This document shows, piece by piece, positions 1 to 64,000 of a DNA stretch of 64,000 nucleotides. The first letter of the stretch is position 1. The number at the start of each line of letters is the position of its first letter. The stretch lies in IMG/VR virus record IMGVR_UViG_3300002461_001191; one strand, given 5' to 3'. The notes under the pieces were generated by a model. It ran no database searches, was not told the origin of the DNA, and worked only from the letters and a program-made list of their open reading frames with translations. Source of the DNA: a virus. Taxonomy: Duplodnaviria > Heunggongvirae > Uroviricota > Caudoviricetes. Both the position numbers and the translations under genes were made by a program.

Positions 1-634
1 GTTGAAGATTCTCTTCTCCTGAGCACATCAATGACTCTTGACGATAATTCTCCTGAGTATCTATTTGTGCATGGAGAGCCTCACTGTTTTTGTCATAAAA
101 TCTGGTGATTTCTTCAACTGCTTTTTGATTTAGATTGTTAAGATAGTTTTTGCCATCTGTCTCAGAATAAAAGTTAAACGTACTTCTATACTTTGTTCTG
201 ATGATATTTTCCAAAAACGCTTGTGATTGTACTTGTGAGCGTATCTCAAAGTTATGGTGAGTCATTTCATGCTCTTGAACTCTTTTGAGTGTGCAGGGAA
301 ATTGTTGAGCTTCTCTTGATATGTATATGACTGGCTCCAGTATGATGCTAAGTTTAAGACTATCCACTACCCCACACCACATGTTTGAATTATTTGTCTT
401 ACTGGCTTTGAGCATGGGCTGAATCATGAATCTTCTCTTAGCCACATACAGGCCAAGTAAGTGCTCGTTATTGCTTATGCTGCGAATTTGATTGCTTGTC
501 TTGCTATAATCAAAAACGACTGGATTTGTAATAAGCTCAATGGTTGCAAAATTAGCAGGTTGGGCCGGACAAGATTGAGCAGAAGCTGAGTTCGCAAGTA
601 GCAGAAAAACAACAGTACTGAGAAATTTTTTCAA
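1..634 (-). CDS. secreted hypothetical protein, N-terminal part only (runs off window start); probable TTG start at 634; contains HEMTH (HExxH-like) motif
   Basis: Own translation of minus strand: LKKFLSTVVFLLLANSASAQS signal-peptide-like N-term, open frame to position 1, AGGT 9 nt upstream of TTG; in-frame TAG just upstream excludes an ATG start. Confidence 0.35.
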   Translation of the reverse strand, partial: MKKFLSTVVFLLLANSASAQSCPAQPANFATIELITNPVVFDYSKTSNQIRSISNNEHLLGLYVAKRRFMIQPMLKASKTNNSNMWCGVVDSLKLSIILEPVIYISREAQQFPCTLKRVQEHEMTHHNFEIRSQVQSQAFLENIIRTKYRSTFNFYSETDGKNYLNNLNQKAVEEITRFYDKNSEALHAQIDTQENYRQESLMCSGEENLQ

Positions 635-662
635 TTGTATAATAACCTAAAAGAACCTGGTT

Positions 663-890
663 TTATTTGGACAATACAAACATATCCACTAAAACAAATA
701 CAATTGCTATACCAACTCCAAATGCTATACCCTTTACAGTATCATTTGAGCCACCAGAACTTGCTTTTGTTGCACTTTTTGCTGCTTTCTGATCATTCTT
801 TGTAACTGCTTCATTGGCTTTGGCGTCAGCCTCATCATCAGAGTAGATCTGGAAGGTCTGCATTTCTATATTATCGTTGTTGTTAGACAT
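663..890 (-). CDS. small protein with C-terminal transmembrane anchor
   Basis: 75 aa ORF; C-term GIAFGVGIAIVFVLVDMFVL hydrophobic helix. Confidence 0.3.
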   Translation of the reverse strand: MSNNNDNIEMQTFQIYSDDEADAKANEAVTKNDQKAAKSATKASSGGSNDTVKGIAFGVGIAIVFVLVDMFVLSK

Positions 891-985
891 AATTATCTTC
901 CTGTTTAGACATAATTATCTTCCTGTTGTGTGATATAATCTTATGAAGATAAAATGAAAAATCAAGAGGTTTAAAAAATAATTGC

Positions 986-1012
986 TACTTAGTTGACTTT
1001 TACAACTAAGTA
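986..1012. promoter_or_regulatory. palindromic operator TACTTAGTTGA-N5-ACAACTAAGTA overlapping the -35 box of the pncB promoter (TTGACT 993-998, N17, TATAAT 1016-1021)
   Basis: Perfect 10-bp inverted repeat; identical 27-mer recurs at 21900-21926 (upstream of pncA) and near-identical at 32502-32527 (upstream of nadE, minus strand). Confidence 0.65.
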
Positions 1013-1051
1013 AGATATAATTCAATCACTGTAACAAAAAAGGAATGCAAA

Positions 1052-2242
1052 ATGCAACTCACTCAAGTTAGTCGAATTATCAAAAGCCTGCTGGACACTG
1101 ATCTGTACAAGTTCACCATGCAACAAACTGTTTATCACCAATTCCCTCATGCTCAAGATGTTGAGCTTCACTTCAAGTGCAGAACAGCAGGTGTTGATTT
1201 GGTTTCATACATGAAAAGAATCAATGAAGAAATTGATCATCTGTGTACTATGAAACTCTCAGAGGATGAGCTTCAGTACCTTGCTTCACAGCGCTATATG
1301 AAAGCTGATTACATCAACTTTCTGTCACTTTTCCAACTCCAGAGGAAGTATATCAATGTTGTTGCTTTGAACGACAAAGAGATTGATATTGTGGTGAAGG
1401 GGCCTTGGCTTTATGTCATCTTGTTTGAGGTTTTTGTTCTGTCTATTGTCAACGAAGTTTACTTCGAGATGTATTGGTCTGAAGAAACAAAGGCTGAAGG
1501 TGAGAAAAGACTCTTTGATAAAGTTGCATATGTAAAATCAATGGGTCAAGAGGATTTTAAATTCTCAGACTTTGGAACACGTCGCCGCTTTAGTTTTGCT
1601 TGGCAAGAGTTTGTTGTGAAAACTCTCAAGGAAGAGTTGCCTATGAACTTCACTGGCACCAGCAACGTCTACCTTGCCAAGAAGTACGGCTTGACTCCCA
1701 TTGGAACAATGGCACACGAATATCTGCAAGCCTGTCAGGCTCTGGGTCCACGCCTGCGTGACAGTCAGAAGTTTGCCCTTGAGAAGTGGGTTCAAGAGTA
1801 CCGTGGAGACTTGGGTATTGCTCTGACTGATGTGGTTGGAATTGACGCTTTCTTGGAAGATTTTGATCTGTACTTTTGCAAACTTTTTGATGGTGTGCGT
1901 CATGACAGTGGAGATCCATTTGATTGGGCAAAAAAGGTGATTGGTCACTACAAGAAAATGAAGATTGATCCCAAGACAAAGAGTCTGGTGTTCTCTGATG
2001 GACTTGATTTCAAGAAGTCATTTGAGCTTTTTGAAATGTTCAAAGGTGAGGCAAAGATGTTCTTTGGTATTGGAACCAACCTGACCAACGATTTGGGTCC
2101 AAAGGCAATCAACATTGTGCTTAAGATGACTTCTTGCAATGGTTCTCCTGTGGCAAAAATCAGTGATTCATCAGGTAAAACCATGTGTGAGAACGAAGAG
2201 TATCTTGCTTACCTCAAGCAAGTGTTTAAAATCAAAAACTGA
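1052..2242 (+). CDS. pncB: nicotinate phosphoribosyltransferase
   Basis: Collinear similarity to E. coli PncB throughout (LLDTDLYKFTM, FGTRRRFS, GIALTD, HDSGDP, GIGTNLT, CNGSPVAKISDS). Confidence 0.9.
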   Translation: MQLTQVSRIIKSLLDTDLYKFTMQQTVYHQFPHAQDVELHFKCRTAGVDLVSYMKRINEEIDHLCTMKLSEDELQYLASQRYMKADYINFLSLFQLQRKYINVVALNDKEIDIVVKGPWLYVILFEVFVLSIVNEVYFEMYWSEETKAEGEKRLFDKVAYVKSMGQEDFKFSDFGTRRRFSFAWQEFVVKTLKEELPMNFTGTSNVYLAKKYGLTPIGTMAHEYLQACQALGPRLRDSQKFALEKWVQEYRGDLGIALTDVVGIDAFLEDFDLYFCKLFDGVRHDSGDPFDWAKKVIGHYKKMKIDPKTKSLVFSDGLDFKKSFELFEMFKGEAKMFFGIGTNLTNDLGPKAINIVLKMTSCNGSPVAKISDSSGKTMCENEEYLAYLKQVFKIKN

Positions 2243-2258
2243 TATTTAATAAAATATA

Positions 2259-2287
2259 AGGGGAGTAGTTTTCTACTCCCCTTTTCT
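2259..2287. terminator. bidirectional rho-independent terminator between pncB and convergent gene
   Basis: AGGGGAGTAG-ttttc-TACTCCCCT hairpin followed by T-run. Confidence 0.6.
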
Positions 2288-2301
2288 ATTTTAAAAAAAA
2301 T

Positions 2302-3384
2302 TCAATAAACTTTAGGTAAGAAAACAATCTCATTGTTGATGAGTTGAATCTGTGATGTATCTATATAGACAGGAATGGAGTCTACTTTTTCAATTTTAGT
2401 TTTCTTAGTATCCAGCTTAACTCTTAAATCATCGGTACTTTGGTTGCTTATATAGTGAGCCAAATCAAGGTATTTCTCAACTCTGATACAACCAGAAGAA
2501 TAAAGTCTCATGTTTCTTTGAAAAAGGTTTCTCTCATTGGTGTCATGAAGATATATGTTCTGTGTTGAATCTGTTTCAAATTTCAATTCACCTAGAGCAT
2601 TATCATTGCCTGATGGCTGAACGAATCTCAATGAGTTTCTGTCATAATTCTCAATATCTGACAAACTCACACGTGACCCATTGCTGTACACTGATATGTT
2701 ATGGCTTCTAATCCACTCTTTATCAATTGATCCACCCTTATACACACTTCTATTGAGTATGTTCCTGGTAGGTGTCCAATCAGGATTGTATTTCAATGCA
2801 GTAATATTGAAGTCTTTTATGGGTGTTTTTGTAGAGGTTTTCCCTACAACAACATTGGATGACATGATAGCCTTGTATGTTCTATCCTCTTGTATTTCAT
2901 AAAGGGTGAGTGTCATGGATGGAATATTGACAACAATCATCTTGGAATTAACGGAAGATTGGTCTTTCAATAAGATATTGTTCCAGCTTTCTTTTGCTTT
3001 TTGAATTTCTTGCAATTGCCATGCAACAGGTTGTTCATATACAAAGTGCCAAGTTTTGGCGTCAATAATACCGTTAGGGTTGAGATTAAATCTTTGTTGT
3101 TGTTCTTTGATGAATGATTCTAGCTGTAAATCGTAAACATTGTTTTCTTCAAATTGGTATTGACCACTTGAATTGAGTTGTTTTTTTAAGAGAAGTATGT
3201 TCTCTGATTTTTCATTAAGTTTTAGGTTTCGCTTAAGATTTGTATATTTTTGATCTTCTGAAGTAAGTTCAGTTTCTTTATTTGAGTAAATAAATTCTAA
3301 ATCTTCTACTCTTTTGATATTCTCTGTAAGAGCAAATGCTGTTGTTTGTGTGAGTAAACCAAAAATCAATAATATTTTATTCAT
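2302..3384 (-). CDS. L,D-transpeptidase (YkuD-domain) family protein, exported
   Basis: N-terminal signal peptide; catalytic motif HDTNE...SSGCIRV (H-x(n)-S-x-G-C-I-R) near C-terminus. Confidence 0.55.
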   Translation of the reverse strand: MNKILLIFGLLTQTTAFALTENIKRVEDLEFIYSNKETELTSEDQKYTNLKRNLKLNEKSENILLLKKQLNSSGQYQFEENNVYDLQLESFIKEQQQRFNLNPNGIIDAKTWHFVYEQPVAWQLQEIQKAKESWNNILLKDQSSVNSKMIVVNIPSMTLTLYEIQEDRTYKAIMSSNVVVGKTSTKTPIKDFNITALKYNPDWTPTRNILNRSVYKGGSIDKEWIRSHNISVYSNGSRVSLSDIENYDRNSLRFVQPSGNDNALGELKFETDSTQNIYLHDTNERNLFQRNMRLYSSGCIRVEKYLDLAHYISNQSTDDLRVKLDTKKTKIEKVDSIPVYIDTSQIQLINNEIVFLPKVY

Positions 3385-3514
3385 TTCTTACTTTTTGTTA
3401 CATACACATATCATGGGGGTTTAATTTTTAAAAGCAAATAAATTTAAGATAAGTGGTGAGGTTGTAAACGATCTCTTATTTTGTTATTATTATTTAATAA
3501 ATATTAGGAAATAT

Positions 3515-4711
3515 ATGGCTAAAAAAACAAAACCTTTAGGTAAAAGACACATCGTATTAGAAGATGAAAAAGAAAGAATGGTAGATTATGTTTTGCAAAC
3601 TTGGGATGGAGAAAAAGAAGATTTAAGAAAAGTAGTTGAAAGAGGCTTTGAAGATGGCATAAAAGCTGCTCAACTTTGGTACGGGGATGTTATTTGTGAA
3701 GAGTTGAATGAACTCAGAGAAAGCTGGAATAATGAAAGAAATAATTATCTGAAAAATTCTGGAGAGATAAACAACATAGGAATGTTCAATGATGATATTC
3801 TAATCATACCAAGAAATATATTGTTCAATGATATCTCATATAAAAAATCAGTTCTTGGAGAGAACTGGGATTTTGAAACAATCACAAATAAAGGTGCAGC
3901 CCAACTATTTAAAGAGGTTAAAGTAGGAAGCTTATTTCCTAAGGGCTGGTCTGATGTGAAAAAATCTGGAAAATCTGCATTTGAATATTTTGATACTTTT
4001 ACATTAGACAGTGAGTCTCTATTTACAGGACATGATTCTTCTACTGCTGGTGTAGGAGGGTTCAATCATAGGGTAAATTTACCATCTACATACTATTCTG
4101 TTCAAGAGCAGGGACAGAAAGTTAAAAATTACCTTTATGCTTGCTCTTTTGCGCACGGACTCATGGTGCAAGAGAACAACAATACAATTGAGGTATTGCA
4201 TGAGTTGGAGAGATTAAAGGGCATATATAACAATAAAGATTACCCTGGTGTGACTTATTTGGGTGATTTGACTCTTATTTCAGAAAATCCAATTATAAAG
4301 GGATTGATGGTTAATAAATACAATATGAATAAGAATTATTCTTCTCAAGAAGATCTTGATGAATTTTTGAAAAAATCTCTTTATGATTCTTTTAGATACG
4401 GACTTGTTGGAATTAAAAATGAGGATGGCAGTTATGCTGCTTTGAGAGTTACCAGAATATACAACTCTGAACATTTCAATGAGTTTATTGTTTCAAAAAA
4501 TGTTGAAGAAAAAATTCTTAAAGTTCTGGAGATAAGAGAGCTTGATAAAAATGATTATTTAAAAATGAAGGATGAATTGGGTGCAAAAGATGACATAATC
4601 ATAGGTGATGTAAGCGCATATGATATAATGTCATATCAATACCCAGAACAAGAAGAGATAGTCAGTTTTAATGCAAAAAGAATTAAAAGAACTTTGATGA
4701 AGTTGAAATAA
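3515..4711 (+). CDS. hypothetical protein
   Basis: 398 aa ORF, no recognisable motif. Confidence 0.4.
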   Translation: MAKKTKPLGKRHIVLEDEKERMVDYVLQTWDGEKEDLRKVVERGFEDGIKAAQLWYGDVICEELNELRESWNNERNNYLKNSGEINNIGMFNDDILIIPRNILFNDISYKKSVLGENWDFETITNKGAAQLFKEVKVGSLFPKGWSDVKKSGKSAFEYFDTFTLDSESLFTGHDSSTAGVGGFNHRVNLPSTYYSVQEQGQKVKNYLYACSFAHGLMVQENNNTIEVLHELERLKGIYNNKDYPGVTYLGDLTLISENPIIKGLMVNKYNMNKNYSSQEDLDEFLKKSLYDSFRYGLVGIKNEDGSYAALRVTRIYNSEHFNEFIVSKNVEEKILKVLEIRELDKNDYLKMKDELGAKDDIIIGDVSAYDIMSYQYPEQEEIVSFNAKRIKRTLMKLK

Positions 4712-4738
4712 ATTGTTTAGACAAAAAAGGAGTTTTAA

Positions 4739-5122
4739 ATGCAAGTAAAGTTACCTACAGAATATACCGCAAGTGATTATCATGAGTTCAATTTAACTCG
4801 TTTTATTTTGAATAAAGTGTTGGATAATGGAGCGGGTCTCAAAAAGATGTCTGTTGATTTTGTTGAGACAGGAGTTTGGGATAGAGATTATCATGCATTC
4901 TTTTATGATACAAGCAAAAAACCTACCAATAGAGATGTACTTGAGTTCTATATGGAATCACAAAAAGGACAATTTAAAACTACACAAGAATTGAAAAGTC
5001 ACTTTGAGTCAGGCTGGCTTAATCAAGAGTTCTTAACTGATTTAGATGATGTAATAAATCAATTCTCTGTTCAAGAGGGGTTTTTGAAAACATCAAAAAA
5101 ATCTCTTAAGATGAAAAAATAA
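4739..5122 (+). CDS. hypothetical protein
   Basis: 127 aa ORF with GGAG-like RBS, follows previous gene closely. Confidence 0.4.
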   Translation: MQVKLPTEYTASDYHEFNLTRFILNKVLDNGAGLKKMSVDFVETGVWDRDYHAFFYDTSKKPTNRDVLEFYMESQKGQFKTTQELKSHFESGWLNQEFLTDLDDVINQFSVQEGFLKTSKKSLKMKK

Positions 5123-5131
5123 GATTCAGTC

Positions 5132-5383
5132 TTAATCTAGAACTTCTACAGTAACACGAATTTTTTTACCAATAATACTTTTGATGGATTCGTGTTGTTC
5201 CCCAGCAAGGAGTTCTTGCATGCTTCTTCCATTGGATTTTTCTGTCCAACTTTGAATTCTGACAAAAACACTGTTATCACCTTCTACAGTTTTGAATTGA
5301 GGTTCTGCAATAACTGCTCGACCACCATCCTCGATGTTGATATCATCTTGATTGACGATTGCTTCCAAAATAATAACTGACAT
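5132..5383 (-). CDS. hypothetical small protein
   Basis: 83 aa ORF; no confident family assignment. Confidence 0.3.
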   Translation of the reverse strand: MSVIILEAIVNQDDINIEDGGRAVIAEPQFKTVEGDNSVFVRIQSWTEKSNGRSMQELLAGEQHESIKSIIGKKIRVTVEVLD

Positions 5384-5432
5384 GTTTTTCTCCTAAATAT
5401 ATAGGTTGATATTATATCTCTTTTTTTGTTAT

Positions 5433-5864
5433 TTAGTGATTTGTTTGCTCTGGATACCCAAATATACTTTCATATGAAAGTGCCCTATGATGACTTTTAT
5501 ATCTGTATTGATCAAAATAAGATTTAAACTCATCTTCATTCATGGTTTTAAATCTTAAGTCTTCATTGACTTGTATAAATGCTCCCAAACCATAATGTAT
5601 AATAAAAACATTACCAGGTTTTAGTGCAATTTTAGGCACAAAATAAGAATAATTTTCATATGTAAATTCATGATGATTTTCTAAAAGTGTTTGCTTTGCT
5701 TGTTCTAGAATTGGTGCGTCTTCTGGATGAACTCTAATCTTGGTTCTTGAACTTAAAATCATATGTTCAATTTTAGTCCAATCATTTTCATGAAATGCTT
5801 CAACTCTGGCTCCAAGAAAATAAGCTATTCTGTAAATAGTTGGTAGTTGATTTATGCTGTTCAT
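5433..5864 (-). CDS. hypothetical protein
   Basis: 143 aa ORF. Confidence 0.4.
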   Translation of the reverse strand: MNSINQLPTIYRIAYFLGARVEAFHENDWTKIEHMILSSRTKIRVHPEDAPILEQAKQTLLENHHEFTYENYSYFVPKIALKPGNVFIIHYGLGAFIQVNEDLRFKTMNEDEFKSYFDQYRYKSHHRALSYESIFGYPEQTNH

Positions 5865-5952
5865 GATTCATCCTGGGATTTTCTTGATTTATATTTTAAC
5901 ATGATTTGAATTAGAGAAGCTAGAAATATTTAAAATATTTTTCAATTAAGTA

Positions 5953-5982
5953 TTGACAACTCTACAATTGATATGCAATAAT
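5953..5982 (+). promoter_or_regulatory. candidate sigma70 promoter (TTGACA-N18-AATAAT) driving leader/tRNA array
   Basis: Consensus -35 TTGACA at 5953-5958; AT-rich -10 at 5977-5982. Confidence 0.4.
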
Positions 5983-6016
5983 ACAAGCATTGAGATTTAA
6001 TTTAAGGAATAATTCA

Positions 6017-6091
6017 ATGTCTTCACGTTCACAACAATTTGGTTTTTTTCAGTTTGGTCAGTTTGACCAAGCGGGGTGCCATTTTGTTTGA
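6017..6091 (+). CDS. leader peptide 1 (24 aa, MSSRSQQFGFFQFGQFDQAGCHFV), 6 Phe and 5 Gln codons
   Basis: AAGGA RBS 8 nt upstream; ORF ends 24 nt before terminator hairpin; leader 3' end (GGTGC, 6075-6079) is a copy of terminator 3' arm, so it can pair with the 5' arm as an antiterminator. Confidence 0.5.
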   Translation: MSSRSQQFGFFQFGQFDQAGCHFV

Positions 6092-6114
6092 TTAAGTAAG
6101 TATTTCAACAAAAA

Positions 6115-6141
6115 AGCACCTCTAAACAAGGTGCTTTTTTT
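6115..6141 (+). terminator. attenuator/intrinsic terminator copy 1 (AGCACC-tctaaacaa-GGTGCT + T7)
   Basis: 6-bp GC-rich stem, 9-nt loop, 7 T; same sequence at 6270-6297 and a variant at 14653-14679. Confidence 0.6.
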
Positions 6142-6172
6142 ATTGTTAGTTTTAATTTTATTAAGGATTTTT

Positions 6173-6247
6173 ATGATGTTAGTTTTGAATGTTTTTAGCC
6201 AGCAATTTTTTCAGTTCCAGTTTGGAGCTAGGTGTCCTATTGTGTAA
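6173..6247 (+). CDS. leader peptide 2 (24 aa, MMLVLNVFSQQFFQFQFGARCPIV), 6 Phe and 4 Gln codons
   Basis: AAGGA RBS 5 nt upstream; tandem duplicate of leader 1 module; AGGTG at 6230-6238 complementary to terminator 5' arm. Confidence 0.5.
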   Translation: MMLVLNVFSQQFFQFQFGARCPIV

Positions 6248-6269
6248 AAGTTTCGCAACATACTCAATA

Positions 6270-6297
6270 AGGCACCTCTAAACAAGGTGCTTTTTTT
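6270..6297 (+). terminator. attenuator/intrinsic terminator copy 2 (AGGCACC-tctaaacaa-GGTGCT + T7), 12 nt upstream of first tRNA
   Basis: Identical hairpin and loop to copy 1. Confidence 0.6.
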
Positions 6298-6309
6298 ATG
6301 GTTTTTTGC

Positions 6310-6382
6310 AGGGGATTAGTGTAATTGGTTAGCACATCGTCCTTTGAAGTCGAGAGTCTAGGTTCAAGTCCTGGGTCCCCCG
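6310..6382 (+). tRNA. tRNA-Gln(UUG), type a (no encoded CCA; A1.C72 and one U.U in anticodon stem)
   Basis: Acceptor AGGGGAT/GTCCCCC; U8A9; D-stem GTGT/GCAC; anticodon loop CTTTGAA; T-arm CTAGG-TTCAAGT-CCTGG. Confidence 0.55.
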
Positions 6383-6415
6383 CAAAAAATAATGAAAGGA
6401 AATTTAAAAGTTTAT

Positions 6416-6490
6416 TGGGGATAAATCGATTGGAGCAGATACTTGGCTTTGAACCAAGGTGAGTGGGTTCGATTCCCACATCCCCTGCCA
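6416..6490 (+). tRNA. tRNA-Gln(UUG), type b copy 1 (CCA encoded; U1.U72)
   Basis: Acceptor TGGGGAT/ATCCCCT; anticodon stem CTTGG/CCAAG; loop CTTTGAA; T-arm GTGGG-TTCGATT-CCCAC; 75 nt. Confidence 0.7.
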
Positions 6491-6496
6491 AAAAAT

Positions 6497-6572
6497 GGAC
6501 TTGTAGCTCAGTTGGTAGAGCAGCAGACTGAAAATCTGTGTGTCGGCAGTTCGATTCTGCCCAAGTCCACCA
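6497..6572 (+). tRNA. tRNA-Phe(GAA), type a (canonical, CCA encoded)
   Basis: GGACTTG-TA-GCTC-AGTTGGTA-GAGC; anticodon loop CTGAAAA; GGCAG-TTCGATT-CTGCC; CAAGTCC-A-CCA; close to E. coli tRNA-Phe. Confidence 0.9.
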
Positions 6573-6606
6573 GTTAGTTTTAGTTGTTTAATAGGATAGG
6601 TTTAAT

Positions 6607-6684
6607 GCCGCCTTGGTGTAAATTGGTAGAGCACAAAAGACTGAAAATCTTTGGGTCTCGGTTCGATTCCGAGGGGCGGCACCA
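6607..6684 (+). tRNA. tRNA-Phe(GAA), type b (divergent body, CCA encoded)
   Basis: Acceptor GCCGCCT/GGGCGGC; anticodon stem AAAGA/TCTTT; loop CTGAAAA; T-arm CTCGG-TTCGATT-CCGAG. Confidence 0.75.
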
Positions 6685-6718
6685 GGTTGTTTTGTTGAAA
6701 TTATATATGTGTTTTTAT

Positions 6719-6793
6719 TGGGGGTAAATCGATTGGAGCAGATACTTGGCTTTGAACCAAGGTGAGTGGGTTCGATTCCCACACCCCCTGCCA
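6719..6793 (+). tRNA. tRNA-Gln(UUG), type b copy 2 (CCA encoded; U1.U72)
   Basis: Near-identical to 6416-6490; acceptor pair 6:67 changed A-T to G-C on both strands (compensatory), which confirms the register. Confidence 0.7.
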
Positions 6794-6840
6794 ATCTTAA
6801 AATTAAGTATACAGGTAAGTATATTTAATTTTAAGATTAT
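6794..6840. repeat. 18-bp inverted repeat (ATCTTAAAATTAAGTATA / TATATTTAATTTTAAGAT) with 8-nt loop, filling the whole spacer between two tRNAs
   Basis: Reverse-complement arms with one G.U position; begins 1 nt after the CCA of the upstream tRNA and ends 1 nt before the next tRNA. Confidence 0.6.
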
Positions 6841-6916
6841 GCTGTTTTAGCTGATGTGGTCATAGCGCGTGGTTGAAGCCCATGAGAAGTTGGTTCGATT
6901 CCAACAGGCAGCACCA
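6841..6916 (+). tRNA. tRNA-Phe(GAA)-like, type c (G37, two G.U in acceptor stem; CCA encoded)
   Basis: Acceptor GCTGTTT/AGGCAGC; D-stem GCTG/TAGC; anticodon stem CGTGG/CCATG; loop TTGAAGC; T-arm GTTGG-TTCGATT-CCAAC; 76 nt. Confidence 0.5.
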
Positions 6917-6923
6917 GATTATT

Positions 6924-6978
6924 GGGTCGGTTTGTGGTAAACCTAGGAATGCGAGTTCGAGTCTCGTCCGATCCACCA
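6924..6978 (+). other. tRNA-like minihelix: acceptor stem + T-arm + CCA but only 20 nt where D and anticodon arms should be (truncated tRNA or remnant)
   Basis: GGGTCGG ... GCGAG-TTCGAGT-CTCGT-CCGATCC-A-CCA; 55 nt. Confidence 0.35.
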
Positions 6979-7000
6979 GTTGTTTTTTTAAGGGGTTAAT

Positions 7001-7168
7001 ATGAGCAAGCTAGAGAAAAAGAAAGAAAAATTAAAACAAAGAATTGCTGATCTTGAGTTTGAAATGAGGAATATACTTCAGAAGAAATCTCAAGGTGCAG
7101 CTATTAATATTCAAAACTATAACTCAAAGATTATGGATTTGAAAAAAGAGTTGAGTTCCATGAATTAA
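7001..7168 (+). CDS. small coiled-coil protein (55 aa) embedded in the tRNA array
   Basis: ATG 7001 preceded by AAGGGG; MSKLEKKKEKLKQRIADLEFEMRNILQKKSQGAAINIQNYNSKIMDLKKELSSMN; below the length cutoff of the ORF track. Confidence 0.3.
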   Translation: MSKLEKKKEKLKQRIADLEFEMRNILQKKSQGAAINIQNYNSKIMDLKKELSSMN

Positions 7169-7178
7169 TTTTTACAGT

Positions 7179-7253
7179 TGGCGCATAGTGTAATGGTCAG
7201 CACAATTGACTTTGAATCAGTTGGTTCCAGTTCGAATCTGGATGCTCCTGCCA
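7179..7253 (+). tRNA. tRNA-Gln(UUG), type a copy 2 (CCA encoded; U1.U72 and C4.U69 mismatches)
   Basis: TGGCGCA-TA-GTGT-AATGGTCA-GCAC; anticodon stem ATTGA/TCAGT; loop CTTTGAA; TCCAG-TTCGAAT-CTGGA; TGCTCCT-G-CCA. Confidence 0.55.
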
Positions 7254-7340
7254 AAAAACTTTGAAATACATAAATTGCTTGAACTTATTAGTTTAAGTTT
7301 GAACTATTGATTATTATAAATTTCAAGTTAAAATGTCTTT

Positions 7341-8216
7341 ATGGACAATATTTATTTAGATAATGAATCTTATTTGAAAAAATCTATAGAGAATAAATTT
7401 TTAGATAGTTATATCATCAATATATGTTCTGATGAAAACAGCTTGCTCCAAATCAATCAAGAGGATTGTGATTTTATAAAGAGTAACTGGGAAAATATCA
7501 AAGATTTTAACTCTGTTAGTTCTTGGTCTGAAAACAAGTACCTTATTCCATCATGGTTTTTATTGTTATCTCATGAAGAGCTTGCTTACAAGCTTATAGA
7601 ATCTAAAATTTTCCCTGAATTATTTAAAACCACAAAGGAAAAGTACCATCAACATATAGATGCAAGTCATTTTTTAAAGACAAGTCCTTTAAACGTAATC
7701 AATGATGAGTCTTTATTGAATGTTTTAAACATGCCTTGGATGTTTAGGGATGATGTGAAAATTTTTGATAGAATATTGGACAGACAAGATATGTTCAGTC
7801 CAAAAGAGTTTGTGTGTGATTATATTTATAAGAAACATATGATTTTGACTAATCAATTTGTTAAAGATTTATTGTTTGAAAGTAAATACAGGCCTAATGT
7901 GAAAGAGTTGATAGAGATAGATCAAAATTTGTTAAATATGAAAAAAGGAATGATTTCATCAATCGTACATGGTGCAGCAGTCAATAATGATATAGAAAGT
8001 GTTTTGAATGCTGTAGATCTGGTGAATGATTTGTGCAATATTGGTTTAAAAGATGTTATTTTTGATTTAATGAAGCCAAATCAAAAATCCAATTTATCAT
8101 ATTATGTGAATACAAATGACAACATATTTACACAAATATACAAAAAGAAAAACTTCTTTACTCAACTCAATGACTCTATGGATGTAAAACAAGACAGGTC
8201 AAAAATGAAAATTTAA
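7341..8216 (+). CDS. hypothetical protein
   Basis: 291 aa ORF. Confidence 0.4.
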   Translation: MDNIYLDNESYLKKSIENKFLDSYIINICSDENSLLQINQEDCDFIKSNWENIKDFNSVSSWSENKYLIPSWFLLLSHEELAYKLIESKIFPELFKTTKEKYHQHIDASHFLKTSPLNVINDESLLNVLNMPWMFRDDVKIFDRILDRQDMFSPKEFVCDYIYKKHMILTNQFVKDLLFESKYRPNVKELIEIDQNLLNMKKGMISSIVHGAAVNNDIESVLNAVDLVNDLCNIGLKDVIFDLMKPNQKSNLSYYVNTNDNIFTQIYKKKNFFTQLNDSMDVKQDRSKMKI

Positions 8217-8312
8217 TTTTAATGTAGGATTTAAGCTACAAAAAAAGATTGGTCATTTGAAAATACAAAAAAATATGTTATGATTGACCTATTGTTCACT
8301 TAGGAGAAACAT

Positions 8313-8744
8313 ATGAAAAAATTCTATACTCTCGGTATTGTTCTTGCTGCTACCATTATGACTGGTTGTGCTACGAATCAGCCTTATGCAAATCAAGGCT
8401 ACAACAATGGTAATGGTTATGCATACGGAAATTCAAATGGCTACAATAACAATCAACCTAACATGGGTGGTGCGGTCTTAGGTGGTGCAGCCGGTGGCTT
8501 GATTGGTTCACAAGTTGGTAATGGAAGTGGATCAGTAGCTGGTGCAGCAGCAGGTGGTGCTATCGGTGCTGTAGCTGGTTCAGGTTGCAAGAGTGTCAAT
8601 GGTGGACAAGTCGCAGGTGCCTTGATTGGTGGTTTGCTTGGATCACAGATTGGCAGAGGTAGCGGTCAAAAGGCGGCTGCTGCTATTGGTGGTGCAACAG
8701 GTGCCATGGTGGGCAATGAGATGGCTGGTGGTTGTGTTCGTTAA
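8313..8744 (+). CDS. glycine-zipper outer-membrane lipoprotein (17-kDa surface antigen/SlyB-like)
   Basis: Signal peptide with lipobox MTGC; Gly-rich GxxxG zipper GGLIGSQVGNGSGSVAGAAAGGAIGAVAG; strong GGAG RBS. Confidence 0.55.
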   Translation: MKKFYTLGIVLAATIMTGCATNQPYANQGYNNGNGYAYGNSNGYNNNQPNMGGAVLGGAAGGLIGSQVGNGSGSVAGAAAGGAIGAVAGSGCKSVNGGQVAGALIGGLLGSQIGRGSGQKAAAAIGGATGAMVGNEMAGGCVR

Positions 8745-8760
8745 TTAGTCAATTCAATAA

Positions 8761-8955
8761 TTGGACACCATTATGTTAATTTTTGTTATCCTATATGTAA
8801 TTGTAGGATATGTATTCTACAGGGCTGTACTTGCTTCAAAAGGCAATAACCCTGTTTTGTGTGGAGTTTTTTGGATTTTTTGGATTATGTGCTTGCCTTT
8901 AATCCTATTATATAGTGAAGTAATTAAACCTTATCTGAAGAATAAGAAACAATAA
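8761..8955 (+). CDS. small membrane protein (2 TM)
   Basis: 64 aa, two hydrophobic helices. Confidence 0.25.
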   Translation: MDTIMLIFVILYVIVGYVFYRAVLASKGNNPVLCGVFWIFWIMCLPLILLYSEVIKPYLKNKKQ

Positions 8956-8989
8956 GTTATCAAATTTTAATTTTTAAAGGAGTATAGTT

Positions 8990-9187
8990 ATGCTTTGTAC
9001 ATATTGTGGAGTAAATGTTAGAGGAACACCATGCCAATCTGCTAAAAATGCAGCAAATTGTGCAAATAATCGTGGTCGTGAAACTGATGATTGGGGCGAT
9101 GACAGGATTAGCTCATTTGCAACACAAAATCAATTACATCAAAACTATAATCAGTTTAGTGAAGTTCTAATGAAAGAAATTAAATAA
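8990..9187 (+). CDS. small Cys-rich hypothetical protein
   Basis: 65 aa ORF with AAGGAG RBS. Confidence 0.3.
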   Translation: MLCTYCGVNVRGTPCQSAKNAANCANNRGRETDDWGDDRISSFATQNQLHQNYNQFSEVLMKEIK

Positions 9188-9203
9188 TAATTTAAATTTT
9201 ATT

Positions 9204-9234
9204 AAAAAAAGCTGTTTTTAAAACAGCTTTTTTA
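9204..9234. terminator. bidirectional rho-independent terminator
   Basis: AAAAAGCTGTTTT-taaa-AACAGCTTTTTT. Confidence 0.55.
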
Positions 9235-9235
9235 T

Positions 9236-9619
9236 TTAACGATTTGGTTTAGGTTTATCATCTTCATTGTTGATATTACTGCCTCTTCTGAGTCTATCAT
9301 TCATCTGTCCAATTGAAGCTGCTGTACTTTTAACCTTTTTGATGACATTGTTGTAGTCTTCATGGCTACCTATCCAAAACCATAGATATCCATGTTCACC
9401 TTCTGGTGTTGTTATTTTCTTCGCAAGTGCTCTATGTTTTCTACCTACTTGTGCACTGTATACCTCGTTATCTGCAATATTAAGAGGTTTAAACTCAACA
9501 GTATGCGGGTCTTTTTTCCATTTTTCAAAGCTATTTACTGCTGTATCTTGTATTTCTGGATTGAGTTTATGAAACAGTTTATCAAAGCTTTCAGTTTTTT
9601 TACTTATCGTCTTTTTCAT
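9236..9619 (-). CDS. RelE/ParE-superfamily type II toxin-like protein (with C-terminal extension)
   Basis: Family-typical layout: N-term helical region then beta core ...KPLNIADNEVYSAQVGRKHRALAKKI...YLWFWIGSHEDY. Confidence 0.45.
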   Translation of the reverse strand: MKKTISKKTESFDKLFHKLNPEIQDTAVNSFEKWKKDPHTVEFKPLNIADNEVYSAQVGRKHRALAKKITTPEGEHGYLWFWIGSHEDYNNVIKKVKSTAASIGQMNDRLRRGSNINNEDDKPKPNR

Positions 9620-9648
9620 TTATTTATTCATTAATAATTTTTATCTTT

Positions 9649-9828
9649 TTATCTTTTAATCTTTTTAGGGCTATCTGTATTAAAATCAGTTGTCTTACCT
9701 GTAGCAGCTTCAAAATCTGCATTTTTAAGTAAATGTTCAAGAGCTAATTTACCATCTTCTGATTCAAGCATGTCATCCCAAATTTGATTATCATTTTTTT
9801 CTTGTTTTTGATTGTTTTCTTTATTCAT
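9649..9828 (-). CDS. putative antitoxin partner (59 aa acidic protein upstream of toxin, same strand)
   Basis: Own translation: MNKENNQKQEKNDNQIWDDMLESEDGKLALEHLLKNADFEAATGKTTDFNTDSPKKIKR; 29-nt gap to toxin start. Confidence 0.3.
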   Translation of the reverse strand: MNKENNQKQEKNDNQIWDDMLESEDGKLALEHLLKNADFEAATGKTTDFNTDSPKKIKR

Positions 9829-9929
9829 AATTTAATTCCTTTGTATTATTTTCTCAAAATCAAAAGCTATTGTCAAAACTTGTTTTTTATATTATTTTTA
9901 ATATGTTGTTAAAAATGGAGTAAATAATT

Positions 9930-10355
9930 ATGGTTAGAAATCAAGAATTTGATGTTGTTTATAAAAATTGGATTAAATGGAATATTATTATTCCTTTTGT
10001 ATCTGCCATATTATTAATTGTTGTAGCATTTATAAGTGTATTTGCTTTAATGGCGTCTCAAATTAACAACATAGATTTCTTTTTTTATGAACATCTTCAT
10101 TATGCAGTTCTTTTGATTGTTGTGATGTTCTTAATTTTCGTCGGATCATTGTTTTTGCTTTATAAATACTTTAGAACAACTTGGGTTTTATTGAAATATA
10201 TGGATGATTTAGGAATTAAACCAATATTTGGCAAGAGCTTAGGATTGGTGGGGAATTTCGTTCTTTATTGTATAACTTCATTGTTTTTATTCATTATTCA
10301 TATTATATATATAATTGCTATATTTTTATCAGTAAGAAAATTTAATAAATTTTAA
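9930..10355 (+). CDS. hypothetical membrane protein
   Basis: 141 aa, multiple hydrophobic helices. Confidence 0.4.
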   Translation: MVRNQEFDVVYKNWIKWNIIIPFVSAILLIVVAFISVFALMASQINNIDFFFYEHLHYAVLLIVVMFLIFVGSLFLLYKYFRTTWVLLKYMDDLGIKPIFGKSLGLVGNFVLYCITSLFLFIIHIIYIIAIFLSVRKFNKF

Positions 10356-10406
10356 TAAACTTAGTGCTTTCGTGATACAATATTAAAGAAATTTCTAAAG
10401 GCTTTT

Positions 10407-12686
10407 ATGACAATTGCTCGTACTTGGGATGGGATTAATCTAATGAACTTTAAATTAGTTAATAAGAATAATATATTTAAAGAGGGTACTTTTGAAAATA
10501 TACTTGTGGAACAAGTAATCAAATTCTTCGAGCATGATTGTTACAATAGAGATACAGTAAAAGCTCCATTTTATGCTTCAGAGCATTATTTTTATGAAAA
10601 TATTCTTGCTTCAAGAATTCTAAAATATTTAAGTCAACATAAAATTGATATACCTATGGATATTACATTCAAGTCTCTTCTTGGACAAAAGGCTTGTTGG
10701 TATGCAAGATTGTCTGGTTGTATTGAAGCTAAAAAAATCACTGATGGAGTTTATCACGGATACAAACCTAATGTTCCAGTTTTCGGATTATATCTTGAGT
10801 CTGGTATCATTGATTTGCTCAAAGATTCTGATTTTATCAATAAATTAATTAAAACAAGTCCTACAAAAGATGGATTAAAACATTTAATTGAAGTAGCAAA
10901 GCTATCTTCTGCATTTAGACAACTATTGAGAATGCCAACAATTGAGTTTGATCCTAAAAATGAAAGTTCAATTTATCATAAAAGTAAATATAAAAATTTA
11001 AAAGTTAACAATATAAATATAAAAAATTATCAATCTTTTAATTTTCAAACATGGCCAGAAATAGAAAACATAGAGGTTGCAGCAACAACTAGAGGTATAT
11101 ATCATCATTTGGGAGATGATGTTGCTTTTATGTTAAGTGCAATGGAGTATGGTGATTTTTGTATATTGGGATCAGATGAGTTTGGTGATATTATACCTAT
11201 GTATTATTATTCTTATAATCTAATGAATACTGTTAGCTTTGATGACAATAGAATTTTTAGTTGGGAAGATTTTGATTATATTTATGGTGTACCAAGAATT
11301 AATGCTCTTTATCCATCTGCTAATAATGTTATATTTAAATATGCAAGTGAAGATAAAGATCAGTGCCTTATTAATAAAAAAGAAAATTCTGCTTTAGCTG
11401 GTGCTTTTTGGAATAATTCTGTATTTAATCAGTTATCAGGAAGAAATATAGCAACTAAAAGTTTGAAGGAATTATCTTTAGAGCTTAAACAATGTGTTGA
11501 AAAAGCAATTGAAAATAGTCAATTTGTAAAAAATAATGAAAATTTAGAAAAGTTTTTTTTAGAAAAATATTTTCATAACAAGTGCTTAGATCTCAATAAT
11601 CAGGATGAAGTAGATTTTTTAAACATTGCTAATTCTTTTATTAGAAAAAATTACTCTTTCTTTATAAAAACTGTTGCACAAAAAGTTAACTGTATGGTTA
11701 TTAATCCTGAAGAAAAAACACAGCTTGCTTTCTTTAAAAAATCAGGTGAAAGCAAAGCACCAGCGTACCTTGATTTGCTATATTTATTAAAGTTTTTTAT
11801 GACTCAATCAAAAGAAAATAAAGAGTTGGGATTGACTGTTGAGTTTTATCAAAAAGCTTTAATCAATTTTTTGTTAGGAGATAATCCTAAAGGATTTTGG
11901 GAGAGAGAATATATTCACTTATATAATTATTGGTTAAATTTAGATAAAAAATCATTTGTTGTATCTGATTTAGTTGAGATGAATAATGAGTATAGAATAT
12001 TTATTGTTAATGGTAAGATTGCTACAGGAACGCCATGCTACAGAAATACAACTCCATTTAATGCTTGGACAAAAGGAAGATTAGACCCAAGGTTATGTGA
12101 TGGACATAATGCAACAGAAATTAAATTGGATAATAGTACAAGAAATATTGCAGCAAAATATGGTCGTTTTGCTCGTAAGTTTTTGTCTTTAATGAACAAG
12201 GAATATCCAGAAATAAAAAGTTATGTTTTGGATGTTTGTATAAGTTATGATAAAGATAATAATATGGTAGTGATGCCAATAGAAGTTAATTCTATTAATA
12301 TGTCTGGAGCATATCAGGCTGATATGAGAAAAATATGTGCTGTGGTTGCTGGAAAGAAGTCAAACATATCAAGTTTAAATAATGTTTTTAATTTAGATTC
12401 GTTAATGTCTAATCCTATAGATTTTATTATCAATAAAAGTATATATTATGGTGCTGGAGATGATTCAATTAAAGGTGTTATAGAAGATGTATATGAAATA
12501 CAATCTGATATCATACAGGAAAAAATTAATCAAATAGATCAGAGAAATCCAGATAATTTAACAGATTCAGATGAGAATTATGATGATACTGAAACTAATG
12601 AGTTCCTTGATTTTATTGATAGTGTCAATAAACCAACAATTATTGATTTAGATGTAGATACTACAAATAAAAATGAAAAAATGTGA
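10407..12686 (+). CDS. large protein with C-terminal ATP-grasp-like domain
   Basis: EYRIFIVNGKIATGT ... VLDVCISYDKDNNMVVMPIEVNSINMSGAY resembles ATP-grasp strand motifs; paralogous to 29007-29918. Confidence 0.5.
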   Translation: MTIARTWDGINLMNFKLVNKNNIFKEGTFENILVEQVIKFFEHDCYNRDTVKAPFYASEHYFYENILASRILKYLSQHKIDIPMDITFKSLLGQKACWYARLSGCIEAKKITDGVYHGYKPNVPVFGLYLESGIIDLLKDSDFINKLIKTSPTKDGLKHLIEVAKLSSAFRQLLRMPTIEFDPKNESSIYHKSKYKNLKVNNINIKNYQSFNFQTWPEIENIEVAATTRGIYHHLGDDVAFMLSAMEYGDFCILGSDEFGDIIPMYYYSYNLMNTVSFDDNRIFSWEDFDYIYGVPRINALYPSANNVIFKYASEDKDQCLINKKENSALAGAFWNNSVFNQLSGRNIATKSLKELSLELKQCVEKAIENSQFVKNNENLEKFFLEKYFHNKCLDLNNQDEVDFLNIANSFIRKNYSFFIKTVAQKVNCMVINPEEKTQLAFFKKSGESKAPAYLDLLYLLKFFMTQSKENKELGLTVEFYQKALINFLLGDNPKGFWEREYIHLYNYWLNLDKKSFVVSDLVEMNNEYRIFIVNGKIATGTPCYRNTTPFNAWTKGRLDPRLCDGHNATEIKLDNSTRNIAAKYGRFARKFLSLMNKEYPEIKSYVLDVCISYDKDNNMVVMPIEVNSINMSGAYQADMRKICAVVAGKKSNISSLNNVFNLDSLMSNPIDFIINKSIYYGAGDDSIKGVIEDVYEIQSDIIQEKINQIDQRNPDNLTDSDENYDDTETNEFLDFIDSVNKPTIIDLDVDTTNKNEKM

Positions 12687-12835
12687 TATAATCCTTTATT
12701 AATTTAAAATGAAGGGCTATTATGGCTGGATCTAAATTTTTTATGTTGTTTGATGACTTGGCAACAATCCTTGATGATGTTGCTGCAATGAGCAAGTTGG
12801 CAACAAAAAAGACTGCTGGTATTGTAGGAGATGAT

Positions 12836-13348
12836 TTAGCATTGAATGCAAATCAGGTTGTTGGTGTATCTGCAAATCGTGGCTGCAATTTTGTTGTTAT
12901 TGAGTATTTTTGTAATTGATTTAGCATAATCTATGGATACCTGTAGATTGCTTGATGATCTTTTATTGTCAAAACTCAACTCAATCATAGGTGCAAGGTT
13001 AACATCAAGACACAGCCTTTTTAGTTCATTTGCAACAAAGTCAGCTTTATCCTGAGTGTATTTATCTTTCCAGTTTTGTTTGTGGTTGGGCAGTTTAAAG
13101 TGTTTAATTCTATAGACAACATCGTTTTCCTGATCTGTCATCATAAGTGCACTGGGGTAGAGTTTTTTAAGTTCACACATGGCACTTTCGGTTTTATCAA
13201 AATCTCTTTTGAAAAATATATAGCCACCAGACTTTTGATATTGGTGTTGCTCTGCTGTTGTAATGAAAAATTGTTCAAAATTGATGGCAGATTGAGCAAC
13301 TGGTGAGAATAAGCATATGCAGGATAAAAAAAAGTTTTTTTTGAACAT
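12836..13348 (-). CDS. secreted hypothetical protein
   Basis: 170 aa; signal peptide [21 protein letters not shown]. Confidence 0.4.
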
Positions 13349-13422
13349 GATGTTTTTTATTGAAAAAAAGAGAAAAAATCAAGATGCTTCTATTTATGAT
13401 GATTTTTTGCTAAAATTGAGGT

Positions 13423-14481
13423 ATGAATACTATTATGACAAATACAGATAAGGTTAAACAATTTGAAAAAAATTTTTATTCAGTGGTTAAAGAAAACAAT
13501 TTAGAGTTGCTGGAGTTTTTCTTGCTAAATTCTGATTTCCCTAAATATTCTCAATCATACAAACAAAGTGTGATGGACTATCTGGTATACAATGGTCACA
13601 AGTTCCCTAATTTTGATTTACCTTTGTGGTCTTTGACAAATGACTATATGGGTGTCAATGGTAATATACATGAGAATGCAGATAGACCTTTGAGACTTGC
13701 AGCTTCATTGAATGTGCCTTATGCAAAGTTTTTGTTGACATCAAATAAACTTAAAGAGCATGCCAATATAAATGAAACCAATGATGGCTCTAGTGCTATT
13801 TTAAATGCTATTCAAAGTGAAAATTTGGATTTTGTTAAGTTCTTACTGACAAGTAAAGAGTTAAAAATTCATGCAAAGCTCAATATATCAGATAAGCCAT
13901 TTAATGATCCGTTGTGTAAAGCATGTGAGGGTAAGAATAACGATATTTTAGAGTATTTGTTGAGTGAAGAGGCGTATGTCAATCAAGATGGATTTAGTCC
14001 TGTTGAGAATTTGCAAAGATTTCAAAATGAAACTTTTAAGAAATTAATTCGTCAAGATAACAAAGATATGATTCAGAAGATTTTACAATCTGACATTTTG
14101 GACATAAAAGAAAATGGTTATGATTTTTTATGTCAAGCAATTACTATAGACGCAAGAAAAACAACTGATTATCTATCTGATTTTTTAAATATACCTGTTG
14201 ATTTAATGAACATGAGATATAAGGATAAAAGTATCTTCTTCCACATTGCTCACACCGCCCACAATTCCAGAATACCGAAACATTCTTTTTTGCATGAGAT
14301 ATTGGAAAATCCCAACTTTTCAATTTCCTATGAAGAAATAGATGATATAGATAGCCTATACCATTATGGTGAAATTCAGACTGAAAAACTAATGGCTTAC
14401 ATAGAGAGGTTTGAAAAGATTCACAATATGGACAAGGTTTTACAATCAAAAGAACAATTACATAAAAAGCTTAAATTATAA
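13423..14481 (+). CDS. ankyrin-repeat-like protein
   Basis: Repeated ~33-aa units with ..PL.LAAS.N...KFLLTS / SAILNAIQS.NLDFVKFLLTS pattern. Confidence 0.35.
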   Translation: MNTIMTNTDKVKQFEKNFYSVVKENNLELLEFFLLNSDFPKYSQSYKQSVMDYLVYNGHKFPNFDLPLWSLTNDYMGVNGNIHENADRPLRLAASLNVPYAKFLLTSNKLKEHANINETNDGSSAILNAIQSENLDFVKFLLTSKELKIHAKLNISDKPFNDPLCKACEGKNNDILEYLLSEEAYVNQDGFSPVENLQRFQNETFKKLIRQDNKDMIQKILQSDILDIKENGYDFLCQAITIDARKTTDYLSDFLNIPVDLMNMRYKDKSIFFHIAHTAHNSRIPKHSFLHEILENPNFSISYEEIDDIDSLYHYGEIQTEKLMAYIERFEKIHNMDKVLQSKEQLHKKLKL

Positions 14482-14497
14482 GATTTTTTTTATCTGC

Positions 14498-14527
14498 TTG
14501 ACTTTTAAAATAAATTCAAGTTATAAT
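14498..14527 (+). promoter_or_regulatory. candidate sigma70 promoter TTGACT-N18-TATAAT upstream of aspS leader
   Basis: Consensus hexamers at 14498-14503 and 14522-14527. Confidence 0.45.
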
Positions 14528-14550
14528 GAAATTATATTAAGCTTTTAAAA

Positions 14551-14628
14551 ATGTTTATTCAAATTTTCTTCAACGATAATAACAATAATGATGCTGCACA
14601 GAGTGCTGGCAGATTGTTGTTTGTCTAA
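14551..14628 (+). CDS. leader peptide (25 aa, MFIQIFFNDNNNNDAAQSAGRLLFV) with 5 Asn + 2 Asp codons in a row
   Basis: ORF ends 25 nt before terminator; its 3' part CAGAGTGCT (14599-14607) is an exact copy of the terminator 3' arm, so AGAGTGCT can pair with the 5' arm AGCACTCT as an antiterminator. Confidence 0.5.
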   Translation: MFIQIFFNDNNNNDAAQSAGRLLFV

Positions 14629-14652
14629 AAGAAAAGAATCAACAAACTCAAA

Positions 14653-14679
14653 AGCACTCTAAAACAGAGTGCTTTTTTT
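14653..14679 (+). terminator. attenuator/intrinsic terminator (AGCACTC-taaaaca-GAGTGCT + T7) 30 nt upstream of aspS start
   Basis: Same family as 6115-6141 and 6270-6297 (AAAAGCAC.CTAAA.CA..GTGCTTTTTTTAT). Confidence 0.6.
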
Positions 14680-14708
14680 ATTGTCAAAAATTTTTAAGGA
14701 GATATCAA

Positions 14709-15983
14709 ATGAGAACATTAGTCAAAGAGTTGAAAGAGAAAATTGGTCAAGAGGTTAAGTTGTATTTAACTTTAGATGTTATGCGTAACCAGAAACATTT
14801 GCAGTTCATTCTAGCTCATGACAAGTCTGGTGCCATTCAGTTGGTTCTCTCCAAATCAAAAGTTCAAAACAATGAGGAAGTTGGACAGTTATTGCAAGGT
14901 TCAACTTTAATTGCTATAGGGGAAGTTGTCTCTGCAACCCAAAGTAAAACATTTGGGTTGGAAATACAGGTCAGCAGTATTGAGATAATGTCAAAAGCTG
15001 AAGCTTTTCCCATTACAGAAGAATCAAGTATTGACTTGAGGTTTGACTACCGTGCTGTTGATTTGAAATTCCCCAAACAACAGTTAATGTTAAAGCTTCG
15101 TAGTGCATTTGAGCAAGGGTGTCGTGAATATCTTTTATCAAAAGAGTTTACAGAAATTCATACTGCTAAATTAATGTCTAGAGCCTCAGAGAGTGGTAGC
15201 CAGGTATTCAAAGTGGATTATTTTGATAAAAAAGCTTTTTTGAGTCAGAGTCCTCAGGAAGGAAAAGAATTACATGTATCTAGCGGATTAGAGGGTGTTT
15301 TTGAAGTTGGTAGTGTATTCAGAGCAGAAGAGTCAAGATCATCTCGCCACTTAACTGAATTTATCGGTATAGATGTGGAGTTTGCTTGGTGTTTTGAAGT
15401 AGAAGAAGTCATGAAGATAGAAGAAGAGATGTTGTGCTATGCTTTTGCAAAGTTAGAACCATTTAAAGAAGAAGTGAAATCACTTTACAATCTTGAGTTA
15501 ACTACGAAGCCTACTGTAAAATACATGACTTTAGAACAAGCCAAGGTTATATTAAAAGAAAAATCTGGTATGTCTTTAGGAAGAGATCAGGATTTGCCAG
15601 ATGAAGGTGAAAGAATGCTATATGAAATTTTAGGTTTTGATTTGATTTTTGTATCAAACTATCCGATTGCAAAAAGGCCATTCTACCATATGTGGGAAAA
15701 AGAAAAGGGAACTACAAAAAGTTTTGACTTGATTTTCAAAGGTATAGAAATCACAAGTGGTGCTATCAGAGAGCATAGGCATGATATTTTTGCACAACAA
15801 GTAGTTCAAAAGGGTGTAAGTCTTGATTCAGTAGATAACTATTTGAAGGTGTTCAAATACGGATGTCCTCCACATGGTGGATTTGGATTAGGTGTAGAAA
15901 GGGTCATTGCCAAACTACTTGGATTGAGCAGTGTCAAGGAAGCTTCTGCTATGCCAAGAGACCCTGATAGGTTAATGCCGTGA
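14709..15983 (+). CDS. aspS: aspartate--tRNA ligase, archaeal/eukaryal-type (short, no GAD insertion)
   Basis: Class IIb: N-terminal OB fold; QSPQ flipping-loop motif; motif 2 FRAEESRSSRHLTEF; motif 3 GGFGLGVERV; C-terminal PRDPDRLMP; 424 aa. Confidence 0.8.
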   Translation: MRTLVKELKEKIGQEVKLYLTLDVMRNQKHLQFILAHDKSGAIQLVLSKSKVQNNEEVGQLLQGSTLIAIGEVVSATQSKTFGLEIQVSSIEIMSKAEAFPITEESSIDLRFDYRAVDLKFPKQQLMLKLRSAFEQGCREYLLSKEFTEIHTAKLMSRASESGSQVFKVDYFDKKAFLSQSPQEGKELHVSSGLEGVFEVGSVFRAEESRSSRHLTEFIGIDVEFAWCFEVEEVMKIEEEMLCYAFAKLEPFKEEVKSLYNLELTTKPTVKYMTLEQAKVILKEKSGMSLGRDQDLPDEGERMLYEILGFDLIFVSNYPIAKRPFYHMWEKEKGTTKSFDLIFKGIEITSGAIREHRHDIFAQQVVQKGVSLDSVDNYLKVFKYGCPPHGGFGLGVERVIAKLLGLSSVKEASAMPRDPDRLMP

Positions 15984-15996
15984 AAACTAAAATTAA

Positions 15997-17973
15997 TTAA
16001 ATGAGGTAAAGAAATTTGTGAATATTTTCACTTATTTCTTTAGTTCTTGAGTTTATGTCATCAATAGTAAAAAAATCTTGTTTTTGACATATTAATTCTA
16101 TTTGTTTTAATTGGTGTTTTTGTTTTTCATAAACATATTGTTTTTTCTTGATAAAAGTATTATTTTTTGCCTCTTCATTTGAAGTATCATCAAGTAAAAT
16201 AAAGTTTCCAAGTTGATTTAATTCACTTTTATTTAATTCTTTATATTTAGGATTAATTTGTATTAATTTTTTCTGCACTAATGGAATAATATGTTCAATT
16301 TGAATATTTTCTTTAATAGTTTGTTTAAAAATTGCTTGTTTTAATTGGTTAAAATCAACTTGAGATAGTGATAATTCATATAAATATAGAATTCCTTTTC
16401 TAACTTGTAAAAAATTATACTCTTTCCATTTTTCGTATATTTTGGTTTCATCTATTGGATTAAAAAATAGTTTTGTGCTAATAAATTTGATTATATCGTT
16501 ATTGGTTTTAACCTCTTGTAATAAGTCTGGGAAAACAGATATATTCATAATATTGTTGTTTATATAGTTGTTGTTTGCTCCATTGTAAACACCCATAAAA
16601 TAAATTTTAATAATATCTTGTAGTAGTTTTATAAATTTATTTTTTTCTATTTGTTCATTATTTTTAGGGTATAGTTCTAATAAAACAGGAGTGTAAAGAT
16701 CTAATAAGTCTAAGTGATCTAATATATATAAATAGATAGATGCCTCATGAAAGGGATCAGTAAAACCTTTAATTTGTTTATATATTATTTCAAATTGCTC
16801 TAATTGTTTGTAGAAATTTAATGTTTCGTTATTACTCCAAACGGTAGGATTGAGAACTGAATTGTTAAGGAAAGAAGTAAGTTTTTCTATGCTTACTATT
16901 TTCTCGTTTTTGAAAATGCTTGTATTTGTTATTTTAAAAACAGACATAACATATCTATCAAGATTGTCTTCACCAAGATTTGTTTTCAATTGTTTAAAAA
17001 AATCATTAACTTTTTGACCATTATCTGTTCCGTCTTCTGCTAATATAAAGGTATTTTTAATTAAATCGATAGGCTTTAGTGTTTTCCCTGTATTATTTTT
17101 ATTTTGAAATATAATTGATGGATTAATTTTTGAACTAAATACTTCTATAGTAATAAGAGTATTAAAAAAACTATCTATAACGTTACTAAAATCTTTTAAA
17201 GATTCCTTTGAAATGTACAATTTATGGTTGTAATCATATACTATGTTTAATTTTTTATGAAAAAAATGAAATATACAAACTAAAGCTTCTAGTGTATGTT
17301 TAAAAGATTGTATATCTTTTTTAATATCCTTATTTTTATAATATAATATATTTAGTATTTCTGTATATGTTTGTTTCTTGTTTTTATTTTGACATAATAT
17401 ATTAAATATGTTTTCTCTGTTTTTTATGAGAGAGCAATAAAATTCATTATATTGAGTTGAGTTTATAAATTTAAGCTTTGATACTTCTTCACCGTTTTTG
17501 TTGTTAACTAAAACATTATTTAAAGAGTTTAGTTTTATGTGTTCTTGTTTAAATTTAGAGTAAATCTCTTTTTTCCTTTTATCAATTGATAATGTTAAGG
17601 TCTTCTCAAAATTTTCTTCATTTAAAGATATTGTTTTTTGAAATAGAACCTCTAAAAATAGTGCTATCAAGCTCAATGTTGTTGTTCTTTGTTGTCCATC
17701 CATTATAGAAACTAAATTTTCTTTAACTGGTTGTAAGATTAGACTGCCAATTTCTGCATTAATGTATTCATTAGAAAAGTCATTTGATAAGTTCACATTA
17801 AAAATAGTGTCTAAAAGTTTATGAACATGCTTATGTTCCCATTCATACTCTCTTTGGTAGTACTGCATAACAAATTCTGGATTTTCTAAAGAAAATGCTT
17901 CTCCTGTCATGTAGTCTTTAATTTTCCTGACTTCAGCTTGTTTAATGTTTTTTTCATCTGTTAAAGATAGCAT
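15997..17973 (-). CDS. GmrSD-family type IV restriction endonuclease (DUF262 + DUF1524)
   Basis: N-terminal DUF262 with DGQQRTTTL motif; C-terminal His-Me finger IEHIIPL ... GNFILLDDTSNEEAKN. Confidence 0.75.
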   Translation of the reverse strand: MLSLTDEKNIKQAEVRKIKDYMTGEAFSLENPEFVMQYYQREYEWEHKHVHKLLDTIFNVNLSNDFSNEYINAEIGSLILQPVKENLVSIMDGQQRTTTLSLIALFLEVLFQKTISLNEENFEKTLTLSIDKRKKEIYSKFKQEHIKLNSLNNVLVNNKNGEEVSKLKFINSTQYNEFYCSLIKNRENIFNILCQNKNKKQTYTEILNILYYKNKDIKKDIQSFKHTLEALVCIFHFFHKKLNIVYDYNHKLYISKESLKDFSNVIDSFFNTLITIEVFSSKINPSIIFQNKNNTGKTLKPIDLIKNTFILAEDGTDNGQKVNDFFKQLKTNLGEDNLDRYVMSVFKITNTSIFKNEKIVSIEKLTSFLNNSVLNPTVWSNNETLNFYKQLEQFEIIYKQIKGFTDPFHEASIYLYILDHLDLLDLYTPVLLELYPKNNEQIEKNKFIKLLQDIIKIYFMGVYNGANNNYINNNIMNISVFPDLLQEVKTNNDIIKFISTKLFFNPIDETKIYEKWKEYNFLQVRKGILYLYELSLSQVDFNQLKQAIFKQTIKENIQIEHIIPLVQKKLIQINPKYKELNKSELNQLGNFILLDDTSNEEAKNNTFIKKKQYVYEKQKHQLKQIELICQKQDFFTIDDINSRTKEISENIHKFLYLI

Positions 17974-18153
17974 TTTTCACCTTATATTTTTTTATTAATA
18001 TAAAAAATAAATTAAAAATCAATATAAAGTTAAATTATTCTATTTTCTCCAATCACAGATGGAAATACATCATATTAGTGATCAATTGAAAAAAGTCCAT
18101 TAAATCATTTAAAAAAATCTTTTTTTAAATTTTTCTTTTGGTAAGATAAATAG

Positions 18154-19005
18154 ATGAAATTATTTAAAGATAAATTGGAGTTTATGCAGTTTTGTATTCA
18201 ACTAAACAGCAGTGAAGTATTTGATTTTTATTTAAGTAAAAAATCTGATTTTCTATCAATAGAAAACGAAGAGTTTTTAGAAATGGTAGCAACAAAAATA
18301 AAGGGGCTTTCATTAGATAAAGATTATGCTAAATTTTGTGCAGACGTTTTAGATCAAAAGCCAAGGTTTTCAGAAAAAATTTATGAAAAAATCCTAGATA
18401 AAAACCAAAAACAAGCAAAAAAATTTTTTCTATCTCTTCTAAATTCCAGAGAATATGATTTTTTATTTAATTTATTAAGCAAGAAAGATTATTTATTTTT
18501 AGAAATATTAGAGCCTGAAATTTTCAAGAGTATACCAGACAATTATATAGTAAACCATTTTTGCTCTAAAAATGAAAATAAAGTATTGCATGAAACACAT
18601 TTTAATTTAATTGGTAAAATAATTGATAAATATACTGAAAACAGGTTAGATATTGCAAATGAAAAAGCAATGAGTTTAATTTTAAATCTTCAAGAAAAGG
18701 GAGTATCTATTAAAGGTGTTAACTTATTGCAATTATTTATGTTGTCTAAAACAAGAGATTATTTGCTACAAAACGAAGAAATGTTAAAAGATTTGTATGA
18801 AAATAGAGAATGGAAGAAAAATCACAATCTTTTTCAAACCTATAGGTATTATGATGACTGGGTCAATAGAGATAATCAGTTTTATATATCTATGATAGAG
18901 CAAAAAATAGAAAAAACTGTGGCTTGTCAATATCTTGATATAAGTATGAAAAAAGGTTCAGTTGATGATTTTGTGTTGGTTAATAAGAGTAGAGTAAAGA
19001 TTTAA
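18154..19005 (+). CDS. hypothetical protein
   Basis: 283 aa ORF, divergent from GmrSD gene. Confidence 0.4.
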   Translation: MKLFKDKLEFMQFCIQLNSSEVFDFYLSKKSDFLSIENEEFLEMVATKIKGLSLDKDYAKFCADVLDQKPRFSEKIYEKILDKNQKQAKKFFLSLLNSREYDFLFNLLSKKDYLFLEILEPEIFKSIPDNYIVNHFCSKNENKVLHETHFNLIGKIIDKYTENRLDIANEKAMSLILNLQEKGVSIKGVNLLQLFMLSKTRDYLLQNEEMLKDLYENREWKKNHNLFQTYRYYDDWVNRDNQFYISMIEQKIEKTVACQYLDISMKKGSVDDFVLVNKSRVKI

Positions 19006-19014
19006 GAAGAGGTT

Positions 19015-20139
19015 TTGATGAGTAAAGTATTGGTAAGAGTTCAAAATAGTTTTATAGGAATTTCTAAAAAAAATGATCAGTTGTGTATTAAGCGAGTTGG
19101 TGATACAACGAGAAACACAATACATTTTTCAGTCAATGGTGCAGTTTCTTCCCATGAGATGGGTAGTTGGGATGATTGTGGAGTTGTCATTATTTGTAGG
19201 CCAGATGAAATGGAGGCACCAGTCTCTGGTGTAAGACTAGAAGATACTTGGCTTCATTGTGGAAATAATGGATTGATTTTAGGTAAGTCAGCGATTATTT
19301 TAGCCCCCTCTAATATGGATATACCAACAGAATTAAGAGATAAAGTTATTCCCTATGATTCTTCAGATGATATTTTAGCTTCAAGAGCAAAAGCAATTGA
19401 TAAAGCTTTAGATGACTTCAAGGTAGATCAAAAATATAAAATAGGTAGAAATGGTGTGGTTGGTATGGAAATGACTCAATACTTAAAAGAAGCTGAGAGT
19501 TTAAAGTATTTGTTTAATTCAAGAACATCTAATGTAACTACAAATATACATATGAATAGTTTGGATAATGCAGTGGAAGACTGTCTAAAAGCTATAAAAT
19601 CAAGAATAACATCCATAAAAACTGAAGGTGATTTACAAATAATTGATGGGATAACTGTATCTCAAAGTCAAAAAACCATGGAGTTTATAGATGAGTCATT
19701 AAGGAATATTGATATTTCACAGAATAGTCTTAATGGTTATGCAAGTGATTATTTTGAAAATTTAAGATCATTGGTCAATAATGAAAAAAATGCTCTTAAA
19801 GAAATAATGGTTGAATTAGAAGAAGAAAATAAAAAACCATTTAAAATTAAATTTTCTGAAAATAATTTATCTGAAAATATGAGTTATGAATCTGTTGTTG
19901 AGTTTATTAATCAAAATGTAAAAATGAATAAACCATTAGATGAAATAGATGTCATTGATATCAGGCTAAATGAAGGGGAAAAGGACAGAAATTTAGGCTC
20001 TTTTTCAGATGTATTTAGTGACGAAATTAGATCTGCAAAAAGACTGATTACAAAAGACATAAGCAGTGTTGTGAAAAATATAGAAAACATACGAAATTCA
20101 AATTCTGACCAAACTAACGAATTCAAAAATAAAGTTTAA
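19015..20139 (+). CDS. hypothetical protein
   Basis: 374 aa ORF, 9-nt gap after previous gene (operon). Confidence 0.4.
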   Translation: MMSKVLVRVQNSFIGISKKNDQLCIKRVGDTTRNTIHFSVNGAVSSHEMGSWDDCGVVIICRPDEMEAPVSGVRLEDTWLHCGNNGLILGKSAIILAPSNMDIPTELRDKVIPYDSSDDILASRAKAIDKALDDFKVDQKYKIGRNGVVGMEMTQYLKEAESLKYLFNSRTSNVTTNIHMNSLDNAVEDCLKAIKSRITSIKTEGDLQIIDGITVSQSQKTMEFIDESLRNIDISQNSLNGYASDYFENLRSLVNNEKNALKEIMVELEEENKKPFKIKFSENNLSENMSYESVVEFINQNVKMNKPLDEIDVIDIRLNEGEKDRNLGSFSDVFSDEIRSAKRLITKDISSVVKNIENIRNSNSDQTNEFKNKV

Positions 20140-20147
20140 GTTTAAAT

Positions 20148-20687
20148 TTAAATTTTCATTTTTATTTTTGCAGGTTCTTGGATTTTTAGTTTGTTTTCCA
20201 TCTTAGCAACTTTTAACATAGGTTTTATTTCTTCTATATTAAAAAACCAAGTCCTTGCTGTACTATAAAGTTTGGGTTTTTTAATGATTTTTTGTAAAAA
20301 TAGAATGGCTAATTCTTGATTGATTTTATGTTTAGCCCAAAAATTGGAGAAGTCTTTGTGTGTGATATCAAATAAATATTTCGCTCTGTCTGTTGCATCA
20401 TGACTCTCTAAAGCTTTGTGATATTTGTTTAGTTTGTATTCAAGTTTTTCACACAAAAATTTGTTGTCATCTTTATATACATCTTCAATGAAGTTAATTG
20501 CTTCTTGTCTCCATGAATATTCTTTTTTTCGTTCATTTTTTCTAGCCAATCTGTTTGCTATCGAAAATTCGCTGGGCATATCTGTTAATGAGTTCTTCAT
20601 ATTTAATTCTATGAGCTTTTGCTCAAGAGAGGAAAGCGATATGCTCAGTCTATCTGCTAGTGTTTCATTTGTCATGGAGATTTTCAT
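20148..20687 (-). CDS. hypothetical protein (possible N-terminal HTH)
   Basis: 179 aa ORF. Confidence 0.35.
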   Translation of the reverse strand: MKISMTNETLADRLSISLSSLEQKLIELNMKNSLTDMPSEFSIANRLARKNERKKEYSWRQEAINFIEDVYKDDNKFLCEKLEYKLNKYHKALESHDATDRAKYLFDITHKDFSNFWAKHKINQELAILFLQKIIKKPKLYSTARTWFFNIEEIKPMLKVAKMENKLKIQEPAKIKMKI

Positions 20688-20778
20688 GTTCTCATTTTAG
20701 TTGAATCTTTGTTCAAGTCAATTTATGATTTTTTTCTTCTATATTTGATTTTCATTTTTTTTCATTCAAACTATCAAA

Positions 20779-21099
20779 ATGACACTTATCTACAATATTT
20801 TATTTTGGATTTTCTCTATTCTAGGATTTTTATCTTTGGGTCCACTTATTATGTCTCCTATGATGATGGTATCCATAGACAAAAAAACGAAGAGTCCTAT
20901 GAGGTATTTTTTCTGGATTATCATCACATTCCCATTCCTGTGTTTAGGATCTATAATTTTAGGTAGATATTTGTTCAATGAAATAAATCAGTTATATGGA
21001 ATTATTGTCATGTTAATTCCAACTGTTCATATTGTGTTTGCTGTGTTGATTCTCAATAAAGAAACTGAATCAGCAAACAAGATAAAAAATAATCAATAA
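20779..21099 (+). CDS. hypothetical membrane protein
   Basis: 106 aa, 3 hydrophobic helices. Confidence 0.35.
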   Translation: MTLIYNILFWIFSILGFLSLGPLIMSPMMMVSIDKKTKSPMRYFFWIIITFPFLCLGSIILGRYLFNEINQLYGIIVMLIPTVHIVFAVLILNKETESANKIKNNQ

Positions 21100-21149
21100 T
21101 TTAGACTTTTATTTGTATTTTTGTTAGAATATTTAAATCTTCTAAAGGA

Positions 21150-21872
21150 GTGGTTATGTCAAACTCAGTTAAATTGCCGTTGAAAAAAGATATCACATTA
21201 GATAGTTTTCAAGTTTCACCTATTGTATTTAATAGGAATAAATTAGATAGTGTAGCTGCCTTTTACGACATAAGTCATGAAGCAGAAAAATCATTGAAAA
21301 ATTTTCAGGATAAATTAGACCATTTAAGTGAACAATTTAAAAACAATCAGATTGATATGTCTCAATATGTTAAGGAGCTTGAGTCAATCAATAACGATTC
21401 ATCAAAAACTGATATCAAAATAAGTATGAATAGAAGTGGTAAATTTATAGTCTCAGTTGAGGCTGAATTAAAGTTGGAGTATCAAACAGATAAGCAAATT
21501 GCAGCAAGTGTAAAGGCGGGCAAGTTTGTTGAGAAAAAAGTAAATCAAAAACAATACTTGTATGTTGTTGTTTGGGAAGAGTCTGAGCGCGGTTGGGACG
21601 TCAGACCTGATGGTTGCTCAGCACACTTATCAGAGAAAGCTGCTATGGATTTTATAAAGAAACAGCAAGACTCTTTACCTAAAGGCTATGTACCAGATGA
21701 GTATTCAAGACCATCAGGAAAACCTCATTTGGTAGAGGTTTCAAAAAGTCTATATGACTATGTTGTTTCAAAAGGTGAAGCTAAAGCTGATACTTGGTTG
21801 AATGTGAACAACCCTAAAGACTTGGTTAATTTTGACGCTTCAAGTCTAGGTAAGAAGATACCTTCCATTTAA
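21150..21872 (+). CDS. hypothetical protein
   Basis: 240 aa ORF with AAAGGAG RBS. Confidence 0.45.
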   Translation: MVMSNSVKLPLKKDITLDSFQVSPIVFNRNKLDSVAAFYDISHEAEKSLKNFQDKLDHLSEQFKNNQIDMSQYVKELESINNDSSKTDIKISMNRSGKFIVSVEAELKLEYQTDKQIAASVKAGKFVEKKVNQKQYLYVVVWEESERGWDVRPDGCSAHLSEKAAMDFIKKQQDSLPKGYVPDEYSRPSGKPHLVEVSKSLYDYVVSKGEAKADTWLNVNNPKDLVNFDASSLGKKIPSI

Positions 21873-21899
21873 TAATGAAATTTTTATAAAATACTTGAA

Positions 21900-21926
21900 T
21901 ACTTAGTTGACTTTTACAACTAAGTA
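21900..21926. promoter_or_regulatory. NAD-gene operator copy 2, inside pncA promoter (TTGACT 21907-21912)
   Basis: 27-mer identical to 986-1012. Confidence 0.65.
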
Positions 21927-21959
21927 TGGCATAATTAAATCATATTAAAGGAGAACACT

Positions 21960-22757
21960 ATGAAAAACGCTTTACTACTTATTGACTTCCAAAACGACTT
22001 TATTGACGCACCATCTTTTCGAGGTGCATTGGCTGTGAGTGGTGCTTATCAGGATGTGTTGAGAACTGTGCAATACATCAAGAGCAATCAAATTGATGAT
22101 ATTTTTGTCACTGTAGATACTCACAGTGTCATGGATATTGCTCATGCTTCATGGTGGGTTGATAAAGAGGGTAAGCACCCAAGTCCATTTACTCTTATCA
22201 CTGTGGATGATGTTGTGAGTGGTAAGTGGATGACAGCAGATCCTAAAGAGCAGGAGTGGAGTTTGTTTTATGTCAAAGAATTGGCAAAGAACAACAAATA
22301 TACTTTGTGTGTTTGGCCAGATCATTGCATTAAGGGGTCTTATGGTTGGGATATTGCTCCAGAAATTAAAGAAGCATTGAAAGATTGGGAGTTGAGTACT
22401 GGAAAGTCTGTCAACTATGTGTACAAGGGCATGAACCCAAGGACTGAGCACTACTCTGGTTTTAAGGCTGAAGTCTTGGTTGAGTCAGACGCTGGAACTG
22501 AATTGAACATGGATTTGATCAAGTCTTTAATGAAGTATGATAGGGTCAGTGTTGCAGGAGAGGCTTTGTCTCATTGTGTTGCGTCTTCAGTGACTGATTT
22601 GCTGGAAAATATTTCTGACAAATCAAAAGTCACAATCTTGAAAGATTGCATGAGCAGTGTTACAGGCTTTGAAGCTAACGGAGAGAAGTTCTTGGATTGG
22701 GCAAAGTCTCAAGGTGCAGTTCTTGAAACTGTAGGTAAAATGAAATTAAAAATGTAA
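21960..22757 (+). CDS. pncA: nicotinamidase (isochorismatase family, Pnc1/PncA type)
   Basis: LLLIDFQNDFI, metal/active-site region VDTHS, WPDHCIKGSYG, C-terminal Cys region SHCVASS. Confidence 0.7.
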   Translation: MKNALLLIDFQNDFIDAPSFRGALAVSGAYQDVLRTVQYIKSNQIDDIFVTVDTHSVMDIAHASWWVDKEGKHPSPFTLITVDDVVSGKWMTADPKEQEWSLFYVKELAKNNKYTLCVWPDHCIKGSYGWDIAPEIKEALKDWELSTGKSVNYVYKGMNPRTEHYSGFKAEVLVESDAGTELNMDLIKSLMKYDRVSVAGEALSHCVASSVTDLLENISDKSKVTILKDCMSSVTGFEANGEKFLDWAKSQGAVLETVGKMKLKM

Positions 22758-22862
22758 TTCTATATTTCATGAAATATAAGAGATCCCTGTGGATGAAAAT
22801 TCATGGGGATTTTTGTTTTATTTTTTCGTTTTGATATAATAAGTAATAAAGGAATTTTAAAA

Positions 22863-23441
22863 ATGGAAAACTTCATACTTCAAGAGCATAAAAGTGATAA
22901 ATACGGTCCCAGAACATATCATAATGCCAACTCTGCGGATTTGACTGTTGCCTTTGCTGTTGATTTGCATACTGCGGGTGAGGTTTTGACACACAAAGCA
23001 GCAGGAGATAGATATATAGGTTTTCAGTTGACAGATGAGACAACTTCTCTTGAATTGGCTAGACAACTTTATAGAAAAATGAAGTCCATGAATGCAAAAA
23101 GTTTGAACATAGCAGGCAATGGGATATACACACTATCAAAACACAATTGCTCTCAACAATTTATCAACGAATTTGTTTATGATGTTTTATCCAGAGTTCA
23201 TGAGCATTTACCTATAGAGAAAATTGTCTCTGGGGGTCAAACAGGTGTAGATATAGCAGGTGCTGTAGCAGCAAAGAAGCTCAATATTCCTGCTGTAATT
23301 ACATTTCCTAAAGGTTTTATGCAAAGATTTGAAGATAAAAGAGATATATTTCAAACAAAAGAAGCAGTAGAAGAACAAATAAATTATTGGGTGAATGCTC
23401 TTGTGCCTAGTAATGAAAGAAAAGCTAAAAATACAATTTAA
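22863..23441 (+). CDS. SLOG-superfamily protein (YpsA / molybdenum-cofactor-carrier-like)
   Basis: SGGQTGVDIAGAVAAKKLNIPAVITFPKGF matches GGQTGxD ... CPKG signature of MoCo-carrier/YpsA clade; start re-set to Met 21 of the ORF-track ORF. Confidence 0.45.
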   Translation: MENFILQEHKSDKYGPRTYHNANSADLTVAFAVDLHTAGEVLTHKAAGDRYIGFQLTDETTSLELARQLYRKMKSMNAKSLNIAGNGIYTLSKHNCSQQFINEFVYDVLSRVHEHLPIEKIVSGGQTGVDIAGAVAAKKLNIPAVITFPKGFMQRFEDKRDIFQTKEAVEEQINYWVNALVPSNERKAKNTI

Positions 23442-23686
23442 TCTTGACATTTAAGAAAAATACCTTAATTTTTTTATATAACTATTAGGGGTTAAAAAAT
23501 GTTAAATAAAGATTTAGATGAAATGTGTGTAAATTTAGCTCAGGCAGTTGCAAAACATTCCTTAGAAAGATCAGGGCAGATTAATGATTATGATATAGGG
23601 TGCTGGATTAAAGATGAAAATGGCAATAATAAAAGAGTAAGAATTATGTTCTATTTTCTAGAGGCAAAGTCAAATAATCAATCTAC

Positions 23687-24007
23687 TTAACTAGAGTATT
23701 CCACAAAATCTCTTGTGCCAATTTTGCCAACACTAATAAATGCTTGATGTTTAACCTTACCAAAAGGTATGAGGTTGAAGTACGGGACTATGTTTTTCAC
23801 ATAATTGATTCTTTTTAAGCATTCTACTTGTATTTCATTGGAGTAGATAATCAAAAATCCATTGATAATGTCTATTTCTGTGACATCAATACCTAACTTA
23901 TCAAAATAATGTGCCCATACAACAGAGTCATCAGCACTGCTGTTGAATGTAACTATATATCTAGATCCTCTTTTGAGTTGATGTTTTTGCAAATCATTGG
24001 TCATCAT
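23687..24007 (-). CDS. hypothetical protein
   Basis: 106 aa ORF. Confidence 0.3.
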   Translation of the reverse strand: MMTNDLQKHQLKRGSRYIVTFNSSADDSVVWAHYFDKLGIDVTEIDIINGFLIIYSNEIQVECLKRINYVKNIVPYFNLIPFGKVKHQAFISVGKIGTRDFVEYSS

Positions 24008-24035
24008 ATTGATTTATATGAAAAAGTTTGAAAAA

Positions 24036-25133
24036 TCAAATTTTAATTTTTGTTTTTTTATCAGTTAGAAAATTCTCGCTTAATTGTAATTCTAAAAGTC
24101 TACTTTTAAGACATGTTTTCATCTGTTCACATTTTGTGATAATTTTAGGATCTGTTTTCTTTGTGTTTTCAGTTTTCAAGTCTAACAGATCCATAATGAG
24201 GTTAATTTGCCATTGATGTCTTAATTCCTCAGAAAAGTATTGATTTATATTTTTCTTTTGTCCGTAAACATTAAAATATTCATCATCTGTGCTTTTAATT
24301 ACCTTGTTGTAAATCGTTTTAGAAAAATGAGTAAGAGGCAATATGTCTTTAAGGGTCAGTGGTGTTGGGTCATCCAAAGAGATCATCAGTGTTGGATCAT
24401 TATCCCTGACTTTATATCTTTTTTTATCAAGAATGATTTTATCAAAATCAACTATATTGAGAATTTTAAACAATGACTCATCTGGTGGTCTTAGTTTATT
24501 TGGTAGTATATGTTGAGCTATATAAGCATAGTCATATTGATGATTTTTATGTGTTTCAAGAATTTCAGGAATACTTGAGTTTTCTCTTGAATCAAGGTGA
24601 AGTTCATAAAGAAAAATATCTTCTATTTTAACTTCAATGAGTTTGTCCTTTTCTTCCAAATACCTGTTATATGCATAAATACCTTGCTTTTGGAATGCTT
24701 TAAGTATTTGTGCTTTCTGATATTCAGCTTTGGTATGGATTCCACTAGCGAAAAATTCTTTAGCTGTTTCTTGATCTGAACATAAATAAAGAGATAGGTT
24801 TTTTTCTGTAAAAAAATCTTCACAAGTTTTAATGGGTTTGCCTCTTAGGCAATCTACATAATTAGAAAATGATTCTTGATAGGTTGAAACATCACTGGGT
24901 TTGTTTTCAGCGATTGAGATTAAATCATCAAGTACACTTTGATGAAATGCAAAGTTACCATTTTTACCTTTATGATCTGCTCCAAAAGTTGTGATTGAGT
25001 TGGGTATTTTTCTAAAATAAGATTGATTATCGATGTGGACATTCAAATCCTCAAACAACTGTTCAAGCGATACCACTCCCTTTTTTGAGGGAAGGAGTGA
25101 TTTTCTCTTTCTTATAATATTTGTAGAACTCAT
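24036..25133 (-). CDS. hypothetical protein (last gene of mnmG operon)
   Basis: 365 aa; start overlaps stop of upstream gene by 4 nt. Confidence 0.45.
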   Translation of the reverse strand: MSSTNIIRKRKSLLPSKKGVVSLEQLFEDLNVHIDNQSYFRKIPNSITTFGADHKGKNGNFAFHQSVLDDLISIAENKPSDVSTYQESFSNYVDCLRGKPIKTCEDFFTEKNLSLYLCSDQETAKEFFASGIHTKAEYQKAQILKAFQKQGIYAYNRYLEEKDKLIEVKIEDIFLYELHLDSRENSSIPEILETHKNHQYDYAYIAQHILPNKLRPPDESLFKILNIVDFDKIILDKKRYKVRDNDPTLMISLDDPTPLTLKDILPLTHFSKTIYNKVIKSTDDEYFNVYGQKKNINQYFSEELRHQWQINLIMDLLDLKTENTKKTDPKIITKCEQMKTCLKSRLLELQLSENFLTDKKTKIKI

Positions 25134-26212
25134 ATTTTAGCTTTCATATATGAACTATTTGTTTTATCTATTACTTTTAATGCAAGAAGCTCAGAATTGA
25201 TAAATGGTGTTATTAAAGTATCTATTTTCATGGTTTTGCTAGACTCTTCATTGAGGATAAAATCAATTGATTTTTTCATCAATGTATTTAGTTTTTCTAT
25301 TTCTTCGTCTTTTTTAGATATATCCTCTAAATTAAATTTAAACAATATCTTTTGACTGTCATGAGTAATTAGGTTTAAACTCTTGAATGGATTATTCGTG
25401 TTGTTCAATATTGCTTCAACTGTGTCAATCAATATCATATTGCTAGAGAGTGTTAACTGATTTTTCACTGCTCTATGACTAAAGTATTTTTCAAACTTTT
25501 CTCTATCCCACGATACAAGAGCAAAATCCTGAGTTTTATCAATGAATTCTATATTTTCTAAATCAATATAGTCTTTAATGTATGGAAATTTATCTGCAAA
25601 TTCCAGCGCCTGCTTATGCTCTTTTGCTACAATCAATATGAATTTAACTTTTTCTTCTTCTGACATTAAATTGTTAGGATTGTTCAGTAGAGAGTCTGCA
25701 ATAGTAATTCTGTGAGCATTATCCATTTTTTTCATTTTGTTTTTAATGCTTGATAGGTATTTGTAGTTTTTATTATGTGTCAGAACATTATTGATAACAT
25801 AGTTGTTCATGGTTTTATCTTTTTCTAAAAATTCAAGATCAAGTTTCAAATCATTATTTAAAACGACTTTGTTTAATGTTGCGATAGCATTCTCTCTATT
25901 GGTTGTAGAGTTGTCTAAGTATATTCTATTGAATATATACCCAAGTGATTCGTAATCATTCTGATTTTTTGTATCTATCATTTTCAATTTTAATTCTTTA
26001 ACAAATATGTTAAGGGTTTTTTCATTGTTGAATTGAATGCATAATTTCTCAATATCTTTAGGGTTTAAAAAGTTAGGATGAAGATCTTCTGCATGCTTGT
26101 TGTCTTCAACAATCCATGCGTCAGTCAGTGAAGATATGAACAGCTTAGATTTTAATGTACTGTTAAGAAAAAAATCTTCTAAATGTTTTAAGTTTTTAAC
26201 TAAATTCTGCAT
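25130..26212 (-). CDS. hypothetical protein (second gene of mnmG operon)
   Basis: 360 aa; its ATG overlaps the mnmG stop. Confidence 0.45.
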   Translation of the reverse strand: MQNLVKNLKHLEDFFLNSTLKSKLFISSLTDAWIVEDNKHAEDLHPNFLNPKDIEKLCIQFNNEKTLNIFVKELKLKMIDTKNQNDYESLGYIFNRIYLDNSTTNRENAIATLNKVVLNNDLKLDLEFLEKDKTMNNYVINNVLTHNKNYKYLSSIKNKMKKMDNAHRITIADSLLNNPNNLMSEEEKVKFILIVAKEHKQALEFADKFPYIKDYIDLENIEFIDKTQDFALVSWDREKFEKYFSHRAVKNQLTLSSNMILIDTVEAILNNTNNPFKSLNLITHDSQKILFKFNLEDISKKDEEIEKLNTLMKKSIDFILNEESSKTMKIDTLITPFINSELLALKVIDKTNSSYMKAKI

Positions 26213-26213
26213 T

Positions 26214-28211
26214 TCAAGGTCTCATTTTAGGCTTATTCTCAAGAGTTTCATGGGGTTCTGTCTCTCTTTGATGAACTAAATCTTTATTTTTCTTTAAATA
26301 AACAAGTAAAATTCCAAGAGCAGAGGGTGTCACTCCAGCAATTCTAGATGCTTGTCCAATGGTCTCAGGCTTGAACTGATTGAGCTTTTGTTTGGTCTCT
26401 GTACTCAATGAAGTAATTTCATTGTAATCAAAGTTTTGTGGTAATTTTGTATTTTCAGATTTACTCATCCTTTGAACTTCATCTGCTTGTCTATCAATAT
26501 AGCCAGCATATTTAAATCCAATTTGAACTTGATCAGTAATCTGTTGTGCAAGCTCAGCACCATACTTTTCAGAAATGGATTGATAAGATACTTCTTGTAG
26601 AACATCTTTTTTAGAGTGCTCTAAAACTTTTTCTATGGTTGAATAATCTACTCCAGGTCTTTTGATGAGATCTGCCAAATTAACTTCTTTAAGAAGTGGT
26701 GATCCGAGTATGCCAATAGCTGCCTCATCTTTAAAAATATTGGGATTAACCCAAGTATCTTTCATTTTTTGTTTATAGATTTCAACTGCTTCTTGTTTTT
26801 CGTTAAATAGTTTCCATCTTTCATCACTGACAAGCCCCAATTCTCTACCAATTGGTGTGAGTCTTTGGTCTGCATTGTCTTCTCTGAGAGAGAGTCTATA
26901 CTCTGATCTACTTGTAAACATTCTATAAGGCTCATTGAGTTCTTTTGTGGTCAAATCATCAACCATAACTCCAATATAAGAGTTGCTTCTTTGGAATATG
27001 AAAGGCTCTAGTCCTTTTGCTCTGAGTGCAGCATTGATACCAGCACAAAGACCTTGACCTTGTGCTTCTTCATATCCTGTAGAACCAAGAATTTGTGAAG
27101 CACAGAAAAGATTTTGGATAACCTTGCTCTCTAATGATCGGCTAAAAGATGATGGCAAGTAGTAGTCATACTCAATGGCATAACCTGGTCTTAATATATA
27201 GGCGTTTTCAAGTCCCTTTATACTTCTGACTGCTTTGAGTTGAACATCAAAAGGCAAAGAAGTTGAAATTCCGTTTGGATAATACTCATTGGTTGTAAGA
27301 CCTTCAGGCTCAAGATAGACTTGATGACTGTCTCTGTCTGCAAAGCGAGTGATTTTATCTTCAATGCTTGGGCAATATCTGGGTCCGGGGCCGTCAAATT
27401 TATTCAAAATAAATCCAGAGCGGTCAAATCCAGATCTAAAGATTTCATGAGTTGTCTCATTTGTCTTTGTAATCCAGCATGGAACTTGTGATGGGTGCAT
27501 TGATTTGCTACCCATGAAACTCATGACAGGCAAATTGCCATCAAGTGCTCCATCACCGTCTTGTCTTTCCATTTTGCTGAAATCAATGGTTCTGCCATCA
27601 ATTCTAGGTGGTGTACCAGTTTTAAGTCTACCTGTAGGAACAAGCTCTTTCATTCTTTGAGCAAGACTTATTGAAGCTGGGTCTCCTGCTCTGCCTGCTG
27701 TATGTGTCTCAAGACCAATATGAACTTTACCATTTTGAAAAGTGCCAGTAGTCAAAACTACAGTTTTTGATTTGAAACGAATACCTGATTGTGTCACAAC
27801 ACCGCAAACGCTATCACCATTCATGATGACATCATCAACTGCTTGCTGAAAAACTTGTAGATTTTCTTGATTTTCCACTTGTTTTCTAATGGAAGCTTTA
27901 TACAGGATTCTATCAACTTGTGCTCTTGTTGCTTGAACGGCTGGGCCTTTGGAAGCGTTGAGTATTCTGAATTGTATGCCAGATTCATCAGTTGCGATTG
28001 CTGAAGCACCACCAAGAGCGTCAACCTCTTTCATCAGGTGCCCTTTACCAATACCACCCATAGATGGGTTACAGCTTAGTTGTCCAATGGTTTCTATATT
28101 GTGTGTAACAAGAAGTGTTTTGCAGCCCATTCTAGCTGCTGCCAATGCTGCTTCAGTACCACCATGTCCACCGCCTACAACGATCACATCATAAAATTCT
28201 GGATAGTCCAT
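26214..28211 (-). CDS. mnmG: tRNA uridine-5-carboxymethylaminomethyl synthesis enzyme MnmG (GidA)
   Basis: FAD motif [14 protein letters not shown]; collinear MnmG signature throughout; C-terminal extension (665 aa). Confidence 0.9.
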
Positions 28212-28359
28212 TTTTTTCCTTTGATAACTTTTTGTTATTTTAGCAAAATAAACACCAAACTCAAAGGAGTTAATTGTTTTTTAATCTTTTAATTCAAAAT
28301 CAGTAAAAATACTCATGATATTTGATTTTACTTCAAACTATTTTTTGTGATACAATTAG

Positions 28360-29010
28360 ATGATGATAATACAGTCATTTCAACCTCAATCTGTGCTAGA
28401 TGATATCAATAAAAACGGTTTGGCATTTTCAAAACCAGATTTTTCTATTTGGGATGGTGAAATCATTAACCCAGATTTAATTTGGGGGTTTAGGCATTCA
28501 TATGAGTGGATGGTTCAACAGATGAATAGAAGTGTAGAGAATAACACATTTGCTAAATTTCCATTCTGGGGTTGGGCTTGGTCTGGAGACAACGATCAAA
28601 AATATATAGATTTATCATTACATAAAGAGTATTCGGGAGAATACTTAATAACAATGGAGTTGGATGAAAAAGATTTATTTTTTAGTGATTTTCAATTATG
28701 GCACTATGTTTTGAACTATTGGCCAATAGTGTCTTCAGAAGAAGAAAGAATTTTCTTTGAGGCATTGGAGAAAGACAAAAAAAACAATTATTATGATAAT
28801 AAACCGTTGAAAGATATTGTTTATGATTTAAAGATAAGAAACACTTGGAATAAGATTTTTTCTTTAAGGAAAAGTGGTGATTTTTTTATCAGTTCTTTAA
28901 GTGAAAAAGAGATTGAGTACTTAGAAATGAGTCCTGAAGAAAAAATAGTGACTCAATCTTGTTTTTGGAATATTGAGAAAAAAAATATATTAAAGGTTGA
29001 AAAAATATGA
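28360..29010 (+). CDS. hypothetical protein, translationally coupled to ATP-grasp gene
   Basis: 216 aa; stop overlaps next start (ATGA). Confidence 0.4.
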   Translation: MMIIQSFQPQSVLDDINKNGLAFSKPDFSIWDGEIINPDLIWGFRHSYEWMVQQMNRSVENNTFAKFPFWGWAWSGDNDQKYIDLSLHKEYSGEYLITMELDEKDLFFSDFQLWHYVLNYWPIVSSEEERIFFEALEKDKKNNYYDNKPLKDIVYDLKIRNTWNKIFSLRKSGDFFISSLSEKEIEYLEMSPEEKIVTQSCFWNIEKKNILKVEKI

Positions 29011-29918
29011 GAGTAAAGTGGTTAATTCAGTCTAATGGAGTTACTAGAAAACCTTTGGAAGAAGAGTTTTTTGCAAAAAATCTTCAAATGTTTGATTTTG
29101 CAATGATTCCATTCACACATAAAATCATTAATCTGGACACTATTTTTTTAGATTTTTTAACAAATAAAGATGTCTCCTATGTTCTAAAGGGTGGTACAAG
29201 AATATTGGATATTTTAAAAGATGACGGGTTTGTAGAAGAAAATAAAAAAATCTTATTGGAACATGCTTCTGAGGAATATGTTGATTTATTTTTTAATAGA
29301 TTTAAAGCTGGGTTGTTTTATGATTTAGACAAGTTTGATCAAGCACATTATTCCTCTATTGGATTGCCTATGCTCAATCAAAGTCCATTTGTTGGGTATT
29401 TTCACGATGTAAAAGCCATTGTTTTTGAAAAAGACATGTTTGTGAAGCCCACATCTGATGGAAAGAGTTTTGCTGGTAAGATTCTACCCAAAGGGCAAAG
29501 TTTGGAAGATTTGCTAAAAACCATCATGTATCAAGAAAAGGTTAGTAAAGAGACTATCATGTTCTCTGAGATTAAAAATGTTCTTCATGAGTTCAGGTTT
29601 TTCATTATCAATGATGAGGTTGTCACTGGTAGTCAATACATGCAAGATCATAGGGTTGTTGTAAGAAATTTGTCAGATTCAGAGTTGGATAAAAAAGCAC
29701 TTGAGGTGGCTCAAGATTATGCTTTGCTGTATAAGCCAAGTGATGTGTTTACTCTAGATATATGTCTTGAGAGTAGTGGAAGATGGAGTATTGTGGAGTA
29801 TAACTGTTTTAATTGTTCAGGTCTTTATGCTGCTGACTTGATGAAGCTGACTCAATCAATGGAGAATTTTTTAATCAAAAAAACAACAAATTTAAAAATT
29901 AAATCATCCTTTACTTAA
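29007..29918 (+). CDS. ATP-grasp-like protein (paralog of C-terminal domain of 10407-12686)
   Basis: EFRFFIINDEVVTGS ... FTLDICLESSGRWSIVEYNCFNCSGLY. Confidence 0.5.
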   Translation: MRVKWLIQSNGVTRKPLEEEFFAKNLQMFDFAMIPFTHKIINLDTIFLDFLTNKDVSYVLKGGTRILDILKDDGFVEENKKILLEHASEEYVDLFFNRFKAGLFYDLDKFDQAHYSSIGLPMLNQSPFVGYFHDVKAIVFEKDMFVKPTSDGKSFAGKILPKGQSLEDLLKTIMYQEKVSKETIMFSEIKNVLHEFRFFIINDEVVTGSQYMQDHRVVVRNLSDSELDKKALEVAQDYALLYKPSDVFTLDICLESSGRWSIVEYNCFNCSGLYAADLMKLTQSMENFLIKKTTNLKIKSSFT

Positions 29919-29959
29919 AAAATGTTAAAATCAATTATTATTATGGAGTTTTTATTTTC

Positions 29960-30292
29960 ATGAATACAGAAAAAATTGTTTCCTTCTTGCGTGGTATTTC
30001 TCACTTGAGTGAGATTAATGTAAAACCCAATAAAGACTTTAAACACAAGTTTGTTGATTTGACTGGTCAAATGAACTGGGTTGTTGTGGATGATAGTAAG
30101 GTTGCTATTGATTCTCATGCAAGAATTATTTTTGATTTGTCTGAAAAAGAAGACAGATTGGAATTACTCAGCGCTCTTGCATATCAGAAATATAAATCAG
30201 ACCAATATGACTTGATTGTAGCAGAAAACGAAAAGTTTGTGCTTGAACATTTTAAAGGTGATGATATCAGTGGTTATTTCTTTGACGCCTGA
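29960..30292 (+). CDS. hypothetical protein
   Basis: 110 aa ORF. Confidence 0.35.
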   Translation: MNTEKIVSFLRGISHLSEINVKPNKDFKHKFVDLTGQMNWVVVDDSKVAIDSHARIIFDLSEKEDRLELLSALAYQKYKSDQYDLIVAENEKFVLEHFKGDDISGYFFDA

Positions 30293-30831
30293 TATTTTGT
30301 TTTTTGCTCAATGATTGCTGTGATTGTTTTCTTCTTCAGTAGAAGGTCAATCAACAAAGATCCTGAAATGAATACAATATTTTGATGTTCTTTTACAATG
30401 TTTTTTGATCGCTCACCAGTTTTGCCAGTGTGGGCAAAAACTCCGTAATAGTATTTGCCATCTTTTACCTTTTGTGCCAAATCTAAAACATCTTTATTGT
30501 TGATGTAGTTCTTATATCTTTTGCATTGAATCAACACTTTGCCTTGTTTTATTTTGAATTTTCCGTCTATACCTCCGTCATTGGAGTATGATTTGTTCCT
30601 TATAATATGGACATTGGTATCTTGTATAACATTGAGGATGAGTTCTTCAAAAACAAAAGGATTTATTTTTTTTAAGTAGTTTATGCTCTTGGGATAGCCA
30701 TATTCTTGAGAACTTATTTCAACTATTTTTTTCAAAACTTCTTTGGCTTTTCTGATTCTATACAAATGAACCCATTTGCCCAAGAGTCTGAACCTGTTGA
30801 TTATAATTGACCAAATTTTTATCCAATTCAT
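30274..30831 (-). CDS. restriction-endonuclease-like protein (Mrr_cat domain only)
   Basis: SNDGGIDGKFKIKQGKVLIQCKRYKNY matches Mrr catalytic core D-x-GIDG ... QCK. Confidence 0.55.
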   Translation of the reverse strand: MNWIKIWSIIINRFRLLGKWVHLYRIRKAKEVLKKIVEISSQEYGYPKSINYLKKINPFVFEELILNVIQDTNVHIIRNKSYSNDGGIDGKFKIKQGKVLIQCKRYKNYINNKDVLDLAQKVKDGKYYYGVFAHTGKTGERSKNIVKEHQNIVFISGSLLIDLLLKKKTITAIIEQKTKYQASKK

Positions 30832-30973
30832 ATTTGTATTCTTTTATTTTTAATGTATTTGAAAAAAATTGAATTGTAAAATCAAAATATTTTTTCTTTA
30901 AACCAGAGAAAGTGATTGACAAAAATAGGGATTGGATTTAAAATTCACACACTTAACTTAAAGGAGTTCTCTA

Positions 30974-31177
30974 ATGGCAAAAAAACCTCAAGTCACCGAA
31001 GCAAAAGCTGCAAAGTCAGTGACTAAGAAAATCAATCGTACCCGTAGAAATGCAATGGAGCGCAAGTGCCTTCCAAAAGCACTCAAGTGGCTATTCGCAG
31101 GTTCTACTCGTTCACAATTTCGTGAGATTTTGAGGTCATGGGAAGATAGTAGAAAAAAGGTTCGTGTAGAAGCCTAA
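30974..31177 (+). CDS. small basic protein
   Basis: 67 aa, GGAG RBS, followed by strong terminator. Confidence 0.4.
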   Translation: MAKKPQVTEAKAAKSVTKKINRTRRNAMERKCLPKALKWLFAGSTRSQFREILRSWEDSRKKVRVEA

Positions 31178-31189
31178 ATGCTAAGAAAC

Positions 31190-31216
31190 AAAAAGCCCCC
31201 AATTGGGGGCTTTTTA
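31190..31216 (+). terminator. rho-independent terminator
   Basis: AAAGCCCCC-aatt-GGGGGCTTTTT. Confidence 0.7.
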
Positions 31217-31235
31217 GTTTGAGTGTAATTTAACT

Positions 31236-31571
31236 ATGTTTTTTGAAAATAAACCTTGGGCAGCACAAATGAAAAGCTTGGAAAAACTTCTTGGTTGTGA
31301 AGTGACTTCCTATGCTGTGCATACGAAGGTTAATAATCGCTATATGCTCATATATTGTGAGTATGAAGAAGAAATGTATCCTGATGAAAACTTAATGGAA
31401 GAAGTTATAAAGTTTCATCTTGAGAAAATCCATCATATTTTGTGTGCTCAGATTGAAGGCTTGGATTATATTCGTCTAATGCCATACTACAATTACTATA
31501 GTCATGATACCAAAAGAAAAGAGTCTGCATTGTTTACACCTACAGACTCTTCTTACTTGGTTAAAAACTAA
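31236..31571 (+). CDS. hypothetical protein
   Basis: 111 aa ORF. Confidence 0.35.
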   Translation: MFFENKPWAAQMKSLEKLLGCEVTSYAVHTKVNNRYMLIYCEYEEEMYPDENLMEEVIKFHLEKIHHILCAQIEGLDYIRLMPYYNYYSHDTKRKESALFTPTDSSYLVKN

Positions 31572-31578
31572 ATTTTGA

Positions 31579-32448
31579 TTAACTCTCTTTGAAACCAGGA
31601 ATTGGTGATCTTTTGAATCTTGTTACATCAAAGTGGTTGATGATTTTCTCTTCAACTTCCTCTGGAATGGCAATACCTTCTAGGAAGTCATCCATGTAGT
31701 CGTAGTTGAAGCCAAAGCCTTCATCATCAAGTTTTCCAGGGTTGAGTTCTTCTAAGTCTGCTGTAGGTGGTTTTTTCCACAAAGCTTCTGAAGCACCCAA
31801 TTCTTTGGCAACCAGTCTAATTTGTCTTTTGCTCAAACCGTTAAGCACTGTCACATCACATGCTTCATCGCCAAATCTTGTGTAGAAAGCCATCACATAT
31901 TCTGCATTGTGGTCTGTTCCAACAACAACACCTTCAAACATCGCAGCAATTTGGTATTGTACAAGCATGCGGATTCTGGCTTTCATATTGCCTTTGTTGA
32001 AATCAACTTGGGACTCTGTAATTTCACCTCCCACACGTCTGAACTCCATCACACCTTGAATGCTGAGGTTGTTGGCTGCTTCACCAATATTGACTGTCAT
32101 TGACTTGTCAGGTTGAATAAATTTCAGTGCTTCTTGTGCAGATGATTCATCTAGTTGAACACCTGCTGGAAGTCTAACAGCAACGAATTGTGCAAAATAA
32201 CCTTCTGCTCTGAGTTCTTCACAGGCAATCTGACACAATTTGCCTGTAGTACTTGAATCAACTCCACCACTGATCCCAAGAACAAAAGCTTTTCTACCAG
32301 AATTTTTCAAAAATCTCTTCAAGTGATCAACGCGTTTCCTGATAGCTTCCTTGGGGTTGAAAAGTGCTGTTGATACAACTGCATTGCCTGCCAAAATTTC
32401 TGCTTTGATTTCTTGATATCTGCTGCTTGATTTTGTGATTCTGGTCAT
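31579..32448 (-). CDS. nadE: NH3-dependent NAD+ synthetase
   Basis: PP-loop GISGGVDSS; collinear NadE similarity. Confidence 0.9.
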   Translation of the reverse strand: MTRITKSSSRYQEIKAEILAGNAVVSTALFNPKEAIRKRVDHLKRFLKNSGRKAFVLGISGGVDSSTTGKLCQIACEELRAEGYFAQFVAVRLPAGVQLDESSAQEALKFIQPDKSMTVNIGEAANNLSIQGVMEFRRVGGEITESQVDFNKGNMKARIRMLVQYQIAAMFEGVVVGTDHNAEYVMAFYTRFGDEACDVTVLNGLSKRQIRLVAKELGASEALWKKPPTADLEELNPGKLDDEGFGFNYDYMDDFLEGIAIPEEVEEKIINHFDVTRFKRSPIPGFKES

Positions 32449-32501
32449 AATTTTCTCCGTTGGTTAATTGACTTAAATGTTTAAGTGGAAGTATTATTGC
32501 A

Positions 32502-32527
32502 TACTTAGTTGAAAAAGTCAACTAAGT
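32502..32527. promoter_or_regulatory. NAD-gene operator copy 3 (ACTTAGTTGA-aaaag-TCAACTAAGT) in nadE promoter on minus strand
   Basis: On minus strand reads ACTTAGTTGACTTTTTCAACTAAGT with TTGACT -35 and ATAATA -10; 54 nt upstream of nadE ATG. Confidence 0.65.
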
Positions 32528-32600
32528 TGGTTGAATATTTTGAAATAAAATTAATTATGAAAAAAATATGATAAAAATGTGAAAATACTCTGTTTTCCTA

Positions 32601-32951
32601 TTGCCTAAAATTGATTGTTTTATTATACTTTTCATTATGCAAAAAAATATCATTTATTCATTCATAGATTTTTTACAATATGTAGAAGATGAGATGAATT
32701 TGAGTGTACAAAAATTCTCTTTTGAACCCAAAGATATGAAAATTTGGGTGATTAATAAGTTTGAAGCCAAAGATGGTTTTGTTTTAAGAACACCAGATAG
32801 GGAATATTTTTACATAGATTTCACCAAGGACAGTTTGATTTTATCTGGATTGGGAGAAAGCGATATTGTAAAGTTAGCAGACTTCAATTTATTTGATAAT
32901 ACTTTATTTGATGATTTGAAAAAAGAGATTTCCAAGTTTTTACCTAATTGA
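32601..32951 (+). CDS. hypothetical protein
   Basis: 116 aa ORF. Confidence 0.35.
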   Translation: MPKIDCFIILFIMQKNIIYSFIDFLQYVEDEMNLSVQKFSFEPKDMKIWVINKFEAKDGFVLRTPDREYFYIDFTKDSLILSGLGESDIVKLADFNLFDNTLFDDLKKEISKFLPN

Positions 32952-32964
32952 AGATAAGTTATCA

Positions 32965-33264
32965 ATGAATAAAAAAGAAAAAAATCAAGAAGATGAGCTA
33001 ATTGTCAAAAAGTGGAAGATAAAGTCATTTATGTCACTACTTTTTTTTGTGATATTCAGTTGTGTTTTTATGCTGGATGTTGTGGTTTATAAAAATAGTT
33101 CGCTGGCTGGTTTATGTATCATAGGACTTTTTATATCTTGGTTTGCTTTTTCTCACTATCATACAAGAGTTGCTATTTATAAAATAAAGAAGATTACAGA
33201 TGAATATTTAATCAGTGCAGAATTGCGTAAAATGGAAATAAGAGACATGAATTCTGGATCTTGA
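32965..33264 (+). CDS. hypothetical membrane protein
   Basis: 99 aa, 2 TM helices. Confidence 0.35.
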   Translation: MNKKEKNQEDELIVKKWKIKSFMSLLFFVIFSCVFMLDVVVYKNSSLAGLCIIGLFISWFAFSHYHTRVAIYKIKKITDEYLISAELRKMEIRDMNSGS

Positions 33265-33302
33265 AAAATTTTAATGTAGAATGTTAGTAGGAGACAATTT
33301 CT

Positions 33303-34202
33303 ATGAACAAAAATGTAACATTCACAATTGAAGGCGATTATATTACAGATATATCCAGACAAAGACTTCAAGAGGGTTCATGGAAGAGTGCTTTAAAGAT
33401 TCTTGATTGCATTGATGGTCTCAATACAGACCAAAAGTTTGATATATTAACTGGTAAAATGTATCTCAGTGGTAGCAATGATTTGTCACTTGAAGAAGAT
33501 ACAAGGCAAGAGTCTAAGGAATATAAAGATTGGATTGCTAAGAAGTGTTCTGGTGTTTTCTTATATGATGGTAAACAGTATGAGCCTTATGCTGTAGTTG
33601 ATTCATGGTGTGATCAGGATTTGAACCATAATATTCAATTTAATTCAATTTCAAGAAAAGTTTGTAGAGAATTTGAAACCAAATTATATGACGATTATGA
33701 GCTAGGGAATAAAAATTATGGTGATGGTCATCCACATGGAAGAAGCTTACACTATGCAGATAATCCTGAAGAAGACTTGGCTTTTATTGTTCCTCTGGAG
33801 TCCAGTAGTAAATATAAAGCAAAAGTTGTTTTATTTAAGCGCATGAAGGAGGAAATTCCATTTTTTATGGAAGATAAAATGAGTAAATCACCTCTAGAAG
33901 CAATTGAGACTTATCAAGAACATCTTGATTCAAGAGGTGCAAAATATGAGTATCAAGATGAAGACCCAGATGTAAATCTGGAAAATATACTTTTATCAAA
34001 AGATGATTTTTTAGATGAATCTTATATAAGGGAACAGAAAAAATTTGAAGATGAGATAGAAAATTACAAGAAAAAAATCATAGAGTTTGCTGATAATGAT
34101 AAGGTTTATGGCTGGAAGGTGTTAGAAGATGATGAGGGAAGACAATTAAGAGTACCAGGCAGAGCATTCCTACATTATTCAATAAAGGCGTATGCGATAT
34201 GA
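33303..34202 (+). CDS. hypothetical protein, coupled to downstream swivel-domain gene
   Basis: 299 aa; stop overlaps next start. Confidence 0.4.
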   Translation: MNKNVTFTIEGDYITDISRQRLQEGSWKSALKILDCIDGLNTDQKFDILTGKMYLSGSNDLSLEEDTRQESKEYKDWIAKKCSGVFLYDGKQYEPYAVVDSWCDQDLNHNIQFNSISRKVCREFETKLYDDYELGNKNYGDGHPHGRSLHYADNPEEDLAFIVPLESSSKYKAKVVLFKRMKEEIPFFMEDKMSKSPLEAIETYQEHLDSRGAKYEYQDEDPDVNLENILLSKDDFLDESYIREQKKFEDEIENYKKKIIEFADNDKVYGWKVLEDDEGRQLRVPGRAFLHYSIKAYAI

Positions 34203-34723
34203 TAGGAGAATACAAGCCTATTTGTCCAATGGGCTTGAAGATGTCTGTGGACAATCCAATACATACAGACGCTTGGTTAGGTGCTGGCTTAAGTCTTGAC
34301 TCTGCCTATGACCAGTCTTGGCAACAGCAGTTGTTCTTTTCTTATGCATACAAACATCAGTCAGATTTTTTTGGCTATGATTTCCATGTCATTACAAGGG
34401 CAGGCCAAAAGGAGTTCACTGGTACAATTTGCTCACCTAACAATATAGATAAAGTTGATGGTAAGAAAATTCTTGTTTTGCCTCACTTGGGAGTTGAGTT
34501 TGAGCATGTGGCTCTCAAAGCTGATATGATTATCTGTGAACAAGGTGGTGCATTGGCACACTTGGTGACTGTGACAAAAGAAGGCAGCAAGCCTATTCCT
34601 ATCATAAGAATAGATGACGCTGTAATCAGGTTCCTATCCAACATCAATGTAAAAGTAGATTTAATAGAAGGCAAAATAAAAAATTTGGATGAAAAATCTG
34701 ATAAGAAACCCAAACATAAATGA
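34199..34723 (+). CDS. stand-alone PEP-utilising-enzyme mobile (phosphohistidine swivel) domain protein
   Basis: KKILVLPHLGVEFEHVALKADMIICEQGGALAHLVTVTKEGSKPIPII resembles PEP-utilizers domain core (E-GG-x-x-H ... GIP). Confidence 0.45.
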   Translation: MIGEYKPICPMGLKMSVDNPIHTDAWLGAGLSLDSAYDQSWQQQLFFSYAYKHQSDFFGYDFHVITRAGQKEFTGTICSPNNIDKVDGKKILVLPHLGVEFEHVALKADMIICEQGGALAHLVTVTKEGSKPIPIIRIDDAVIRFLSNINVKVDLIEGKIKNLDEKSDKKPKHK

Positions 34724-34776
34724 TTGACTAATTTGGCATTTGTGATATCTTAAATTCAACTTCAAAGGAGTGTAAG

Positions 34777-35643
34777 ATGGAACTGTTATTTATGTTGTTT
34801 GTTTTCTTGTTGGTGTGGGGCTTGATGGGAATTAAAATTGTAAGACAACAAAATGTTGCCATTGTTGAGAGATTTGGTAAATTCTCAGGTGTATTGACTC
34901 CAGGTCTTAATTGGATACTTCCTCCACCGATATCTAGAATAGCACATACAGCAGATTTGAGAATTATAGAGATCAAATCTATGGTTGAAATTAAAACATC
35001 TGACAATGCTTTCGTTGTTATGCCAACATCATTGATGATAAGAGTAGCTCCAGATAAGGTGACAGACTCTTACTACAGACTTGACTCACCAAATGAGCAA
35101 ATCAACAGATGGGTTTTGAATTCTGTTCGTTCAATTGCAGCAAAAATGAAGTTGATAGAGCTTTTTGAAGACAGACAACTTATTATCAATTCTGTCACTG
35201 AAGATTTAGAGAAAAAGTCCAGAGAGTTTGGTTTCATCATTGAAGCTGTTTTGATTGAGCAACCAACAGTATCAGATGAAGTTCAAACTGCTTCTAATAG
35301 AGTTGTTGCTTCACAAAGAGAGTTGGAAGCTGCTCAACAAGAAGCACAAGCTCACAGAGTTAAAATTGTGGCAGCAGCAAAGGCTGAGGCTGAAGGTCAA
35401 ATTGAAAGAGCCAAGGGTCTTTCAGAGTCTCGTGCTATATTAGCTGATTCATTCAAGCAAAATATTGACGCCATATCAAAGACTGGTGCTGATGTTGAGT
35501 CTGCAATGAGTTTACTTTTGACAGTCAACAGACTTGATGCAATGAGAGATATTGGTGCTCATGGTAACTTGATTATCATGGACACACAAAACCCTAATGT
35601 TGCACTACAATCTGCAATGCTTAAAGAGACTCAAAAGCCGTAA
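34777..35643 (+). CDS. SPFH/band-7 (stomatin/prohibitin-like) membrane protein
   Basis: N-terminal TM helix; IVRQQNVAIVERFGKF ... band-7 core; coiled-coil EA-rich C-term. Confidence 0.75.
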   Translation: MELLFMLFVFLLVWGLMGIKIVRQQNVAIVERFGKFSGVLTPGLNWILPPPISRIAHTADLRIIEIKSMVEIKTSDNAFVVMPTSLMIRVAPDKVTDSYYRLDSPNEQINRWVLNSVRSIAAKMKLIELFEDRQLIINSVTEDLEKKSREFGFIIEAVLIEQPTVSDEVQTASNRVVASQRELEAAQQEAQAHRVKIVAAAKAEAEGQIERAKGLSESRAILADSFKQNIDAISKTGADVESAMSLLLTVNRLDAMRDIGAHGNLIIMDTQNPNVALQSAMLKETQKP

Positions 35644-36089
35644 GTTTTGTTTTGAGTGGGTTTCATTTCTAAGAAGAGCTTGAGTAATTCAAGCTCTTTT
35701 TTTGTGATACCCTCTTTGGGATTTGTAAAAATAACTTTAGAATGATTGTTGAAGAGGATTTTCATATCATCAATGGCTATCCAGTCATGATCATCTATAT
35801 CATGAGTTTCACAAAAAGCCTTGATTTCTAATTCTCTTGAGCCTTGATCTAGGTTTGATTTGATGTTGGGTGTGACACCAATAACAATATCAGCAATATC
35901 ATCATGGAAAAAGTCTAGAAGATTCTTGAACTTATATGACTCTTTCCATGAACTTGATATGACGATTCTTACTGTGTCCTTATAATCTCTGATGAAGTCA
36001 CAGAAAAGATCCATATGTTCAAACACAGGATTGCTTTTCGCCCCTGACCTATGCAGAACACCATCAAAATCAAGAAATATATGCTTCAT
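35631..36089 (-). CDS. small HAD-superfamily phosphatase-like protein
   Basis: Motif I IFLDFDGVLH at N-terminus; 152 aa. Confidence 0.45.
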   Translation of the reverse strand: MKHIFLDFDGVLHRSGAKSNPVFEHMDLFCDFIRDYKDTVRIVISSSWKESYKFKNLLDFFHDDIADIVIGVTPNIKSNLDQGSRELEIKAFCETHDIDDHDWIAIDDMKILFNNHSKVIFTNPKEGITKKELELLKLFLEMKPTQNKTYGF

Positions 36090-36091
36090 GT

Positions 36092-36343
36092 TTAACTAAG
36101 AGATTTGACATAGAATTGTGACTTCTTCATAACATTGTCATGAATGTAGTCACTTACAGCCACATGACCTACAACACAATAGATATGTCCAGAAGACATT
36201 CCTTTGATGTTACTGACAAAATCAATAAATGATTCACCTTTAGCTTGTGTTGGGAAGAGCAAATATCCACTGTGATGACCATTTTGATCTCTTGATTCAA
36301 GTGCAAATACTTCTTTATTTTTTTCTTGTGTTGCTTGGTTCAT
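36092..36343 (-). CDS. hypothetical protein
   Basis: 83 aa ORF between alkB and HAD gene, 2-nt gaps (operon). Confidence 0.35.
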   Translation of the reverse strand: MNQATQEKNKEVFALESRDQNGHHSGYLLFPTQAKGESFIDFVSNIKGMSSGHIYCVVGHVAVSDYIHDNVMKKSQFYVKSLS

Positions 36344-36361
36344 ATTTTTTCCTTTTTAAAT

Positions 36362-36955
36362 TTAATTAGCAATGACTTTTCTGAATGTCAAATTGATTCT
36401 TGGAGCATTTAATGATTTATTTTGAAGCAAAGAATGTTCAAAGTATTTTTGAGTTGTACCTCTCATAACAAGGACGCTTCCGTTGGTGAGTCTGAGTTGC
36501 AACAGTTTTGCAGGATTTTTTTGATTAACAACATCTTTCCTGTATCTGAATGCAAAATCTCTTTCTTGACCAAGAGAGACAGAAACAATCGTTGGCTCAT
36601 CGCCCAGTTCTCTTTCCTTATCTGAGTGCCAACCCATGCCTGCTTCACCATTTTCGTAATAGTTGCAAAGCACTGCATTAAATTCTTCACCAAGTTTTTC
36701 TTCGATCATTTTCTTCATGAGTAAAAGAGTGGGTGTCCAAGGCTTGCCAGAATAAGACTGATTTGCATAGTTGTACTGGTGTTCACTGTGATAACTCACT
36801 TTTCTTTTGGTAAGAATTTCTTGACCATTGAAAGTGTATGACTCAGATTTGAATTCAACTTCAGACAAAAGTTTTTCCATGAAAGACTGTGCTTCTTCTG
36901 CTGAAAAAAGATCTGTATGAAATGAGATATCTGGTGTAGATGGTAAGTTTTGCAT
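36362..36955 (-). CDS. alkB: AlkB-family 2OG-Fe(II) dioxygenase (alkylation damage repair)
   Basis: WHSDKE (H-x-D), IVSVSLG, second His region, C-terminal RINLTFRK, as in E. coli AlkB. Confidence 0.75.
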   Translation of the reverse strand: MQNLPSTPDISFHTDLFSAEEAQSFMEKLLSEVEFKSESYTFNGQEILTKRKVSYHSEHQYNYANQSYSGKPWTPTLLLMKKMIEEKLGEEFNAVLCNYYENGEAGMGWHSDKERELGDEPTIVSVSLGQERDFAFRYRKDVVNQKNPAKLLQLRLTNGSVLVMRGTTQKYFEHSLLQNKSLNAPRINLTFRKVIAN

Positions 36956-37027
36956 GTCTGATATTAACTTGATTAAAAACTTATTATATCATAATATGAT
37001 TCTATAATAAATATAAAACTAAAAAAA

Positions 37028-37546
37028 ATGATAAAAAAAGCAAGTGAATATGCAAATAAGAGACACTCAGGACAACTCTATTCTGAATCAAAACCCTATT
37101 ATTTTCATTTGGAAGAAGTGGTGTCCTTGGTCAAAAGTTTTAGCTTAAATGAAGATTTGATTGTAAGTGCTTACTTACATGATGTGATTGAAGATTGCTT
37201 TGGAAATCCAGAAGAGGGATTTGAGGATATTAAAAAAGAATTTGGAATCAAGGTTGCCAATATTGTGTGGAACGTGTCTGGATTCGGAAACAACAGATTA
37301 GAAAAAGCTAATAACATTATAGAGAAAATTGCTACTGATGAAGACAGTATCAATATAAAAATATGTGATAGAATATGCAACTTAAAAAATTTATTAGGTA
37401 ATGAAAAGAAGACGAAGATGTATTTGAAAGAGGTTCCTCTTTATGAGGAAGTTTTCTCAAAAGCTCATCCAGATCTATTCAGTTTATACAAAGAAACCAT
37501 ACAATCTCTTCATGACTACAAATCAAAAAAGAAACTTAACATTTAA
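37028..37546 (+). CDS. small alarmone hydrolase (RelA/SpoT-type HD domain, Mesh1-like)
   Basis: HSGQLYSESKPYYFHLEEV ... AYLHDVIEDC. Confidence 0.6.
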   Translation: MIKKASEYANKRHSGQLYSESKPYYFHLEEVVSLVKSFSLNEDLIVSAYLHDVIEDCFGNPEEGFEDIKKEFGIKVANIVWNVSGFGNNRLEKANNIIEKIATDEDSINIKICDRICNLKNLLGNEKKTKMYLKEVPLYEEVFSKAHPDLFSLYKETIQSLHDYKSKKKLNI

Positions 37547-38024
37547 ACCTCTTTGTCATTTTGATGCAAAAAATATTTTCTTTGGATATGCTTCTATTGA
37601 AGAGTGTGTTCAATGGATGAATTGGGATATTCACAAAGAAATAGTAGATACCATCAACTATATAGACAGTTGTATTCAAAAAAAATACAGAATCTATTCT
37701 GTGTATGAAAATCAAGATTTCATAGGTGCCGTGGACTTGAGGTTTCTTGAGAATAATACTCTGGAAGTTGGCTATGTTGTTGCAAAATCAAAATGGAATC
37801 AGGGTTATGCCACTGATATGCTGAAATCATTCATACAGGATTTATTTAAAAATCATACAGTTGAAAAAATTATTGCACATTGTGCAGTAGCCAATTTACA
37901 ATCAAAAAAAGTTTTAGAGAAAAATGGTTTTCAGGTTAAAATGTTGAAAAAAGATTACTATGTTTTGAATAATCAAGGTCGTAGATTAACAGACGCTTAT
38001 ATGCTTGAGCTTAGGACCACTTGA
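37512..38024 (+). CDS. GNAT-family N-acetyltransferase (RimJ/RimL-like); start uncertain (37443/37512/37617)
   Basis: QGYATDMLKSFIQDLF ... acetyl-CoA binding region, C-terminal NGF. Confidence 0.55.
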   Translation: MTTNQKRNLTFKPLCHFDAKNIFFGYASIEECVQWMNWDIHKEIVDTINYIDSCIQKKYRIYSVYENQDFIGAVDLRFLENNTLEVGYVVAKSKWNQGYATDMLKSFIQDLFKNHTVEKIIAHCAVANLQSKKVLEKNGFQVKMLKKDYYVLNNQGRRLTDAYMLELRTT

Positions 38025-38078
38025 TTTTTGTTTTTTTAAAATTTCATGCTAAAATGAAAAAAGACAAAAGGAAAAAAT

Positions 38079-38432
38079 GTGGTTATATCTGATACAAAAC
38101 ACTTGATGTTCATAGAGCCTACTGCTAAAAAAATGGAAGCAGATGTTGAAGATGAAATAACAGAATTTGCAAAATTATTACAAGAGAAAATGAAGCCCAA
38201 CAGTGATATGACCAAAGGTTTTCATGTGTGCAGTTGTAAAAAAGCTCATAGCGACAGCAGGACATACTCTGTATCTGTTGGTGGAAAAAGATATAAGACA
38301 AACAATCTGCTTCTACATTATGTTAAAAACCACAGATCAGAAGTCCCAGAGGACGAATTGAATAAGTTAAGAATGGGAATTGATTATATGTCAAGCATGA
38401 ATCCAACTAAACCTAAAAAAATGAAAATATAA
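38079..38432 (+). CDS. hypothetical protein
   Basis: 117 aa ORF. Confidence 0.35.
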   Translation: MVISDTKHLMFIEPTAKKMEADVEDEITEFAKLLQEKMKPNSDMTKGFHVCSCKKAHSDSRTYSVSVGGKRYKTNNLLLHYVKNHRSEVPEDELNKLRMGIDYMSSMNPTKPKKMKI

Positions 38433-38442
38433 AAGGAATAAT

Positions 38443-39081
38443 ATGAAAAAAGAACTCAAAGAAATTGTAGAAAATTCAGACGTTGCTGGGTTGAAAAAAT
38501 ATATAACGGATGATAAGAGTCTTGACTATTTATTTCCAACAAAGTTGGGAGACTATAGTGTTTCTCTAAATGCTCTTGTATATTGCTTGCATAAAAACAA
38601 AGATGATTTAACCAAAATAATACTTAAAGAAGCAAATCCATTGTTTTTGAAAGACGCCATCAATTCTGGTCAAACTGAATCTGTATCCAGAGATATAGTA
38701 GTGAGTAAGTGTATTGAAAAAAATGAGTTTCAAAATAGAATTTATGATTTGATGGATTCAAATCTAAAGAAAAAAACAGCAAAAAAAGTCATGGAAATGT
38801 TAAATAATCCGACTTATTATAAAGATATTCAGCCAGAAAATTATTATAAGTTTTTAGAGCCAGCAGACAGATTAAATCTTATTTTAAAAGAAGATGATGC
38901 AACATCTCTTCTTGGCTTTATTGAAAAGCACCCAAAGTTTTTCAATGAGACAAAAGAAAACTATCTATTGAAGACTATTAATAACCAGGCTGTTTTTTGT
39001 TTTGATGTATTAAAGGATCACTTGAAAACAATAAAATTGCAAAACAATGTACAAAATACAAGCAGGCCCAAAGTATTTTAA
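38443..39081 (+). CDS. hypothetical protein
   Basis: 212 aa ORF. Confidence 0.4.
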   Translation: MKKELKEIVENSDVAGLKKYITDDKSLDYLFPTKLGDYSVSLNALVYCLHKNKDDLTKIILKEANPLFLKDAINSGQTESVSRDIVVSKCIEKNEFQNRIYDLMDSNLKKKTAKKVMEMLNNPTYYKDIQPENYYKFLEPADRLNLILKEDDATSLLGFIEKHPKFFNETKENYLLKTINNQAVFCFDVLKDHLKTIKLQNNVQNTSRPKVF

Positions 39082-39104
39082 TCTGTTGACATTTTTAAAT
39101 ATTG
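39076..39104 (+). promoter_or_regulatory. candidate sigma70 promoter TTGACA-N17-TACAAT upstream of proS leader region
   Basis: Consensus hexamers. Confidence 0.4.
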
Positions 39105-39121
39105 AGAATACAATCAAGGTT

Positions 39122-39169
39122 ATGAAAAAATTATTCAATAAATCATTTCGACCTCTATTGCCATCTTAA
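39122..39169 (+). CDS. possible leader peptide (15 aa, MKKLFNKSFRPLLPS) upstream of proS
   Basis: Short ORF; its last codons lie in hairpin CCATC-ttaaaa-GGTGG, a near-copy of the downstream terminator hairpin; only 2 Pro codons and a poorly spaced RBS. Confidence 0.25.
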   Translation: MKKLFNKSFRPLLPS

Positions 39170-39211
39170 AAGGTGGTGAGTATTTTCTTTTTCTAAAAAT
39201 TATTAAGAAAA

Positions 39212-39240
39212 TTTAAGCCATCTTTCAAAGGTGGCTTTTT
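39212..39240 (+). terminator. intrinsic terminator/attenuator 44 nt upstream of proS (AGCCATC-tttcaaa-GGTGGCT + T6)
   Basis: Hairpin followed by TTTTTTATTTT. Confidence 0.5.
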
Positions 39241-39283
39241 TATTTTCGCTTCAATAATCAATTTTTAATTTAAAGGAAATATC

Positions 39284-40402
39284 ATGAAATGGTCTAATTT
39301 ATTTTTTTATAACAATCACTTCGAGAAAAACAATCAAACGTTTGATTTGGTTCAACTCATGGAAAAATCTTGTATGTTTTCTCAAGAGTCAGCAGGAATT
39401 TATTCATCTATGTCTTTAGGTGTTATTTTAGAGGAAAAACTTCAAAAAATCATTGACAAACATATGGGGAAAGCCGGATTTTCAAAAGTCAGGTTAAGTA
39501 TATTGCAAGATGGTGATCTTTGGGAGAAAACAGGTAGAATGGATTTGTATGGAGAAGAACTTTTTAAGGTTAGAAACAGAAAAAATAAGGTTTTTTGCTT
39601 AAGTGCAACTGCTGAAGAGTCTGTTACAAACTTATACATGAAGTTCTATCACAGACAAAAAGCAAATTGTAATATATATCAAATCAATACAAAGTTCAGA
39701 GATGAAATGAGAGCCAGAAGCGGTTTAATCAGAGCAAAAGAATTCATCATGAAAGACGCCTATTCTTTTGGTTCTGAAGAAAGTATTAATAATGTTTATC
39801 AACTCATGATGGACACATATAAGAATATTTTAGATGAGTTAGGTTTAATATATTATATAAAGCAAGCGGATACTGGAGAAATAGGTGGGTCAATCTCACA
39901 TGAATTTTGTGTCAGCAGTGACTTGTGTGAAAACAATGAGTTGGAAGTTGCACATATATTCAATTTAGGAACCAAGTACAGTGAAAAGTTTGGTCTGTTA
40001 GATGATTCTGGAAAAAATGTTCATATGGCTTGTTTCGGTATAGGTGTATCAAGATTACTGATGGCTCTTTTGTCAAGCAAGAGGGACAACTTAGGATTCT
40101 GGGGGGATAGTGTATTTAATACATTTGATTATGTAATAACTGCCGTTGATTATGAGAAAAACAATGAAGTAAAAACAAGATCAGATAACTTATACAATCA
40201 TTTATCCTCAAGAGGTTACAGTGTCTTATTGGATGATAGAAGTTGTAATGCTGGGAAAAAGCTTCATGACTCTGAGTTGATATGTATTCAAAATAGGATA
40301 GTTGTGAGCACAAGTGCACTAAAACAATCCAAATATGAATTGTTAAGAAGAAAGAGCATGGAGAAAGAGTTTTTAACATATGACAATCTTCTTGAGTTGT
40401 AA
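39284..40402 (+). CDS. proS: proline--tRNA ligase, minimal form (no editing insertion, 372 aa)
   Basis: Class IIa: motif 2 FRDEMRARSGLIRAKEFIMKDAYSF; motif 3 GCFGIGVSRLLMALL; C-terminal anticodon-binding domain. Confidence 0.6.
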   Translation: MKWSNLFFYNNHFEKNNQTFDLVQLMEKSCMFSQESAGIYSSMSLGVILEEKLQKIIDKHMGKAGFSKVRLSILQDGDLWEKTGRMDLYGEELFKVRNRKNKVFCLSATAEESVTNLYMKFYHRQKANCNIYQINTKFRDEMRARSGLIRAKEFIMKDAYSFGSEESINNVYQLMMDTYKNILDELGLIYYIKQADTGEIGGSISHEFCVSSDLCENNELEVAHIFNLGTKYSEKFGLLDDSGKNVHMACFGIGVSRLLMALLSSKRDNLGFWGDSVFNTFDYVITAVDYEKNNEVKTRSDNLYNHLSSRGYSVLLDDRSCNAGKKLHDSELICIQNRIVVSTSALKQSKYELLRRKSMEKEFLTYDNLLEL

Positions 40403-40511
40403 AATTTTTAAAGCCTATTGAAAAATAGGCTTTAAACTACAGATAAGAATATTTACAAGACATCTTTATCATATATAATATTTATGTAATGACAAAAATA
40501 AGGGGTTTTAC

Positions 40512-41057
40512 ATGCATAGAGAATACAGTGTTAATTTCAGTTACGATAACATACAAAAAAATACAAAGGGAGCTTACAGAACCATTGAGAAAAAAATGGA
40601 AGCAATTGGAGCCAAGACAACATATAAAAGTGAAGAAGGTGATGATTGGACTGATTTGACTTTTTCTGTTGTAAATTCTTTGGAAAAAATCAATGCTGTC
40701 ATTGATGATGTATTCAATACATTCAGATCAAGAGATGTGAATATCAGTTCAACTGCAAAAATTTACACACCAAAAATTAATTTGACAATAAGTGAGTTTG
40801 GAGATGAAAACCAATTGATGGTAATGGTTGAGAAATCAGATAATGAGATGGTAAAATCTATGAAAAAATTTCCAACTGATAACAACATTATGTCTCTGTC
40901 TTTTGAAAAAACTGCTGATAAGGATACTTTTGTACAGACACTTTTAGAAAATACTCGTTCCAATGGTTTGAATATAAATGTTGAGAAAGACTGGGAAGAG
41001 GTTCCAGTCATTGATAGAAACAATTATGTTGAAAACAAAAAGAAAGTCACATACTGA
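40512..41057 (+). CDS. hypothetical protein
   Basis: 181 aa ORF. Confidence 0.4.
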   Translation: MHREYSVNFSYDNIQKNTKGAYRTIEKKMEAIGAKTTYKSEEGDDWTDLTFSVVNSLEKINAVIDDVFNTFRSRDVNISSTAKIYTPKINLTISEFGDENQLMVMVEKSDNEMVKSMKKFPTDNNIMSLSFEKTADKDTFVQTLLENTRSNGLNINVEKDWEEVPVIDRNNYVENKKKVTY

Positions 41058-41938
41058 TGAAAAATCTTGTATATTTAGCCACAATTTTCTTCTTATCCAG
41101 TACATATGTGTCTGGTGTTTCTGCACAAGGCATTAACCAAGCTGAAGTTTGTTTGGATCACTATCCGACAGGAAGACCAGAGGTTGTGAGTCAAGAAAAG
41201 GCAAAGCTGGATAGGCGTGGCTTTTGGTTATGTGAAGATAATTATGCAGTATTGTTCGACCCAGCTACAAAAACTCCTTTGTGGGTTGCTGAGTCTTTGA
41301 ATGGTCAGGAGCAAGCAAACACATTCATAGATCGTGCAGACTCTTTCAAGAAAAATCCTAGAGTCGCATCAGGTGCTCAAGCAAGTCTTGATGACTACAG
41401 GGGAAGTGGTATGGATAGAGGGCACATGGCACCTGCTGCCAATATGCTCACAGAAAGGGCAATGGAGCAATCATTTTTCTTAACTAACATAGTGCCTCAA
41501 GTAGGGCAAAATATGAACAGAACCATTTGGGCTGATTTAGAAGGTCTTGCTAGAAAGTGGTCAACCAAAAGGGGACAGATTGTGGTGTTCACAGGTCCTA
41601 TATTTTCTCCAGACAGTCCAACTGTAGGCAAGTCAAAAGTTTTGGTGCCTTCACATTTGTATAAAATTGCTTTTGACATGAGGACATCTGAGGCAATTGC
41701 TTTTATCGTTCCTAATCAGCAAATTGTCACAAGAAAAACAAAGACACTAGACGCAGGAAATCCCAATCTGCCCCAGTCTTTACCTGAATATGCAATTAAC
41801 TGTTCAAAGCTGTGTGTGCTTGATGATTTTATAGTATCTGTTCAAGATATTGAAAATAAAACTGGAATAAGTTTTTTTCCTAAAATAACAAATAGATCCA
41901 GTTTGGCAACTAAATCAAGAATGTGGCCAGCACGTTGA
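41057..41938 (+). CDS. secreted DNA/RNA non-specific endonuclease (Serratia NucA family)
   Basis: Signal peptide; active-site DRGHMAPAAN motif. Confidence 0.8.
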   Translation: MKNLVYLATIFFLSSTYVSGVSAQGINQAEVCLDHYPTGRPEVVSQEKAKLDRRGFWLCEDNYAVLFDPATKTPLWVAESLNGQEQANTFIDRADSFKKNPRVASGAQASLDDYRGSGMDRGHMAPAANMLTERAMEQSFFLTNIVPQVGQNMNRTIWADLEGLARKWSTKRGQIVVFTGPIFSPDSPTVGKSKVLVPSHLYKIAFDMRTSEAIAFIVPNQQIVTRKTKTLDAGNPNLPQSLPEYAINCSKLCVLDDFIVSVQDIENKTGISFFPKITNRSSLATKSRMWPAR

Positions 41939-42529
41939 TTACTGTTTGTTTTTCTTGATATTTTCTATTCTCTCACTCAATACTTTCTCAAGTTGCATTC
42001 TCTTAACAATGGACTTGATATGTGAGTTGATTTTTACTTGAGAAATTCTGTCTGACTTATTGATGACCATGGAGAAGTAAAGGTCTATGTGTTTTTCTCC
42101 TGCTTTTGAGATAAGTATTTTGGTGTCATTTTCATAGTTGTAGAGTTTAATATCTACAAGGAGTTCAATTTTAAAATCGTTATATTGAATTCCATTTTCA
42201 TTATTACTGGATGGATCATCAAAAAGATAAGATAGGTTGAGAATATCATTGGACATGAGCAACATGTTCTGAAACTTACCCGTTGAGGATATGCCTACCT
42301 TGAAGTTACTTGTTGTATAAAAGGCTATTAAAAAGTTTTTAAATTTGAATAAATTATAGTTGTGGTATTTATCTCCATCATATGTGTAGAAAAAACCATA
42401 TCCCACGAGTTTAGCTGTTTTATGTACTCCAAACTCATCTAAAAACTCTTGGTATGAGAATCTTCTTTGAATATACTTTTCTATATCAAATTTTACATCA
42501 TCATCTTCATCAAAGCTTCTAAATAACAT
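41939..42529 (-). CDS. hypothetical protein
   Basis: 196 aa ORF. Confidence 0.4.
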   Translation of the reverse strand: MLFRSFDEDDDVKFDIEKYIQRRFSYQEFLDEFGVHKTAKLVGYGFFYTYDGDKYHNYNLFKFKNFLIAFYTTSNFKVGISSTGKFQNMLLMSNDILNLSYLFDDPSSNNENGIQYNDFKIELLVDIKLYNYENDTKILISKAGEKHIDLYFSMVINKSDRISQVKINSHIKSIVKRMQLEKVLSERIENIKKNKQ

Positions 42530-42533
42530 AGTT

Positions 42534-42977
42534 TTATTCTTCTCTAATTTCGTTCACCATGGATTTGGAGTATTCTATTTCTCTTTTCTTAATCCAAAAA
42601 TCACTCTCTTGATTGACTGTTCTGAGTTTATTAAGAAATTCATTTCTCATAAGATTAGGACTAATATACATGATGATTTGTGGATTTTCTTCCACACAAT
42701 CCAGAATCATAACTTCATTATTTTGCAAGTTATTGGGTACAAAGAACATGTTACTGGGTTTCAAGGTTAATGCAAATTTTGTAACAAGTGGATTATTTTT
42801 CAATATTTCTGGTACAAATTGATAGTTATCTGGCTCCAACTCTATGGCCAAAAGTGCAAGATGCATCTCAGATTTTAGATCTGGACTGATTTTATTGTAT
42901 ATTTTAGGATTTTTAAGAATATGCTCATATGCAATATTCCATATCCTTATAAATTCTTGCTCTGTACGTTTATCCAT
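42534..42977 (-). CDS. hypothetical protein
   Basis: 147 aa ORF, 4-nt gap to downstream gene. Confidence 0.4.
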   Translation of the reverse strand: MDKRTEQEFIRIWNIAYEHILKNPKIYNKISPDLKSEMHLALLAIELEPDNYQFVPEILKNNPLVTKFALTLKPSNMFFVPNNLQNNEVMILDCVEENPQIIMYISPNLMRNEFLNKLRTVNQESDFWIKKREIEYSKSMVNEIREE

Positions 42978-43111
42978 TTATAATGAATAACAAGAATTTT
43001 TCAATTTTGCAAGGTTTAAAATGGGTTAAGTTTTGGATTTAGAACGAAAAATGAATTGATATTTATATTTTTTTCATGTAACTTAATAATCACTTAAAAA
43101 ACAAGGTTAAC

Positions 43112-44071
43112 ATGGAAACTACAATTATAAAATTTATTACATTTTTTTTCGTATTCTTCTCAGTCGCAAGACTGCTGATACAGCTAAAAGGGTTACAACA
43201 AATATATTCAGATATTGAAAAATCAAAAAACATATCTCTGTTTGATATAGCTGTTTATACAATGGTCAATGTAACAACTTCAGTTTATGCTTATGTGGTT
43301 GCAAAATCTATTTTGATGTGTGTGGTATTTCTTGGTTTCTCTGTTGTTTCTGCAATCATTGGTTTAATGGCTCTGATCTATCAGTTAAAAACAAAAGGTG
43401 CTGAAGCCATTATTGAGGAAAATAGCTTTTCTCAAGAGCAAAGTAATGATGATGTAGCGCAAAGTCCTATTGTTGATTCAGTTGATAATGAAAATTTTAT
43501 CAAAACCAATCAAGATTACTTGGACGGTATTGATTTTTCACAGAATGGAAGCTCAAAAATTGAAGGGTTTGATTGGAAGAACTTCAAAGAAAACAATAAA
43601 AACTCAAACGATATTGTTGTTGAAGAAAATCCTGTTAAGTCTAATCTTGTAACAGAAGAAGCTGCTGTAAATATTGGCAATTCAGAGGTGCAAGGTGATA
43701 TAAGTGTTTCTCAGGCAGAGTCAGTAACAACACAAGTGATTGAGGAAAATTCCACAAACAAGGTTGATTCTCCAGAGTTACAAACAGAAGATACAAAAAG
43801 TACTGTGACTGTTGAGGTTGAGGATATCCAAGAACAATCTCCATTGGATAGAAAGCTCAATGATTTTGATCCTGATAAGCATGGTGGTGAAGTCATGGCA
43901 ACAGGTTTGGTAGGTGCTGAAGTTTTTGAGCCTAGAGAAGATGTAAAAACTACAAATCAAGAGACTGAGCAGGTTTCTGTTGTAGATAAAAATTTAGAAA
44001 ATTCTGAAAAACCTGATACAATAGTGAAGAAAAAATCAGGAAGAAAGAAAAAACCTAAAAATGGACAATAA
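43112..44071 (+). CDS. membrane-anchored acidic low-complexity protein
   Basis: 3 N-terminal TM helices, then E/V/T/Q-rich acidic region, basic C-terminus. Confidence 0.4.
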   Translation: METTIIKFITFFFVFFSVARLLIQLKGLQQIYSDIEKSKNISLFDIAVYTMVNVTTSVYAYVVAKSILMCVVFLGFSVVSAIIGLMALIYQLKTKGAEAIIEENSFSQEQSNDDVAQSPIVDSVDNENFIKTNQDYLDGIDFSQNGSSKIEGFDWKNFKENNKNSNDIVVEENPVKSNLVTEEAAVNIGNSEVQGDISVSQAESVTTQVIEENSTNKVDSPELQTEDTKSTVTVEVEDIQEQSPLDRKLNDFDPDKHGGEVMATGLVGAEVFEPREDVKTTNQETEQVSVVDKNLENSEKPDTIVKKKSGRKKKPKNGQ

Positions 44072-44819
44072 TTTAAATCAGATATACATCAAGTTTCTAA
44101 GCACCCCTGCTCCAGATTTTCATGGCAGGGTTGTAAATCCAATTGCTTCTGCAACATTGAAGGCAATGATTGAGCACAATGATCAGTTCAATCAAGCTGA
44201 TTTAGCTAGGTCTTTGGTATCAAAGCACATAGCTTCTGATAAAAAAGTAAAATACTGGTCAGACCCTCACTTTTTCCATAAGAATATCATCAAGTATTGC
44301 GATAGACCATTTAAGTCTGAACAACACATGAATATGATGATGATTGACTACTATTCAAAAGAGGTTTCAGATGATGATTTGGTGATTTGGGGTGGTGATA
44401 TTTCATTTGGAAAAAAAGAAGATACAAGAGCACTACTGAGAAATCTTCCAGGTAAAAAGATATTGATTATGGGAAATCACGATTTTCTTAAGAAAAAGAA
44501 TTTCATAGATTTAGGAATTTTTGACGCTACTGTAATGTCTCTTGATTTCAATCAAGAAATAGCAGGTGAAATATGGAATATATGGGTGACACACTATCCC
44601 ATAAATACCACATGGGTTCCCAAAAACACAATCAACGTACATGGTCATATTCACTCTTATACAGCAGGCTTGAAAAACCTAAATATATCTGTGGAGCACA
44701 CCAACTACAGGCCACAAATCATTGATGATAGAATGCTTGAGTTAAGAAAGATTATCTTGAGTGGTGCACCTAATGTTGATAACTCAAATACAAACCAAAA
44801 AATGAGAATGGATATTTAA
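44061..44819 (+). CDS. calcineurin-like metallophosphoesterase
   Basis: SDPHFFH (D-x-H), GGDISFG, GNHD motifs. Confidence 0.6.
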   Translation: MDNNLNQIYIKFLSTPAPDFHGRVVNPIASATLKAMIEHNDQFNQADLARSLVSKHIASDKKVKYWSDPHFFHKNIIKYCDRPFKSEQHMNMMMIDYYSKEVSDDDLVIWGGDISFGKKEDTRALLRNLPGKKILIMGNHDFLKKKNFIDLGIFDATVMSLDFNQEIAGEIWNIWVTHYPINTTWVPKNTINVHGHIHSYTAGLKNLNISVEHTNYRPQIIDDRMLELRKIILSGAPNVDNSNTNQKMRMDI

Positions 44820-44820
44820 A

Positions 44821-45576
44821 ATGAATAATTTAAGAATGGTGACTTTTACAGGGGTTGATGTTCATACAAATTTGGATGAGTTAAAAAATGTTGCTATTTT
44901 AGGTCTTAATTATTTGACTGAATGGGGCATTTTACTCTCTACTTCAGAGAACAAGATGTTTGATGATTCAAGGTATTCATCACTGGAAGATATTAAAAGA
45001 ATAGCTTCTTCATTACAAGAGTATAAGAACAAAGGAATACTCAATTTGAGCCTGCATGTTTGTGGCAAAGAGTCTAAATTGTTGCTTGAGCAAAGTGAAC
45101 AATCAAAGGCTCTTGATTTTATGGACTTATTCAATAGGGTACAAATCAATACGGTTTTTGATAACGAATCCATCAAAAAGTATGAGGTTTTGTCTCAAAA
45201 ATACAACAACACACATTTTATTACACAAAATAATAGAAAAAATCAAAAGTTTTTAAAACAAATTAACGACTGGGCACATCCCAATACACATGTTTTGGTA
45301 GATAGCTCTGGTGGTAGGGGTATTTTGGGTGAATGGGAGAAAATCAATTTCAATGGTTTGGTCGGTTATGCTGGTGGTCTGGGTCCAGACAATATTGTGC
45401 AGGAATATGAGAAAATCAATGATGTTGCTGATAAGATCTATTGGATTGATATGGAAGGTAAGATTAGAACAAATGGTAATTTAGACCTTTCAAAAATTAA
45501 GCAAGTTGTTGAAAATTTGAATACTGCAATAGATTCTCATAACAAAGTATTAAATTCAAAGCAAAACAAGATTTAA
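44821..45576 (+). CDS. TIM-barrel protein, distant TrpF (phosphoribosylanthranilate isomerase)-like
   Basis: VLVDSSGGRGILGEW ... GYAGGLGPDNI resembles PRAI C-terminal phosphate-binding motifs; weak. Confidence 0.3.
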   Translation: MNNLRMVTFTGVDVHTNLDELKNVAILGLNYLTEWGILLSTSENKMFDDSRYSSLEDIKRIASSLQEYKNKGILNLSLHVCGKESKLLLEQSEQSKALDFMDLFNRVQINTVFDNESIKKYEVLSQKYNNTHFITQNNRKNQKFLKQINDWAHPNTHVLVDSSGGRGILGEWEKINFNGLVGYAGGLGPDNIVQEYEKINDVADKIYWIDMEGKIRTNGNLDLSKIKQVVENLNTAIDSHNKVLNSKQNKI

Positions 45577-45666
45577 TGCTCCATTTTAGTGAAAATTAAC
45601 GCTGATATTCTTGACATTTTTCATTCTTACTTTTAAGTTTAATATATATATAAACTTCAGGGTAAA

Positions 45667-46503
45667 ATGAGTATAAGCTTCGTTCAAGGAATAGATAAAA
45701 TAAGACAATCCAATAAACCCATATCAACTGCTTGGGGTTTGTCTTGTCAGCACCTGAACTTAGATAATAAGATCAATAAAATCATTGAAATTATTGGCGA
45801 TCATGAAAATCTTTTCGTCAATAGAAATCCATACCATAATCAATATCATTTAGCTGAGGTTATTTGGGCGAGTTCTTGGCTTTGCTTCAATGAGTTTGAG
45901 GCAGAAGTATTAGAAGAGCATGCAATTGTTCTATTCTTGGCAGCAACTTTCCATGACGCTGAGCACCCTGGAAGGGGCAACAGAGTTCCTTTTGAGATAG
46001 AGAAGGTTTCATGTAATTTCTTTCAACAGTGGTGGAAAAACAATTCATTGTTTATTGAAAATATAATGGATTTGAGTCCTTCCCAAATTGAGTCAGCCGT
46101 AATTGAATTGATTTTATTTACTGATATGTTTGATGGAAATCAAAAGGTCAATGTGGATTATATAACAAGAAAAAATCAGGAAAATTTTGGTTTAAGAATT
46201 GTAAAGTTAAAAAAGGTATTGAATGAGGCAGATTTTTTGATGGGTGTTCTTCCACAATATGCGATTGATAAGACAGGTCTTTTACTGAAAGAGTCTGGTC
46301 TGATTATGACAGATAGAGAGATAACCAATATGTTAACCAATTATCTGGAGTCTGTTTTACAAAATGAATTTTCTGATGGCTCAAAGAAGTTAAAAATACC
46401 CCAAATGGTAGATTGTTTTGTAAAAGAGGTTAAAGATTGTGTTAAAAATGGGTTAAATCTAACACAAACACAAGAGCATTTATACTCTGTTTTTGGAAAA
46501 TAA
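45667..46503 (+). CDS. class I (eukaryote-type) 3',5'-cyclic-nucleotide phosphodiesterase catalytic-domain protein
   Basis: YHNQYHLAEVIWAS and AATFHDAEHPGRGN match PDEase_I signature (YHN..HA.DV / HD.dHpG.nN). Confidence 0.6.
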   Translation: MSISFVQGIDKIRQSNKPISTAWGLSCQHLNLDNKINKIIEIIGDHENLFVNRNPYHNQYHLAEVIWASSWLCFNEFEAEVLEEHAIVLFLAATFHDAEHPGRGNRVPFEIEKVSCNFFQQWWKNNSLFIENIMDLSPSQIESAVIELILFTDMFDGNQKVNVDYITRKNQENFGLRIVKLKKVLNEADFLMGVLPQYAIDKTGLLLKESGLIMTDREITNMLTNYLESVLQNEFSDGSKKLKIPQMVDCFVKEVKDCVKNGLNLTQTQEHLYSVFGK

Positions 46504-46523
46504 GCCTTTCAAAAAAGATAAAA

Positions 46524-47036
46524 ATGTATTATAATCTCCAAATCAATGGAGTTTTTATGTTTAAAGTAGCACTTATTTCTTTTTTATCACTATTTTTAAT
46601 GGCTTGTGGACCTAAAAAGGTGGAAAATCTATCCAATACAGTTCCTCTGGGAAAATGGAATTCATTCAATGTCAGCTTTGTCATTGATGAAGACAATAGA
46701 GATGGATCAGGATTTTACAGGTTTGATCACAATTTGGACAAAGACGCTGTAATCAGTGCAGAATTTGAAAAGCCCAAGTATGTCGGCAAAATCAACAACT
46801 TCAATGTGTATTTTATATCAGAAACTTCCAGGAAAACAAAAGCTAAGGGTTTTTATGTAAAAGAGGTTGCCGGAAATTTGGTGCCTATTGGTGGAATACA
46901 GGTTGAAGATGACACATCACATACATCAATTGATACAGTTGTGTTGGATACAAAAAATGTTGATGTGAGTACTTTAAGCAAAAATGAACTCATCTCATTG
47001 GGTCAAGAAATTCTTGAATTAGCAAAGCAAAGATAA
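46524..47036 (+). CDS. lipoprotein
   Basis: Signal peptide with lipobox LMAC. Confidence 0.5.
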   Translation: MYYNLQINGVFMFKVALISFLSLFLMACGPKKVENLSNTVPLGKWNSFNVSFVIDEDNRDGSGFYRFDHNLDKDAVISAEFEKPKYVGKINNFNVYFISETSRKTKAKGFYVKEVAGNLVPIGGIQVEDDTSHTSIDTVVLDTKNVDVSTLSKNELISLGQEILELAKQR

Positions 47037-47065
47037 TCTCAATAGCCACTAATTTAATTAATAAA

Positions 47066-47098
47066 AACGGACTATACTTTGAGTTTAGTCCGTTTTTA
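47066..47098. terminator. bidirectional rho-independent terminator between convergent genes
   Basis: AACGGACT-(13 nt loop)-AGTCCGTT + TTTTT. Confidence 0.55.
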
Positions 47099-47114
47099 TT
47101 TGTAGTATCAATTA

Positions 47115-49595
47115 TTAATTGAATAAGTTAACTTGTCTTTTCATAAACTCAACGCTGTCAGAGATAAGGTTTCTTGATGAGAACTTCTCTACTGCACCGA
47201 TAGGTTTCAAGTGACCTGTATTGTACTGGCTCCATACTTTTGATTTCTCAAACTTATAAACTTTTTTGTTTATAGGGTTGTTGAACAAGAATATTGAATT
47301 TTGTGGGCTAATCCAAACCAATCTTACCTTGGTCTTCTCGGGACCGAACTCAAACCATCTGCCCTTGGAGAACTCTGTGTAGAATTCGTTTTGTGACATT
47401 TCAATTTCTTTGGTTGCATTCTTGTTTTGATTGATGATTTCAAGGTTCTTATCAAACAGTTTAAGAATTTTCTCTTCATTCTTCTCAGAAAGTTTCAATA
47501 TTCTCTCCAAGTCAGTTCCTTTTTGTGACTTCAAGAATGCAAGGTTTCTTTGTGCCAACAAGAACAAGAAGTTGTCTCTGTCTACAGTGCTGATATTCAA
47601 ACCATCGCAAAGCTCATTGAAGCCTTGAGAGATTTTTGGAATATAGTTTCTAAGCTTTTCAGCAGACTCAACAGTATTCTCAGTCAAGTTGGTTGCCCAT
47701 ATGATCATATCAAAGACAAGCAATGATTGATTCAAGCTAACTTTAGCCTCAAGGCTGAGTGTTTTCATGAAGTCTTCTTCAATTTTTTGACTTGATGAAG
47801 CCCACTTTTTACTAAAGCCTTTTGCCCATGATGTTTCTATGAACTTTCTCAAGGGAGCATAGGTTGCTCTGCTGATGGTTTTGCTCACACCATTTAAAAC
47901 ATGGTCAAGGAATATATGAGATTTTTCTTCAATTTCAAATTCTTCACTGACTTTATTGATGAATGTATTTTCTTTATTCTCATAGTCTTGAAGCATGACT
48001 TGAATACTTTTGAGTGCTTCATCAAAAACTTGATTATTGATTTTCTCTTTTTGAAGAATGGTGTTGATGATTTCTTCAAATCTATTTTGATATTCTATGT
48101 TGTATAGAGTGTTGCTGGTAGCTAAGCAATCAAGGAACAATCTAATTGGGTTCTCTTCATTGGAGAAGAACTCTTTGTCAACCAAACATACTTTAAGAAT
48201 AGGTATTTGTAGTTTACCAATCATGTATTTGATATGCTCTGGAAGATTTTCATGCTCAAAGACTCTATCAAACATGATAGATAGAAGATCTATAATCAAC
48301 TGATCTTTATGAGCTTGCTCAACTTCTTCTTCAGTAGTGTCTTTCTTAGCCAAGGTGTCATCGCGCAATGTTGCCAAGTCATGCATGACATTCTTATGAT
48401 CAATATGCATGCCACCCATGATATCATTAGCACTTACATTACTTGCTTGATTGCTGATGAGAACTGAATGCTCAAGACTCAATTGCAAGAATTGTTTTTG
48501 AAGTGCATTGATGGAATTAAGTATGGCGTCATTGTTCAACACTGAAGCCTTAGGAGCTTCTGTAGGAGTTGGACTGACTTTTGACTCTCTTACATGTGCA
48601 GGAATCAAAGACTGAACCTGACTTAGTTTTTCTTCAAACTCAGACATCAAGTTTTGAAAGTAAGAGGCTTTTTTGTTGAGATCTAATTCTTCCTTTGAGT
48701 TGATTGGAGCCGCTTTGTTCAATACTGAAGGAAGTGGAGGTAAGTCTAAGTTGAACAATGTGTCAAGGTTACTTTTTGTTTCAAAAAAGTTGCTTGCCAT
48801 TTGGTTTGTAATGGGAGCTTTAGGTGCAGAAACTTGATTGTTGTTCTTGCTGTAAGAGTGAATCATGGATGAATCATCTGAGTACTCATCTTTTGTTGGC
48901 TCTTTTCTTTTTATACCGTGCTGAATTCTGAATGTCTCTATATCTGGTATGACATCATTAGCAATCAAATAGCTGTTGATACCTTGGAATGTGCTCATGA
49001 CTTGGGTAGGCCAAGCTGAAGCTATCATGTTAAGTGCTTTGGTTTGTTGTGCTCTATTTGTTAATATCTTATTAATAGAAGCAGATAGTGCGCTGGATAA
49101 AACTTCAGGTGAGAATGGATTTCTTTCTTCACCAATGAGCATTTCAACTCTGATAGCAAGGTTTTGTAACTCATCGCCAAGTAGTGATTCTATTTTCTTC
49201 TCCAACTTCATTTTAGAGATAAGTGCGTCTTCCTCTTCATTGGTCATGATGGAGAGATTGGATTTTTTCTCTGGAGTTTTCTTATTTAAGTTATTTAATG
49301 AGTCTTTAAAGTTCTTTCTTAAAGACTGTTGAAAGTCACTGACAAGCTCTGAACGCTTTTGTTTAACATTTATATAGAGTTCTTGTAGTTCAGTTCTTTC
49401 CTCATAGCTCTTTGAGCTTTGCATATTCTTCTTAATCTCAAGCAGCACATTTTCAAGGTTTGAGTCAAAACCATTACTGATTTGTTCCAAGAAGGATCTT
49501 TCACAGTAAGCTAATACTTGCTGTGATTTTACCTTATTGGGTCTGTAGTTCTCAAATTTTAGTTGTGCTGACATTTTTAATTTAACCTCTTGCAA
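47115..49595 (-). CDS. large coiled-coil hypothetical protein (826 aa)
   Basis: Long ORF, heptad-rich K/E/L/Q composition, no enzymatic motif recognised. Confidence 0.45.
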   Translation of the reverse strand: MQEVKLKMSAQLKFENYRPNKVKSQQVLAYCERSFLEQISNGFDSNLENVLLEIKKNMQSSKSYEERTELQELYINVKQKRSELVSDFQQSLRKNFKDSLNNLNKKTPEKKSNLSIMTNEEEDALISKMKLEKKIESLLGDELQNLAIRVEMLIGEERNPFSPEVLSSALSASINKILTNRAQQTKALNMIASAWPTQVMSTFQGINSYLIANDVIPDIETFRIQHGIKRKEPTKDEYSDDSSMIHSYSKNNNQVSAPKAPITNQMASNFFETKSNLDTLFNLDLPPLPSVLNKAAPINSKEELDLNKKASYFQNLMSEFEEKLSQVQSLIPAHVRESKVSPTPTEAPKASVLNNDAILNSINALQKQFLQLSLEHSVLISNQASNVSANDIMGGMHIDHKNVMHDLATLRDDTLAKKDTTEEEVEQAHKDQLIIDLLSIMFDRVFEHENLPEHIKYMIGKLQIPILKVCLVDKEFFSNEENPIRLFLDCLATSNTLYNIEYQNRFEEIINTILQKEKINNQVFDEALKSIQVMLQDYENKENTFINKVSEEFEIEEKSHIFLDHVLNGVSKTISRATYAPLRKFIETSWAKGFSKKWASSSQKIEEDFMKTLSLEAKVSLNQSLLVFDMIIWATNLTENTVESAEKLRNYIPKISQGFNELCDGLNISTVDRDNFLFLLAQRNLAFLKSQKGTDLERILKLSEKNEEKILKLFDKNLEIINQNKNATKEIEMSQNEFYTEFSKGRWFEFGPEKTKVRLVWISPQNSIFLFNNPINKKVYKFEKSKVWSQYNTGHLKPIGAVEKFSSRNLISDSVEFMKRQVNLFN

Positions 49596-49747
49596 TAGCT
49601 ATAGCAAAATATTTTAAATAAAGCAAGAATAAAAATTGCCTTTGAGCTTAAAAATAGTCCGTTCAAGGATTCATTTTTTGTTCATTGGGGTATTGTTTTG
49701 TTAATTTTTTTTGTTAATTCTTAAATCATGGAGAATATGAGTCAAAA

Positions 49748-50629
49748 ATGAACTTAGAAGAAAAAAATATTAGCTCAGAAGATGCCCTTAACTTTTTAAT
49801 TGAACACTATAGAGAAAATAAGAATGTCACTACACATTCAAAAGACTGGTCTATGGTTAAAAAATATAAAAACATCAACAACGAAACATGTAGAGATTTT
49901 ACTTACATAGGTAAGTCAAAATTAGTGGGACTTGAATGTGTTGTTATTTATGACGCTGTTCAAGATCAGATGACTTTGGTAGAGGGGGTTTCATACCCAT
50001 TTTTTGCAAGACAGTCTCCTAACTGGATAGTTTTTGATTATTTTGTTGTAAAGAAAGACTTACAATTTCAGTTCTATTTTAAAAACAGAAAAAACTTTCA
50101 TTTATCTGAAGAGGAACAAAATAACTTCTTGAGTGAAAGGTTTAATGATTTATTCAGATTTTATAAGAGAATTGAAACTGATGATAAAAATATTCATGGA
50201 TTTTTGATTACATTTAAAAATATTGCTGACCCAATAGAAATTTTAGAGAGAGACAGGTTTAAACTTAACAACAAGTTATACAATTCAATGAGCAGTGATT
50301 TTCAAAATCAATACGAGTTGGCTAAATTTGATGTGAACTATTTTTATTACAATTCAAAACCCTTTGAGTCTTTTACTTATCAGCAAGCAATAGATAAGGT
50401 TTTAAACATAACATCTACAAATAAAAATATTGATAAAAGAGATTTAGGTTTGATCAGAAAACTCTTGTTGACTGCTCCAGCATTTGAGGTAGAGATACTG
50501 GAGAAAATAATAGATGGATTTGAAATCAAACAAAAGGAAAAAATAAGAGAAATATTCAAAAACAAGATAAACAATGTTATGGATGGTTCTGAATTCTTAT
50601 TGGATTCAAGAGATTCATACGAATCTTGA
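49748..50629 (+). CDS. hypothetical protein
   Basis: 293 aa ORF. Confidence 0.4.
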   Translation: MNLEEKNISSEDALNFLIEHYRENKNVTTHSKDWSMVKKYKNINNETCRDFTYIGKSKLVGLECVVIYDAVQDQMTLVEGVSYPFFARQSPNWIVFDYFVVKKDLQFQFYFKNRKNFHLSEEEQNNFLSERFNDLFRFYKRIETDDKNIHGFLITFKNIADPIEILERDRFKLNNKLYNSMSSDFQNQYELAKFDVNYFYYNSKPFESFTYQQAIDKVLNITSTNKNIDKRDLGLIRKLLLTAPAFEVEILEKIIDGFEIKQKEKIREIFKNKINNVMDGSEFLLDSRDSYES

Positions 50630-50689
50630 TGGAATGTTTGACAAAATTCGTGTTAATCAATATGATGTGTTAAGTTTTAAAGGAATAAA

Positions 50690-51118
50690 ATGTCAGAAAA
50701 CAAAGCTAAAATCAAAGGTGGTTTAAACTTAGAGCCAAATGAAATTGTCGGATACAGGATAAGTCCTGACGCTTGGAACTGGACTGTTGTAGTTGTCAAA
50801 AGACATGGAAAGGACTCTAAGAATGCTGGGATGGAGTACAAAGAGACATTATCTTATCCTAAGAACTTAAGCAGTGCAGTTTCATGGATTTTCAATCATG
50901 TCAGTGCCATAGAGGGTCGCAAGATTCAAGATTTAGAAGAGCAAAAGACTGGAAACTGTGCAGATCTAAAGTCTCTTGAAAAAGCATTTACCAAAGCAAG
51001 ACAAGAAGCACTCAATGCTGTGGAAGATTTAGAAAAAAGACTTCAAGCAATGGGCATTGACGCTAGTACAAAGGGCTTGAATAAGCTCATGGGAAGTGTT
51101 GCTGAAGAGTCAAAATAA
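50690..51118 (+). CDS. hypothetical protein
   Basis: 142 aa ORF, 9 nt upstream of methyltransferase gene. Confidence 0.4.
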   Translation: MSENKAKIKGGLNLEPNEIVGYRISPDAWNWTVVVVKRHGKDSKNAGMEYKETLSYPKNLSSAVSWIFNHVSAIEGRKIQDLEEQKTGNCADLKSLEKAFTKARQEALNAVEDLEKRLQAMGIDASTKGLNKLMGSVAEESK

Positions 51119-51127
51119 AGAATAATA

Positions 51128-52084
51128 ATGAGTAAGTCCTCTCTAATACTTGGAGATAGTCTTGACCATTATCATACTGCACCTGCACCTGTTGCCATCA
51201 TTTCTGATGGCCCATATGGTGTAGATGGTTTTGAAGGTGATGAAAAAAGCTATAAAAAATTGGCTGAATTTTATTTGCCACATATACTCAACTGGTCGAA
51301 ATATTCTACTGCACAAACTACACTATGGTTTTGGTGTACTGAGATTGGTTGGGCCAGTGTAAACTCTGTATTGCTTGACAATGGTTGGATTTATAAATCA
51401 TGTAATATTTGGGACAAAGGAATTAGGCATATATCTGGTAACTGCAACGGCAAGACTATGAGAAAGTTTCCTGTTGTCACTGAGGTTTGTGCTCAATATG
51501 TTAGAAAAGAAGAGTTCTTTGATGTGGCTGATGAGAGTTTTAGCATACAAAAATGGATGAGAAGTGAATGGGATAGAACAGGCCTTGGTTTGCAAGCTGC
51601 CAATACGGCTTGTGGACTGAAAAGTGCAGCTTCTAGGAAGTATCTAACCAAGGATCATCTTTGGTACTTCCCACCTGAAGAAGAATTTATGAAGTTGGTA
51701 AGTTTTGCCAACGAGTTTGGTGCCTCAGAAGGAAAACCTTATTTTGCAATCAAAGGTGAAAAACCCATTACAAAAAATGATTGGAAAAGGCTTCGTCATA
51801 AATTCAATTTTGAATACAATGTTACCAATGTCTGGAGTGTGCCTACTGTCACAAAATCTCAAAGATATAAGGGAGAAGATTTTGTCTATCATCCAAATCA
51901 AAAACCTATTGAGTTGATGGATAGAATAATCAATGCAAGCACAGATGAGGGTGATATGATTTGGGAGCCTTTTGCCGGGTCTGCTTCTGCCAGTGTTTCT
52001 GCAAAAAAACTACAAAGAGAGTTCTGGGCGGTTGAAAAAAACAAAAAATACTATAATTTAGCCCTCAAAAGATTAGGTTTGTGA
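51128..52084 (+). CDS. DNA methyltransferase, beta-class (N6-adenine or N4-cytosine)
   Basis: Motif IV (DPPY-like) SDGPYG near N-terminus; motif I EPFAGSAS near C-terminus in permuted order. Confidence 0.6.
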   Translation: MSKSSLILGDSLDHYHTAPAPVAIISDGPYGVDGFEGDEKSYKKLAEFYLPHILNWSKYSTAQTTLWFWCTEIGWASVNSVLLDNGWIYKSCNIWDKGIRHISGNCNGKTMRKFPVVTEVCAQYVRKEEFFDVADESFSIQKWMRSEWDRTGLGLQAANTACGLKSAASRKYLTKDHLWYFPPEEEFMKLVSFANEFGASEGKPYFAIKGEKPITKNDWKRLRHKFNFEYNVTNVWSVPTVTKSQRYKGEDFVYHPNQKPIELMDRIINASTDEGDMIWEPFAGSASASVSAKKLQREFWAVEKNKKYYNLALKRLGL

Positions 52085-52120
52085 TACAATATTTTAATAC
52101 TAATATAGGAAAATCAATTA

Positions 52121-53329
52121 ATGAGTAAAGTTATTACCTGTTCATTCTGCGGAAAAAGAGAAAACGAAGTCAAACAAATTATTTCCAATTCTCAAGATTT
52201 GAATCCAGTCTTTATTTGTAACGAGTGTATTGACGGAGCCAAGAACTTGTTGTCAGAAGAGTCAGGAACAACAAAAGTTCTTGAGCATGCTGATGGCATT
52301 CCAACTCCAAAAGAGATTGTAGATTTTCTTGATCAATATGTAGTAGGTCAGGACAAGGCAAAAAAGACATTGGCAATTGCTGTTCACAATCATTATAAAA
52401 GAATCAAGTATGGGCTGTCCAATGAGGTAGAGCTTGGAAAAAGCAATATTTTGATGATTGGTGCAACTGGAACAGGTAAAACATTTTTGGCTCAAAGTAT
52501 TGCAAAGATGTTGAATGTGCCGTTTGCAATTTGTGACGCTACTTCACTCACTCAAGCAGGTTATGTTGGTGATGACGTGGAGACAATTCTACAAAAACTT
52601 CTCTTGAGTGCCAATGGTGATGTTGAGAAGGCACAGCAAGGTATTATTTTCATTGATGAAATTGACAAAATTGCAAAGAAAGACGCTGGCACTTCCATTA
52701 CCAGAGATGTGGGTGGTGAAGGTGTACAGCAATCCTTGCTTAAAATTCTTGAGGGAACACAATCCAGAATTCCATTGACTGGCAGTAGAAAGCACCCAGG
52801 AACCAATATTGAATATATTGATACAACCAATATTTTGTTCATTTGTGGTGGTGCATTTGTGGGACTTGATAAGTTGATGGAGAAAAGCAAAACTGATACC
52901 AGTATTGGTTTTGTGAAATACAATACAAAGTCAGTCAACCCTGAAGAGATTGCATTTGCTGAGAAGTTCAAGCAAAAAATCAATCCTGAGCATTTGTCTC
53001 AGTTTGGTCTTATTCCAGAGTTCATTGGTCGCTTACCTGTTATCTGTGAACTATCAGAACTTGATGTGCCTGCATTAGAAAAAATCTTGGTAGATCCCAA
53101 GAACTCTTTGGTCAAGCAATATCAATATCTTTTCTCTTTGGAAGAAGTTGATTTGGTATTCTCACCAAGTGCAGTAAGGCAAATTGCAAATGTTGCTTTT
53201 ATGCAAAAAACAGGTGCTAGAGGACTCAAGAGTATCATGGAAGAAATTCTCTCAGATTTGATGTTCAATCTGCCTGGATTGAAAGGTCAAAAAGTTGAAA
53301 TTTCTGACATATACAATATCAAGGTTTAA
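52121..53329 (+). CDS. clpX: ATP-dependent Clp protease ATP-binding subunit ClpX
   Basis: C4 zinc finger CSFCGK ... CNEC; Walker A GATGTGKT; collinear ClpX similarity. Confidence 0.92.
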
Positions 53330-53394
53330 AAATTTACTAAATTTTTGAATGTTAAACTATCGACAAATCTATTATTAAATGCTAAATATATTGA

Positions 53395-54519
53395 ATGCAT
53401 AATATTTGTCTACGTTTAAATAACCAAGAAGATTATCTTGAGATTCAATCTAAGGAAGACTCTGATATTGAGTCAACCATAAGTACAATAAAAAGAGAAG
53501 ATTTTTATTGGTCTGATGTGACTGATGTTTTTTTATCTGATCTAGAAGAGTCAAGGTATAGTTTTGAAAATGTATTGATATGGTATAAAAATCTTAAAAA
53601 TTTTATTGCTGTCAATAAATATTTTCCATCTATAGAGGCAACTGCTGCTTTGCAATGTATGCAGTCATTAAATGGTTATAGACCAATGCCATACTACAAT
53701 GATGACACCAAGTATTTGCTGGAATACTGGGGCTATAACAATCCATCATGTATTGGCTTGTTGAATAAATCTGGAGGATGGAGATTTACGGGGGTTAAAA
53801 AAGTTTCATATACTGAGCCTAAGCCATTAGATTTTCATGAGTTCAAAATTGTTAGAATTGGATTGAAAGAAAACAATGAAATGTCTTGCACAAATTTTAT
53901 AGATTTGAAAGTCAGACAATTTGATTTGGATGAATTTGTCAAAATTATTTTGACACTTCCAGAATTTTGGAGAAATCTACACCTCACAACAAGAAAGAAT
54001 GAGCCAAAGAAAAGTTGTGATTTATTTAACCGAATCAATGCCACTTTATCAAGGTTTTACAATTCCGATAAGTTTTATCAACGTGAAGAAGTAAAACTTG
54101 AAAAAGACGAAATCGTTAAAAACATTACTGCTGGCAATCATTTCAGTGTTTATATCAACAACTTTGCAAGCCAACTTATGTTTAGGCTTCCAGGACTTGT
54201 ATTGCCTTTGACTTATAGAGAGCAAGAATTCACAGCAAAGATGGAGCCAGATTTAAACATTTATATTAAGAGAACTGGTGATGTAGATAAAACACATTTT
54301 GTATCTGTTGCGGTCCCTCCCAATTTATTAAAATCCATATTTGAAGATTTCTCTGCTGGTTTTTCAAAGAGAGAAATGGATTTCTCTAGCTACTTCAATA
54401 TGGAGAAATACAATGCAGGGCAATATGTTGCTACTAAAGACTCACAAATCATATTCAATTATGAAAAAAACATGGTTCAATTGTTTGAGTCTTTAACATT
54501 ACTTGATAAGTATGTATGA
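53395..54519 (+). CDS. hypothetical protein
   Basis: 374 aa ORF. Confidence 0.4.
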   Translation: MHNICLRLNNQEDYLEIQSKEDSDIESTISTIKREDFYWSDVTDVFLSDLEESRYSFENVLIWYKNLKNFIAVNKYFPSIEATAALQCMQSLNGYRPMPYYNDDTKYLLEYWGYNNPSCIGLLNKSGGWRFTGVKKVSYTEPKPLDFHEFKIVRIGLKENNEMSCTNFIDLKVRQFDLDEFVKIILTLPEFWRNLHLTTRKNEPKKSCDLFNRINATLSRFYNSDKFYQREEVKLEKDEIVKNITAGNHFSVYINNFASQLMFRLPGLVLPLTYREQEFTAKMEPDLNIYIKRTGDVDKTHFVSVAVPPNLLKSIFEDFSAGFSKREMDFSSYFNMEKYNAGQYVATKDSQIIFNYEKNMVQLFESLTLLDKYV

Positions 54520-54570
54520 TTTACCAAATTTATGATATAATTTGTTTTTAAATTCAAATTAGGTCTAAAA

Positions 54571-55026
54571 ATGGAAGCAATTGTTAATAAAAAAGCGAGA
54601 TTCAATTATGCTATCATCGACAAGATGGAAGCGGGTATTGTATTGGAAGGCTGGGAAATTAAGCCAATTCTTAACAGAAATATGAATCTGGATTTATCTT
54701 ATGTCATTGTTAAAGATGGAGAGCTATTTTTGCTCAACAGTATTGTGATTCCAGAGATTACTGCCTCTACTCATGTGGTTGCAAATCAATCCAGGACAAG
54801 AAAGCTCTTGATGAAAAAAGCAGAAATCATGAAGCTTATTGGTAAAATCAACGAAAAGGGTCTTACTCTTGTTCCTACAAGAGTTTATAGAAAAGGCAGA
54901 AACATCAAGGTTGAAATTGCTTTGGTAAAAGGCAAGAATGAATTTGATAAACGTCAAACAATCAAAGACCGTGATGTAAAGCTTAATCTGGCTTCAATCA
55001 TGAAAAACAGCACAAAAAATAAGTAA
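54571..55026 (+). CDS. smpB: SsrA-binding protein SmpB
   Basis: NKKARFNY ... GWEIK ... GKNEFDKRQTIKDRD typical SmpB. Confidence 0.85.
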   Translation: MEAIVNKKARFNYAIIDKMEAGIVLEGWEIKPILNRNMNLDLSYVIVKDGELFLLNSIVIPEITASTHVVANQSRTRKLLMKKAEIMKLIGKINEKGLTLVPTRVYRKGRNIKVEIALVKGKNEFDKRQTIKDRDVKLNLASIMKNSTKNK

Positions 55027-55047
55027 TAAATAAGGTAAGGGAATTTT

Positions 55048-55656
55048 TTAGAATTCTCTTACCTGTGTTGTACCATTGGGAGATGGTATTGAAAATCCTA
55101 TATTAATCACCTTCTCCCCATTAATAAGCTTAGTACCGCATTTGATACATGAGTACTGCTTTTTACCAGATTTAATATTATTGTGAATTCTCGGCCCCAC
55201 CAATATGGGTGAGGATGGGCACTTGCATAAGTATTCAAATTGAGATGTTCTCCTTTTAAGATCTTCAACATCAATTTCATGTGTTCTCTTAGGTGTTGCA
55301 CCTATTTCTCTCATCATGAAGTTCCATCTTGCTCCATGAGGGTCTGGAAGCTTTTTGCCATTAAATTTACACCATTGGAATACGGCAAGGTGAGCCACTT
55401 CATGTGCAACAGTGTTATTGATGAATTCTTTCCAGTCTTTACCTGCAATTTTCGGATTGAAGTGTAAAGAGTATGCTCCTTGAGGGGACATTCTTGCCAC
55501 ACCTGCTTTAGTGCCTTTGATATCATAAAAGATATTTGGCATGGGCATATTGAAGTTATATATGGAGTTGAATTTATCAATATAGAATACAACCTTTTGC
55601 TTGGTAGCTTCAAAGTGTTCTTGAGTCAATCTTATTTCTTTATCTTTATTTTCCAT
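55048..55656 (-). CDS. SprT-like zinc metalloprotease with C-terminal zinc ribbon
   Basis: HEVAHLAVF (HExxH) ... HGARW; C-terminal CKC ... CIKCGTKL. Confidence 0.6.
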   Translation of the reverse strand: MENKDKEIRLTQEHFEATKQKVVFYIDKFNSIYNFNMPMPNIFYDIKGTKAGVARMSPQGAYSLHFNPKIAGKDWKEFINNTVAHEVAHLAVFQWCKFNGKKLPDPHGARWNFMMREIGATPKRTHEIDVEDLKRRTSQFEYLCKCPSSPILVGPRIHNNIKSGKKQYSCIKCGTKLINGEKVINIGFSIPSPNGTTQVREF

Positions 55657-56722
55657 TTAACTTCTCTCTCAAAATAGATGGTAAGATTGTGCTGAACAGA
55701 CTCATGATAATTAGATATAAGTACATATTGTTGTTAATGATGTTGTATTGCATGAGAATATTCAAAAATATAATTTCTGTCAGTCCTCTTGTATTTAATA
55801 AAATAGAGTTTGTATAATCAAGTTTCTTATCTAAAAACAATTTAACTCCCAACATTTTTGATATGATGGGCACTAAAAAAAGAATTAAAAATTCTTGATA
55901 ATTCCAAGATGAAGTAATTGCATTCCAATCAACCTTAAGCAAAGAAAATCCAAATACAATTGGCAAACATATGTACTGAGCAAATTGCTCTATTTTCTGC
56001 TCATGCAAAATATCAATGCTAATGTTGTTTTTTTTAGAAAGAATAATCCCAAGTATAAGAAATATGAGATAGAGGCCAGAATTCATATAGAGTAGAAAAT
56101 AAATCAAGGCTAACCATATAAAACCGAAGCCCAATGTTTTACTCAATATATAAAAACAGAAGAGTGATAAGACAAGATAAGATAGTTTTTCTAAAGTAAT
56201 TGAATCTACAACCATACCAAATGACAACCAACATATGATATCAATCAAAATTGCTATGGAGAGTATTTCTTTTGTTTTTTCGGCAGAAAATTGCATTTCT
56301 TTCAGATAGAAAAAAAGTACAGGTACTGCACTAATTGAAAACACACATGCAAGACCTACCAGAAAACTTGGACTTGTATTGCCATAGTAAAGAATAGCAA
56401 CCAACAATGCACAAGCAACTGGCAAAATAAGACTCAATGTTGATTTTACAACAATAGATTTCTCTAGTTTCATATCTTTTATCTCTATCAGTACATAAAA
56501 CAATATGAATGCGGATATGAATTTATAAAATGAATTGAATCCAAGATTTTCAGTGTTTACAGAAACACCCATTTGAAAGAACACGAGTGAAAAAATAACT
56601 GATATGATGGTCAGTATGAGAATTTTTTGATTTTTTAAAAACCTCAAGGGAGCTTTTTCTGATATTGAAATTGCCCCCTTGAAGAATAAAATATAGAGAA
56701 ATGATAAGATGTATGACATCAA
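55646..56722 (-). CDS. polytopic membrane protein (transporter-like)
   Basis: 358 aa, ~10 hydrophobic helices. Confidence 0.45.
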   Translation of the reverse strand: MMSYILSFLYILFFKGAISISEKAPLRFLKNQKILILTIISVIFSLVFFQMGVSVNTENLGFNSFYKFISAFILFYVLIEIKDMKLEKSIVVKSTLSLILPVACALLVAILYYGNTSPSFLVGLACVFSISAVPVLFFYLKEMQFSAEKTKEILSIAILIDIICWLSFGMVVDSITLEKLSYLVLSLFCFYILSKTLGFGFIWLALIYFLLYMNSGLYLIFLILGIILSKKNNISIDILHEQKIEQFAQYICLPIVFGFSLLKVDWNAITSSWNYQEFLILFLVPIISKMLGVKLFLDKKLDYTNSILLNTRGLTEIIFLNILMQYNIINNNMYLYLIIMSLFSTILPSILREKLNGK

Positions 56723-58104
56723 ATTATATAGAATATGTATTTGCTCAAATCATTGAATATAGCAAGACCAAACAAGCCACCCATAGCACCAAAACCAACA
56801 TATTGACCATACTTGAGTTGTTCATCTGTAAAGTCTTTTCTGCGAATTGCTTCTATGGCATATTGAGCCAAGTGACCACCATCAAAAAGTGGTATAGGTA
56901 CAAGGTTAAATATACCTACAGCAATGGAGATAGCTGCCATCATCATGAGGTATGCATATAAACCAATTTTTGCTGATCTGCCTGAGTAGTCTGCAATGGT
57001 CAGTGGTCCAGATATCGCTTTAGTAGATATTTCACCTGTGATAATCTTCTTCAAAGATATAATGGTGGTCATAGATGAGTCTACAACTTTTTGACCAGAT
57101 ATAGCAGCAGATTGGAAGATATTATAATGTTTTTCCTTGTATCCTTTATCTTCTGATACCAAGAATTCAACACCAATTTTACCGACTTGCTCACCTCTTT
57201 CTTTGACTGATACTGGATTGATAGATAACTCTTCAACCGTATTGGTTTCACGCTTTAAGTATGAAATGAGAACAGGCTTATCTGGACTGTTTCTGATAAT
57301 TCTCAAAACTCTATTCAAATCATCTGTTTTTTCATTATTGACAGATATGATTTTATCTCCTGGCATTAAGCCTGCTGTTTTTGCTGGCATATTGTCACTA
57401 AGTGCTCTAATTTCAATATCTCCAGATAAACCTTTGAAGTACATGCCAATGAGTTTAGCAAAGTTATCATCAAGAGGTCTGAGATCAAGTTCAGAGAACT
57501 TAACTGGTATTTCAACTTCCTTCCCATCACGAACCACTAAAATGGTTGTATCTTTATGTCCTATAGCAGCATTGACTATTTCTGTGTGAGCGTCACTGAC
57601 AAAATCAACGCTTTTATTGCCAACTTTTTTGATCTCATCACCTACCATAAAGCCACTTTGAGCAATAATTTTGTTGTCTTCAATTTCACCAATGACTGGT
57701 GTAATACCTCTGTTGCCATATATGGCTGTTGCAAATAAGAAAATAACAAAAGCCAAAACAAAGTTGGAGGCAGGACCTCCAGCAACCATCAGTGCTTTTT
57801 TCCACTTCTTTGCTCTTGCAAAACTTCTATTTTTTTCATCTTCAGACAAAGCAGCCCATTCCTCTGGTTTAAGTGCTTTTTCATCTAGTGGTTTTACATA
57901 GCCACCAAGAGGAAGTGCTCTTAAGGTAAACTTAATTTTATCTTTACCGATTTCTTTGTGAAAAATTTTAGGGCCAAAACCAAGGGAAAATTCTAAAACC
58001 CTCATTTTGCATGCCAATGCTGTAAAGAAGTGTCCTCCTTCATGTATAGTGATAACAACTCCTATGAGAAGCAAGAAAGCGAAAATTGTAAACAGTAAAT
58101 CCAT
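56719..58104 (-). CDS. rseP: RIP metalloprotease RseP (site-2 protease, M50 with PDZ)
   Basis: HEGGHFFTA (HExxH) in TM1; PDZ segments; C-terminal LDG region. Confidence 0.85.
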   Translation of the reverse strand: MDLLFTIFAFLLLIGVVITIHEGGHFFTALACKMRVLEFSLGFGPKIFHKEIGKDKIKFTLRALPLGGYVKPLDEKALKPEEWAALSEDEKNRSFARAKKWKKALMVAGGPASNFVLAFVIFLFATAIYGNRGITPVIGEIEDNKIIAQSGFMVGDEIKKVGNKSVDFVSDAHTEIVNAAIGHKDTTILVVRDGKEVEIPVKFSELDLRPLDDNFAKLIGMYFKGLSGDIEIRALSDNMPAKTAGLMPGDKIISVNNEKTDDLNRVLRIIRNSPDKPVLISYLKRETNTVEELSINPVSVKERGEQVGKIGVEFLVSEDKGYKEKHYNIFQSAAISGQKVVDSSMTTIISLKKIITGEISTKAISGPLTIADYSGRSAKIGLYAYLMMMAAISIAVGIFNLVPIPLFDGGHLAQYAIEAIRRKDFTDEQLKYGQYVGFGAMGGLFGLAIFNDLSKYIFYII

Positions 58105-58180
58105 ATTATCTCCAAATATTTTTATCAGTTATATGATAAATGATGTTTTTTGTCAAAACTTTTTCAAAAAATTTTAATGA

Positions 58181-59032
58181 TTAGGGCATTTGATTGCCAT
58201 TGATATCAAATCTTAACCAAGGATCAAAACCAGTATTTTCATTGGTATATCCTCTTGGATTGGCTATAATTCTTGTTTTGCCAATTTTATAGTTTTGATA
58301 TCTGTGAGAGTGTCCATGAACCCACACATTGATGTCTGGTCTTTGCTCTATAAAAGAGTCCATGTGTGATGCATATAGGGCGTTTTCATTTTCCATGCCC
58401 TCCTGTGAAAATTCAAAAGGAAGAGAGGAATGACTGGGGAGATGATGTGTGATAACCCAGATTTTTTGTTCTGGATAGTCTTTTTTCGCAAATTCATCTA
58501 TATATTTTTTAGTTTTCAAGTGTTCTTGAAGAATAGTTTTTGGTGCTATTTTGCTATGAAGGAATCCACTGGTTATGTAAGAGTAGTCTTTCATAAATCC
58601 AAGTTTTGCAACGGTCATACACTTATAGTCAGCATTGTTGTAATCTGTCCAAAGTGTACCCCCTACTAATTTAAGATCTCCGAACTTTATAGTTCTGTTT
58701 TGTAGTAAAAACACATTTTTCATGTCATAAGTCTTAATGGCTTTATTAAAGTCATCGTATTCTTTATGTATATTCCCACCCCAAAAGTCGTGATTGCCCA
58801 ATACAACAATAACTGCATAGAAATTTTTTGAGATTTCTTTGAGCCAATTCTTATTTTGATAATCGTAGTATTTCTTTGAGTGCCAAATGTCTCCTGCTAT
58901 GATGAGCAGTGTTTTTTTGTCTTCTTTGAGTGGCTCAGGCTTCCAAAGCATTTCAAAAAGGAAGTTTTTAGGATTTTGAGGCAAATCAAAATCCAAGTGT
59001 ACATCACTGACAACTCTTATATATTCAAACAT
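58181..59032 (-). CDS. calcineurin-like metallophosphoesterase
   Basis: IIAGDIWH, GNHDFWG, VHGHSHR motifs. Confidence 0.6.
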   Translation of the reverse strand: MFEYIRVVSDVHLDFDLPQNPKNFLFEMLWKPEPLKEDKKTLLIIAGDIWHSKKYYDYQNKNWLKEISKNFYAVIVVLGNHDFWGGNIHKEYDDFNKAIKTYDMKNVFLLQNRTIKFGDLKLVGGTLWTDYNNADYKCMTVAKLGFMKDYSYITSGFLHSKIAPKTILQEHLKTKKYIDEFAKKDYPEQKIWVITHHLPSHSSLPFEFSQEGMENENALYASHMDSFIEQRPDINVWVHGHSHRYQNYKIGKTRIIANPRGYTNENTGFDPWLRFDINGNQMP

Positions 59033-59099
59033 CTATTGAATTTAATTTAAATTATAAAAAAAGGCAAGTTTTACCTTGCCTTTTGGACTTTTACCTATT

Positions 59100-59681
59100 T
59101 TACTTTTTTGCTTCTGGATGAAGAACTCTGTCAATGAGTCCATAATCCATTGCTTCTTGAGCAGACATGAAGTAGTCTCTCTCAGTATCTGCAACAATTT
59201 TTTCTAATGGCTGCTTTGTGTTTTTAGACAAAATCTGGTTGAGGTTGTCTTTCATTCTCAAAATTTCTTTGGCTTGAATGGCAATGTCTGTAGCCTGTCC
59301 TTGTGCTCCACCCAGAGGCTGGTGAATCATGATTCTTGCATTGGGAAGCGCACTACGTGTTGAACCAGCAGATAAAAGGAATGCACCCATACTTGCTGCT
59401 TGACCAATACACATGGTGTTAACAGGTGCTTTAATGAAGTTCATAGTATCATAAATAGCCATACCTGCTGTGACAACCCCGCCAGGTGAATTGATATATA
59501 AGTCAATTGGTTTTTCAGAAGAGTCTGCTTCAAGAAATAGCAACTGTGATACAACCAAATTAGCCATGTGGTCTTCAACTTGTCCTACCAAAAAAACAAT
59601 CCTCTCTTTGAGCAATCTGCTGTAAATATCATATGCTCTCTCACCTCTGCCTGTTTGCTCAATAACCACTGGAACCATCAT
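59100..59681 (-). CDS. clpP: ATP-dependent Clp protease proteolytic subunit ClpP
   Basis: Collinear ClpP similarity incl. catalytic Ser (GQAASMGA) and His region. Confidence 0.92.
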
Positions 59682-59795
59682 GTAGTATCTCCTATAAAGA
59701 CTGGTAATATATAGCTTATTTTTAAATGCGTCAAATTTTAATTTTGATCGTTTTAGATCTTGAATTTTATAAAACCTGCGTTATGATAGGGTCTT

Positions 59796-60572
59796 TTGGT
59801 AAATATTATGATAATCAAATACATTAAAATAAGACTTCTTGAAATTTGGAAATTTAACAAAGTCATCCATGCAATGAATGACTTGTTTAGCGATTCTGTT
59901 AACTTCTGTGGTAAGAAAGATGAGGTTAATTTATCCAAAAGAATTAATTTAATGGAAGAAAAGGTTGATAATTTTAACTACTACTGTGAGTCAAACAATA
60001 TCTCAAGTTCAAAATTTTTCACCACAATACCTTATCTGTTGATGTGGTCTAATATATCCAAGTCCATATTGTTTATCAACAATAATCAGATGGAAAATGC
60101 TTTATTTTTTATAGGTAAAAATCTTGAGTCAAAAAATACAGGCGCATTCCCCTACATTGTTAGCTCTATATTTCATTTTGTATTAAATTTCAGAAATAAT
60201 GGGTATCAGAATCATGAAGACATCGTTAAATATACTGACAGATATAAGGAAATAACAGAAAAAATAAATTTAAGTGATATGAATCCCTTCCTAAAAAATA
60301 TTTGTAACGATTATCTAGACTATGAAATGTCTTATATATATGATTGTTTCAGATTTGAAAAAGAAAGAGATAGTTTATTGAATAAGATTGCTAATTTTGA
60401 ATTGGGTACACATATGAATGGTGAAACATTAACAATTAAAGATGCATTTTTGAAGAATATTTATAAAAATAATTATCTTGATTTTACAAAGTCAATCTTA
60501 CCAGAAAAAAGATGTATAAAGTTTAATGAGGATTCATTTAAGGTAGATAAAAACATAGAAAATCACAGATAA
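59796..60572 (+). CDS. hypothetical protein
   Basis: 258 aa ORF. Confidence 0.35.
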   Translation: MVNIMIIKYIKIRLLEIWKFNKVIHAMNDLFSDSVNFCGKKDEVNLSKRINLMEEKVDNFNYYCESNNISSSKFFTTIPYLLMWSNISKSILFINNNQMENALFFIGKNLESKNTGAFPYIVSSIFHFVLNFRNNGYQNHEDIVKYTDRYKEITEKINLSDMNPFLKNICNDYLDYEMSYIYDCFRFEKERDSLLNKIANFELGTHMNGETLTIKDAFLKNIYKNNYLDFTKSILPEKRCIKFNEDSFKVDKNIENHR

Positions 60573-60585
60573 AAAATATTGTTAT

Positions 60586-61338
60586 TTATTTTGCTATCTT
60601 TTTGTTTTGCTTTTCTCTGTCTTTTTCATAACTTTTTAGCCATATTTTTATTTGGTCGTAATCTTCACCAAACATTGGCTTACAATATTTGATGTGAAGT
60701 TTATCCCTTCCTATCCATTTTACCAAATATTCTTCCATTGTATTTGTTCTTGGATATGCAAAAAACTTAGGAAGCCAATCAGACCAGTCATCTTTTATAA
60801 GTTGTTTTTGTATTAAATCTCCAAGTCCACTCATAATGGATTGTTTCTTTAAAAACATCAATTGAAGTTTTGGTGTTCTCATTTGTGCCAAACATTCTAG
60901 GGCAAGTCTTGGTGATTTTCTAACAATATTTGACATTGTTTCGTGATACAACTCTACAAAACTATATATAAAATCATCCCTACTTTCTTTATCAGAATCC
61001 TTAAGTTCAATCATTTTTTCATTATAGTAAGAAAGTATTTCTTTTATAGCAACTTTTGAGAACGCATCTTCTCCATCTTTATATCTGTTGACTTCTTTCC
61101 TTACTGCATCATGGTATCTTTCCAATACATATGGTAGATAATGTTCAACTCTTTCAGATTTTTCTTCTTGAAGTCTTCTTGCAATTTCAGGAACAATAAA
61201 ATTAGTTAAAGGCTCAAGATAGTATGTGCACTCATGAGCAAAAACTGCACTTGGATCAGTTTTATAAGGAAAGTCTTTAAACTCTTCCTCGTAAGTAAAC
61301 ATTCTGTCTTGTAGTGATTTTATTATTCTTTTATCCAT
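60586..61338 (-). CDS. hypothetical protein
   Basis: 250 aa ORF. Confidence 0.4.
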   Translation of the reverse strand: MDKRIIKSLQDRMFTYEEEFKDFPYKTDPSAVFAHECTYYLEPLTNFIVPEIARRLQEEKSERVEHYLPYVLERYHDAVRKEVNRYKDGEDAFSKVAIKEILSYYNEKMIELKDSDKESRDDFIYSFVELYHETMSNIVRKSPRLALECLAQMRTPKLQLMFLKKQSIMSGLGDLIQKQLIKDDWSDWLPKFFAYPRTNTMEEYLVKWIGRDKLHIKYCKPMFGEDYDQIKIWLKSYEKDREKQNKKIAK

Positions 61339-61489
61339 AATTATAAAAATATTGTTTTAAAATCAAAAGTCAATTTTTTGAGAAATTTATCACATTTTTT
61401 TGTTATTTGTTTTTTTAATTTCAATTTACTTATTTATTTTGTTGATTTTACTTATCGTTAGCTTATAATAATTAATATAGGAAAAAATT

Positions 61490-64000
61490 ATGAGCCAAAA
61501 AATAACACAAAAAGATTTAGACAAAGTAACTCAAAACAATCTTGATGAATTCAAGAAATTAGTTAGAAGGGCTATTTTTATATCTTCTGAAGAAGAAGAG
61601 ACTTTTAAATTGATACCTGATTCTACTTGGAAAAAGATTTTTATTAAAAATTTTGATGGTAATTTTGAATTTTCAAGAAGAGTACTTTTAGGTAGTTTTA
61701 AAGAAATTGAGAAGATAGATAATAAAGTAACAGAGAAAGAAAAAAACAAAATATTCAATTTGAATAAGGCTGTTTCCTTTGTTACAGATAGTATAGAGAA
61801 GAAAATACCTATTGTATATATCACAGACTTTGATAATGATGGTTCTTTAGCACAATCTATCATCAATGAGTATTTAGAGATTGATAAGGAAGCTGCTAAA
61901 AACATGAGAGTTGAGTATGCACAAACTGTGAATGGTAATTCTTCTAGAGGTTTTACTGTTGATCATGTGGATTTAATTGTATCTGCTTCAGATAATATAA
62001 AAAATAATTCATCTGAATTTTTAATTATTACTGCTGATAATGGTATTAATTCAAAAGATGAACAGATGAAGATACTTAAAAAATATCCTAAAGCAAAAAT
62101 AGTTATTACAGATCACCATAATCCAGATCCAATAATGGTTGCTGAAGATAATGAAAGAACTGTAATTTTTAATCCTCATTATAAACCTACAGAATTCTTT
62201 AAAAAATTTAACATATCAGGCGCGAATACTGTTGGTGTTCTTTTGTTGAATGTTCTATCAAAGAGATTTACTGAAATAGAATTAATGACATATCAGAAGA
62301 GTTTTGAAAAAATAACAAACCTTTGCAAGATTTCAAATCTTTTGGATTATGTAGATACACATCCAGCAGATAAACCAGAAAAAGATTATATTATTACAAA
62401 GTTTTTGAGGCTACAGCCTTTAATGAATATTAATAACTCTATAAGTAAAATTATTACTGGAGAAATATCAGAAAGTGCTATTGCTGCATTAGATAAAAAG
62501 ATACCTAAATTGAATGTTTCTCTAATACATGAAGAGGCAAAAAATATACATGTGCAAAATCATGTGGCAAAAGTTTTGTTGCATTTATATAAAACATATA
62601 AAAATGATCCTGAAACAAATAAAATGGAATTCAACTCTGTATTCTTAAAAGAGCTTATATCAAAAACTCATTATGAAGATCATAGCAATATAAATCCTAA
62701 TTATATTGAACAATTAAGACCTTTAATTTTTGGACTAAATGCAGATAACGAAAAAAATAAGTTTATGGATTTACTTGCAAATAAGATGGAAGATATTTAT
62801 GAGAGTATAAAGTCCAGTGAAAAGAAAATGGCGCAAGAGCTTAGAAGAGGTGAAGTTATTACTAAACAAAAGCTTCCTAACAGTATTTTTGCGTATGCAG
62901 ATCCTAATATATTAACTGTATTTAATAGAAAATTTTTAAATAAAGTTTATAACGATGAAAACCCAGGATTCTCAGTTACATTGGACAGTATAGGTAAAGA
63001 AAAAGTATCTGGCTCTTTCAGATCTTTATACGATATAAGTGATATTTTGAAAAATAAGAAGAAACTAGAAAAGTCTTTAGGGATCACTATTGAGACTCCA
63101 GGTCATGAAAGAGCAGCAGGATTTATTATTAGAAGTAAAGATCCTAAGAAAAATCCGATTACAGAAGATATTATTGGTGCGATTAATGAGCACATCAATT
63201 TATCAATACAAAATATTAAAGAGCAAGAAATCAAAAATGATACAACTTATTTATTAAGTGATTTCAACAGTATAAAATTGATAGATAAGATAAACTTTAC
63301 AATAAGAGGTAACGTATCTAATTTTGAGAAGGTAAATACTTTAATCAAGTTAACAAAAGATACTGTATGGACTGATAGCTATACAACAGAGCAGTATACA
63401 ATGGAAGATATATCAAAGAAGAAAAGCTATGGTTATATCACTGTTAATATGGATTTCCACGGTGGAACAGTGATTGTGCCTGTAGAATTAGTGAAAAGAA
63501 TTGTAGATTCTGAGTATAAAGATTATTTGAGTTTAGGATATATGGACGGTGGTGTCTTCATGGTTGATAGAGTCATGAAAAATGAAGATGTTAAAAGTGT
63601 CATAGATTTAAGAAAAGACAATAAGAAAACTGAATCTTTGAGAAAAGCATTTGAATTGGATTTTAAAGATAAAAGCATGGTTTCACTCAATAGAAGTCAA
63701 ATTCAAGATAATCCATTTTTTAAATACAATGATTATGGTAAATTAAACTTTGACTTGTTTGAAAGAATGGTCATTGGAATAATAGACTCTAACAAAGTAG
63801 ATATATTGAGTGTTTTTGACGTTGAAGCAAATGGTTTTGCCAATGCAAAAATAATGAATATCGGTGCAACCAACTATTCTATTAACCCTAAAAGTGGTCA
63901 AAAGATGGATGCCGAATATTTCTTTGATAGATACTATATAACTCAAAGGGGTGAAGAGTATATCCTGACATCTGATCAGGTAAGTGGATTAAGACAAATC
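61490..64000 (+). CDS. RecJ-like DHH/DHHA1 phosphoesterase with large insertions/extension (5' part; continues beyond window)
   Basis: Own translation; no stop to window end (so absent from the ORF track); motifs ITDFDNDGSLAQSII (DxD), ITADNG, KIVITDHHNPDP (DHH), GHERAAGF (DHHA1 GGH-AAG); supersedes antisense ORF 61531-61905. Confidence 0.55.
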   Translation, partial: MSQKITQKDLDKVTQNNLDEFKKLVRRAIFISSEEEETFKLIPDSTWKKIFIKNFDGNFEFSRRVLLGSFKEIEKIDNKVTEKEKNKIFNLNKAVSFVTDSIEKKIPIVYITDFDNDGSLAQSIINEYLEIDKEAAKNMRVEYAQTVNGNSSRGFTVDHVDLIVSASDNIKNNSSEFLIITADNGINSKDEQMKILKKYPKAKIVITDHHNPDPIMVAEDNERTVIFNPHYKPTEFFKKFNISGANTVGVLLLNVLSKRFTEIELMTYQKSFEKITNLCKISNLLDYVDTHPADKPEKDYIITKFLRLQPLMNINNSISKIITGEISESAIAALDKKIPKLNVSLIHEEAKNIHVQNHVAKVLLHLYKTYKNDPETNKMEFNSVFLKELISKTHYEDHSNINPNYIEQLRPLIFGLNADNEKNKFMDLLANKMEDIYESIKSSEKKMAQELRRGEVITKQKLPNSIFAYADPNILTVFNRKFLNKVYNDENPGFSVTLDSIGKEKVSGSFRSLYDISDILKNKKKLEKSLGITIETPGHERAAGFIIRSKDPKKNPITEDIIGAINEHINLSIQNIKEQEIKNDTTYLLSDFNSIKLIDKINFTIRGNVSNFEKVNTLIKLTKDTVWTDSYTTEQYTMEDISKKKSYGYITVNMDFHGGTVIVPVELVKRIVDSEYKDYLSLGYMDGGVFMVDRVMKNEDVKSVIDLRKDNKKTESLRKAFELDFKDKSMVSLNRSQIQDNPFFKYNDYGKLNFDLFERMVIGIIDSNKVDILSVFDVEANGFANAKIMNIGATNYSINPKSGQKMDAEYFFDRYYITQRGEEYILTSDQVSGLRQI

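What the first reader, a model, noticed from the sequence alone, without database searches (positions are those of the whole stretch)
986..1021. Identical palindromic operator in the consensus promoters of pncB, pncA and nadE: a compact NAD regulon
The sequence ACTTAGTTGA-N5-(T/A)CAACTAAGT occurs three times in the window (986-1012, 21900-21926, 32502-27 on minus). Each copy lies 40-55 bp upstream of the start codon of an NAD salvage or final-step gene. Each overlaps a near-consensus sigma70 promoter (TTGACT-N17/18-TATAAT) such that the -35 hexamer lies within the left half-site. Length and symmetry suit a dimeric repressor such as the NrtR or NiaR classes known to control NAD genes. No such regulator gene is recognisable in this window, and the motif does not match the NadR, NiaR or NrtR boxes I can recall, so the regulator may be of a different type.
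Basis: seen in the sequence. Interest (0 to 1): 0.75.

Follow-up and report, generated by a model that had tools for sequence, protein, structure and literature searches.

The report
NrtR repressor sites on NAD genes
Three NAD-salvage genes of an uncultured low-GC bacterium carry the same palindromic repressor site inside their promoters, and comparison with related genomes points to the already known ADP-ribose-sensing regulator NrtR, so this is a tidy but ordinary regulon.

Summary
ACTTAGTTG-N7-CAACTAAGT occurs exactly three times in the window (987-1011, 21901-21925, 32503-32527). Each copy lies inside a near-consensus sigma-70 promoter of pncB, a pncA-like nicotinamidase gene or nadE. No weaker copy exists in about 83 kb of this genome.

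The identical 18-base palindrome lies beside genes for NrtR (Nudix domain plus NrtR winged-helix domain) in distant bacteria, in nrtR<>prs-nadV, pncA-nrtR and pncB loci. It also occurs in nine low-GC relatives of the window organism. There it sits in the promoters of pncB, pncA, nadE and of nrtR itself, usually as a nadD-nrtR operon. Across 27 such promoters the arms are nearly invariant, the flanks are not, and the -10 follows at a fixed distance.

The most likely mechanism is that an NrtR dimer occludes the -35 and spacer, and ADP-ribose relieves repression. That effector role is known from published work on other NrtR proteins.

The organism's own nrtR gene was not found; it is not in the window or within about 10 kb on either side. 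Verdict: a new member of a known kind, of low interest.

The parts
987..1011 (+). Operator 1: ACTTAGTTGACTTTTACAACTAAGT, in the pncB promoter
   Evidence: The same site is present in pncB promoters of relatives L106, L116, L117, L123, L130, L134, L137 and L148.
993..1021 (+). pncB promoter: -35 TTGACT (993-998), 17-nt spacer, -10 TATAAT (1016-1021)
   Evidence: 11 of 12 consensus positions. The -35 lies inside the operator.
1052..2242 (+). pncB, nicotinate phosphoribosyltransferase (396 aa)
   Evidence: NF003704, 570 bits; TIGR01514, 490 bits; both above cut-off; NAPRTase_N plus NAPRTase.
21901..21925 (+). Operator 2: ACTTAGTTGACTTTTACAACTAAGT, in the promoter of the pncA-like gene
   Evidence: Orthologous sites occur in L114, L130 and L134.
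21907..21935 (+). pncA-like promoter: -35 TTGACT, 17-nt spacer, TG-extended -10 CATAAT
   Evidence: 10 of 12 consensus positions plus an upstream TG.
21960..22757 (+). pncA-like nicotinamidase (265 aa, divergent isochorismatase fold)
   Evidence: PRK11609 at E 2.8e-13, below cut-off; Isochorismatase; best PDB matches are nicotinamidases, E 3e-7 to 1.6e-4. The enzymatic function is inferred.
32503..32527 (-). Operator 3: ACTTAGTTGACTTTTTCAACTAAGT (read on the minus strand), in the nadE promoter
   Evidence: An orthologous site precedes the 68%-identical nadE in L107.
32493..32521 (-). nadE promoter: -35 TTGACT (32521-32516), 17-nt spacer, TG-extended -10 AATAAT (32498-32493)
   Evidence: 10 of 12 consensus positions plus an upstream TG.
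31579..32448 (-). nadE, NH3-dependent NAD+ synthase (289 aa)
   Evidence: NF001979, 315 bits, cut-off 250; NAD_synthase.

Best explanation
[quoted passage not shown] The repressor gene lies elsewhere in this genome.

A repressor dimer bound to the 25-bp site covers the -35 hexamer and the spacer of each promoter. This keeps RNA polymerase off pncB, the pncA-like gene and nadE, which are three of the four steps of the Preiss-Handler salvage route from nicotinamide to NAD.

When NAD is being consumed, its breakdown product ADP-ribose binds the Nudix-like domain, NrtR leaves the DNA, and salvage and the final amidation step are switched on together.

Shown here: the sites, their promoter context, their restriction to NAD genes, and their co-occurrence with nrtR in relatives and in distant taxa. 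Inferred: that this organism has nrtR. Taken from published work on other NrtR proteins: repression and the ADP-ribose effector.
For: 1. Three identical 18-base palindromes lie in near-consensus promoters of NAD genes and nowhere else in about 83 kb.

2. A scan of one genome per species found the exact palindrome in about 33 loci outside the Gaiellaceae-type actinobacterial MAGs. Eleven of these have an NrtR gene within about 1.5 kb. Two of those proteins, scanned against Pfam, match NUDIX plus NrtR_WHD at E 2.6e-24 and 2.7e-20. Their neighbours include a prs-like gene and nadV, and isochorismatase genes. Six Myxococcales/Polyangiales loci have the site next to pncB.

3. Low-GC metagenome and assembly contigs encode PncB 57-72%, PncA-like 43-52% and NadE 68% identical to the window's proteins. 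They carry the same site in the same promoter position for pncB, pncA and nadE. They also carry it in front of nrtR or a nadD-nrtR operon, implying autoregulation. This holds in nine distinct lineages.

4. A stack of 27 such promoters shows near-invariant arms, unconserved flanks and a -10 element fixed 4-5 nt downstream.

5. The profile of these regulators matches Shewanella oneidensis NrtR (PDB 3GZ5/3GZ6) at E 2e-54.

6. Published NrtR sites are palindromes that overlap promoters or lie between promoter and start codon. ADP-ribose releases NrtR from DNA in vitro, and regulons such as nrtR-nadD<>pncA-pncB-nadE are described (PMC2330246). The mycobacterial NrtR site has the same arm-N7-arm layout, GTTTTCGA-N7-TCGAAAAC (PMC6800001).
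Against: No nrtR or nadD gene lies in the window, in 9 kb upstream or in 10 kb downstream. Six candidate NrtR proteins taken from the homology searches, plus a cluster member of a seventh (P0352), were traced to their contigs, and all belong to other species. The regulator of this particular organism is therefore inferred, not seen.

The central core GT-N7-AC, which PMC2330246 gives for most NrtR motifs, is not literally present; the symmetric positions here read TG-N7-CA.

The same palindrome also lies 17-55 nt upstream of MarR-GNAT fusion genes in four phyla. A second winged-helix family might therefore recognise it.

No binding or expression data exist for this organism.
Confidence: 0.85

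Rival explanations
1. The sites are operators, but in this organism they are bound by a regulator of another family, for example a MarR-type winged-helix protein. This regulator either replaced NrtR or shares its specificity.
For: No nrtR lies within about 83 kb. In most relatives examined nrtR lies within a few kb of pncB, although in L140 no pncB was found within 10 kb of nrtR. The identical palindrome precedes MarR-GNAT fusion genes in Parabacteroides (L040), Terriglobales (L090), Polyangiaceae (L082) and Shewanella (L097).
Against: No MarR-GNAT homologue is found in the window or in any relative's locus. All nine related lineages examined have nrtR with its own site. In L140 and L148 nrtR is already unlinked from pncB by 6.7 kb or more, so absence from the window is not surprising. 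The regulated genes are the classic NrtR targets.
Confidence: 0.07
2. The sites are relics. The lineage lost nrtR and the palindromes persist only because they contain the -35 element.
For: The regulator gene was not found. The -35 hexamer is embedded in the left arm, so part of the site is under promoter selection anyway.
Against: All 18 palindromic positions are intact at all three sites. This includes the right arm and the outer left-arm bases, which have no promoter role. In an AT-rich genome with divergent flanks, unselected arms would have decayed.
Confidence: 0.05
3. The palindrome is not a protein-binding site but a generic repeated element: a promoter module, a REP-like hairpin or a terminator.
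For: The sequence can form a 10-11 bp hairpin. The terminator scan flags the minus strand at site 1. A closely related 25-mer, ACTTAGTTGCT-N3-AGCAACTAAGT, is scattered in dozens of copies through Gaiellaceae genomes.
Against: There are only three copies in about 83 kb and all precede NAD genes. None with up to 4 mismatches occurs elsewhere. The site lies upstream of the predicted transcription start, so it is not in the mRNA of the regulated gene. Sites 2 and 3 have no T-tract. No Rfam family matches there. The link to NAD genes and nrtR is conserved across species.
Confidence: 0.03

Closest known systems
NrtR regulons of Proteobacteria (Rodionov et al. 2008, PMC2330246), e.g. Pseudomonas nrtR-nadD<>pncA-pncB-nadE and Shewanella/Chromobacterium nrtR-prs-nadV
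   Same: The site is a palindromic operator overlapping the promoters of NAD salvage and final-step genes. The regulated genes are the same set: pncA, pncB, nadE, and nadD in relatives. In relatives the regulator is autoregulated and is a Nudix plus winged-helix protein. That protein matches S. oneidensis NrtR (PDB 3GZ5/3GZ6) at E 2e-54. The exact 18-base palindrome occurs in nrtR<>prs-nadV intergenic regions of Methylophilaceae and Burkholiderales MAGs.
   Different: In this organism the genes are scattered over 32 kb as three single-gene promoters rather than one cluster. nrtR is not linked to them. The conserved part is 25 bp (9-N7-9) rather than the 21 bp described. The GT-N7-AC core named in the paper is not literally present.
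Mycobacterium smegmatis NrtR (PMC6800001)
   Same: The operator layout is arm-N7-arm (GTTTTCGA-N7-TCGAAAAC, 23 bp). The regulator is an auto-repressor of NAD genes.
   Different: The arm sequence differs. It controls de novo synthesis (nadA/B/C), not salvage. It is reported there to be modulated by acetylation.
NadR of Enterobacteria
   Same: It is a dimeric repressor of NAD biosynthesis and salvage genes that binds a palindrome in their promoters.
   Different: Its operator is TGTTTA-N6-TAAACA (18 bp; PMC2330246). Its co-repressor is NAD, and it is an HTH domain fused to enzymes. Nothing of this kind was seen in the window or in relatives.
NadQ (PDB 7Q91)
   Same: It is a Nudix-like plus winged-helix regulator of NAD genes. 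The winged-helix part of the relatives' regulator profile matches it at E 7.6e-23.
   Different: The match is much weaker than to NrtR (E 2e-54) and covers only the C-terminal part. The relatives' proteins hit Pfam NrtR_WHD.

Membership tests
NrtR operator / NrtR regulon | Palindromic site of about 21-25 bp made of two arms separated by a short spacer | tested here: met
   9-N7-9 perfect palindrome at all three sites. The arm-N7-arm layout matches the mycobacterial NrtR site (PMC6800001).
NrtR operator / NrtR regulon | Site overlaps the promoter, or lies between promoter and start codon, of NAD metabolism genes | tested here: met
   The -35 hexamer lies inside each site and the -10 lies 4-5 nt after it. 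The genes are pncB, pncA-like and nadE.
NrtR operator / NrtR regulon | The same motif co-occurs with nrtR genes, including a site in front of nrtR itself, in related genomes | tested here: met
   Nine low-GC relatives show this (L106, L116, L117, L123, L130, L134, L137, L140, L148). Eleven distant genomes also do.
NrtR operator / NrtR regulon | An NrtR protein (Nudix-like domain plus NrtR winged-helix domain) is encoded in the same genome | tested here: inconclusive
   An NrtR HMM found no hit in any ORF of 50 aa or more in the window and the 9 kb upstream. The precomputed Pfam annotation of the 10 kb downstream shows no NUDIX or NrtR_WHD gene. The rest of the genome could not be reached. Seven candidate proteins that were traced belong to other species.
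NrtR operator / NrtR regulon | Conserved core GT-N7-AC, shared by most NrtR motifs (PMC2330246) | tested here: not met
   The symmetric central positions read TG-N7-CA; GT/AC occur two bases further out, giving GT-N11-AC. The paper says motifs vary between lineages, and the mycobacterial site also lacks this core.
NrtR operator / NrtR regulon | NrtR binds the site and ADP-ribose releases it | not testable with these tools
   This needs a gel shift or similar with purified protein. It is shown only for the Synechocystis and Shewanella proteins (PMC2330246).
NadR operator | TGTTTA-N6-TAAACA palindrome | tested here: not met
   The sequence read directly does not match the consensus quoted in PMC2330246.
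MarR-GNAT autoregulatory site (unnamed) | A MarR-GNAT fusion gene lies next to the palindrome | tested here: not met
   An HMM built from the five MarR-GNAT proteins found no hit in the window or in relatives' loci.

The most novel reading that the evidence does not exclude
Operator 3 may control a second transcription unit as well as nadE. A promoter-like site on the plus strand (TTGACT-N18-TATTAT, 32468-32497) would start transcription at the left edge of the operator. Transcription would run into a tightly spaced string of five genes (32637-35643). Four of these have no significant family match; one of them carries a sub-threshold phosphohistidine swivel-domain-like motif. The fifth is an SPFH/Band 7 protein. 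If NrtR gates this string too, these unknown proteins would be new members of an ADP-ribose-responsive NAD regulon. Separately, it is not excluded that in this organism a non-NrtR regulator reads the site.
Probability: 0.15. Interest if true: 0.4.

Novelty: new member of a known kind. Interest (0 to 1): 0.2.

Why it matters
It documents an NrtR-type NAD-salvage regulon in an uncultured, low-GC, probably host-associated bacterial lineage in which most genes have no annotation. It also yields a very sharply defined operator-promoter cassette, conserved across at least ten lineages. That cassette could be used to find the rest of the regulon and to annotate divergent pncA and nadD genes in these genomes. 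It does not reveal a new regulator class or a new mechanism.

Tried and rejected
1. The 240-aa ORF directly upstream of the pncA operator (21150-21872) is the same length as NrtR, so I tested it as a divergent NrtR. It has no Pfam hit and no NrtR HMM hit. Rejected.

2. I checked small ORFs divergent from pncB and nadE (75 aa and 220 aa in L001; 104 aa and 99 aa in the window) as possible regulators. The first two are a small membrane-anchored protein and a secreted-type protein judged by sequence. The other two have no significant Pfam match. Rejected.

3. I tried to find this organism's own nrtR. Two protein searches were followed by contig look-ups of P0019, P0014, P0047, P0112, P0078, P0021 and P0352. 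All came from other samples and other species.

4. I extended beyond both window edges. No nrtR, nadD or further site was found.

5. The genome-collection scan did not return the window's own species, so the whole-genome regulon could not be defined.

6. I recalled that the 299-aa and 174-aa proteins next to nadE might resemble the phage ADP-ribose pyrophosphokinase Adps. The literature says Adps is PRPS-like (PMC13586617 abstract), so the idea was dropped.

7. The S. oneidensis operator sequence could not be retrieved because PMC2896262 is not held.

8. Rfam shows no riboswitch or other RNA family at the sites.

Full report
**Observation.** The window contains exactly three copies of ACTTAGTTG-N7-CAACTAAGT, at 987-1011, 21901-21925 and 32503-32527. 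Even allowing three mismatches there are no others, and shuffles predict 0.02. Allowing four mismatches, and adding 9 kb upstream (L001) and 10 kb downstream (L144) of the window, still gives only these three.

**Downstream genes.** Three genes follow the sites.
- pncB (1052-2242) scores 570 bits on NF003704, above cut-off.
- An isochorismatase-fold gene (21960-22757) has nicotinamidases as its best solved relatives. It scores below the curated PncA cut-off, so it is called pncA-like.
- nadE (31579-32448, minus strand) scores 315 bits on NF001979, above cut-off.

These assignments rest.

**Promoters.** The consensus scan finds TTGACT-N17-TATAAT (11/12) for pncB. For the pncA-like gene it finds TTGACT-N17-CATAAT with an upstream TG, and for nadE TTGACT-N17-AATAAT with an upstream TG. 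In each case the -35 hexamer straddles the end of the left arm and the spacer. The -10 begins 4-5 nt after the right arm.

**Source organism.** The window is bases 3-64002 of a 113-kb contig from an activated-carbon metagenome (ENA ERZ922819). The same proteins recur in about 15-25 Logan and ENA contigs. GC content is 32%. Most ORFs have no Pfam match. Ankyrin repeats, an ECF sigma factor, SmpB and ClpXP show that it is a bacterium. Its MnmG is 63-64% identical to those of Burkholderiales, its best named relatives. I take it as an uncultured low-GC lineage allied to the Proteobacteria; this placement is tentative.

**Evidence from distant genomes.** A scan of one genome per bacterial and archaeal species with the 18 specified bases gave 93 stretches. 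About 60 are a dispersed hairpin in actinobacterial MAGs of about 70% GC or more, mostly labelled Gaiellaceae or Gaiellales; this is treated below under things noticed.

Among the roughly 33 others, clustering the flanking ORFs gave one dominant family of about 240 aa. This family is NrtR. Two members scanned against Pfam match NUDIX plus NrtR_WHD at E 2.6e-24 and 2.7e-20. An HMM of the family finds a member within about 1.5 kb of the palindrome in 11 loci.

The neighbouring genes fit NAD metabolism.
- A prs-like gene and nadV lie beside nrtR in Methylotenera (L094). Homologous prs-like genes follow nrtR in Burkholderiales (L069) and Methylophilaceae (L104) MAGs.
- Isochorismatase genes lie in front of nrtR in L050 and L099. 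L050's protein matches Pfam Isochorismatase, and L099's is closely similar by sequence.
- pncB-type genes occur in six Myxococcales/Polyangiales loci.

The exact palindrome of the window is therefore used as an NrtR site in several unrelated lineages.

**Evidence from relatives.** A metagenome scan with the palindrome plus the embedded -35 (ACTTAGTTGAC-N5-CAACTAAGT) gave 18 loci, 12 of them with 25-37% GC. Their proteins are 57-72% (PncB), 43-52% (PncA-like) and 68% (NadE) identical to the window's. The site sits in the same promoter position. The NrtR HMM hits an ORF in four of these low-GC loci (L115 and L116 encode the same protein) and finds nothing in the window.

Using the L117 NrtR and then a profile of the clade, I traced further members to their contigs. 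Nine distinct lineages were examined: L106/L107, L116/L127, L117, L123, L130, L134, L137, L140 and L148. In every one, nrtR is preceded by its own copy of the site with 0-3 mismatches. In seven it follows a CTP_transf_like (nadD-type) gene as a nadD-nrtR operon; in L106 and L148 it stands alone. In the eight loci that include pncB, the pncB promoter carries a site.

In L140 and L148 nrtR is already separated from pncB: by about 6.7 kb in L148, and with no pncB within 10 kb of nrtR in L140. L148 shares the pncB-YkuD neighbourhood and the 32% GC of the window.

A stack of 27 sites from these lineages shows near-invariant arms (ACTTAGTTG and AACTAAGT), no conservation in the flanks, and a TAtaAT -10 at a fixed distance. 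This is the phylogenetic footprint expected of a functional operator embedded in a promoter.

**Identity of the regulator family.** The clade profile matches Shewanella oneidensis NrtR (PDB 3GZ5/3GZ6) at E 2e-54 over its full length. It matches Bacteroides AraR (an NrtR-family member) at 4e-41, and NadQ only over the winged-helix part at 8e-23. By eye, the Nudix box of the L117 protein has lost the catalytic REUXEE glutamates (it reads RVLAAK). This fits a ligand-sensing rather than a hydrolytic domain; it is my own reading of the sequence and was not tested further.

**Mechanism.** Published work (PMC2330246) describes NrtR sites as palindromes that overlap promoter elements or lie between promoter and start codon. 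It describes NrtR as a repressor whose DNA binding is suppressed by ADP-ribose in vitro. It also lists regulons of the type nrtR-nadD<>pncA-pncB-nadE. The mycobacterial site GTTTTCGA-N7-TCGAAAAC has the same arm-N7-arm layout (PMC6800001).

Applied here, a dimer on the 25-bp site would cover the -35 and spacer and exclude RNA polymerase. ADP-ribose accumulating from NAD consumption would release it. That would co-induce nicotinamide deamidation, phosphoribosylation and the final amidation step. The sites and their context are shown. The presence of NrtR in this organism is inferred. The effector is taken from other members of the family.

**What does not fit, or is missing.**
- nrtR and nadD are absent from the roughly 83 kb of this genome that I could read, and I could not locate them elsewhere.
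- The core GT-N7-AC quoted for most NrtR motifs is not literally present (it reads TG-N7-CA). That paper stresses variability of the motif.
- The same palindrome precedes MarR-GNAT fusion genes in four phyla, so a second family might read it. No such gene is present in the window or in relatives.
- A hairpin, terminator or RNA role is unlikely. The site lies upstream of the predicted transcription start, there are only three copies, and Rfam finds nothing there.

**Verdict.** The functional reading (a compact NAD regulon under a dimeric repressor) is supported. The suggestion of a new regulator type is not supported. This is a new member of the known NrtR kind, with a notably clean operator-promoter cassette. 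Interest is low (0.2).

The most novel reading left open is that operator 3 also gates the divergent five-gene string 32637-35643, which consists mostly of unknown proteins. I give this a probability of about 0.15.

Noticed in passing
L012-L104 (Gaiellaceae/Gaiellales MAGs, e.g. L012 5090-5114, L033 6078-6102 and 6138-6162): The AT-rich 25-mer ACTTAGTTGCT-N3-AGCAACTAAGT has an 11-bp stem and a 3-nt loop (CAG/CTG or GAC/GTC). It is scattered in dozens of copies through actinobacterial genomes of about 70% GC or more, mostly labelled Gaiellaceae or Gaiellales, and its flanks are unrelated. Twenty-eight copies fall in one MAG (CAWJWW01). It may be a dispersed hairpin repeat or the site of a global regulator. 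No NrtR gene was detected beside these copies.
   Followed up: partly
L040 2934-2958, L090 4572-4596, L082 5095-5119, L097 2551-2575 (also L110, L122): The identical 18-base palindrome lies 17-55 nt upstream of genes for MarR-GNAT (winged-helix plus acetyltransferase) fusion proteins. The organisms are Parabacteroides, Terriglobales, Polyangiaceae and Shewanella. Either this family autoregulates through the same sequence as NrtR, or NrtR controls an acetyltransferase. The second option is of interest because mycobacterial NrtR is reported to be regulated by acetylation (PMC6800001).
   Followed up: partly
window 32468-32497 and 32637-35643: A plus-strand promoter-like site (TTGACT-N18-TATTAT, 10/12) points through the nadE operator into five tightly spaced genes of 104, 99, 299, 174 and 288 aa. 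The 174-aa protein has a weak match to the PEP-utilizers phosphohistidine swivel domain (E 0.004, below cut-off). The last protein is an SPFH/Band 7 protein. In two distant genomes (L025, L027) an NrtR site also lies between nrtR and an SPFH gene, but the SPFH proteins are not close homologues.
   Followed up: partly
window 22803-23441: A gene for a circularly permuted YpsA (SLOG) domain protein follows the pncA-like gene after 45 nt on the same strand. It may be co-transcribed from the NrtR-controlled promoter. This pairing was not seen downstream of pncA in the relatives.
   Followed up: partly
window 6310-7250: A cluster of seven tRNA genes lies on the plus strand (Rfam).
   Followed up: no
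L118 2789-2813 (plus an adjacent overlapping site), L111 1852-1876, L105 6306-6330, L109 332-356: In some relatives the same operator precedes other genes. One case is an alcohol-dehydrogenase-like gene, followed in L118 by an asparagine-synthase-like gene. Another (L105; the L109 locus ends before the second gene) is a weakly Asp/Glu-racemase-like gene followed by a long 598-aa NadE homologue. These may be lineage-specific additions to the regulon.
   Followed up: partly
window 15997-17973, 30274-30831, 51128-52084; 10407-12686, 28360-29918: Defence or restriction-type genes are present: GmrSD, an Mrr-like endonuclease and an N6/N4 DNA methylase. Two R2K-type ATP-grasp genes are also present, one next to a DUF3841 gene. 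None is connected to the finding.
   Followed up: no
P0014, P0131, P0169, P0154: NCBI labels for NrtR proteins of this low-GC group read 'archaeon', 'Candidatus Woesearchaeota archaeon', 'Nanoarchaeota archaeon' and 'Shigella flexneri'. The loci traced here for this group (L127-L129, which encode P0014) and the window itself carry bacterial-type genes such as DsbB, SmpB and ClpXP. These labels therefore look like mis-binning or contamination.
   Followed up: no

Follow-up and report, generated by a model that had tools for sequence, protein, structure and literature searches.

Candidate tandem leader-peptide attenuators upstream of a tRNA-Gln(UUG)/tRNA-Phe(GAA) array

The tRNA array and its promoter

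Seven tRNA genes were identified on the plus strand between positions 6310 and 7253 of the window (the whole stretch of DNA analyzed, 64,000 nt long), four of them encoding tRNA-Gln(UUG) and three tRNA-Phe(GAA), and no further tRNA genes were found in these 64 kb. ARAGORN and Rfam agree on the assignment (RF00005, 48–73 bits, the gathering score being 29), in line with the initial annotation, which had described an array of exactly this composition with no other isoacceptor. The Gln genes comprise type A (6310–6383), with an A1·C72 mismatch, G73, and no encoded CCA, which is almost identical in two relatives (L005 and L007, see below); type B (6416–6490), in which the D arm is unusual and U1·U72 is mismatched, together with its 98% identical copy at 6719–6793 (repeat family D2); and type C (7179–7253), whose acceptor stem differs from that of its ortholog in the relative L018 through changes by which pairing is maintained or restored. 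The tRNA-Phe gene at 6497–6572 has the canonical shape (73 bits) and is 100% identical in L018, and the other two are divergent isodecoders, one having an enlarged D loop (6607–6684) and the other an anticodon loop that contains G37 and C38 (6841–6916). Two additional plus-strand features lie within the array. The first is a truncated tRNA-like element (6923–6978), called by neither ARAGORN nor Rfam, that consists of an acceptor stem, a T arm, and an ACCA end, a single short hairpin replacing the D and anticodon arms. The second is an ORF for a 55-aa coiled-coil protein (7001–7168), which occupies the same position in L018 and returned only generic coiled-coil matches in Pfam.

The leader 5′ of the array in the window is formed by one promoter and two paralogous modules of 140 nt, each consisting of a Shine-Dalgarno (SD) sequence, a 24-codon ORF, and an intrinsic terminator. 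The plus-strand sigma-70-type promoter (5953–5982; TTGACA, 18 nt, AATAAT) matches 11 of the 12 consensus positions and has TG ahead of the -10 hexamer (extended -10); transcription would start at approximately 5989–5991. No plus-strand promoter-like site was found between 5982 and 6776, and just 12 nt separate the second terminator from the first tRNA gene; the array thus appears to lack an independent promoter. Weak promoter-like sites occur within it, at 6776–6825.

This arrangement is kept in two related uncultured Legionellales-like organisms (L005/L006 and L007), with flanking proteins 49–83% identical to those of the window. In L005 and L007 the promoter is unchanged bar one spacer base, and the DNA upstream of it diverges. 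Likewise, hardly any change is seen in the SD sites, the ORF cores, the terminators, or the first tRNA across the three closely related taxa compared (the window included), and the spacer sequences between stop codon and terminator diverge by about one-third. The assembled part of a relative's array contains Gln- and Phe-type genes only. Phe/Gln-rich mini-ORFs upstream of a tRNA array, for which a search of related genomes had been proposed, are retained in two relatives.

Leader ORFs and their Phe and Gln codons

Leader ORF 1 (6017–6091, plus strand, 24 codons, MSSRSQQFGFFQFGQFDQAGCHFV) is preceded by AAGGA at 6004–6008, 8 nt 5′ of its ATG; this SD sequence is kept in L005 and L007, the SD–ATG spacer being altered in the latter. 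Leader ORF 2 (6173–6247, plus strand, also 24 codons, MMLVLNVFSQQFFQFQFGARCPIV) follows a conserved AAGGA at 6163–6167, 5 nt before the ATG. Both ORFs coincide exactly with those of the initial annotation, which had also credited each module with a good ribosome-binding site. Six Phe and five Gln codons are present in ORF 1 (11/24, at codons 6–8, 10–13, 15, 16, 18, and 23), and five Phe and four Gln codons in ORF 2 (9/24), so the enrichment claimed at the outset stands, with a count of 9–11 rather than 10–11 codons per ORF. The nucleotides of codons 1–17 of ORF 1 are invariant in the three taxa. ORF 2 reads MILVFNFFSQQFFQFQFGARC(P/L)IV in L005 and L007, where Phe and Gln together reach 11/24 codons and the substitutions (L to F, V to F) add Phe codons.

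With respect to combined Phe and Gln content, the two leader ORFs rank first and fourth among 268 small ATG ORFs of the window, and they are the only two of 413 small ORFs in the window in which Phe and Gln are the two commonest residues. The binomial probability of such enrichment, given 9.4% Phe plus Gln in the proteome of the window, is 2e-6 for ORF 1 and 1e-4 for ORF 2, two values that are not independent since the modules are paralogs. The Gln codons are CAG in five of nine cases, compared with 19% in the genes of the window (p = 0.015). Codons 6–17 of the leader ORFs are mostly Phe and Gln codons, largely UUU and CAG, which are read by wobble.

The divergence between the two paralogous ORFs is coding-like. 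Among 17 aligned codons, there are eight synonymous and five non-synonymous differences, the former including Ser TCA/AGC and the stop codons TGA/TAA; indels are in frame and leave 24 codons in each ORF. The distance from ATG to terminator equals 99 nt in both modules, and both the ORF length and the distance between stop codon and terminator are fixed. Together with the conserved SD and ATG, these features make the leader ORFs look translated. As expected for attenuators, short ORFs with ribosome-binding sites follow the promoter, and the codons cognate to the cargo are over-represented.

Competing RNA structures and ribosome position

An intrinsic terminator is predicted between leader ORF and cargo in each module, in agreement with the initial annotation. 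Terminator 1 (6110–6141) has a 12-bp stem (6110–6140) and a 7-nt loop (-13.5 kcal/mol), terminator 2 (6269–6297) a 9-bp stem (6269–6293) and an identical 7-nt loop (-10.5 kcal/mol), and a run of seven T follows either stem, giving the U run of the transcript. A further hairpin of 9 bp with a GUU loop lies within the Phe/Gln codon run of module 1 (6052–6072, -11.6 kcal/mol); it was found in all minimum-energy folds and might act as a pause hairpin for RNA polymerase. Its counterpart in module 2 has 7 bp and the same GUU loop (6213–6229, -7.4 kcal/mol).

Both terminators compete with a stabler antiterminator. The 5′ arm of antiterminator 1 (6073–6122, -16.0 kcal/mol) spans 6073–6091, i.e., codons 19–24 of ORF 1 and its stop codon, and the 3′ arm (6105–6122) includes GCACCTC, the 5′ arm of terminator 1. 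In antiterminator 2 (6230–6277, -16.1 kcal/mol), codons 20–24 of ORF 2 and the stop codon pair with a 3′ arm including GGCACCT, the 5′ arm of terminator 2. Alternative pairing of this kind had been proposed from 5-nt matches at the end of each ORF, of which GGTGC is indeed at 6075–6079, whereas AGGTG of module 2 is found at 6230–6234 and not at 6234–6238; the two structures are mutually exclusive in folding, as suggested, and the pairing is far longer than these matches. When compared with dinucleotide shuffles, antiterminator 1 had z = -3.4 and antiterminator 2 z = -3.8, with two of 1000 shuffles equally stable in either case.

The antiterminator was recovered in all six modules (two in each of three taxa), with energies of -15.7 to -18.9 kcal/mol, z between -3.4 and -6.0, and no more than four of 1000 shuffles equally stable. 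RNAalifold on the full-length modules recovers the antiterminator helix as well and, in addition, a pairing of the terminator loop CUAAAC with GUUUGG in the codon run, both of these sequences being invariant. Cells of antiterminator pairs are paired in 91.7% of cases, compared with 34–64% in slid controls, and a change of CCT to CTT in L007 closes a mismatch in antiterminator 2. Compensatory changes on both sides were observed for two pairs (UA/AU and GC/UA); given three closely related taxa and two paralogs, a sample for which a shuffle control is weak, this covariation rests on approximately one divergence event.

The effect of a translating ribosome was modeled by masking a footprint of -15 to +12 nt, an assumed value, in equilibrium folding. 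With the A site at codons 3–14 the terminator probability does not exceed 0.06, and at codon 15 it is at most 0.33, remaining low at codon 16 in module 2; from codon 17 or 18 through the stop codon it amounts to ~0.98–0.99. Depending on the module, read-through is thus predicted to give way to termination at codon 16 or 17, and 17 of the 20 Phe/Gln codons in the two ORFs of the window are located at or before codon 16. Mutual exclusion of antiterminator and terminator and its dependence on ribosome position, both characteristic of attenuators, were therefore found in silico. When no ribosome is present, five of the six modules are predicted to adopt the antiterminator (terminator probability 0.00–0.20), the exception being module 1 of the window (0.92). 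The same module is the only one of the six for which a trp-type anti-antiterminator (1:2 pairing) is predicted. The architecture of classical attenuation attributed to the locus is hence present as regards the ORF, cognate codons, terminator, and antiterminator, but the four-segment model is not fully matched. An anti-antiterminator is a feature of the trp-type subclass and is not needed for attenuation as such. The predicted logic is default-on and would be unlike trp, in which an untranslated leader leads to termination. Because the RNA without a ribosome mostly forms the antiterminator, any general arrest of translation should also induce the array.

The latter property is central to a first alternative explanation, which we regard as rather unlikely, namely, that the locus is a general translation-stress sensor. 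The switch would report whether any ribosome gets to the end of the leader ORF, the Phe/Gln bias would only tune its sensitivity, and the array would be a tRNA reserve called upon whenever translation is arrested, be it by antibiotics, toxins, or a lack of ribosomes. Since the antiterminator is both the ribosome-free default and the stabler fold, read-through would follow from failed initiation and equally from stalling anywhere in codons 3–14, and induction of a cryptic tRNA array by translational stress is described for Anabaena (PMC8421152, PMC10272220). However, the stress sensor leaves unexplained the enrichment of the leaders in the array's own two amino acids, the Phe-adding substitutions in the relatives, and the preference for rare CAG. 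It overlaps the attenuation explanation and does not exclude it.

A second alternative is that each of the two modules is an independent small gene, encoding a peptide or a small RNA and ending in a terminator of its own, and that the Phe/Gln match is a coincidence of T-rich sequence, the tRNA array being expressed via leaky read-through or an unrecognized promoter. Any small gene has a terminator at its end, TTT is common because the genome is AT-rich, weak promoter-like sites are present within the array, and the peptides, being conserved, might function in trans in the manner of peTrpL (PMC7298713). On the other hand, not even synonymous sites vary in the ORF cores, in contrast to the diverging spacers beside them, the ORF end and the terminator are both overlapped by a conserved antiterminator with statistical support, and neither the fixed ORF length and stop-to-terminator distance, nor the gap of only 12 nt from terminator 2 to the first tRNA, nor the predominance of Phe and Gln, unique among 413 small ORFs, is expected of independent genes. 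We consider this explanation quite improbable.

Comparison with known systems and the proposed mechanism

The Phe leader (RF01859) is the best plus-strand match among 4227 Rfam families for both modules, matched over its full length with 30.1 bits (E = 0.003, 6172–6299) and 27.4 bits (E = 0.013, 6027–6143). Part of these scores is owed to U-rich codons and the terminator, and all matches in the modules stay well below the gathering threshold of 55 bits, which means that the modules are not members of this family. The sub-threshold matches would suit a decaying relic of a duplicated pheL/pheM-type Phe attenuator that lost its original cargo and is non-functional before the tRNA genes, a very improbable origin given that strong purifying selection acts on every functional element across taxa with flanking proteins of 49–83% identity, that Gln codons, absent from Phe leaders, are interleaved with the Phe codons, and that the Gln/Phe-only array is itself conserved. 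The pheL-pheA and pheM-pheST leaders of Gammaproteobacteria share with the modules a promoter-proximal Phe-rich short ORF, alternative antiterminator and terminator, a terminator before the cargo, and termination set by ribosome position (predicted here). They differ in cargo (a biosynthetic enzyme or an aminoacyl-tRNA synthetase rather than tRNA genes), whereas the present leader mixes Phe with Gln codons, has two modules in series, encodes ORFs of 24 codons compared with 15 in pheL, and shows no conserved anti-antiterminator.

Two short ORFs in one leader are also known from Salmonella mgtCBR, where each is expected to govern stem-loops and downstream transcription (PMC3641672); those ORFs, as far as described there, are unlike each other, respond to different signals, and precede protein-coding cargo, whereas the modules described here are paralogs with the same codon bias and a tRNA cargo. 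T-box leaders resemble the locus as tRNA-specific switches of transcription attenuation with competing antiterminator and terminator helices, but they recognize uncharged tRNA by direct binding and work independently of translation, unlike the proposed switch. No T-box match was obtained from Rfam in 5940–6312 at E ≤ 10, and the apical loops are the least conserved part here. The E. coli tRNA-Phe(GAA) genes pheU and pheV, whose canonical shape is shared by the copy at 6497–6572, differ in having a promoter directly 5′ of the tRNA and neither leader ORF nor attenuator.

L-arrays of tRNA genes cover most amino-acid specificities. The trn operon of Anabaena sp. PCC 7120 is an accessory, normally repressed polycistronic tRNA array that is turned on when translation is compromised; it consists of 26 genes (L-arrays have up to 43) and is controlled by the protein repressor TrcR (PMC8421152, PMC10272220). 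In the text of the trn paper, neither an attenuator nor a leader or terminator is mentioned. By comparison with what is described there, the present locus has seven genes of two specificities and a predicted cis-acting, ribosome-sensing RNA switch; at this length it was not classified as an L-array of the Anabaena type.

Leader-peptide attenuation is a textbook bacterial gauge of charged tRNA supply. With moderate confidence, we favor the interpretation that the locus constitutes tandem ribosome-mediated transcription attenuators with a polycistronic tRNA-Gln(UUG)/tRNA-Phe(GAA) array as their cargo, which on computational evidence is the best explanation; the predictions tested at the sequence level held and appear to support it. 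Phe/Gln-rich ORFs, an RNA switch, and a terminator in front of tRNAs for Phe and Gln only suggest that more of these tRNAs is probably made when ribosomes slow on Phe or Gln codons. Transcription would proceed from the strong promoter at 5953–5982, and in each module a ribosome would load at AAGGA/ATG and translate the ORF, whose last 5–6 codons and stop codon would provide the antiterminator 5′ arm, the terminator 5′ arm acting as its 3′ arm. If Phe and Gln codons are decoded fast and the ribosome is coupled to RNA polymerase, it would be at the ORF end, covering the antiterminator 5′ arm, while the polymerase makes the terminator, which would then fold and end transcription. If the ribosome is slow, stalled on the Phe/Gln run, or never loaded, the stabler antiterminator would form first, and the polymerase would pass into the next module and then into the tRNA genes. 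The outcome would be negative feedback on Phe/Gln decoding capacity, sharpened by two serial switches. Since extra tRNA would be no help in amino-acid starvation, the adaptive logic would need a signal at the tRNA level.

An unlikely but specific elaboration is that the array forms a damage-sensing reserve of divergent tRNA-Phe and tRNA-Gln isodecoders, transcribed only when ribosomes stall on Phe/Gln codons after a tRNA-targeting toxin has cleaved or inactivated the working tRNAs. The agent may be, for example, an anticodon nuclease of a competitor, a phage defense system, or an amoebal host. The Gln and the Phe genes each comprise three distinct types, in which anticodon loops and stems are altered, and under two attenuators the array would be near-silent. 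Phages carry tRNA sets that evade tRNA-targeting defenses, and a reserve of this kind would be their chromosomal, self-triggering counterpart.

To our knowledge, the outputs of leader-peptide attenuation are biosynthetic operons, aminoacyl-tRNA synthetases, transporters, and resistance genes, and no precedent for such attenuation of tRNA genes was found in the literature searched, in accordance with the initial view of the array as an unusual cargo. If the proposed tandem attenuation is true, its output consists of tRNAs, and the codons that do the sensing correspond to the tRNAs made, which would close a direct feedback loop on decoding capacity. A compact element of ~350 nt would then exert codon-specific control of tRNA transcription in cis, beyond growth rate or stringent control, and through its default-on logic it may potentially serve as a translation-stress sensor too. 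Cognate-codon-rich mini-ORFs located 5′ of tRNA arrays would provide a search image for other genomes.

Leader Modules and tRNA Array

The two paralogous leader modules upstream of the tRNA array are each 140 nt long and comprise an AAGGA site, an ATG 5–8 nt further on, a 24-codon ORF (6017–6091 in module 1 and 6173–6247 in module 2), a 24-nt spacer, and an intrinsic terminator (6110–6141 and 6269–6297). The terminator hairpin, GCACCTCTAAACAAGGTGC, followed by a U run, does not differ between the modules. The encoded peptides are MSSRSQQFGFFQFGQFDQAGCHFV and MMLVLNVFSQQFFQFQFGARCPIV, and their Phe/Gln content is far above chance. Given the combined frequency of the two residues in the proteome of the window (9.4%), the binomial probabilities are 2e-6 and 1e-4; the leader ORFs rank 1st and 4th in Phe/Gln content among 268 small ORFs, and they are the only 2 of 413 small ORFs in which Phe and Gln are the two most common residues. 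The Phe/Gln richness noted in the initial annotation is thus real for both ORFs. CAG accounts for five of the nine Gln codons in the leaders, versus 19% of Gln codons in the genes of the window, and UUU for 10 of the 11 Phe codons, so most of the sensing codons call for wobble pairing by the tRNAs of the downstream array.

The modules share 77% identity. Among 17 aligned codons, 8 differ synonymously, the differences including TCA/AGC (Ser), CAA/CAG, TTT/TTC, GGT/GGA, GCG/GCT, TGC/TGT, GTT/GTG, and the stop codons TGA/TAA. A further 5 differ non-synonymously, and two of these five introduce Phe or Gln or exchange one for the other. The indels preserve the reading frame, affecting 12 nt inside the ORF and four N-terminal codons, and they cancel out, so that both modules have ORFs of equal length and the same distance (99 nt) from ATG to terminator. 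Such divergence would be expected of a sequence that is read by ribosomes, not of a small RNA gene. An origin of the modules as decayed tRNAs was rejected, with no tRNA match at E ≤ 10 in 5940–6312. The hairpin at 6214–6234 in module 2 (GTTCCAGTTTGGAGC) resembles the T arm (7224–7244) of the tRNA-Gln gene at 7179–7253 (76% identity in 21 nt), a likeness that could stem from shared ancestry or from chance.

Both ARAGORN and Rfam place seven tRNA genes on the plus strand within 6310–7253, four for tRNA-Gln(UUG) and three for tRNA-Phe(GAA), which are the anticodons initially assigned by folding the sequence; neither method found another tRNA gene in the whole 64 kb. The genes are not recent duplicates of each other. 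Three distinct types of tRNA-Gln are present (A, 6310–6383; B, 6416–6490 and 6719–6793; C, 7179–7253), one of them in two copies with 98% identity, and the tRNA-Phe genes are also of three distinct types, the one at 6497–6572 being canonical in shape (73 bits). A mismatch at pair 1:72 and a G73 are common to all four Gln genes and fit glutamine identity. The array as described initially, i.e., leader ORFs and terminators in front of Gln and Phe tRNA genes only, is therefore confirmed. The initial coordinates were correct except for those of the AGGTG motif, which is located at 6230–6234.

The spacers between the tRNA genes (6–47 nt in length) are accompanied by several further elements. A 56-nt tRNA-like element (6923–6978, plus strand) is called by neither ARAGORN nor Rfam. 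Its acceptor stem has 7 bp, its T arm (GCGAG-TTCGAGT-CTCGT) is canonical, its discriminator base is A, and CCA is encoded, but a single short hairpin takes the place of the D and anticodon arms; the element could represent a minihelix-type RNA or a tRNA in decay. It is followed by an ORF (7001–7168, plus strand) that has a ribosome-binding site of its own and encodes a Lys/Glu-rich coiled-coil protein of 55 aa, for which Pfam yields only generic coiled-coil matches and NCBIfam nothing. Between tRNA-Gln 6719–6793 and tRNA-Phe 6841–6916 lies an AT-rich inverted repeat (6793–6838; 20 bp, 95% complementary, 6-nt loop). Its halves resemble the core-promoter flanks at 5937–5953 and 5981–6011 (repeat families D7 and D10); the repeat looks like another copy of the leader that has lost the promoter, a resemblance that may be fortuitous in AT-rich DNA.

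The promoter at 5953–5982 matches 11 of 12 consensus positions, has an extended -10 element, and is followed by the two modules. No plus-strand promoter-like site was found in a scan from 5982 to 6776, and only 12 nt separate the second terminator from the first tRNA gene. Together with the short spacers between the tRNA genes, this suggests that at least the first five tRNAs would depend on read-through of both terminators.

Predicted Termination Switch

In both modules, the final five or six codons of the ORF, together with its stop codon, are predicted to pair with a stretch ending in the 5' arm of the terminator (antiterminators at 6073–6122 and 6230–6277), in line with the mutually exclusive folds proposed earlier. 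The antiterminator helix spans at least 14 bp, and its predicted energy lies between -15.7 and -18.9 kcal/mol in each of the six modules (two in each of three taxa), whereas the terminators are weaker (-13.5 and -10.5 kcal/mol). Only 0–4 of 1000 dinucleotide shuffles of the upstream part were as stable (z = -3.4 to -6.0). With the six modules aligned without gaps, standard pairs occupy 91.7% of the pair cells, compared with 34–64% when the partners are slid by 1–3 columns. In two pairs, both partners differ between the paralogues (UA/AU and GC/UA), and a CCT to CTT change in one relative (contig L007) closes a mismatch in the antiterminator. The antiterminator is still returned by RNAalifold when full modules including the terminator 3' arm are supplied. 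The terminator loop CUAAAC (6123–6128 and 6279–6284), unchanged in all six modules, is complementary to an invariant GUUUGG in the codon run (6052–6057 and 6220–6225); RNAalifold extends the antiterminator by this pairing, which would explain the invariance of the loop. A GUU-loop hairpin within the codon run abuts the antiterminator in both modules and is a possible pause hairpin.

The effect of a translating ribosome was modeled by masking a footprint from -15 to +12 nt relative to the A site and computing the probability of the terminator stem. This probability does not exceed 0.06 with the A site at any of codons 3–14, is still low at codon 15 (≤0.33), as it is at codon 16 of module 2, and rises to ~0.98–0.99 from codon 17 or 18 through the stop codon. 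The switch point of the model thus varies with the module between codons 16 and 17, and 17 of the 20 Phe/Gln codons in the leaders of the window are located at or before codon 16. The ribosome-free fold is the antiterminator in five of the six modules, the exception being module 1 of the window (0.92 terminator). Since the default is mostly antitermination, termination would require a ribosome at the end of the ORF in step with the polymerase, and a general arrest of translation should open the switch as well. This default is opposite to that of the trp model, in which lack of translation leads to termination.

Conservation and Genomic Setting

The divergently transcribed neighbor gene has just two other homolog clusters among 5.8 billion proteins, each with 67% identity. 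The F/Q-rich mini-ORFs sought in relatives are present upstream of tRNA-Gln in two related uncultured Legionellales-like organisms, whose contigs (L005/L006 and L007) share the promoter, both modules, and the first tRNA-Gln. In the three-way alignment, the promoter, the SD sites, codons 1–17 of ORF 1, the core of ORF 2, both terminators, and the first tRNA are invariant or nearly so. By contrast, about one-third of positions differ in the stop-to-terminator spacers, the DNA 5' of the promoter is unalignable, and the flanking proteins are only 49–83% identical, so the invariance reflects selection rather than recent transfer. In module 2 of the relatives, changes from Leu to Phe and from Val to Phe, along with a TTT/TTC difference, bring the Phe and Gln codons to 11 of 24.

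The distal end of the array is represented in a relative by contig L018, from the same sample as L005, in the order type-B tRNA-Gln, identical canonical tRNA-Phe, 55-aa ORF, and type-C tRNA-Gln. The acceptor-stem differences between the latter and the window copy keep or restore pairing, and the 55-aa ORF is retained at the equivalent position (159–326, ~75% amino acid identity). The combination of this leader with Gln and Phe tRNA genes only is thus, as far as the array of the relative is assembled, a stable trait of the clade. The second array gene in L005 (48–122, minus strand) is a copy of type-B tRNA-Gln with a 6-nt anticodon loop (CGATGT) and no UUG; not called by ARAGORN, it is either a pseudo-tRNA or a tRNA-like RNA of unusual form and points to birth-and-death turnover of the array. 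At more distant, syntenic Legionellales loci, no array was found near PncB in MAGs (53–60% identity) or near the next YkuD relative (44% identity), and one metagenome scan with the invariant hairpin yielded three unrelated chance terminators only. The element is so far confined to the three sampled taxa.

The DNA of the window is AT-rich (G+C ~32%) and is bacterial chromosomal DNA. It encodes the housekeeping proteins PncB, MnmG, NAD synthase, and a class II aminoacyl-tRNA synthetase, with PncB showing 53–60% identity to its counterparts in uncultured Legionellales genomes, and it matches a contig from an activated-carbon metagenome (ENA assembly ERZ922819; NCBI WGS LNFM01) across the stretch compared. 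The organism is also represented in the SRR28154521-29 series. A plasmid origin was rejected, plasmid records giving generic tRNA similarity only, as was a phage origin, for which megablast against phage records returned only a generic tRNA match; viral contigs likewise gave no match to the terminator hairpin, to the type-B tRNA-Gln, or to a degenerate leader pattern.

The array is flanked by genes for a 143-aa protein (5433–5864, minus strand) and a 291-aa protein (7341–8216, plus strand). Both are orphans, with one or two homolog clusters each among 5.8 billion proteins and no match in Pfam or NCBIfam, and the AlphaFold model of the 291-aa protein (pLDDT 42.6) was too poor for a fold search. 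As a strong terminator is absent between the array and the 291-aa gene, the two may be co-transcribed. Other genes in the window encode a ParE-like toxin and two restriction-type defense proteins, GmrSD and Mrr (9236–9619, 15997–17973, and 30274–30831, minus strand), an ankyrin-repeat protein (13423–14481), and two R2K-clade ATP-grasp proteins of 759 and 303 aa (10407–12686 and 28360–29918, plus strand). The array-adjacent R2K gene is syntenic in L018, and a DUF3841 gene precedes the gene for the 303-aa protein. No tRNA-targeting nuclease was recognized in the neighborhood of the array. MnmG/GidA (26214–28211, minus strand), which modifies U34 of tRNA-Gln(UUG), among other tRNAs, is encoded 19 kb from the array and is probably just a housekeeping gene; it is relevant to the reading of CAG by the UUG anticodon.

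Relation to Known Attenuators

Among 4227 Rfam families searched with relaxed thresholds, the best plus-strand family for each module is the phenylalanine leader RF01859, which shares its architecture with both modules. The matches cover the entire family model, at 30.1 bits (E = 0.003) and 27.4 bits (E = 0.013) in a 373-nt search. These scores are below the gathering score of 55 bits, placing the modules outside that family; the same search gave no T-box match. The E. coli pheU and pheV genes do not provide a precedent, since neither locus has a leader and the promoter directly abuts the tRNA. The full-text literature searched contains no report of a leader-peptide attenuator in front of tRNA genes, and a search of Naville and Gautheret (2010) for the relevant terms gave none. 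The nearest functional analog is the Anabaena trn operon, a cryptic tRNA array that is reported to be induced by translational stress but to be controlled by a protein repressor, TrcR. Tandem leader ORFs are already known from mgtCBR.

Leader-peptide attenuation of the tRNA array is the best-supported explanation of these features and, on the evidence of sequence comparison and structure modeling, a moderately probable one, with a phylogenetic depth of three taxa. The proposed regulation is of a known kind, here with a tRNA array as its cargo. The physiological signal could be housekeeping tRNA homeostasis, a general response to translation stress, or the need for a reserve of variant isodecoders upon damage of the working tRNAs.

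Follow-up and report, generated by a model that had tools for sequence, protein, structure and literature searches.

Candidate leader-peptide attenuators with similar terminator hairpins upstream of a Gln/Phe tRNA array and a non-discriminating aspartyl-tRNA synthetase gene

Three hairpins in the window (the whole stretch of DNA analyzed here, 64,000 nucleotides in length) very probably serve as intrinsic terminators (segments 3:4) in transcription attenuators of the ribosome-mediated, leader-peptide type. Two of them (T1 and T2) would gate a tRNA array and the third (T3) a gene for an aspartyl-tRNA synthetase (AspRS), with T3 and T1/T2 most likely belonging to one family. Each hairpin lies behind a promoter and a mini-ORF and ahead of a gene of matching specificity, as expected if, as the initial annotation had proposed, they terminate separate attenuators, and their positions agree with those first given to within 1-2 nt. 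The anatomy of the units, the match between leader codons and downstream genes, the conservation of the units and the compensatory changes in their stems are seen directly in the DNA. All features whose coordinates are given below are on the plus strand.

The first site begins with a sigma-70-type promoter (5953-5982; TTGACA, an 18-nt spacer and AATAAT with a TG extension, matching 11 of 12 consensus positions). The interval between this promoter and the first leader ORF is free of genes, and the gene upstream (5433-5864) is on the opposite strand. The leader ORF, QF1 (6017-6091, MSSRSQQFGFFQFGQFDQAGCHFV), contains five Gln and six Phe codons; in its best ten-residue stretch, eight are Gln or Phe, against a background of 9.3% (p = 5e-6, simulation with the amino-acid usage of the 64-kb window). 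A second leader ORF, QF2 (6173-6247, MMLVLNVFSQQFFQFQFGARCPIV), reaches nine of ten residues (p = 5e-6, same simulation). The SD motif AAGGA (6004-6008 and 6163-6167, respectively) sits 5-9 nt 5' of the ATG in both. Within QF1, the codons for F-G-Q-F-D-Q form a hairpin in the MFE fold (6052-6072, GTTTGGTCA / TGACCAAGC), which by this prediction is probably a pause or anti-antiterminator element; it has counterparts in QF2 (6213-6229) and in an orthologous leader, L132. Next to the hairpin lies the antiterminator strand GGGGTGCC (6073-6080), a copy of the 3' arm of T1 whose partner is GCACCTC at 6116-6122, and QF2 carries the corresponding strand AGGTGTCC (6230-6237), a copy of the 3' arm of T2. 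Terminator T1 spans 6113-6141 (stem-loop 6113-6137, T-run to 6141) and reads AAAGCACCT CTAAACA AGGTGCTTT followed by the T-run. Terminator T2 spans 6269-6297 (stem-loop 6269-6293, T-run to 6297) and reads AAGGCACCT CTAAACA AGGTGCTTT, again followed by the T-run.

The tRNA array that these two units would regulate (6310-7253) was called by ARAGORN, and its genes score 48-73 bits with the Rfam tRNA model. It comprises four genes for tRNA-Gln(UUG), at 6310, 6416, 6719, and 7179, and three for tRNA-Phe(GAA), at 6497, 6607, and 6841 (ARAGORN); the same program found no specificity besides Gln and Phe between 6310 and 7253. The copies are 60-73% identical to one another, with the exception of those at 6416 and 6719 (97%). 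Just 12 nt separate the end of T2 from the first tRNA gene, and thus there is no space for a separate promoter of the array.

At the second site, a sigma-70-type promoter (14498-14527; TTGACT, 18 nt, TATAAT; 11 of 12 consensus positions) precedes the Asp leader ORF MFIQIFFNDNNNNDAAQSAGRLLFV (14551-14628), which contains an Asn/Asp codon run, NDNNNND (14572-14592; p = 5e-4, simulation against the amino-acid usage of the window). The SD of this leader is weak (AAG), whereas the SD of its orthologues is clear. Inside the ORF lie segment 1 (GCTGCAC, 14593-14599) and segment 2, the antiterminator strand (AGAGTGCT, 14600-14607). The sequence CAGAGTGCT at 14599-14607 is identical to positions 14665-14673 in the 3' arm of T3, and the Asn codons pair with ATTGTTGTT in an outer helix. 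Terminator T3 (14651-14679; stem-loop 14651-14675, T-run to 14679) reads AAAGCACTCT AAAAC AGAGTGCTTT followed by a T-run. The gene behind it (14709-15983) encodes an archaeal-type non-discriminating AspRS (aspartate--tRNA(Asn) ligase) of 424 aa, assigned by NCBIfam NF003483 (401.6 bits against a cutoff of 353) and Pfam tRNA-synt_2. The earlier observation that a copy of the 3' arm lies inside each preceding mini-ORF holds for all three leaders (GGGGTGCC, AGGTGTCC, and CAGAGTGCT), and this copy is the antiterminator strand.

A fourth attenuator of the same class but with a different stem (39086-39241) precedes a gene for a short prolyl-tRNA synthetase (ProRS) of 372 aa without the editing insertion (39284-40402). 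It consists of a promoter (39086-39114), the leader ORF MKKLFNKSFRPLLPS (39122-39169), a segment 1:2 hairpin, CCATCTT/AAGGTGG (39158-39179), and the terminator AAGCCATCTT TCA AAGGTGGCTT (39215-39241). In two orthologous ProRS leaders (L181 and L182), the R-P..P motif and the layout in four segments persist on entirely different stems; across the three genomes, four co-varying segments and R-P..P are found with three unrelated stems. Enrichment of Pro codons is weak in each individual leader (p between 0.01 and 0.1 by simulation).

Comparing the amino-acid bias of each leader with the gene behind it, a check suggested at the outset, gave a strongly positive result. In the window, Q/F leaders precede genes for tRNA-Gln and tRNA-Phe and the N/D leader stands before the non-discriminating AspRS; the correspondence extends to other specificities in related genomes. 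For example, a leader with ten consecutive Ser codons, UCN and AGY mixed (p = 5e-6 by simulation), lies 5' of five tRNA-Ser genes with the specificities GCU, UGA, and GGA. A multi-amino-acid leader, MLNFSRHDRHMHD... (F-R-H-D-R-H-M-H-D; p = 5e-5), is followed by an array for Phe, Met, Asp, Arg, His, His, Asp, and Arg, exactly the amino acids of its codon run, and a leader with four Asn codons (NNNN) stands 5' of gatC-gatA-gatB. Overall, cognate codon runs (p = 5e-6 to 5e-4) recur in six gene families.

Judging from its distribution, the unit upstream of AspRS is old and has orthologues of its own. The Asp leader is kept at 12 related loci, the farthest of which is in a Pandoraea genome of 63% GC, and the attenuator occupies orthologous positions across genomes whose AspRS are 64-86% identical. 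The reading frame and the codon run are kept in these leaders and the flanking peptide is variable. In nine AspRS leaders, the T3-type terminator is 100% paired and includes two compensatory pairs, a degree of covariation matched by none of 500 shuffles, and the inner stem and loop of the terminator vary freely among the orthologues. The antiterminator is 88% paired (30-54% in slid controls) and the 1:2 helix 84% paired (31-53% in slid controls) in the same nine leaders, each with one covarying pair, a slight signal. The conserved C-termini of the leader peptides (e.g., G-R-L-F) are attributable to the RNA, because it pairs there with the Asn codons.

In the mechanism that we propose, a sigma-70 promoter would drive transcription of a 24-25-codon leader ORF in each unit, and segment 2, which repeats the terminator's 3' arm and lies toward the end of the ORF, would block the terminator by pairing with segment 3, the terminator's 5' arm. 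When the cognate aminoacyl-tRNA is short, a ribosome would stall on the regulatory codons and leave segment 2 free, so that the antiterminator would form and transcription would read through. When translation continues, the ribosome would cover segment 2 and the terminator would form; in the Asp type, segment 1 would re-pair with segment 2. Leader translation, stalling, and read-through are the steps that we infer. At 5953-6297, two tandem Q/F units would gate an array exclusively of tRNA-Gln and tRNA-Phe genes, and because Gln/Phe leaders would gate Gln/Phe tRNA genes, expression of the array would be fed back from its own charged products. With one terminator behind the other, basal read-through should also be lower and the response sharper. 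At 14498-14679, the Asn/Asp leader would gate the non-discriminating AspRS, which performs the first step of the indirect route to Asn-tRNA(Asn). The signal would be a shortage of the tRNA or of the amino acid, and extra tRNA transcription would not help in true amino-acid starvation.

Ribosome positions along the leaders were scanned by folding, which approximates a kinetic decision by an equilibrium. In the first 15 leaders, the terminator 5' arm is captured at 70-100% as long as the A-site has not passed the last regulatory codon, and capture drops to 2-66% at 0-3 codons after that codon in 15 of 15. For QF1, capture is 98-100% at A-site positions through F16 and 17-46% after that. The distance from the leader stop codon to the stem is 16-25 nt in 14 of the 15 leaders. 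Several Asp-type leaders are predicted to regain the antiterminator with the ribosome on the last codon or the stop, and the timing therefore has to be assumed. For the Q/F, Ser, and Pro types, the scan predicts read-through as the default without a ribosome. Among six further leaders, the switch is clear in one ProRS leader (L181) and one AspRS leader (L178) and shallow in the other ProRS leader (L182). The profiles of L179, L180, and the gatCAB leader are flat under a fixed definition of segment 3, because the antiterminator there pairs with the CCAAAGG flank, and they are not used as evidence.

The three terminators had been described as near-identical, loops included. When the hairpins are aligned at the T-run, T1 and T2 share 35 of 38 positions, including 28 identical nt (GCACCTCTAAACAAGGTGCTTTTTTTAT), T1 and T3 share 30 of 38, and T2 and T3 share 27 of 38. 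The loops differ: T1 and T2 have a 6-bp GC core and the 7-nt loop CTAAACA, and T3 has a 7-bp core and the 5-nt loop AAAAC. The shared string CTAAA.CA extends across stem and loop, and the consensus as originally written fits all three in no single register, matching twice at up to three mismatches. A relaxed motif, GCAC-N(3-15)-GTGC-Y-TTTT, recovers T1, T2, and T3 only in the 64 kb (four matches including the reverse strand of T1, against 0.08 expected). The terminators are strong, with folding z-scores of -4.3 to -4.4. T1 resembles T2 because, on alignment, the attenuator was duplicated in tandem as one unit together with its Q/F leader: the 156-nt units 5986-6141 and 6142-6297 are still similar when the hairpin is left out (p = 0.0015), in keeping with their initial description as tandem duplicates 156 nt apart.

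For T3, the most likely explanation is that the attenuators upstream of tRNA arrays and of AspRS/gatCAB in this clade are members of a single family whose stems share a GCAC/GTGC core; that T3 and T1/T2 descend from a common ancestor is probable, not proven. Among 59 terminators in ~280 kb of clade DNA, such cores are present in 13 of 16 attenuator terminators versus three of 43 ordinary terminators (p = 6e-8), and counting each independent family once gives four of six versus three of 43 (p = 0.002), or three of five (p = 0.01). In addition, the Asn leader of gatCAB and the AspRS leader of the L180 type are homologous (score 34 versus 14.9±2.4, p <= 2e-4), and the Asn attenuator has, on this sequence similarity, demonstrably been duplicated to a second operon. 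Both documented duplications (QF1/QF2 and AspRS/gatCAB) keep their codon specificity, and a change of specificity (Q/F versus Asp) is not among them. Thus, the idea of a modular, duplicated cassette that acquired different leaders stands in part: T1/T2 are duplicated, the Asn attenuator was redeployed at gatCAB, and the core is enriched. Descent of T3 and T1/T2 from a single cassette is not established, and the duplication of T1/T2 carried the Q/F leader along.

It is quite possible, at a little short of an even chance in our estimate, that the hairpins belong to attenuators but that the likeness of T3 to T1/T2 reflects convergence, with no cassette reused beyond the local tandem duplication. 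In an AT-rich genome, hairpins with a short GC-rich stem and an A-rich loop between an A-run and a T-run occupy a narrow sequence space, and as a convergence control we scanned reference genomes (596 Gb of sequence) for GCACTC-N(4-8)-GAGTGC-Y-TTTTTT. The stem type proved common, with at least 120 loci in many phyla and none from the clade among the matches listed. One locus in Ferruginibacter (Bacteroidota; L043) has the T3 hairpin exactly, loop included, and both L043 and a further locus, L097, are identical to T3 at 33 of 38 positions, above the 30 of 38 of T1; these cross-phylum matches were, however, drawn from 596 Gb and not from a 64-kb window. Convergence would also fit the free exchange of inner stem and loop among AspRS orthologues, the unrelated stems of the ProRS and multi-amino-acid attenuators, and the same core in three ordinary gene-end terminators of the clade. 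Similarity beyond the hairpin is weak, the best of the leader pairs (spacer of QF2 versus Asp) having p = 0.003 before correction for 45 comparisons. On the other hand, the enrichment of the core in attenuator terminators, also by family, argues for common descent, as do the different stems of all other terminators in the window and the two documented duplications of attenuators in the clade.

Readings that deny the attenuators altogether fare worse. We regard it as very unlikely that the hairpins are constitutive terminators or insulators beside untranslated chance ORFs, with the downstream genes expressed from other promoters or by leaky read-through and without any sensing. Regulation does rest on inference, the Asp leader in the window has a poor SD, and AT-rich DNA yields many chance short ORFs; yet the cognate codon runs in six gene families are improbable by chance, all 15 leaders first scanned place the last regulatory codon consistently with respect to the antiterminator strand, frame and codon run stay constant against a variable flanking peptide, and the gap between T2 and the first tRNA gene is too small for another promoter. 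That a generic REP-, BIME-, or MITE-like intergenic repeat came to lie near short ORFs by chance seems extremely improbable. A palindromic hairpin with A- and T-runs does resemble many repeats and bidirectional terminators, and T1 and T3 were called on both strands. However, the REP-like repeat without codon-biased ORFs that the initial annotation had named as the alternative was not seen within the 64-kb window, where the hairpin occurs at three sites, all of them leaders and each between a promoter with a codon-biased mini-ORF and a specificity-matched gene. Orthologous positions are moreover kept across the genomes with divergent AspRS, no related sequence was found in viral contigs, and transposases are absent among the neighbors scanned. 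Specifically, neither transposase nor phage domains were found in neighboring ORFs (few neighbors were scanned), the Q/F-leader pattern gave two chance matches in viral contigs, both of 61% GC and without tRNAs, and a 29-mer of the Ser leader gave no match in viral contigs, so that these searches lend no support to phage-borne tRNA arrays. Small ORFs beside tRNA genes and extra aminoacyl-tRNA synthetase (aaRS)-like genes are a pairing known from tRNA-dependent peptide pathways. The mini-ORFs here likewise adjoin tRNA genes and extra aaRS-like genes, but we give very little credence to the reading that they encode functional small peptides (e.g., precursors modified by tRNA or synthetase, or RiPP-like products) and that the hairpins merely end small genes. 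Modifying enzymes are absent next door, the pairing with Asn codons accounts for the conserved C-termini, the amino-acid content follows the specificity of the downstream tRNAs exactly, and the 5' arm of each hairpin has an alternative partner in the ORF.

The proposed attenuators have several known parallels. In Escherichia coli pheST, the pheM leader peptide, rich in Phe codons, is followed by an intrinsic terminator, and stalling controls the synthetase gene. The AspRS and ProRS leaders follow the same logic, although here a non-discriminating AspRS sensed mainly via Asn codons and a short ProRS are the synthetase targets, and tRNA genes and gatCAB are included as well; no sequence relationship between the pheST attenuator and these leaders is detectable. 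With the operon attenuators trpL, hisL, leuL, thrL, and pheL of Proteobacteria (RF00513, RF00514, RF00512, RF00506, and RF01859), the leaders share a promoter, an ORF with regulatory codons, alternative 1:2, 2:3, and 3:4 helices, and a terminator, and the Asp-type leader has all four segments. In contrast to the classical cases, the targets are tRNAs, aaRS, and an amidotransferase instead of biosynthetic enzymes, and some leaders would respond to between two and five amino acids together, in keeping with the mixed composition of the tRNA array behind them. The read-through predicted for the Q/F, Ser, and Pro types when no ribosome is present is another difference. Rfam models at the gathering threshold identified tRNAs only and no leader family. 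The best scores with Phe_leader (RF01859), 27.4, 30.1, and 35.0 bits against a gathering threshold of 55, come from alignments carried by the terminator and do not indicate membership. T-box riboswitches of Firmicutes and Actinobacteria also tie aaRS expression to the charging of one tRNA via a terminator/antiterminator switch; a T-box binds the uncharged tRNA directly and independently of translation, whereas the sensor here would be the translating ribosome, and the T-box model gave no match at the gathering threshold or up to E = 10. Attenuator-like features may occur near E. coli pheU and pheV. In our literature search, we came across no description of tRNA genes controlled by leader-peptide attenuation.

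A tRNA array under a different kind of control is the L-array (trn operon) of Anabaena sp. PCC 7120, which is supernumerary, has tRNAs diverged from the housekeeping copies, and is expressed at a low level until impaired translation induces it (Santamaria-Gomez et al., 2021; PMC8421152). A repressor acting at direct repeats in the promoter controls it in response to general translational stress (PMC8421152; TrcR, PMC10272220). The tRNAs of the arrays described here are similarly supernumerary and diverged from the housekeeping copies; in contrast to the L-array, the arrays are short and cover one to five amino acids, and the sensor would be a codon-specific leader peptide. The word stem "attenuat" is absent from PMC8421152. 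Similar 5' terminators before unrelated genes, attenuators able to "hop," and hisS paralogues preceded by His leader peptides have been reported (Naville and Gautheret, 2010; PMC2965389), a precedent for leader-peptide control of aaRS paralogues. The "mobile attenuators" of that study derive from IS or prophage terminators, whereas here no IS remnants were seen among the few neighbors scanned and the leader peptides are matched to each target.

We lean, with some reserve, toward a broader picture in which a clade of uncultivated, AT-rich, probably host-associated bacteria possesses a "translation-supply regulon" built from one expandable attenuator family. Its leader codon runs would be tailored to tRNA arrays, aaRS, and gatCAB, so that the ribosome reports which aminoacyl-tRNA is short and the cell transcribes exactly those tRNAs. 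Differential regulation of tRNA genes proceeds by mechanisms that "remain largely unknown" (PMC8421152), and if this picture is correct, it would add a previously undescribed codon-specific one. If the leaders work as their anatomy implies, attenuation of the trp/his type would reach tRNA genes themselves, and the product, charged tRNA, would be sensed by a ribosome on a leader in the same codons, for one, two, or five amino acids. As for the diverged tRNAs of the arrays, they may act as inducible back-ups, for instance when housekeeping tRNAs are depleted or cleaved. The AspRS and gatCAB leaders could constitute an Asn-sensing regulon for the indirect Asn-tRNA pathway, which would have moved together with the gene by horizontal transfer into the 63% GC Pandoraea genome. 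The system is directly testable as a model of tRNA homeostasis, could provide natural parts for amino-acid- or tRNA-specific sensors, and yields a rule by which more cases may be sought: a promoter, a mini-ORF with a codon run, a terminator, and a tRNA.

Searches with ClpX, AspRS, and ProRS matched metagenomic proteins almost exclusively, and ClpX is only ~55% identical to that of named bacteria. A tentative Legionellales-like affiliation is suggested by an IcmW domain in relatives and by DUF1631 and ankyrin proteins.

The main interest of these attenuators lies in their targets rather than in the hairpin they share: diverged tRNA arrays whose specificities are spelled out in leader peptides and, further, a non-discriminating AspRS, gatCAB and ProRS. 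A near-consensus sigma-70 promoter (5953-5982) is followed by a 24-codon, Gln/Phe-rich leader ORF with a Shine-Dalgarno sequence in front (QF1, 6017-6091, MSSRSQQFGFFQFGQFDQAGCHFV) and by hairpin T1 (stem-loop 6113-6137, T-run to 6141). A second such leader with its own Shine-Dalgarno (QF2, 6173-6247, MMLVLNVFSQQFFQFQFGARCPIV) lies between T1 and T2 (stem-loop 6269-6293, T-run to 6297), and a seven-tRNA array of four tRNA-Gln(UUG) and three tRNA-Phe(GAA), with no other specificity, starts 12 bases 3' of T2. Similarly, a promoter (14498-14527), the Asp leader ORF (14551-14628, MFIQIFFNDNNNNDAAQSAGRLLFV) and hairpin T3 (stem-loop 14651-14675, T-run to 14679; all three hairpins were located by sequence reading and a terminator scan) precede the gene for an archaeal-type non-discriminating AspRS, an aspartate--tRNA(Asn) ligase (NCBIfam NF003483, above cutoff). 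The mix of Asn and Asp codons in this leader fits an enzyme able to charge tRNA-Asn as well as tRNA-Asp. A fourth attenuator of similar design (39086-39241; leader MKKLFNKSFRPLLPS) uses a different stem (GCCATCTT/AAGGTGGC), with repeated segments CCATCTT/AAGGTGG, and precedes the gene for a short ProRS (372 aa, without the editing insertion; attenuator and gene span 39086-40402).

Within the array (6310-7253), isoacceptor copies are strongly diverged (60-73% identity, with one pair at 97%), and single variants are kept across genomes (91% between the copy at 6607 and that at 7166 in the related locus L132). CCA is encoded in six of the seven tRNAs and is absent from the first tRNA-Gln (6310-6383). 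Ahead of the last tRNA-Gln, the interval 6917-7168 contains a degenerate tRNA-like sequence that ARAGORN does not call (about 6917-6980) and a putative 55-codon ORF (7001-7168, MSKLEKKKEKLKQRIADLEF...).

The initial annotation described the three hairpins as near-identical, loop included. Strong hairpins with T-runs are present at all three sites and, aligned at the T-run, T1 and T2 agree at 35 of 38 positions (including 28 contiguous identical bases), T1 and T3 at 30 of 38, and T2 and T3 at 27 of 38. The loops differ (7 nt in T1 and T2, 5 nt in T3), and no single register of the proposed consensus string fits T1, T2 and T3 together. The looser pattern GCAC-N(3-15)-GTGC-Y-TTTT is confined to these sites in the 64-kb window (0.08 expected from shuffles). 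The copy of the 3' arm proposed to lie inside each preceding mini-ORF was recovered at 6073-6080 (T1), 6230-6237 (T2) and 14599-14607 (T3, exact over 9 nt). We conclude that all three hairpins are real, non-random features and that each is the terminator of what looks like a genuine attenuator. The suggestion of tandem copies also held: T1 and T2 are spaced 156 nt apart, the 156-nt units remain similar without the hairpin (p=0.0015), and the attenuator as a whole was duplicated in tandem.

Leader bias follows the downstream gene, with Q/F before tRNA-Gln/Phe, N/D before AspRS, Ser before tRNA-Ser and Asn before gatCAB. Relatives' loci were reached by tracing AspRS homologues to their contigs, and the AspRS leader was found in 12 of 12 related loci, the Asn/Asp run being conserved and the remaining peptide variable. 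Further cases came to light in the flanks of these loci. In L132, a Phe/Gln array follows a single leader of the Q/F type that is orthologous to QF1. tRNA-Ser arrays of three to five genes (GCU, UGA, GGA; L007 5024-5790, minus strand, and also L134, L135 and L136) follow a promoter, a leader MFKV(S/T)FSSSSSSSSSSMSF... with ten successive Ser codons, UCN and AGY mixed, and a GCAC-core terminator (AAAAGCACTCA-(A/G)AAA-TGAGTGCTTTTTT). A second array in L132 (17560-18678; tRNA-Phe, Met, Asp, Arg, His, His, Asp, Arg) follows a five-amino-acid leader beginning MLNFSRHDRHMHDTKS... (MLNFSRHDRHMHDTKSLVGEIVFLRK), in which 9 of 10 successive codons are cognate to the array; its terminator stem is unrelated (CCCTACCAA/TTGGTAGGG), and the 3' arm is again copied within the ORF. 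Relative to the window's own amino-acid usage, the probability of such cognate runs is 5e-6 for the Q/F and for the Ser leader, 5e-5 for the five-amino-acid leader, 5e-4 for the window N/D leader and 0.01-0.1 per leader for the Pro leaders.

In locus L178 (3280-6937), a motif search of the retrieved sequences uncovered an Asn leader (MRQHSINNNNPYCLCVVGFLS) with a GGCACC/GGTGCC terminator ahead of gatC-gatA-gatB, GatC being assigned from a weak Pfam match (E=0.009) and gene context. This leader and the L180-type AspRS leader are homologous (local score 34 versus 14.9±2.4, p<=2e-4), which indicates that attenuators were copied before other operons in the clade; gatCAB and ND-AspRS are predicted to form an Asn-sensing regulon that serves the indirect route to Asn-tRNA. 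In Pandoraea communis (GCA_902459745.1, 63% GC; L179 9843-11272), one of the 12 loci, the same AspRS gene, its AT-rich Asn leader and the terminator AAAGGCACTCA..TGAGTGCCTTTTTTT lie beside urease and peptide-transport genes in a betaproteobacterial chromosome. Because the leader region is still AT-rich in this genome, gene and attenuator appear to travel as a unit, an apparent joint horizontal transfer. NCBI names the protein lysyl-tRNA synthetase. The leaders of two ProRS orthologues (L181 and L182, 52-57% identity) retain an R-P..P motif and the four-segment design, with all four pairing segments replaced (GCCCCC/GGTGGGGC/CCCCACC/GGTGGG in one, TGGCC/GGCCA twice in the other).

Attenuation is an established mechanism in the trp, his and pheL leaders and, for a synthetase gene, in E. 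coli pheST; the attenuators described here share it, as read from sequence, and T-boxes are a functional parallel. Terminators (segments 3:4) and upstream helices appear in minimum-energy folds. We modeled the ribosome as an unpaired footprint (A-site -15 to +11), cut the transcript before the terminator 3' arm, and computed for each codon the probability that upstream sequence captures the terminator 5' arm. The calculations are equilibrium ones; the timing, the pausing and translation itself are inferred. In 15 of 15 leaders, capture was 70-100% with the A-site up to the last regulatory codon and fell to 2-66% within 0-3 codons past it, indicating that the regulatory codons are the last stall positions that leave the antiterminator strand (segment 2) free. 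As modeled, the codons are placed as attenuation requires. Among six further leaders the switch was clear in L181 ProRS and L178 AspRS and shallow in L182 ProRS; the L179 profile was flat.

The Asp type additionally has an inner GCAC/GUGC helix and a 1:2 helix in which Asn codons AAC-AAU-AAU pair with AUUGUUGUU, a pairing that accounts for the conserved 'R-L-F' peptide tail. Across nine aligned AspRS leaders, the proportion of paired cells is 100% for the terminator (two pairs being compensatory), 88% for the antiterminator versus 30-54% in slid controls, and 84% for the 1:2 helix versus 31-53%. With no ribosome present, most of the nine scanned Asp-type leaders are predicted to lean to termination, and L132 and L137 to default to read-through; the Q/F, Ser, Pro and five-amino-acid types are predicted to read through by default, until segment 2 is covered by a ribosome. 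The serial arrangement of two Q/F units would multiply termination and sharpen the response; L132 makes do with a single unit.

The three terminators had been read as one reused cassette that acquired different codon-biased leaders. Reuse is favored by the T1/T2 duplication, the gatCAB copying and enrichment of the GCAC/GTGC core, which occurs in 13 of 16 attenuator versus 3 of 43 ordinary terminators (among 59 different hairpin terminators from about 280 kb of the clade's sequence), or 4 of 6 versus 3 of 43 by independent families (p=0.002). Acquisition of different leaders by one cassette was not demonstrated for T3 versus T1/T2: Q/F and Asp leaders have marginal similarity outside the hairpin, the AspRS attenuator has a long orthologous history of its own with varying inner stem and loop, and the stems of the ProRS and five-amino-acid attenuators are different. 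Short terminator sequences also recur through convergence, as exemplified by a Ferruginibacter MAG (Bacteroidota; L043 5615-5640) whose hairpin GCACTCTAAAACAGAGTGCTTTTTTT is identical to T3, loop included; the matches listed in a reference-genome scan show A-run/GCACTC...GAGTGC/T-run hairpins as ordinary terminators across many phyla. Taken together, the attenuators likely form a related family. Similar 5' terminators before non-orthologous genes, 'mobile attenuators' and His leaders upstream of hisS paralogues have been described (Naville and Gautheret; PMC2965389).

Within the window, the Q/F and Asp terminators are alike (AGCAC..., loop ...TAAA(A)CA, tail TTTTTTTATTG), and in L132 (7651-7672 and 8825-8846) they are alike differently (GGCACC-GCAA/AAAA-GGTGCC). 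In the two genomes compared, this within-genome likeness exceeds that to orthologues in the other genome, a pattern that may reflect concerted evolution or an optimum specific to each lineage.

Neither the T-box model nor any curated Rfam leader model reached threshold; the best sub-threshold matches were to Phe_leader (27-35 bits versus 55), carried by the terminator. Full-text searches of an incomplete literature collection turned up no description of tRNA genes preceded by leader-peptide attenuators, so that an earlier account elsewhere is possible. An inducible tRNA array in Anabaena is controlled by a promoter-bound repressor, and the mechanisms of differential tRNA gene regulation have been called largely unknown (PMC8421152).

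The window is bacterial chromosome (about 32% GC) encoding MnmG, ClpX, RseP, nicotinate phosphoribosyltransferase and L,D-transpeptidase, and its sequence is present in metagenome assemblies. DUF1631 and ankyrin proteins, together with an IcmW domain in relatives, suggest a host-associated gammaproteobacterium. The interval between tRNA array and AspRS (9236-17973), most of whose remaining ORFs had no Pfam match, looks like an accessory island, with an ORF (9236-9619) whose counterpart in the matching contig L001 has a weak ParE-like match, coding regions for proteins with an R2K ATP-grasp domain (10407-12686, 759 aa) and with ankyrin repeats (13423-14481), and a gene for a GmrSD-type restriction endonuclease at 15997-17973. 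ClpX (52121-53329) is highly diverged, at 86% and then <=68% identity to its nearest metagenomic relatives and only about 55% to named bacteria, which suggests a fast-evolving or deep lineage.
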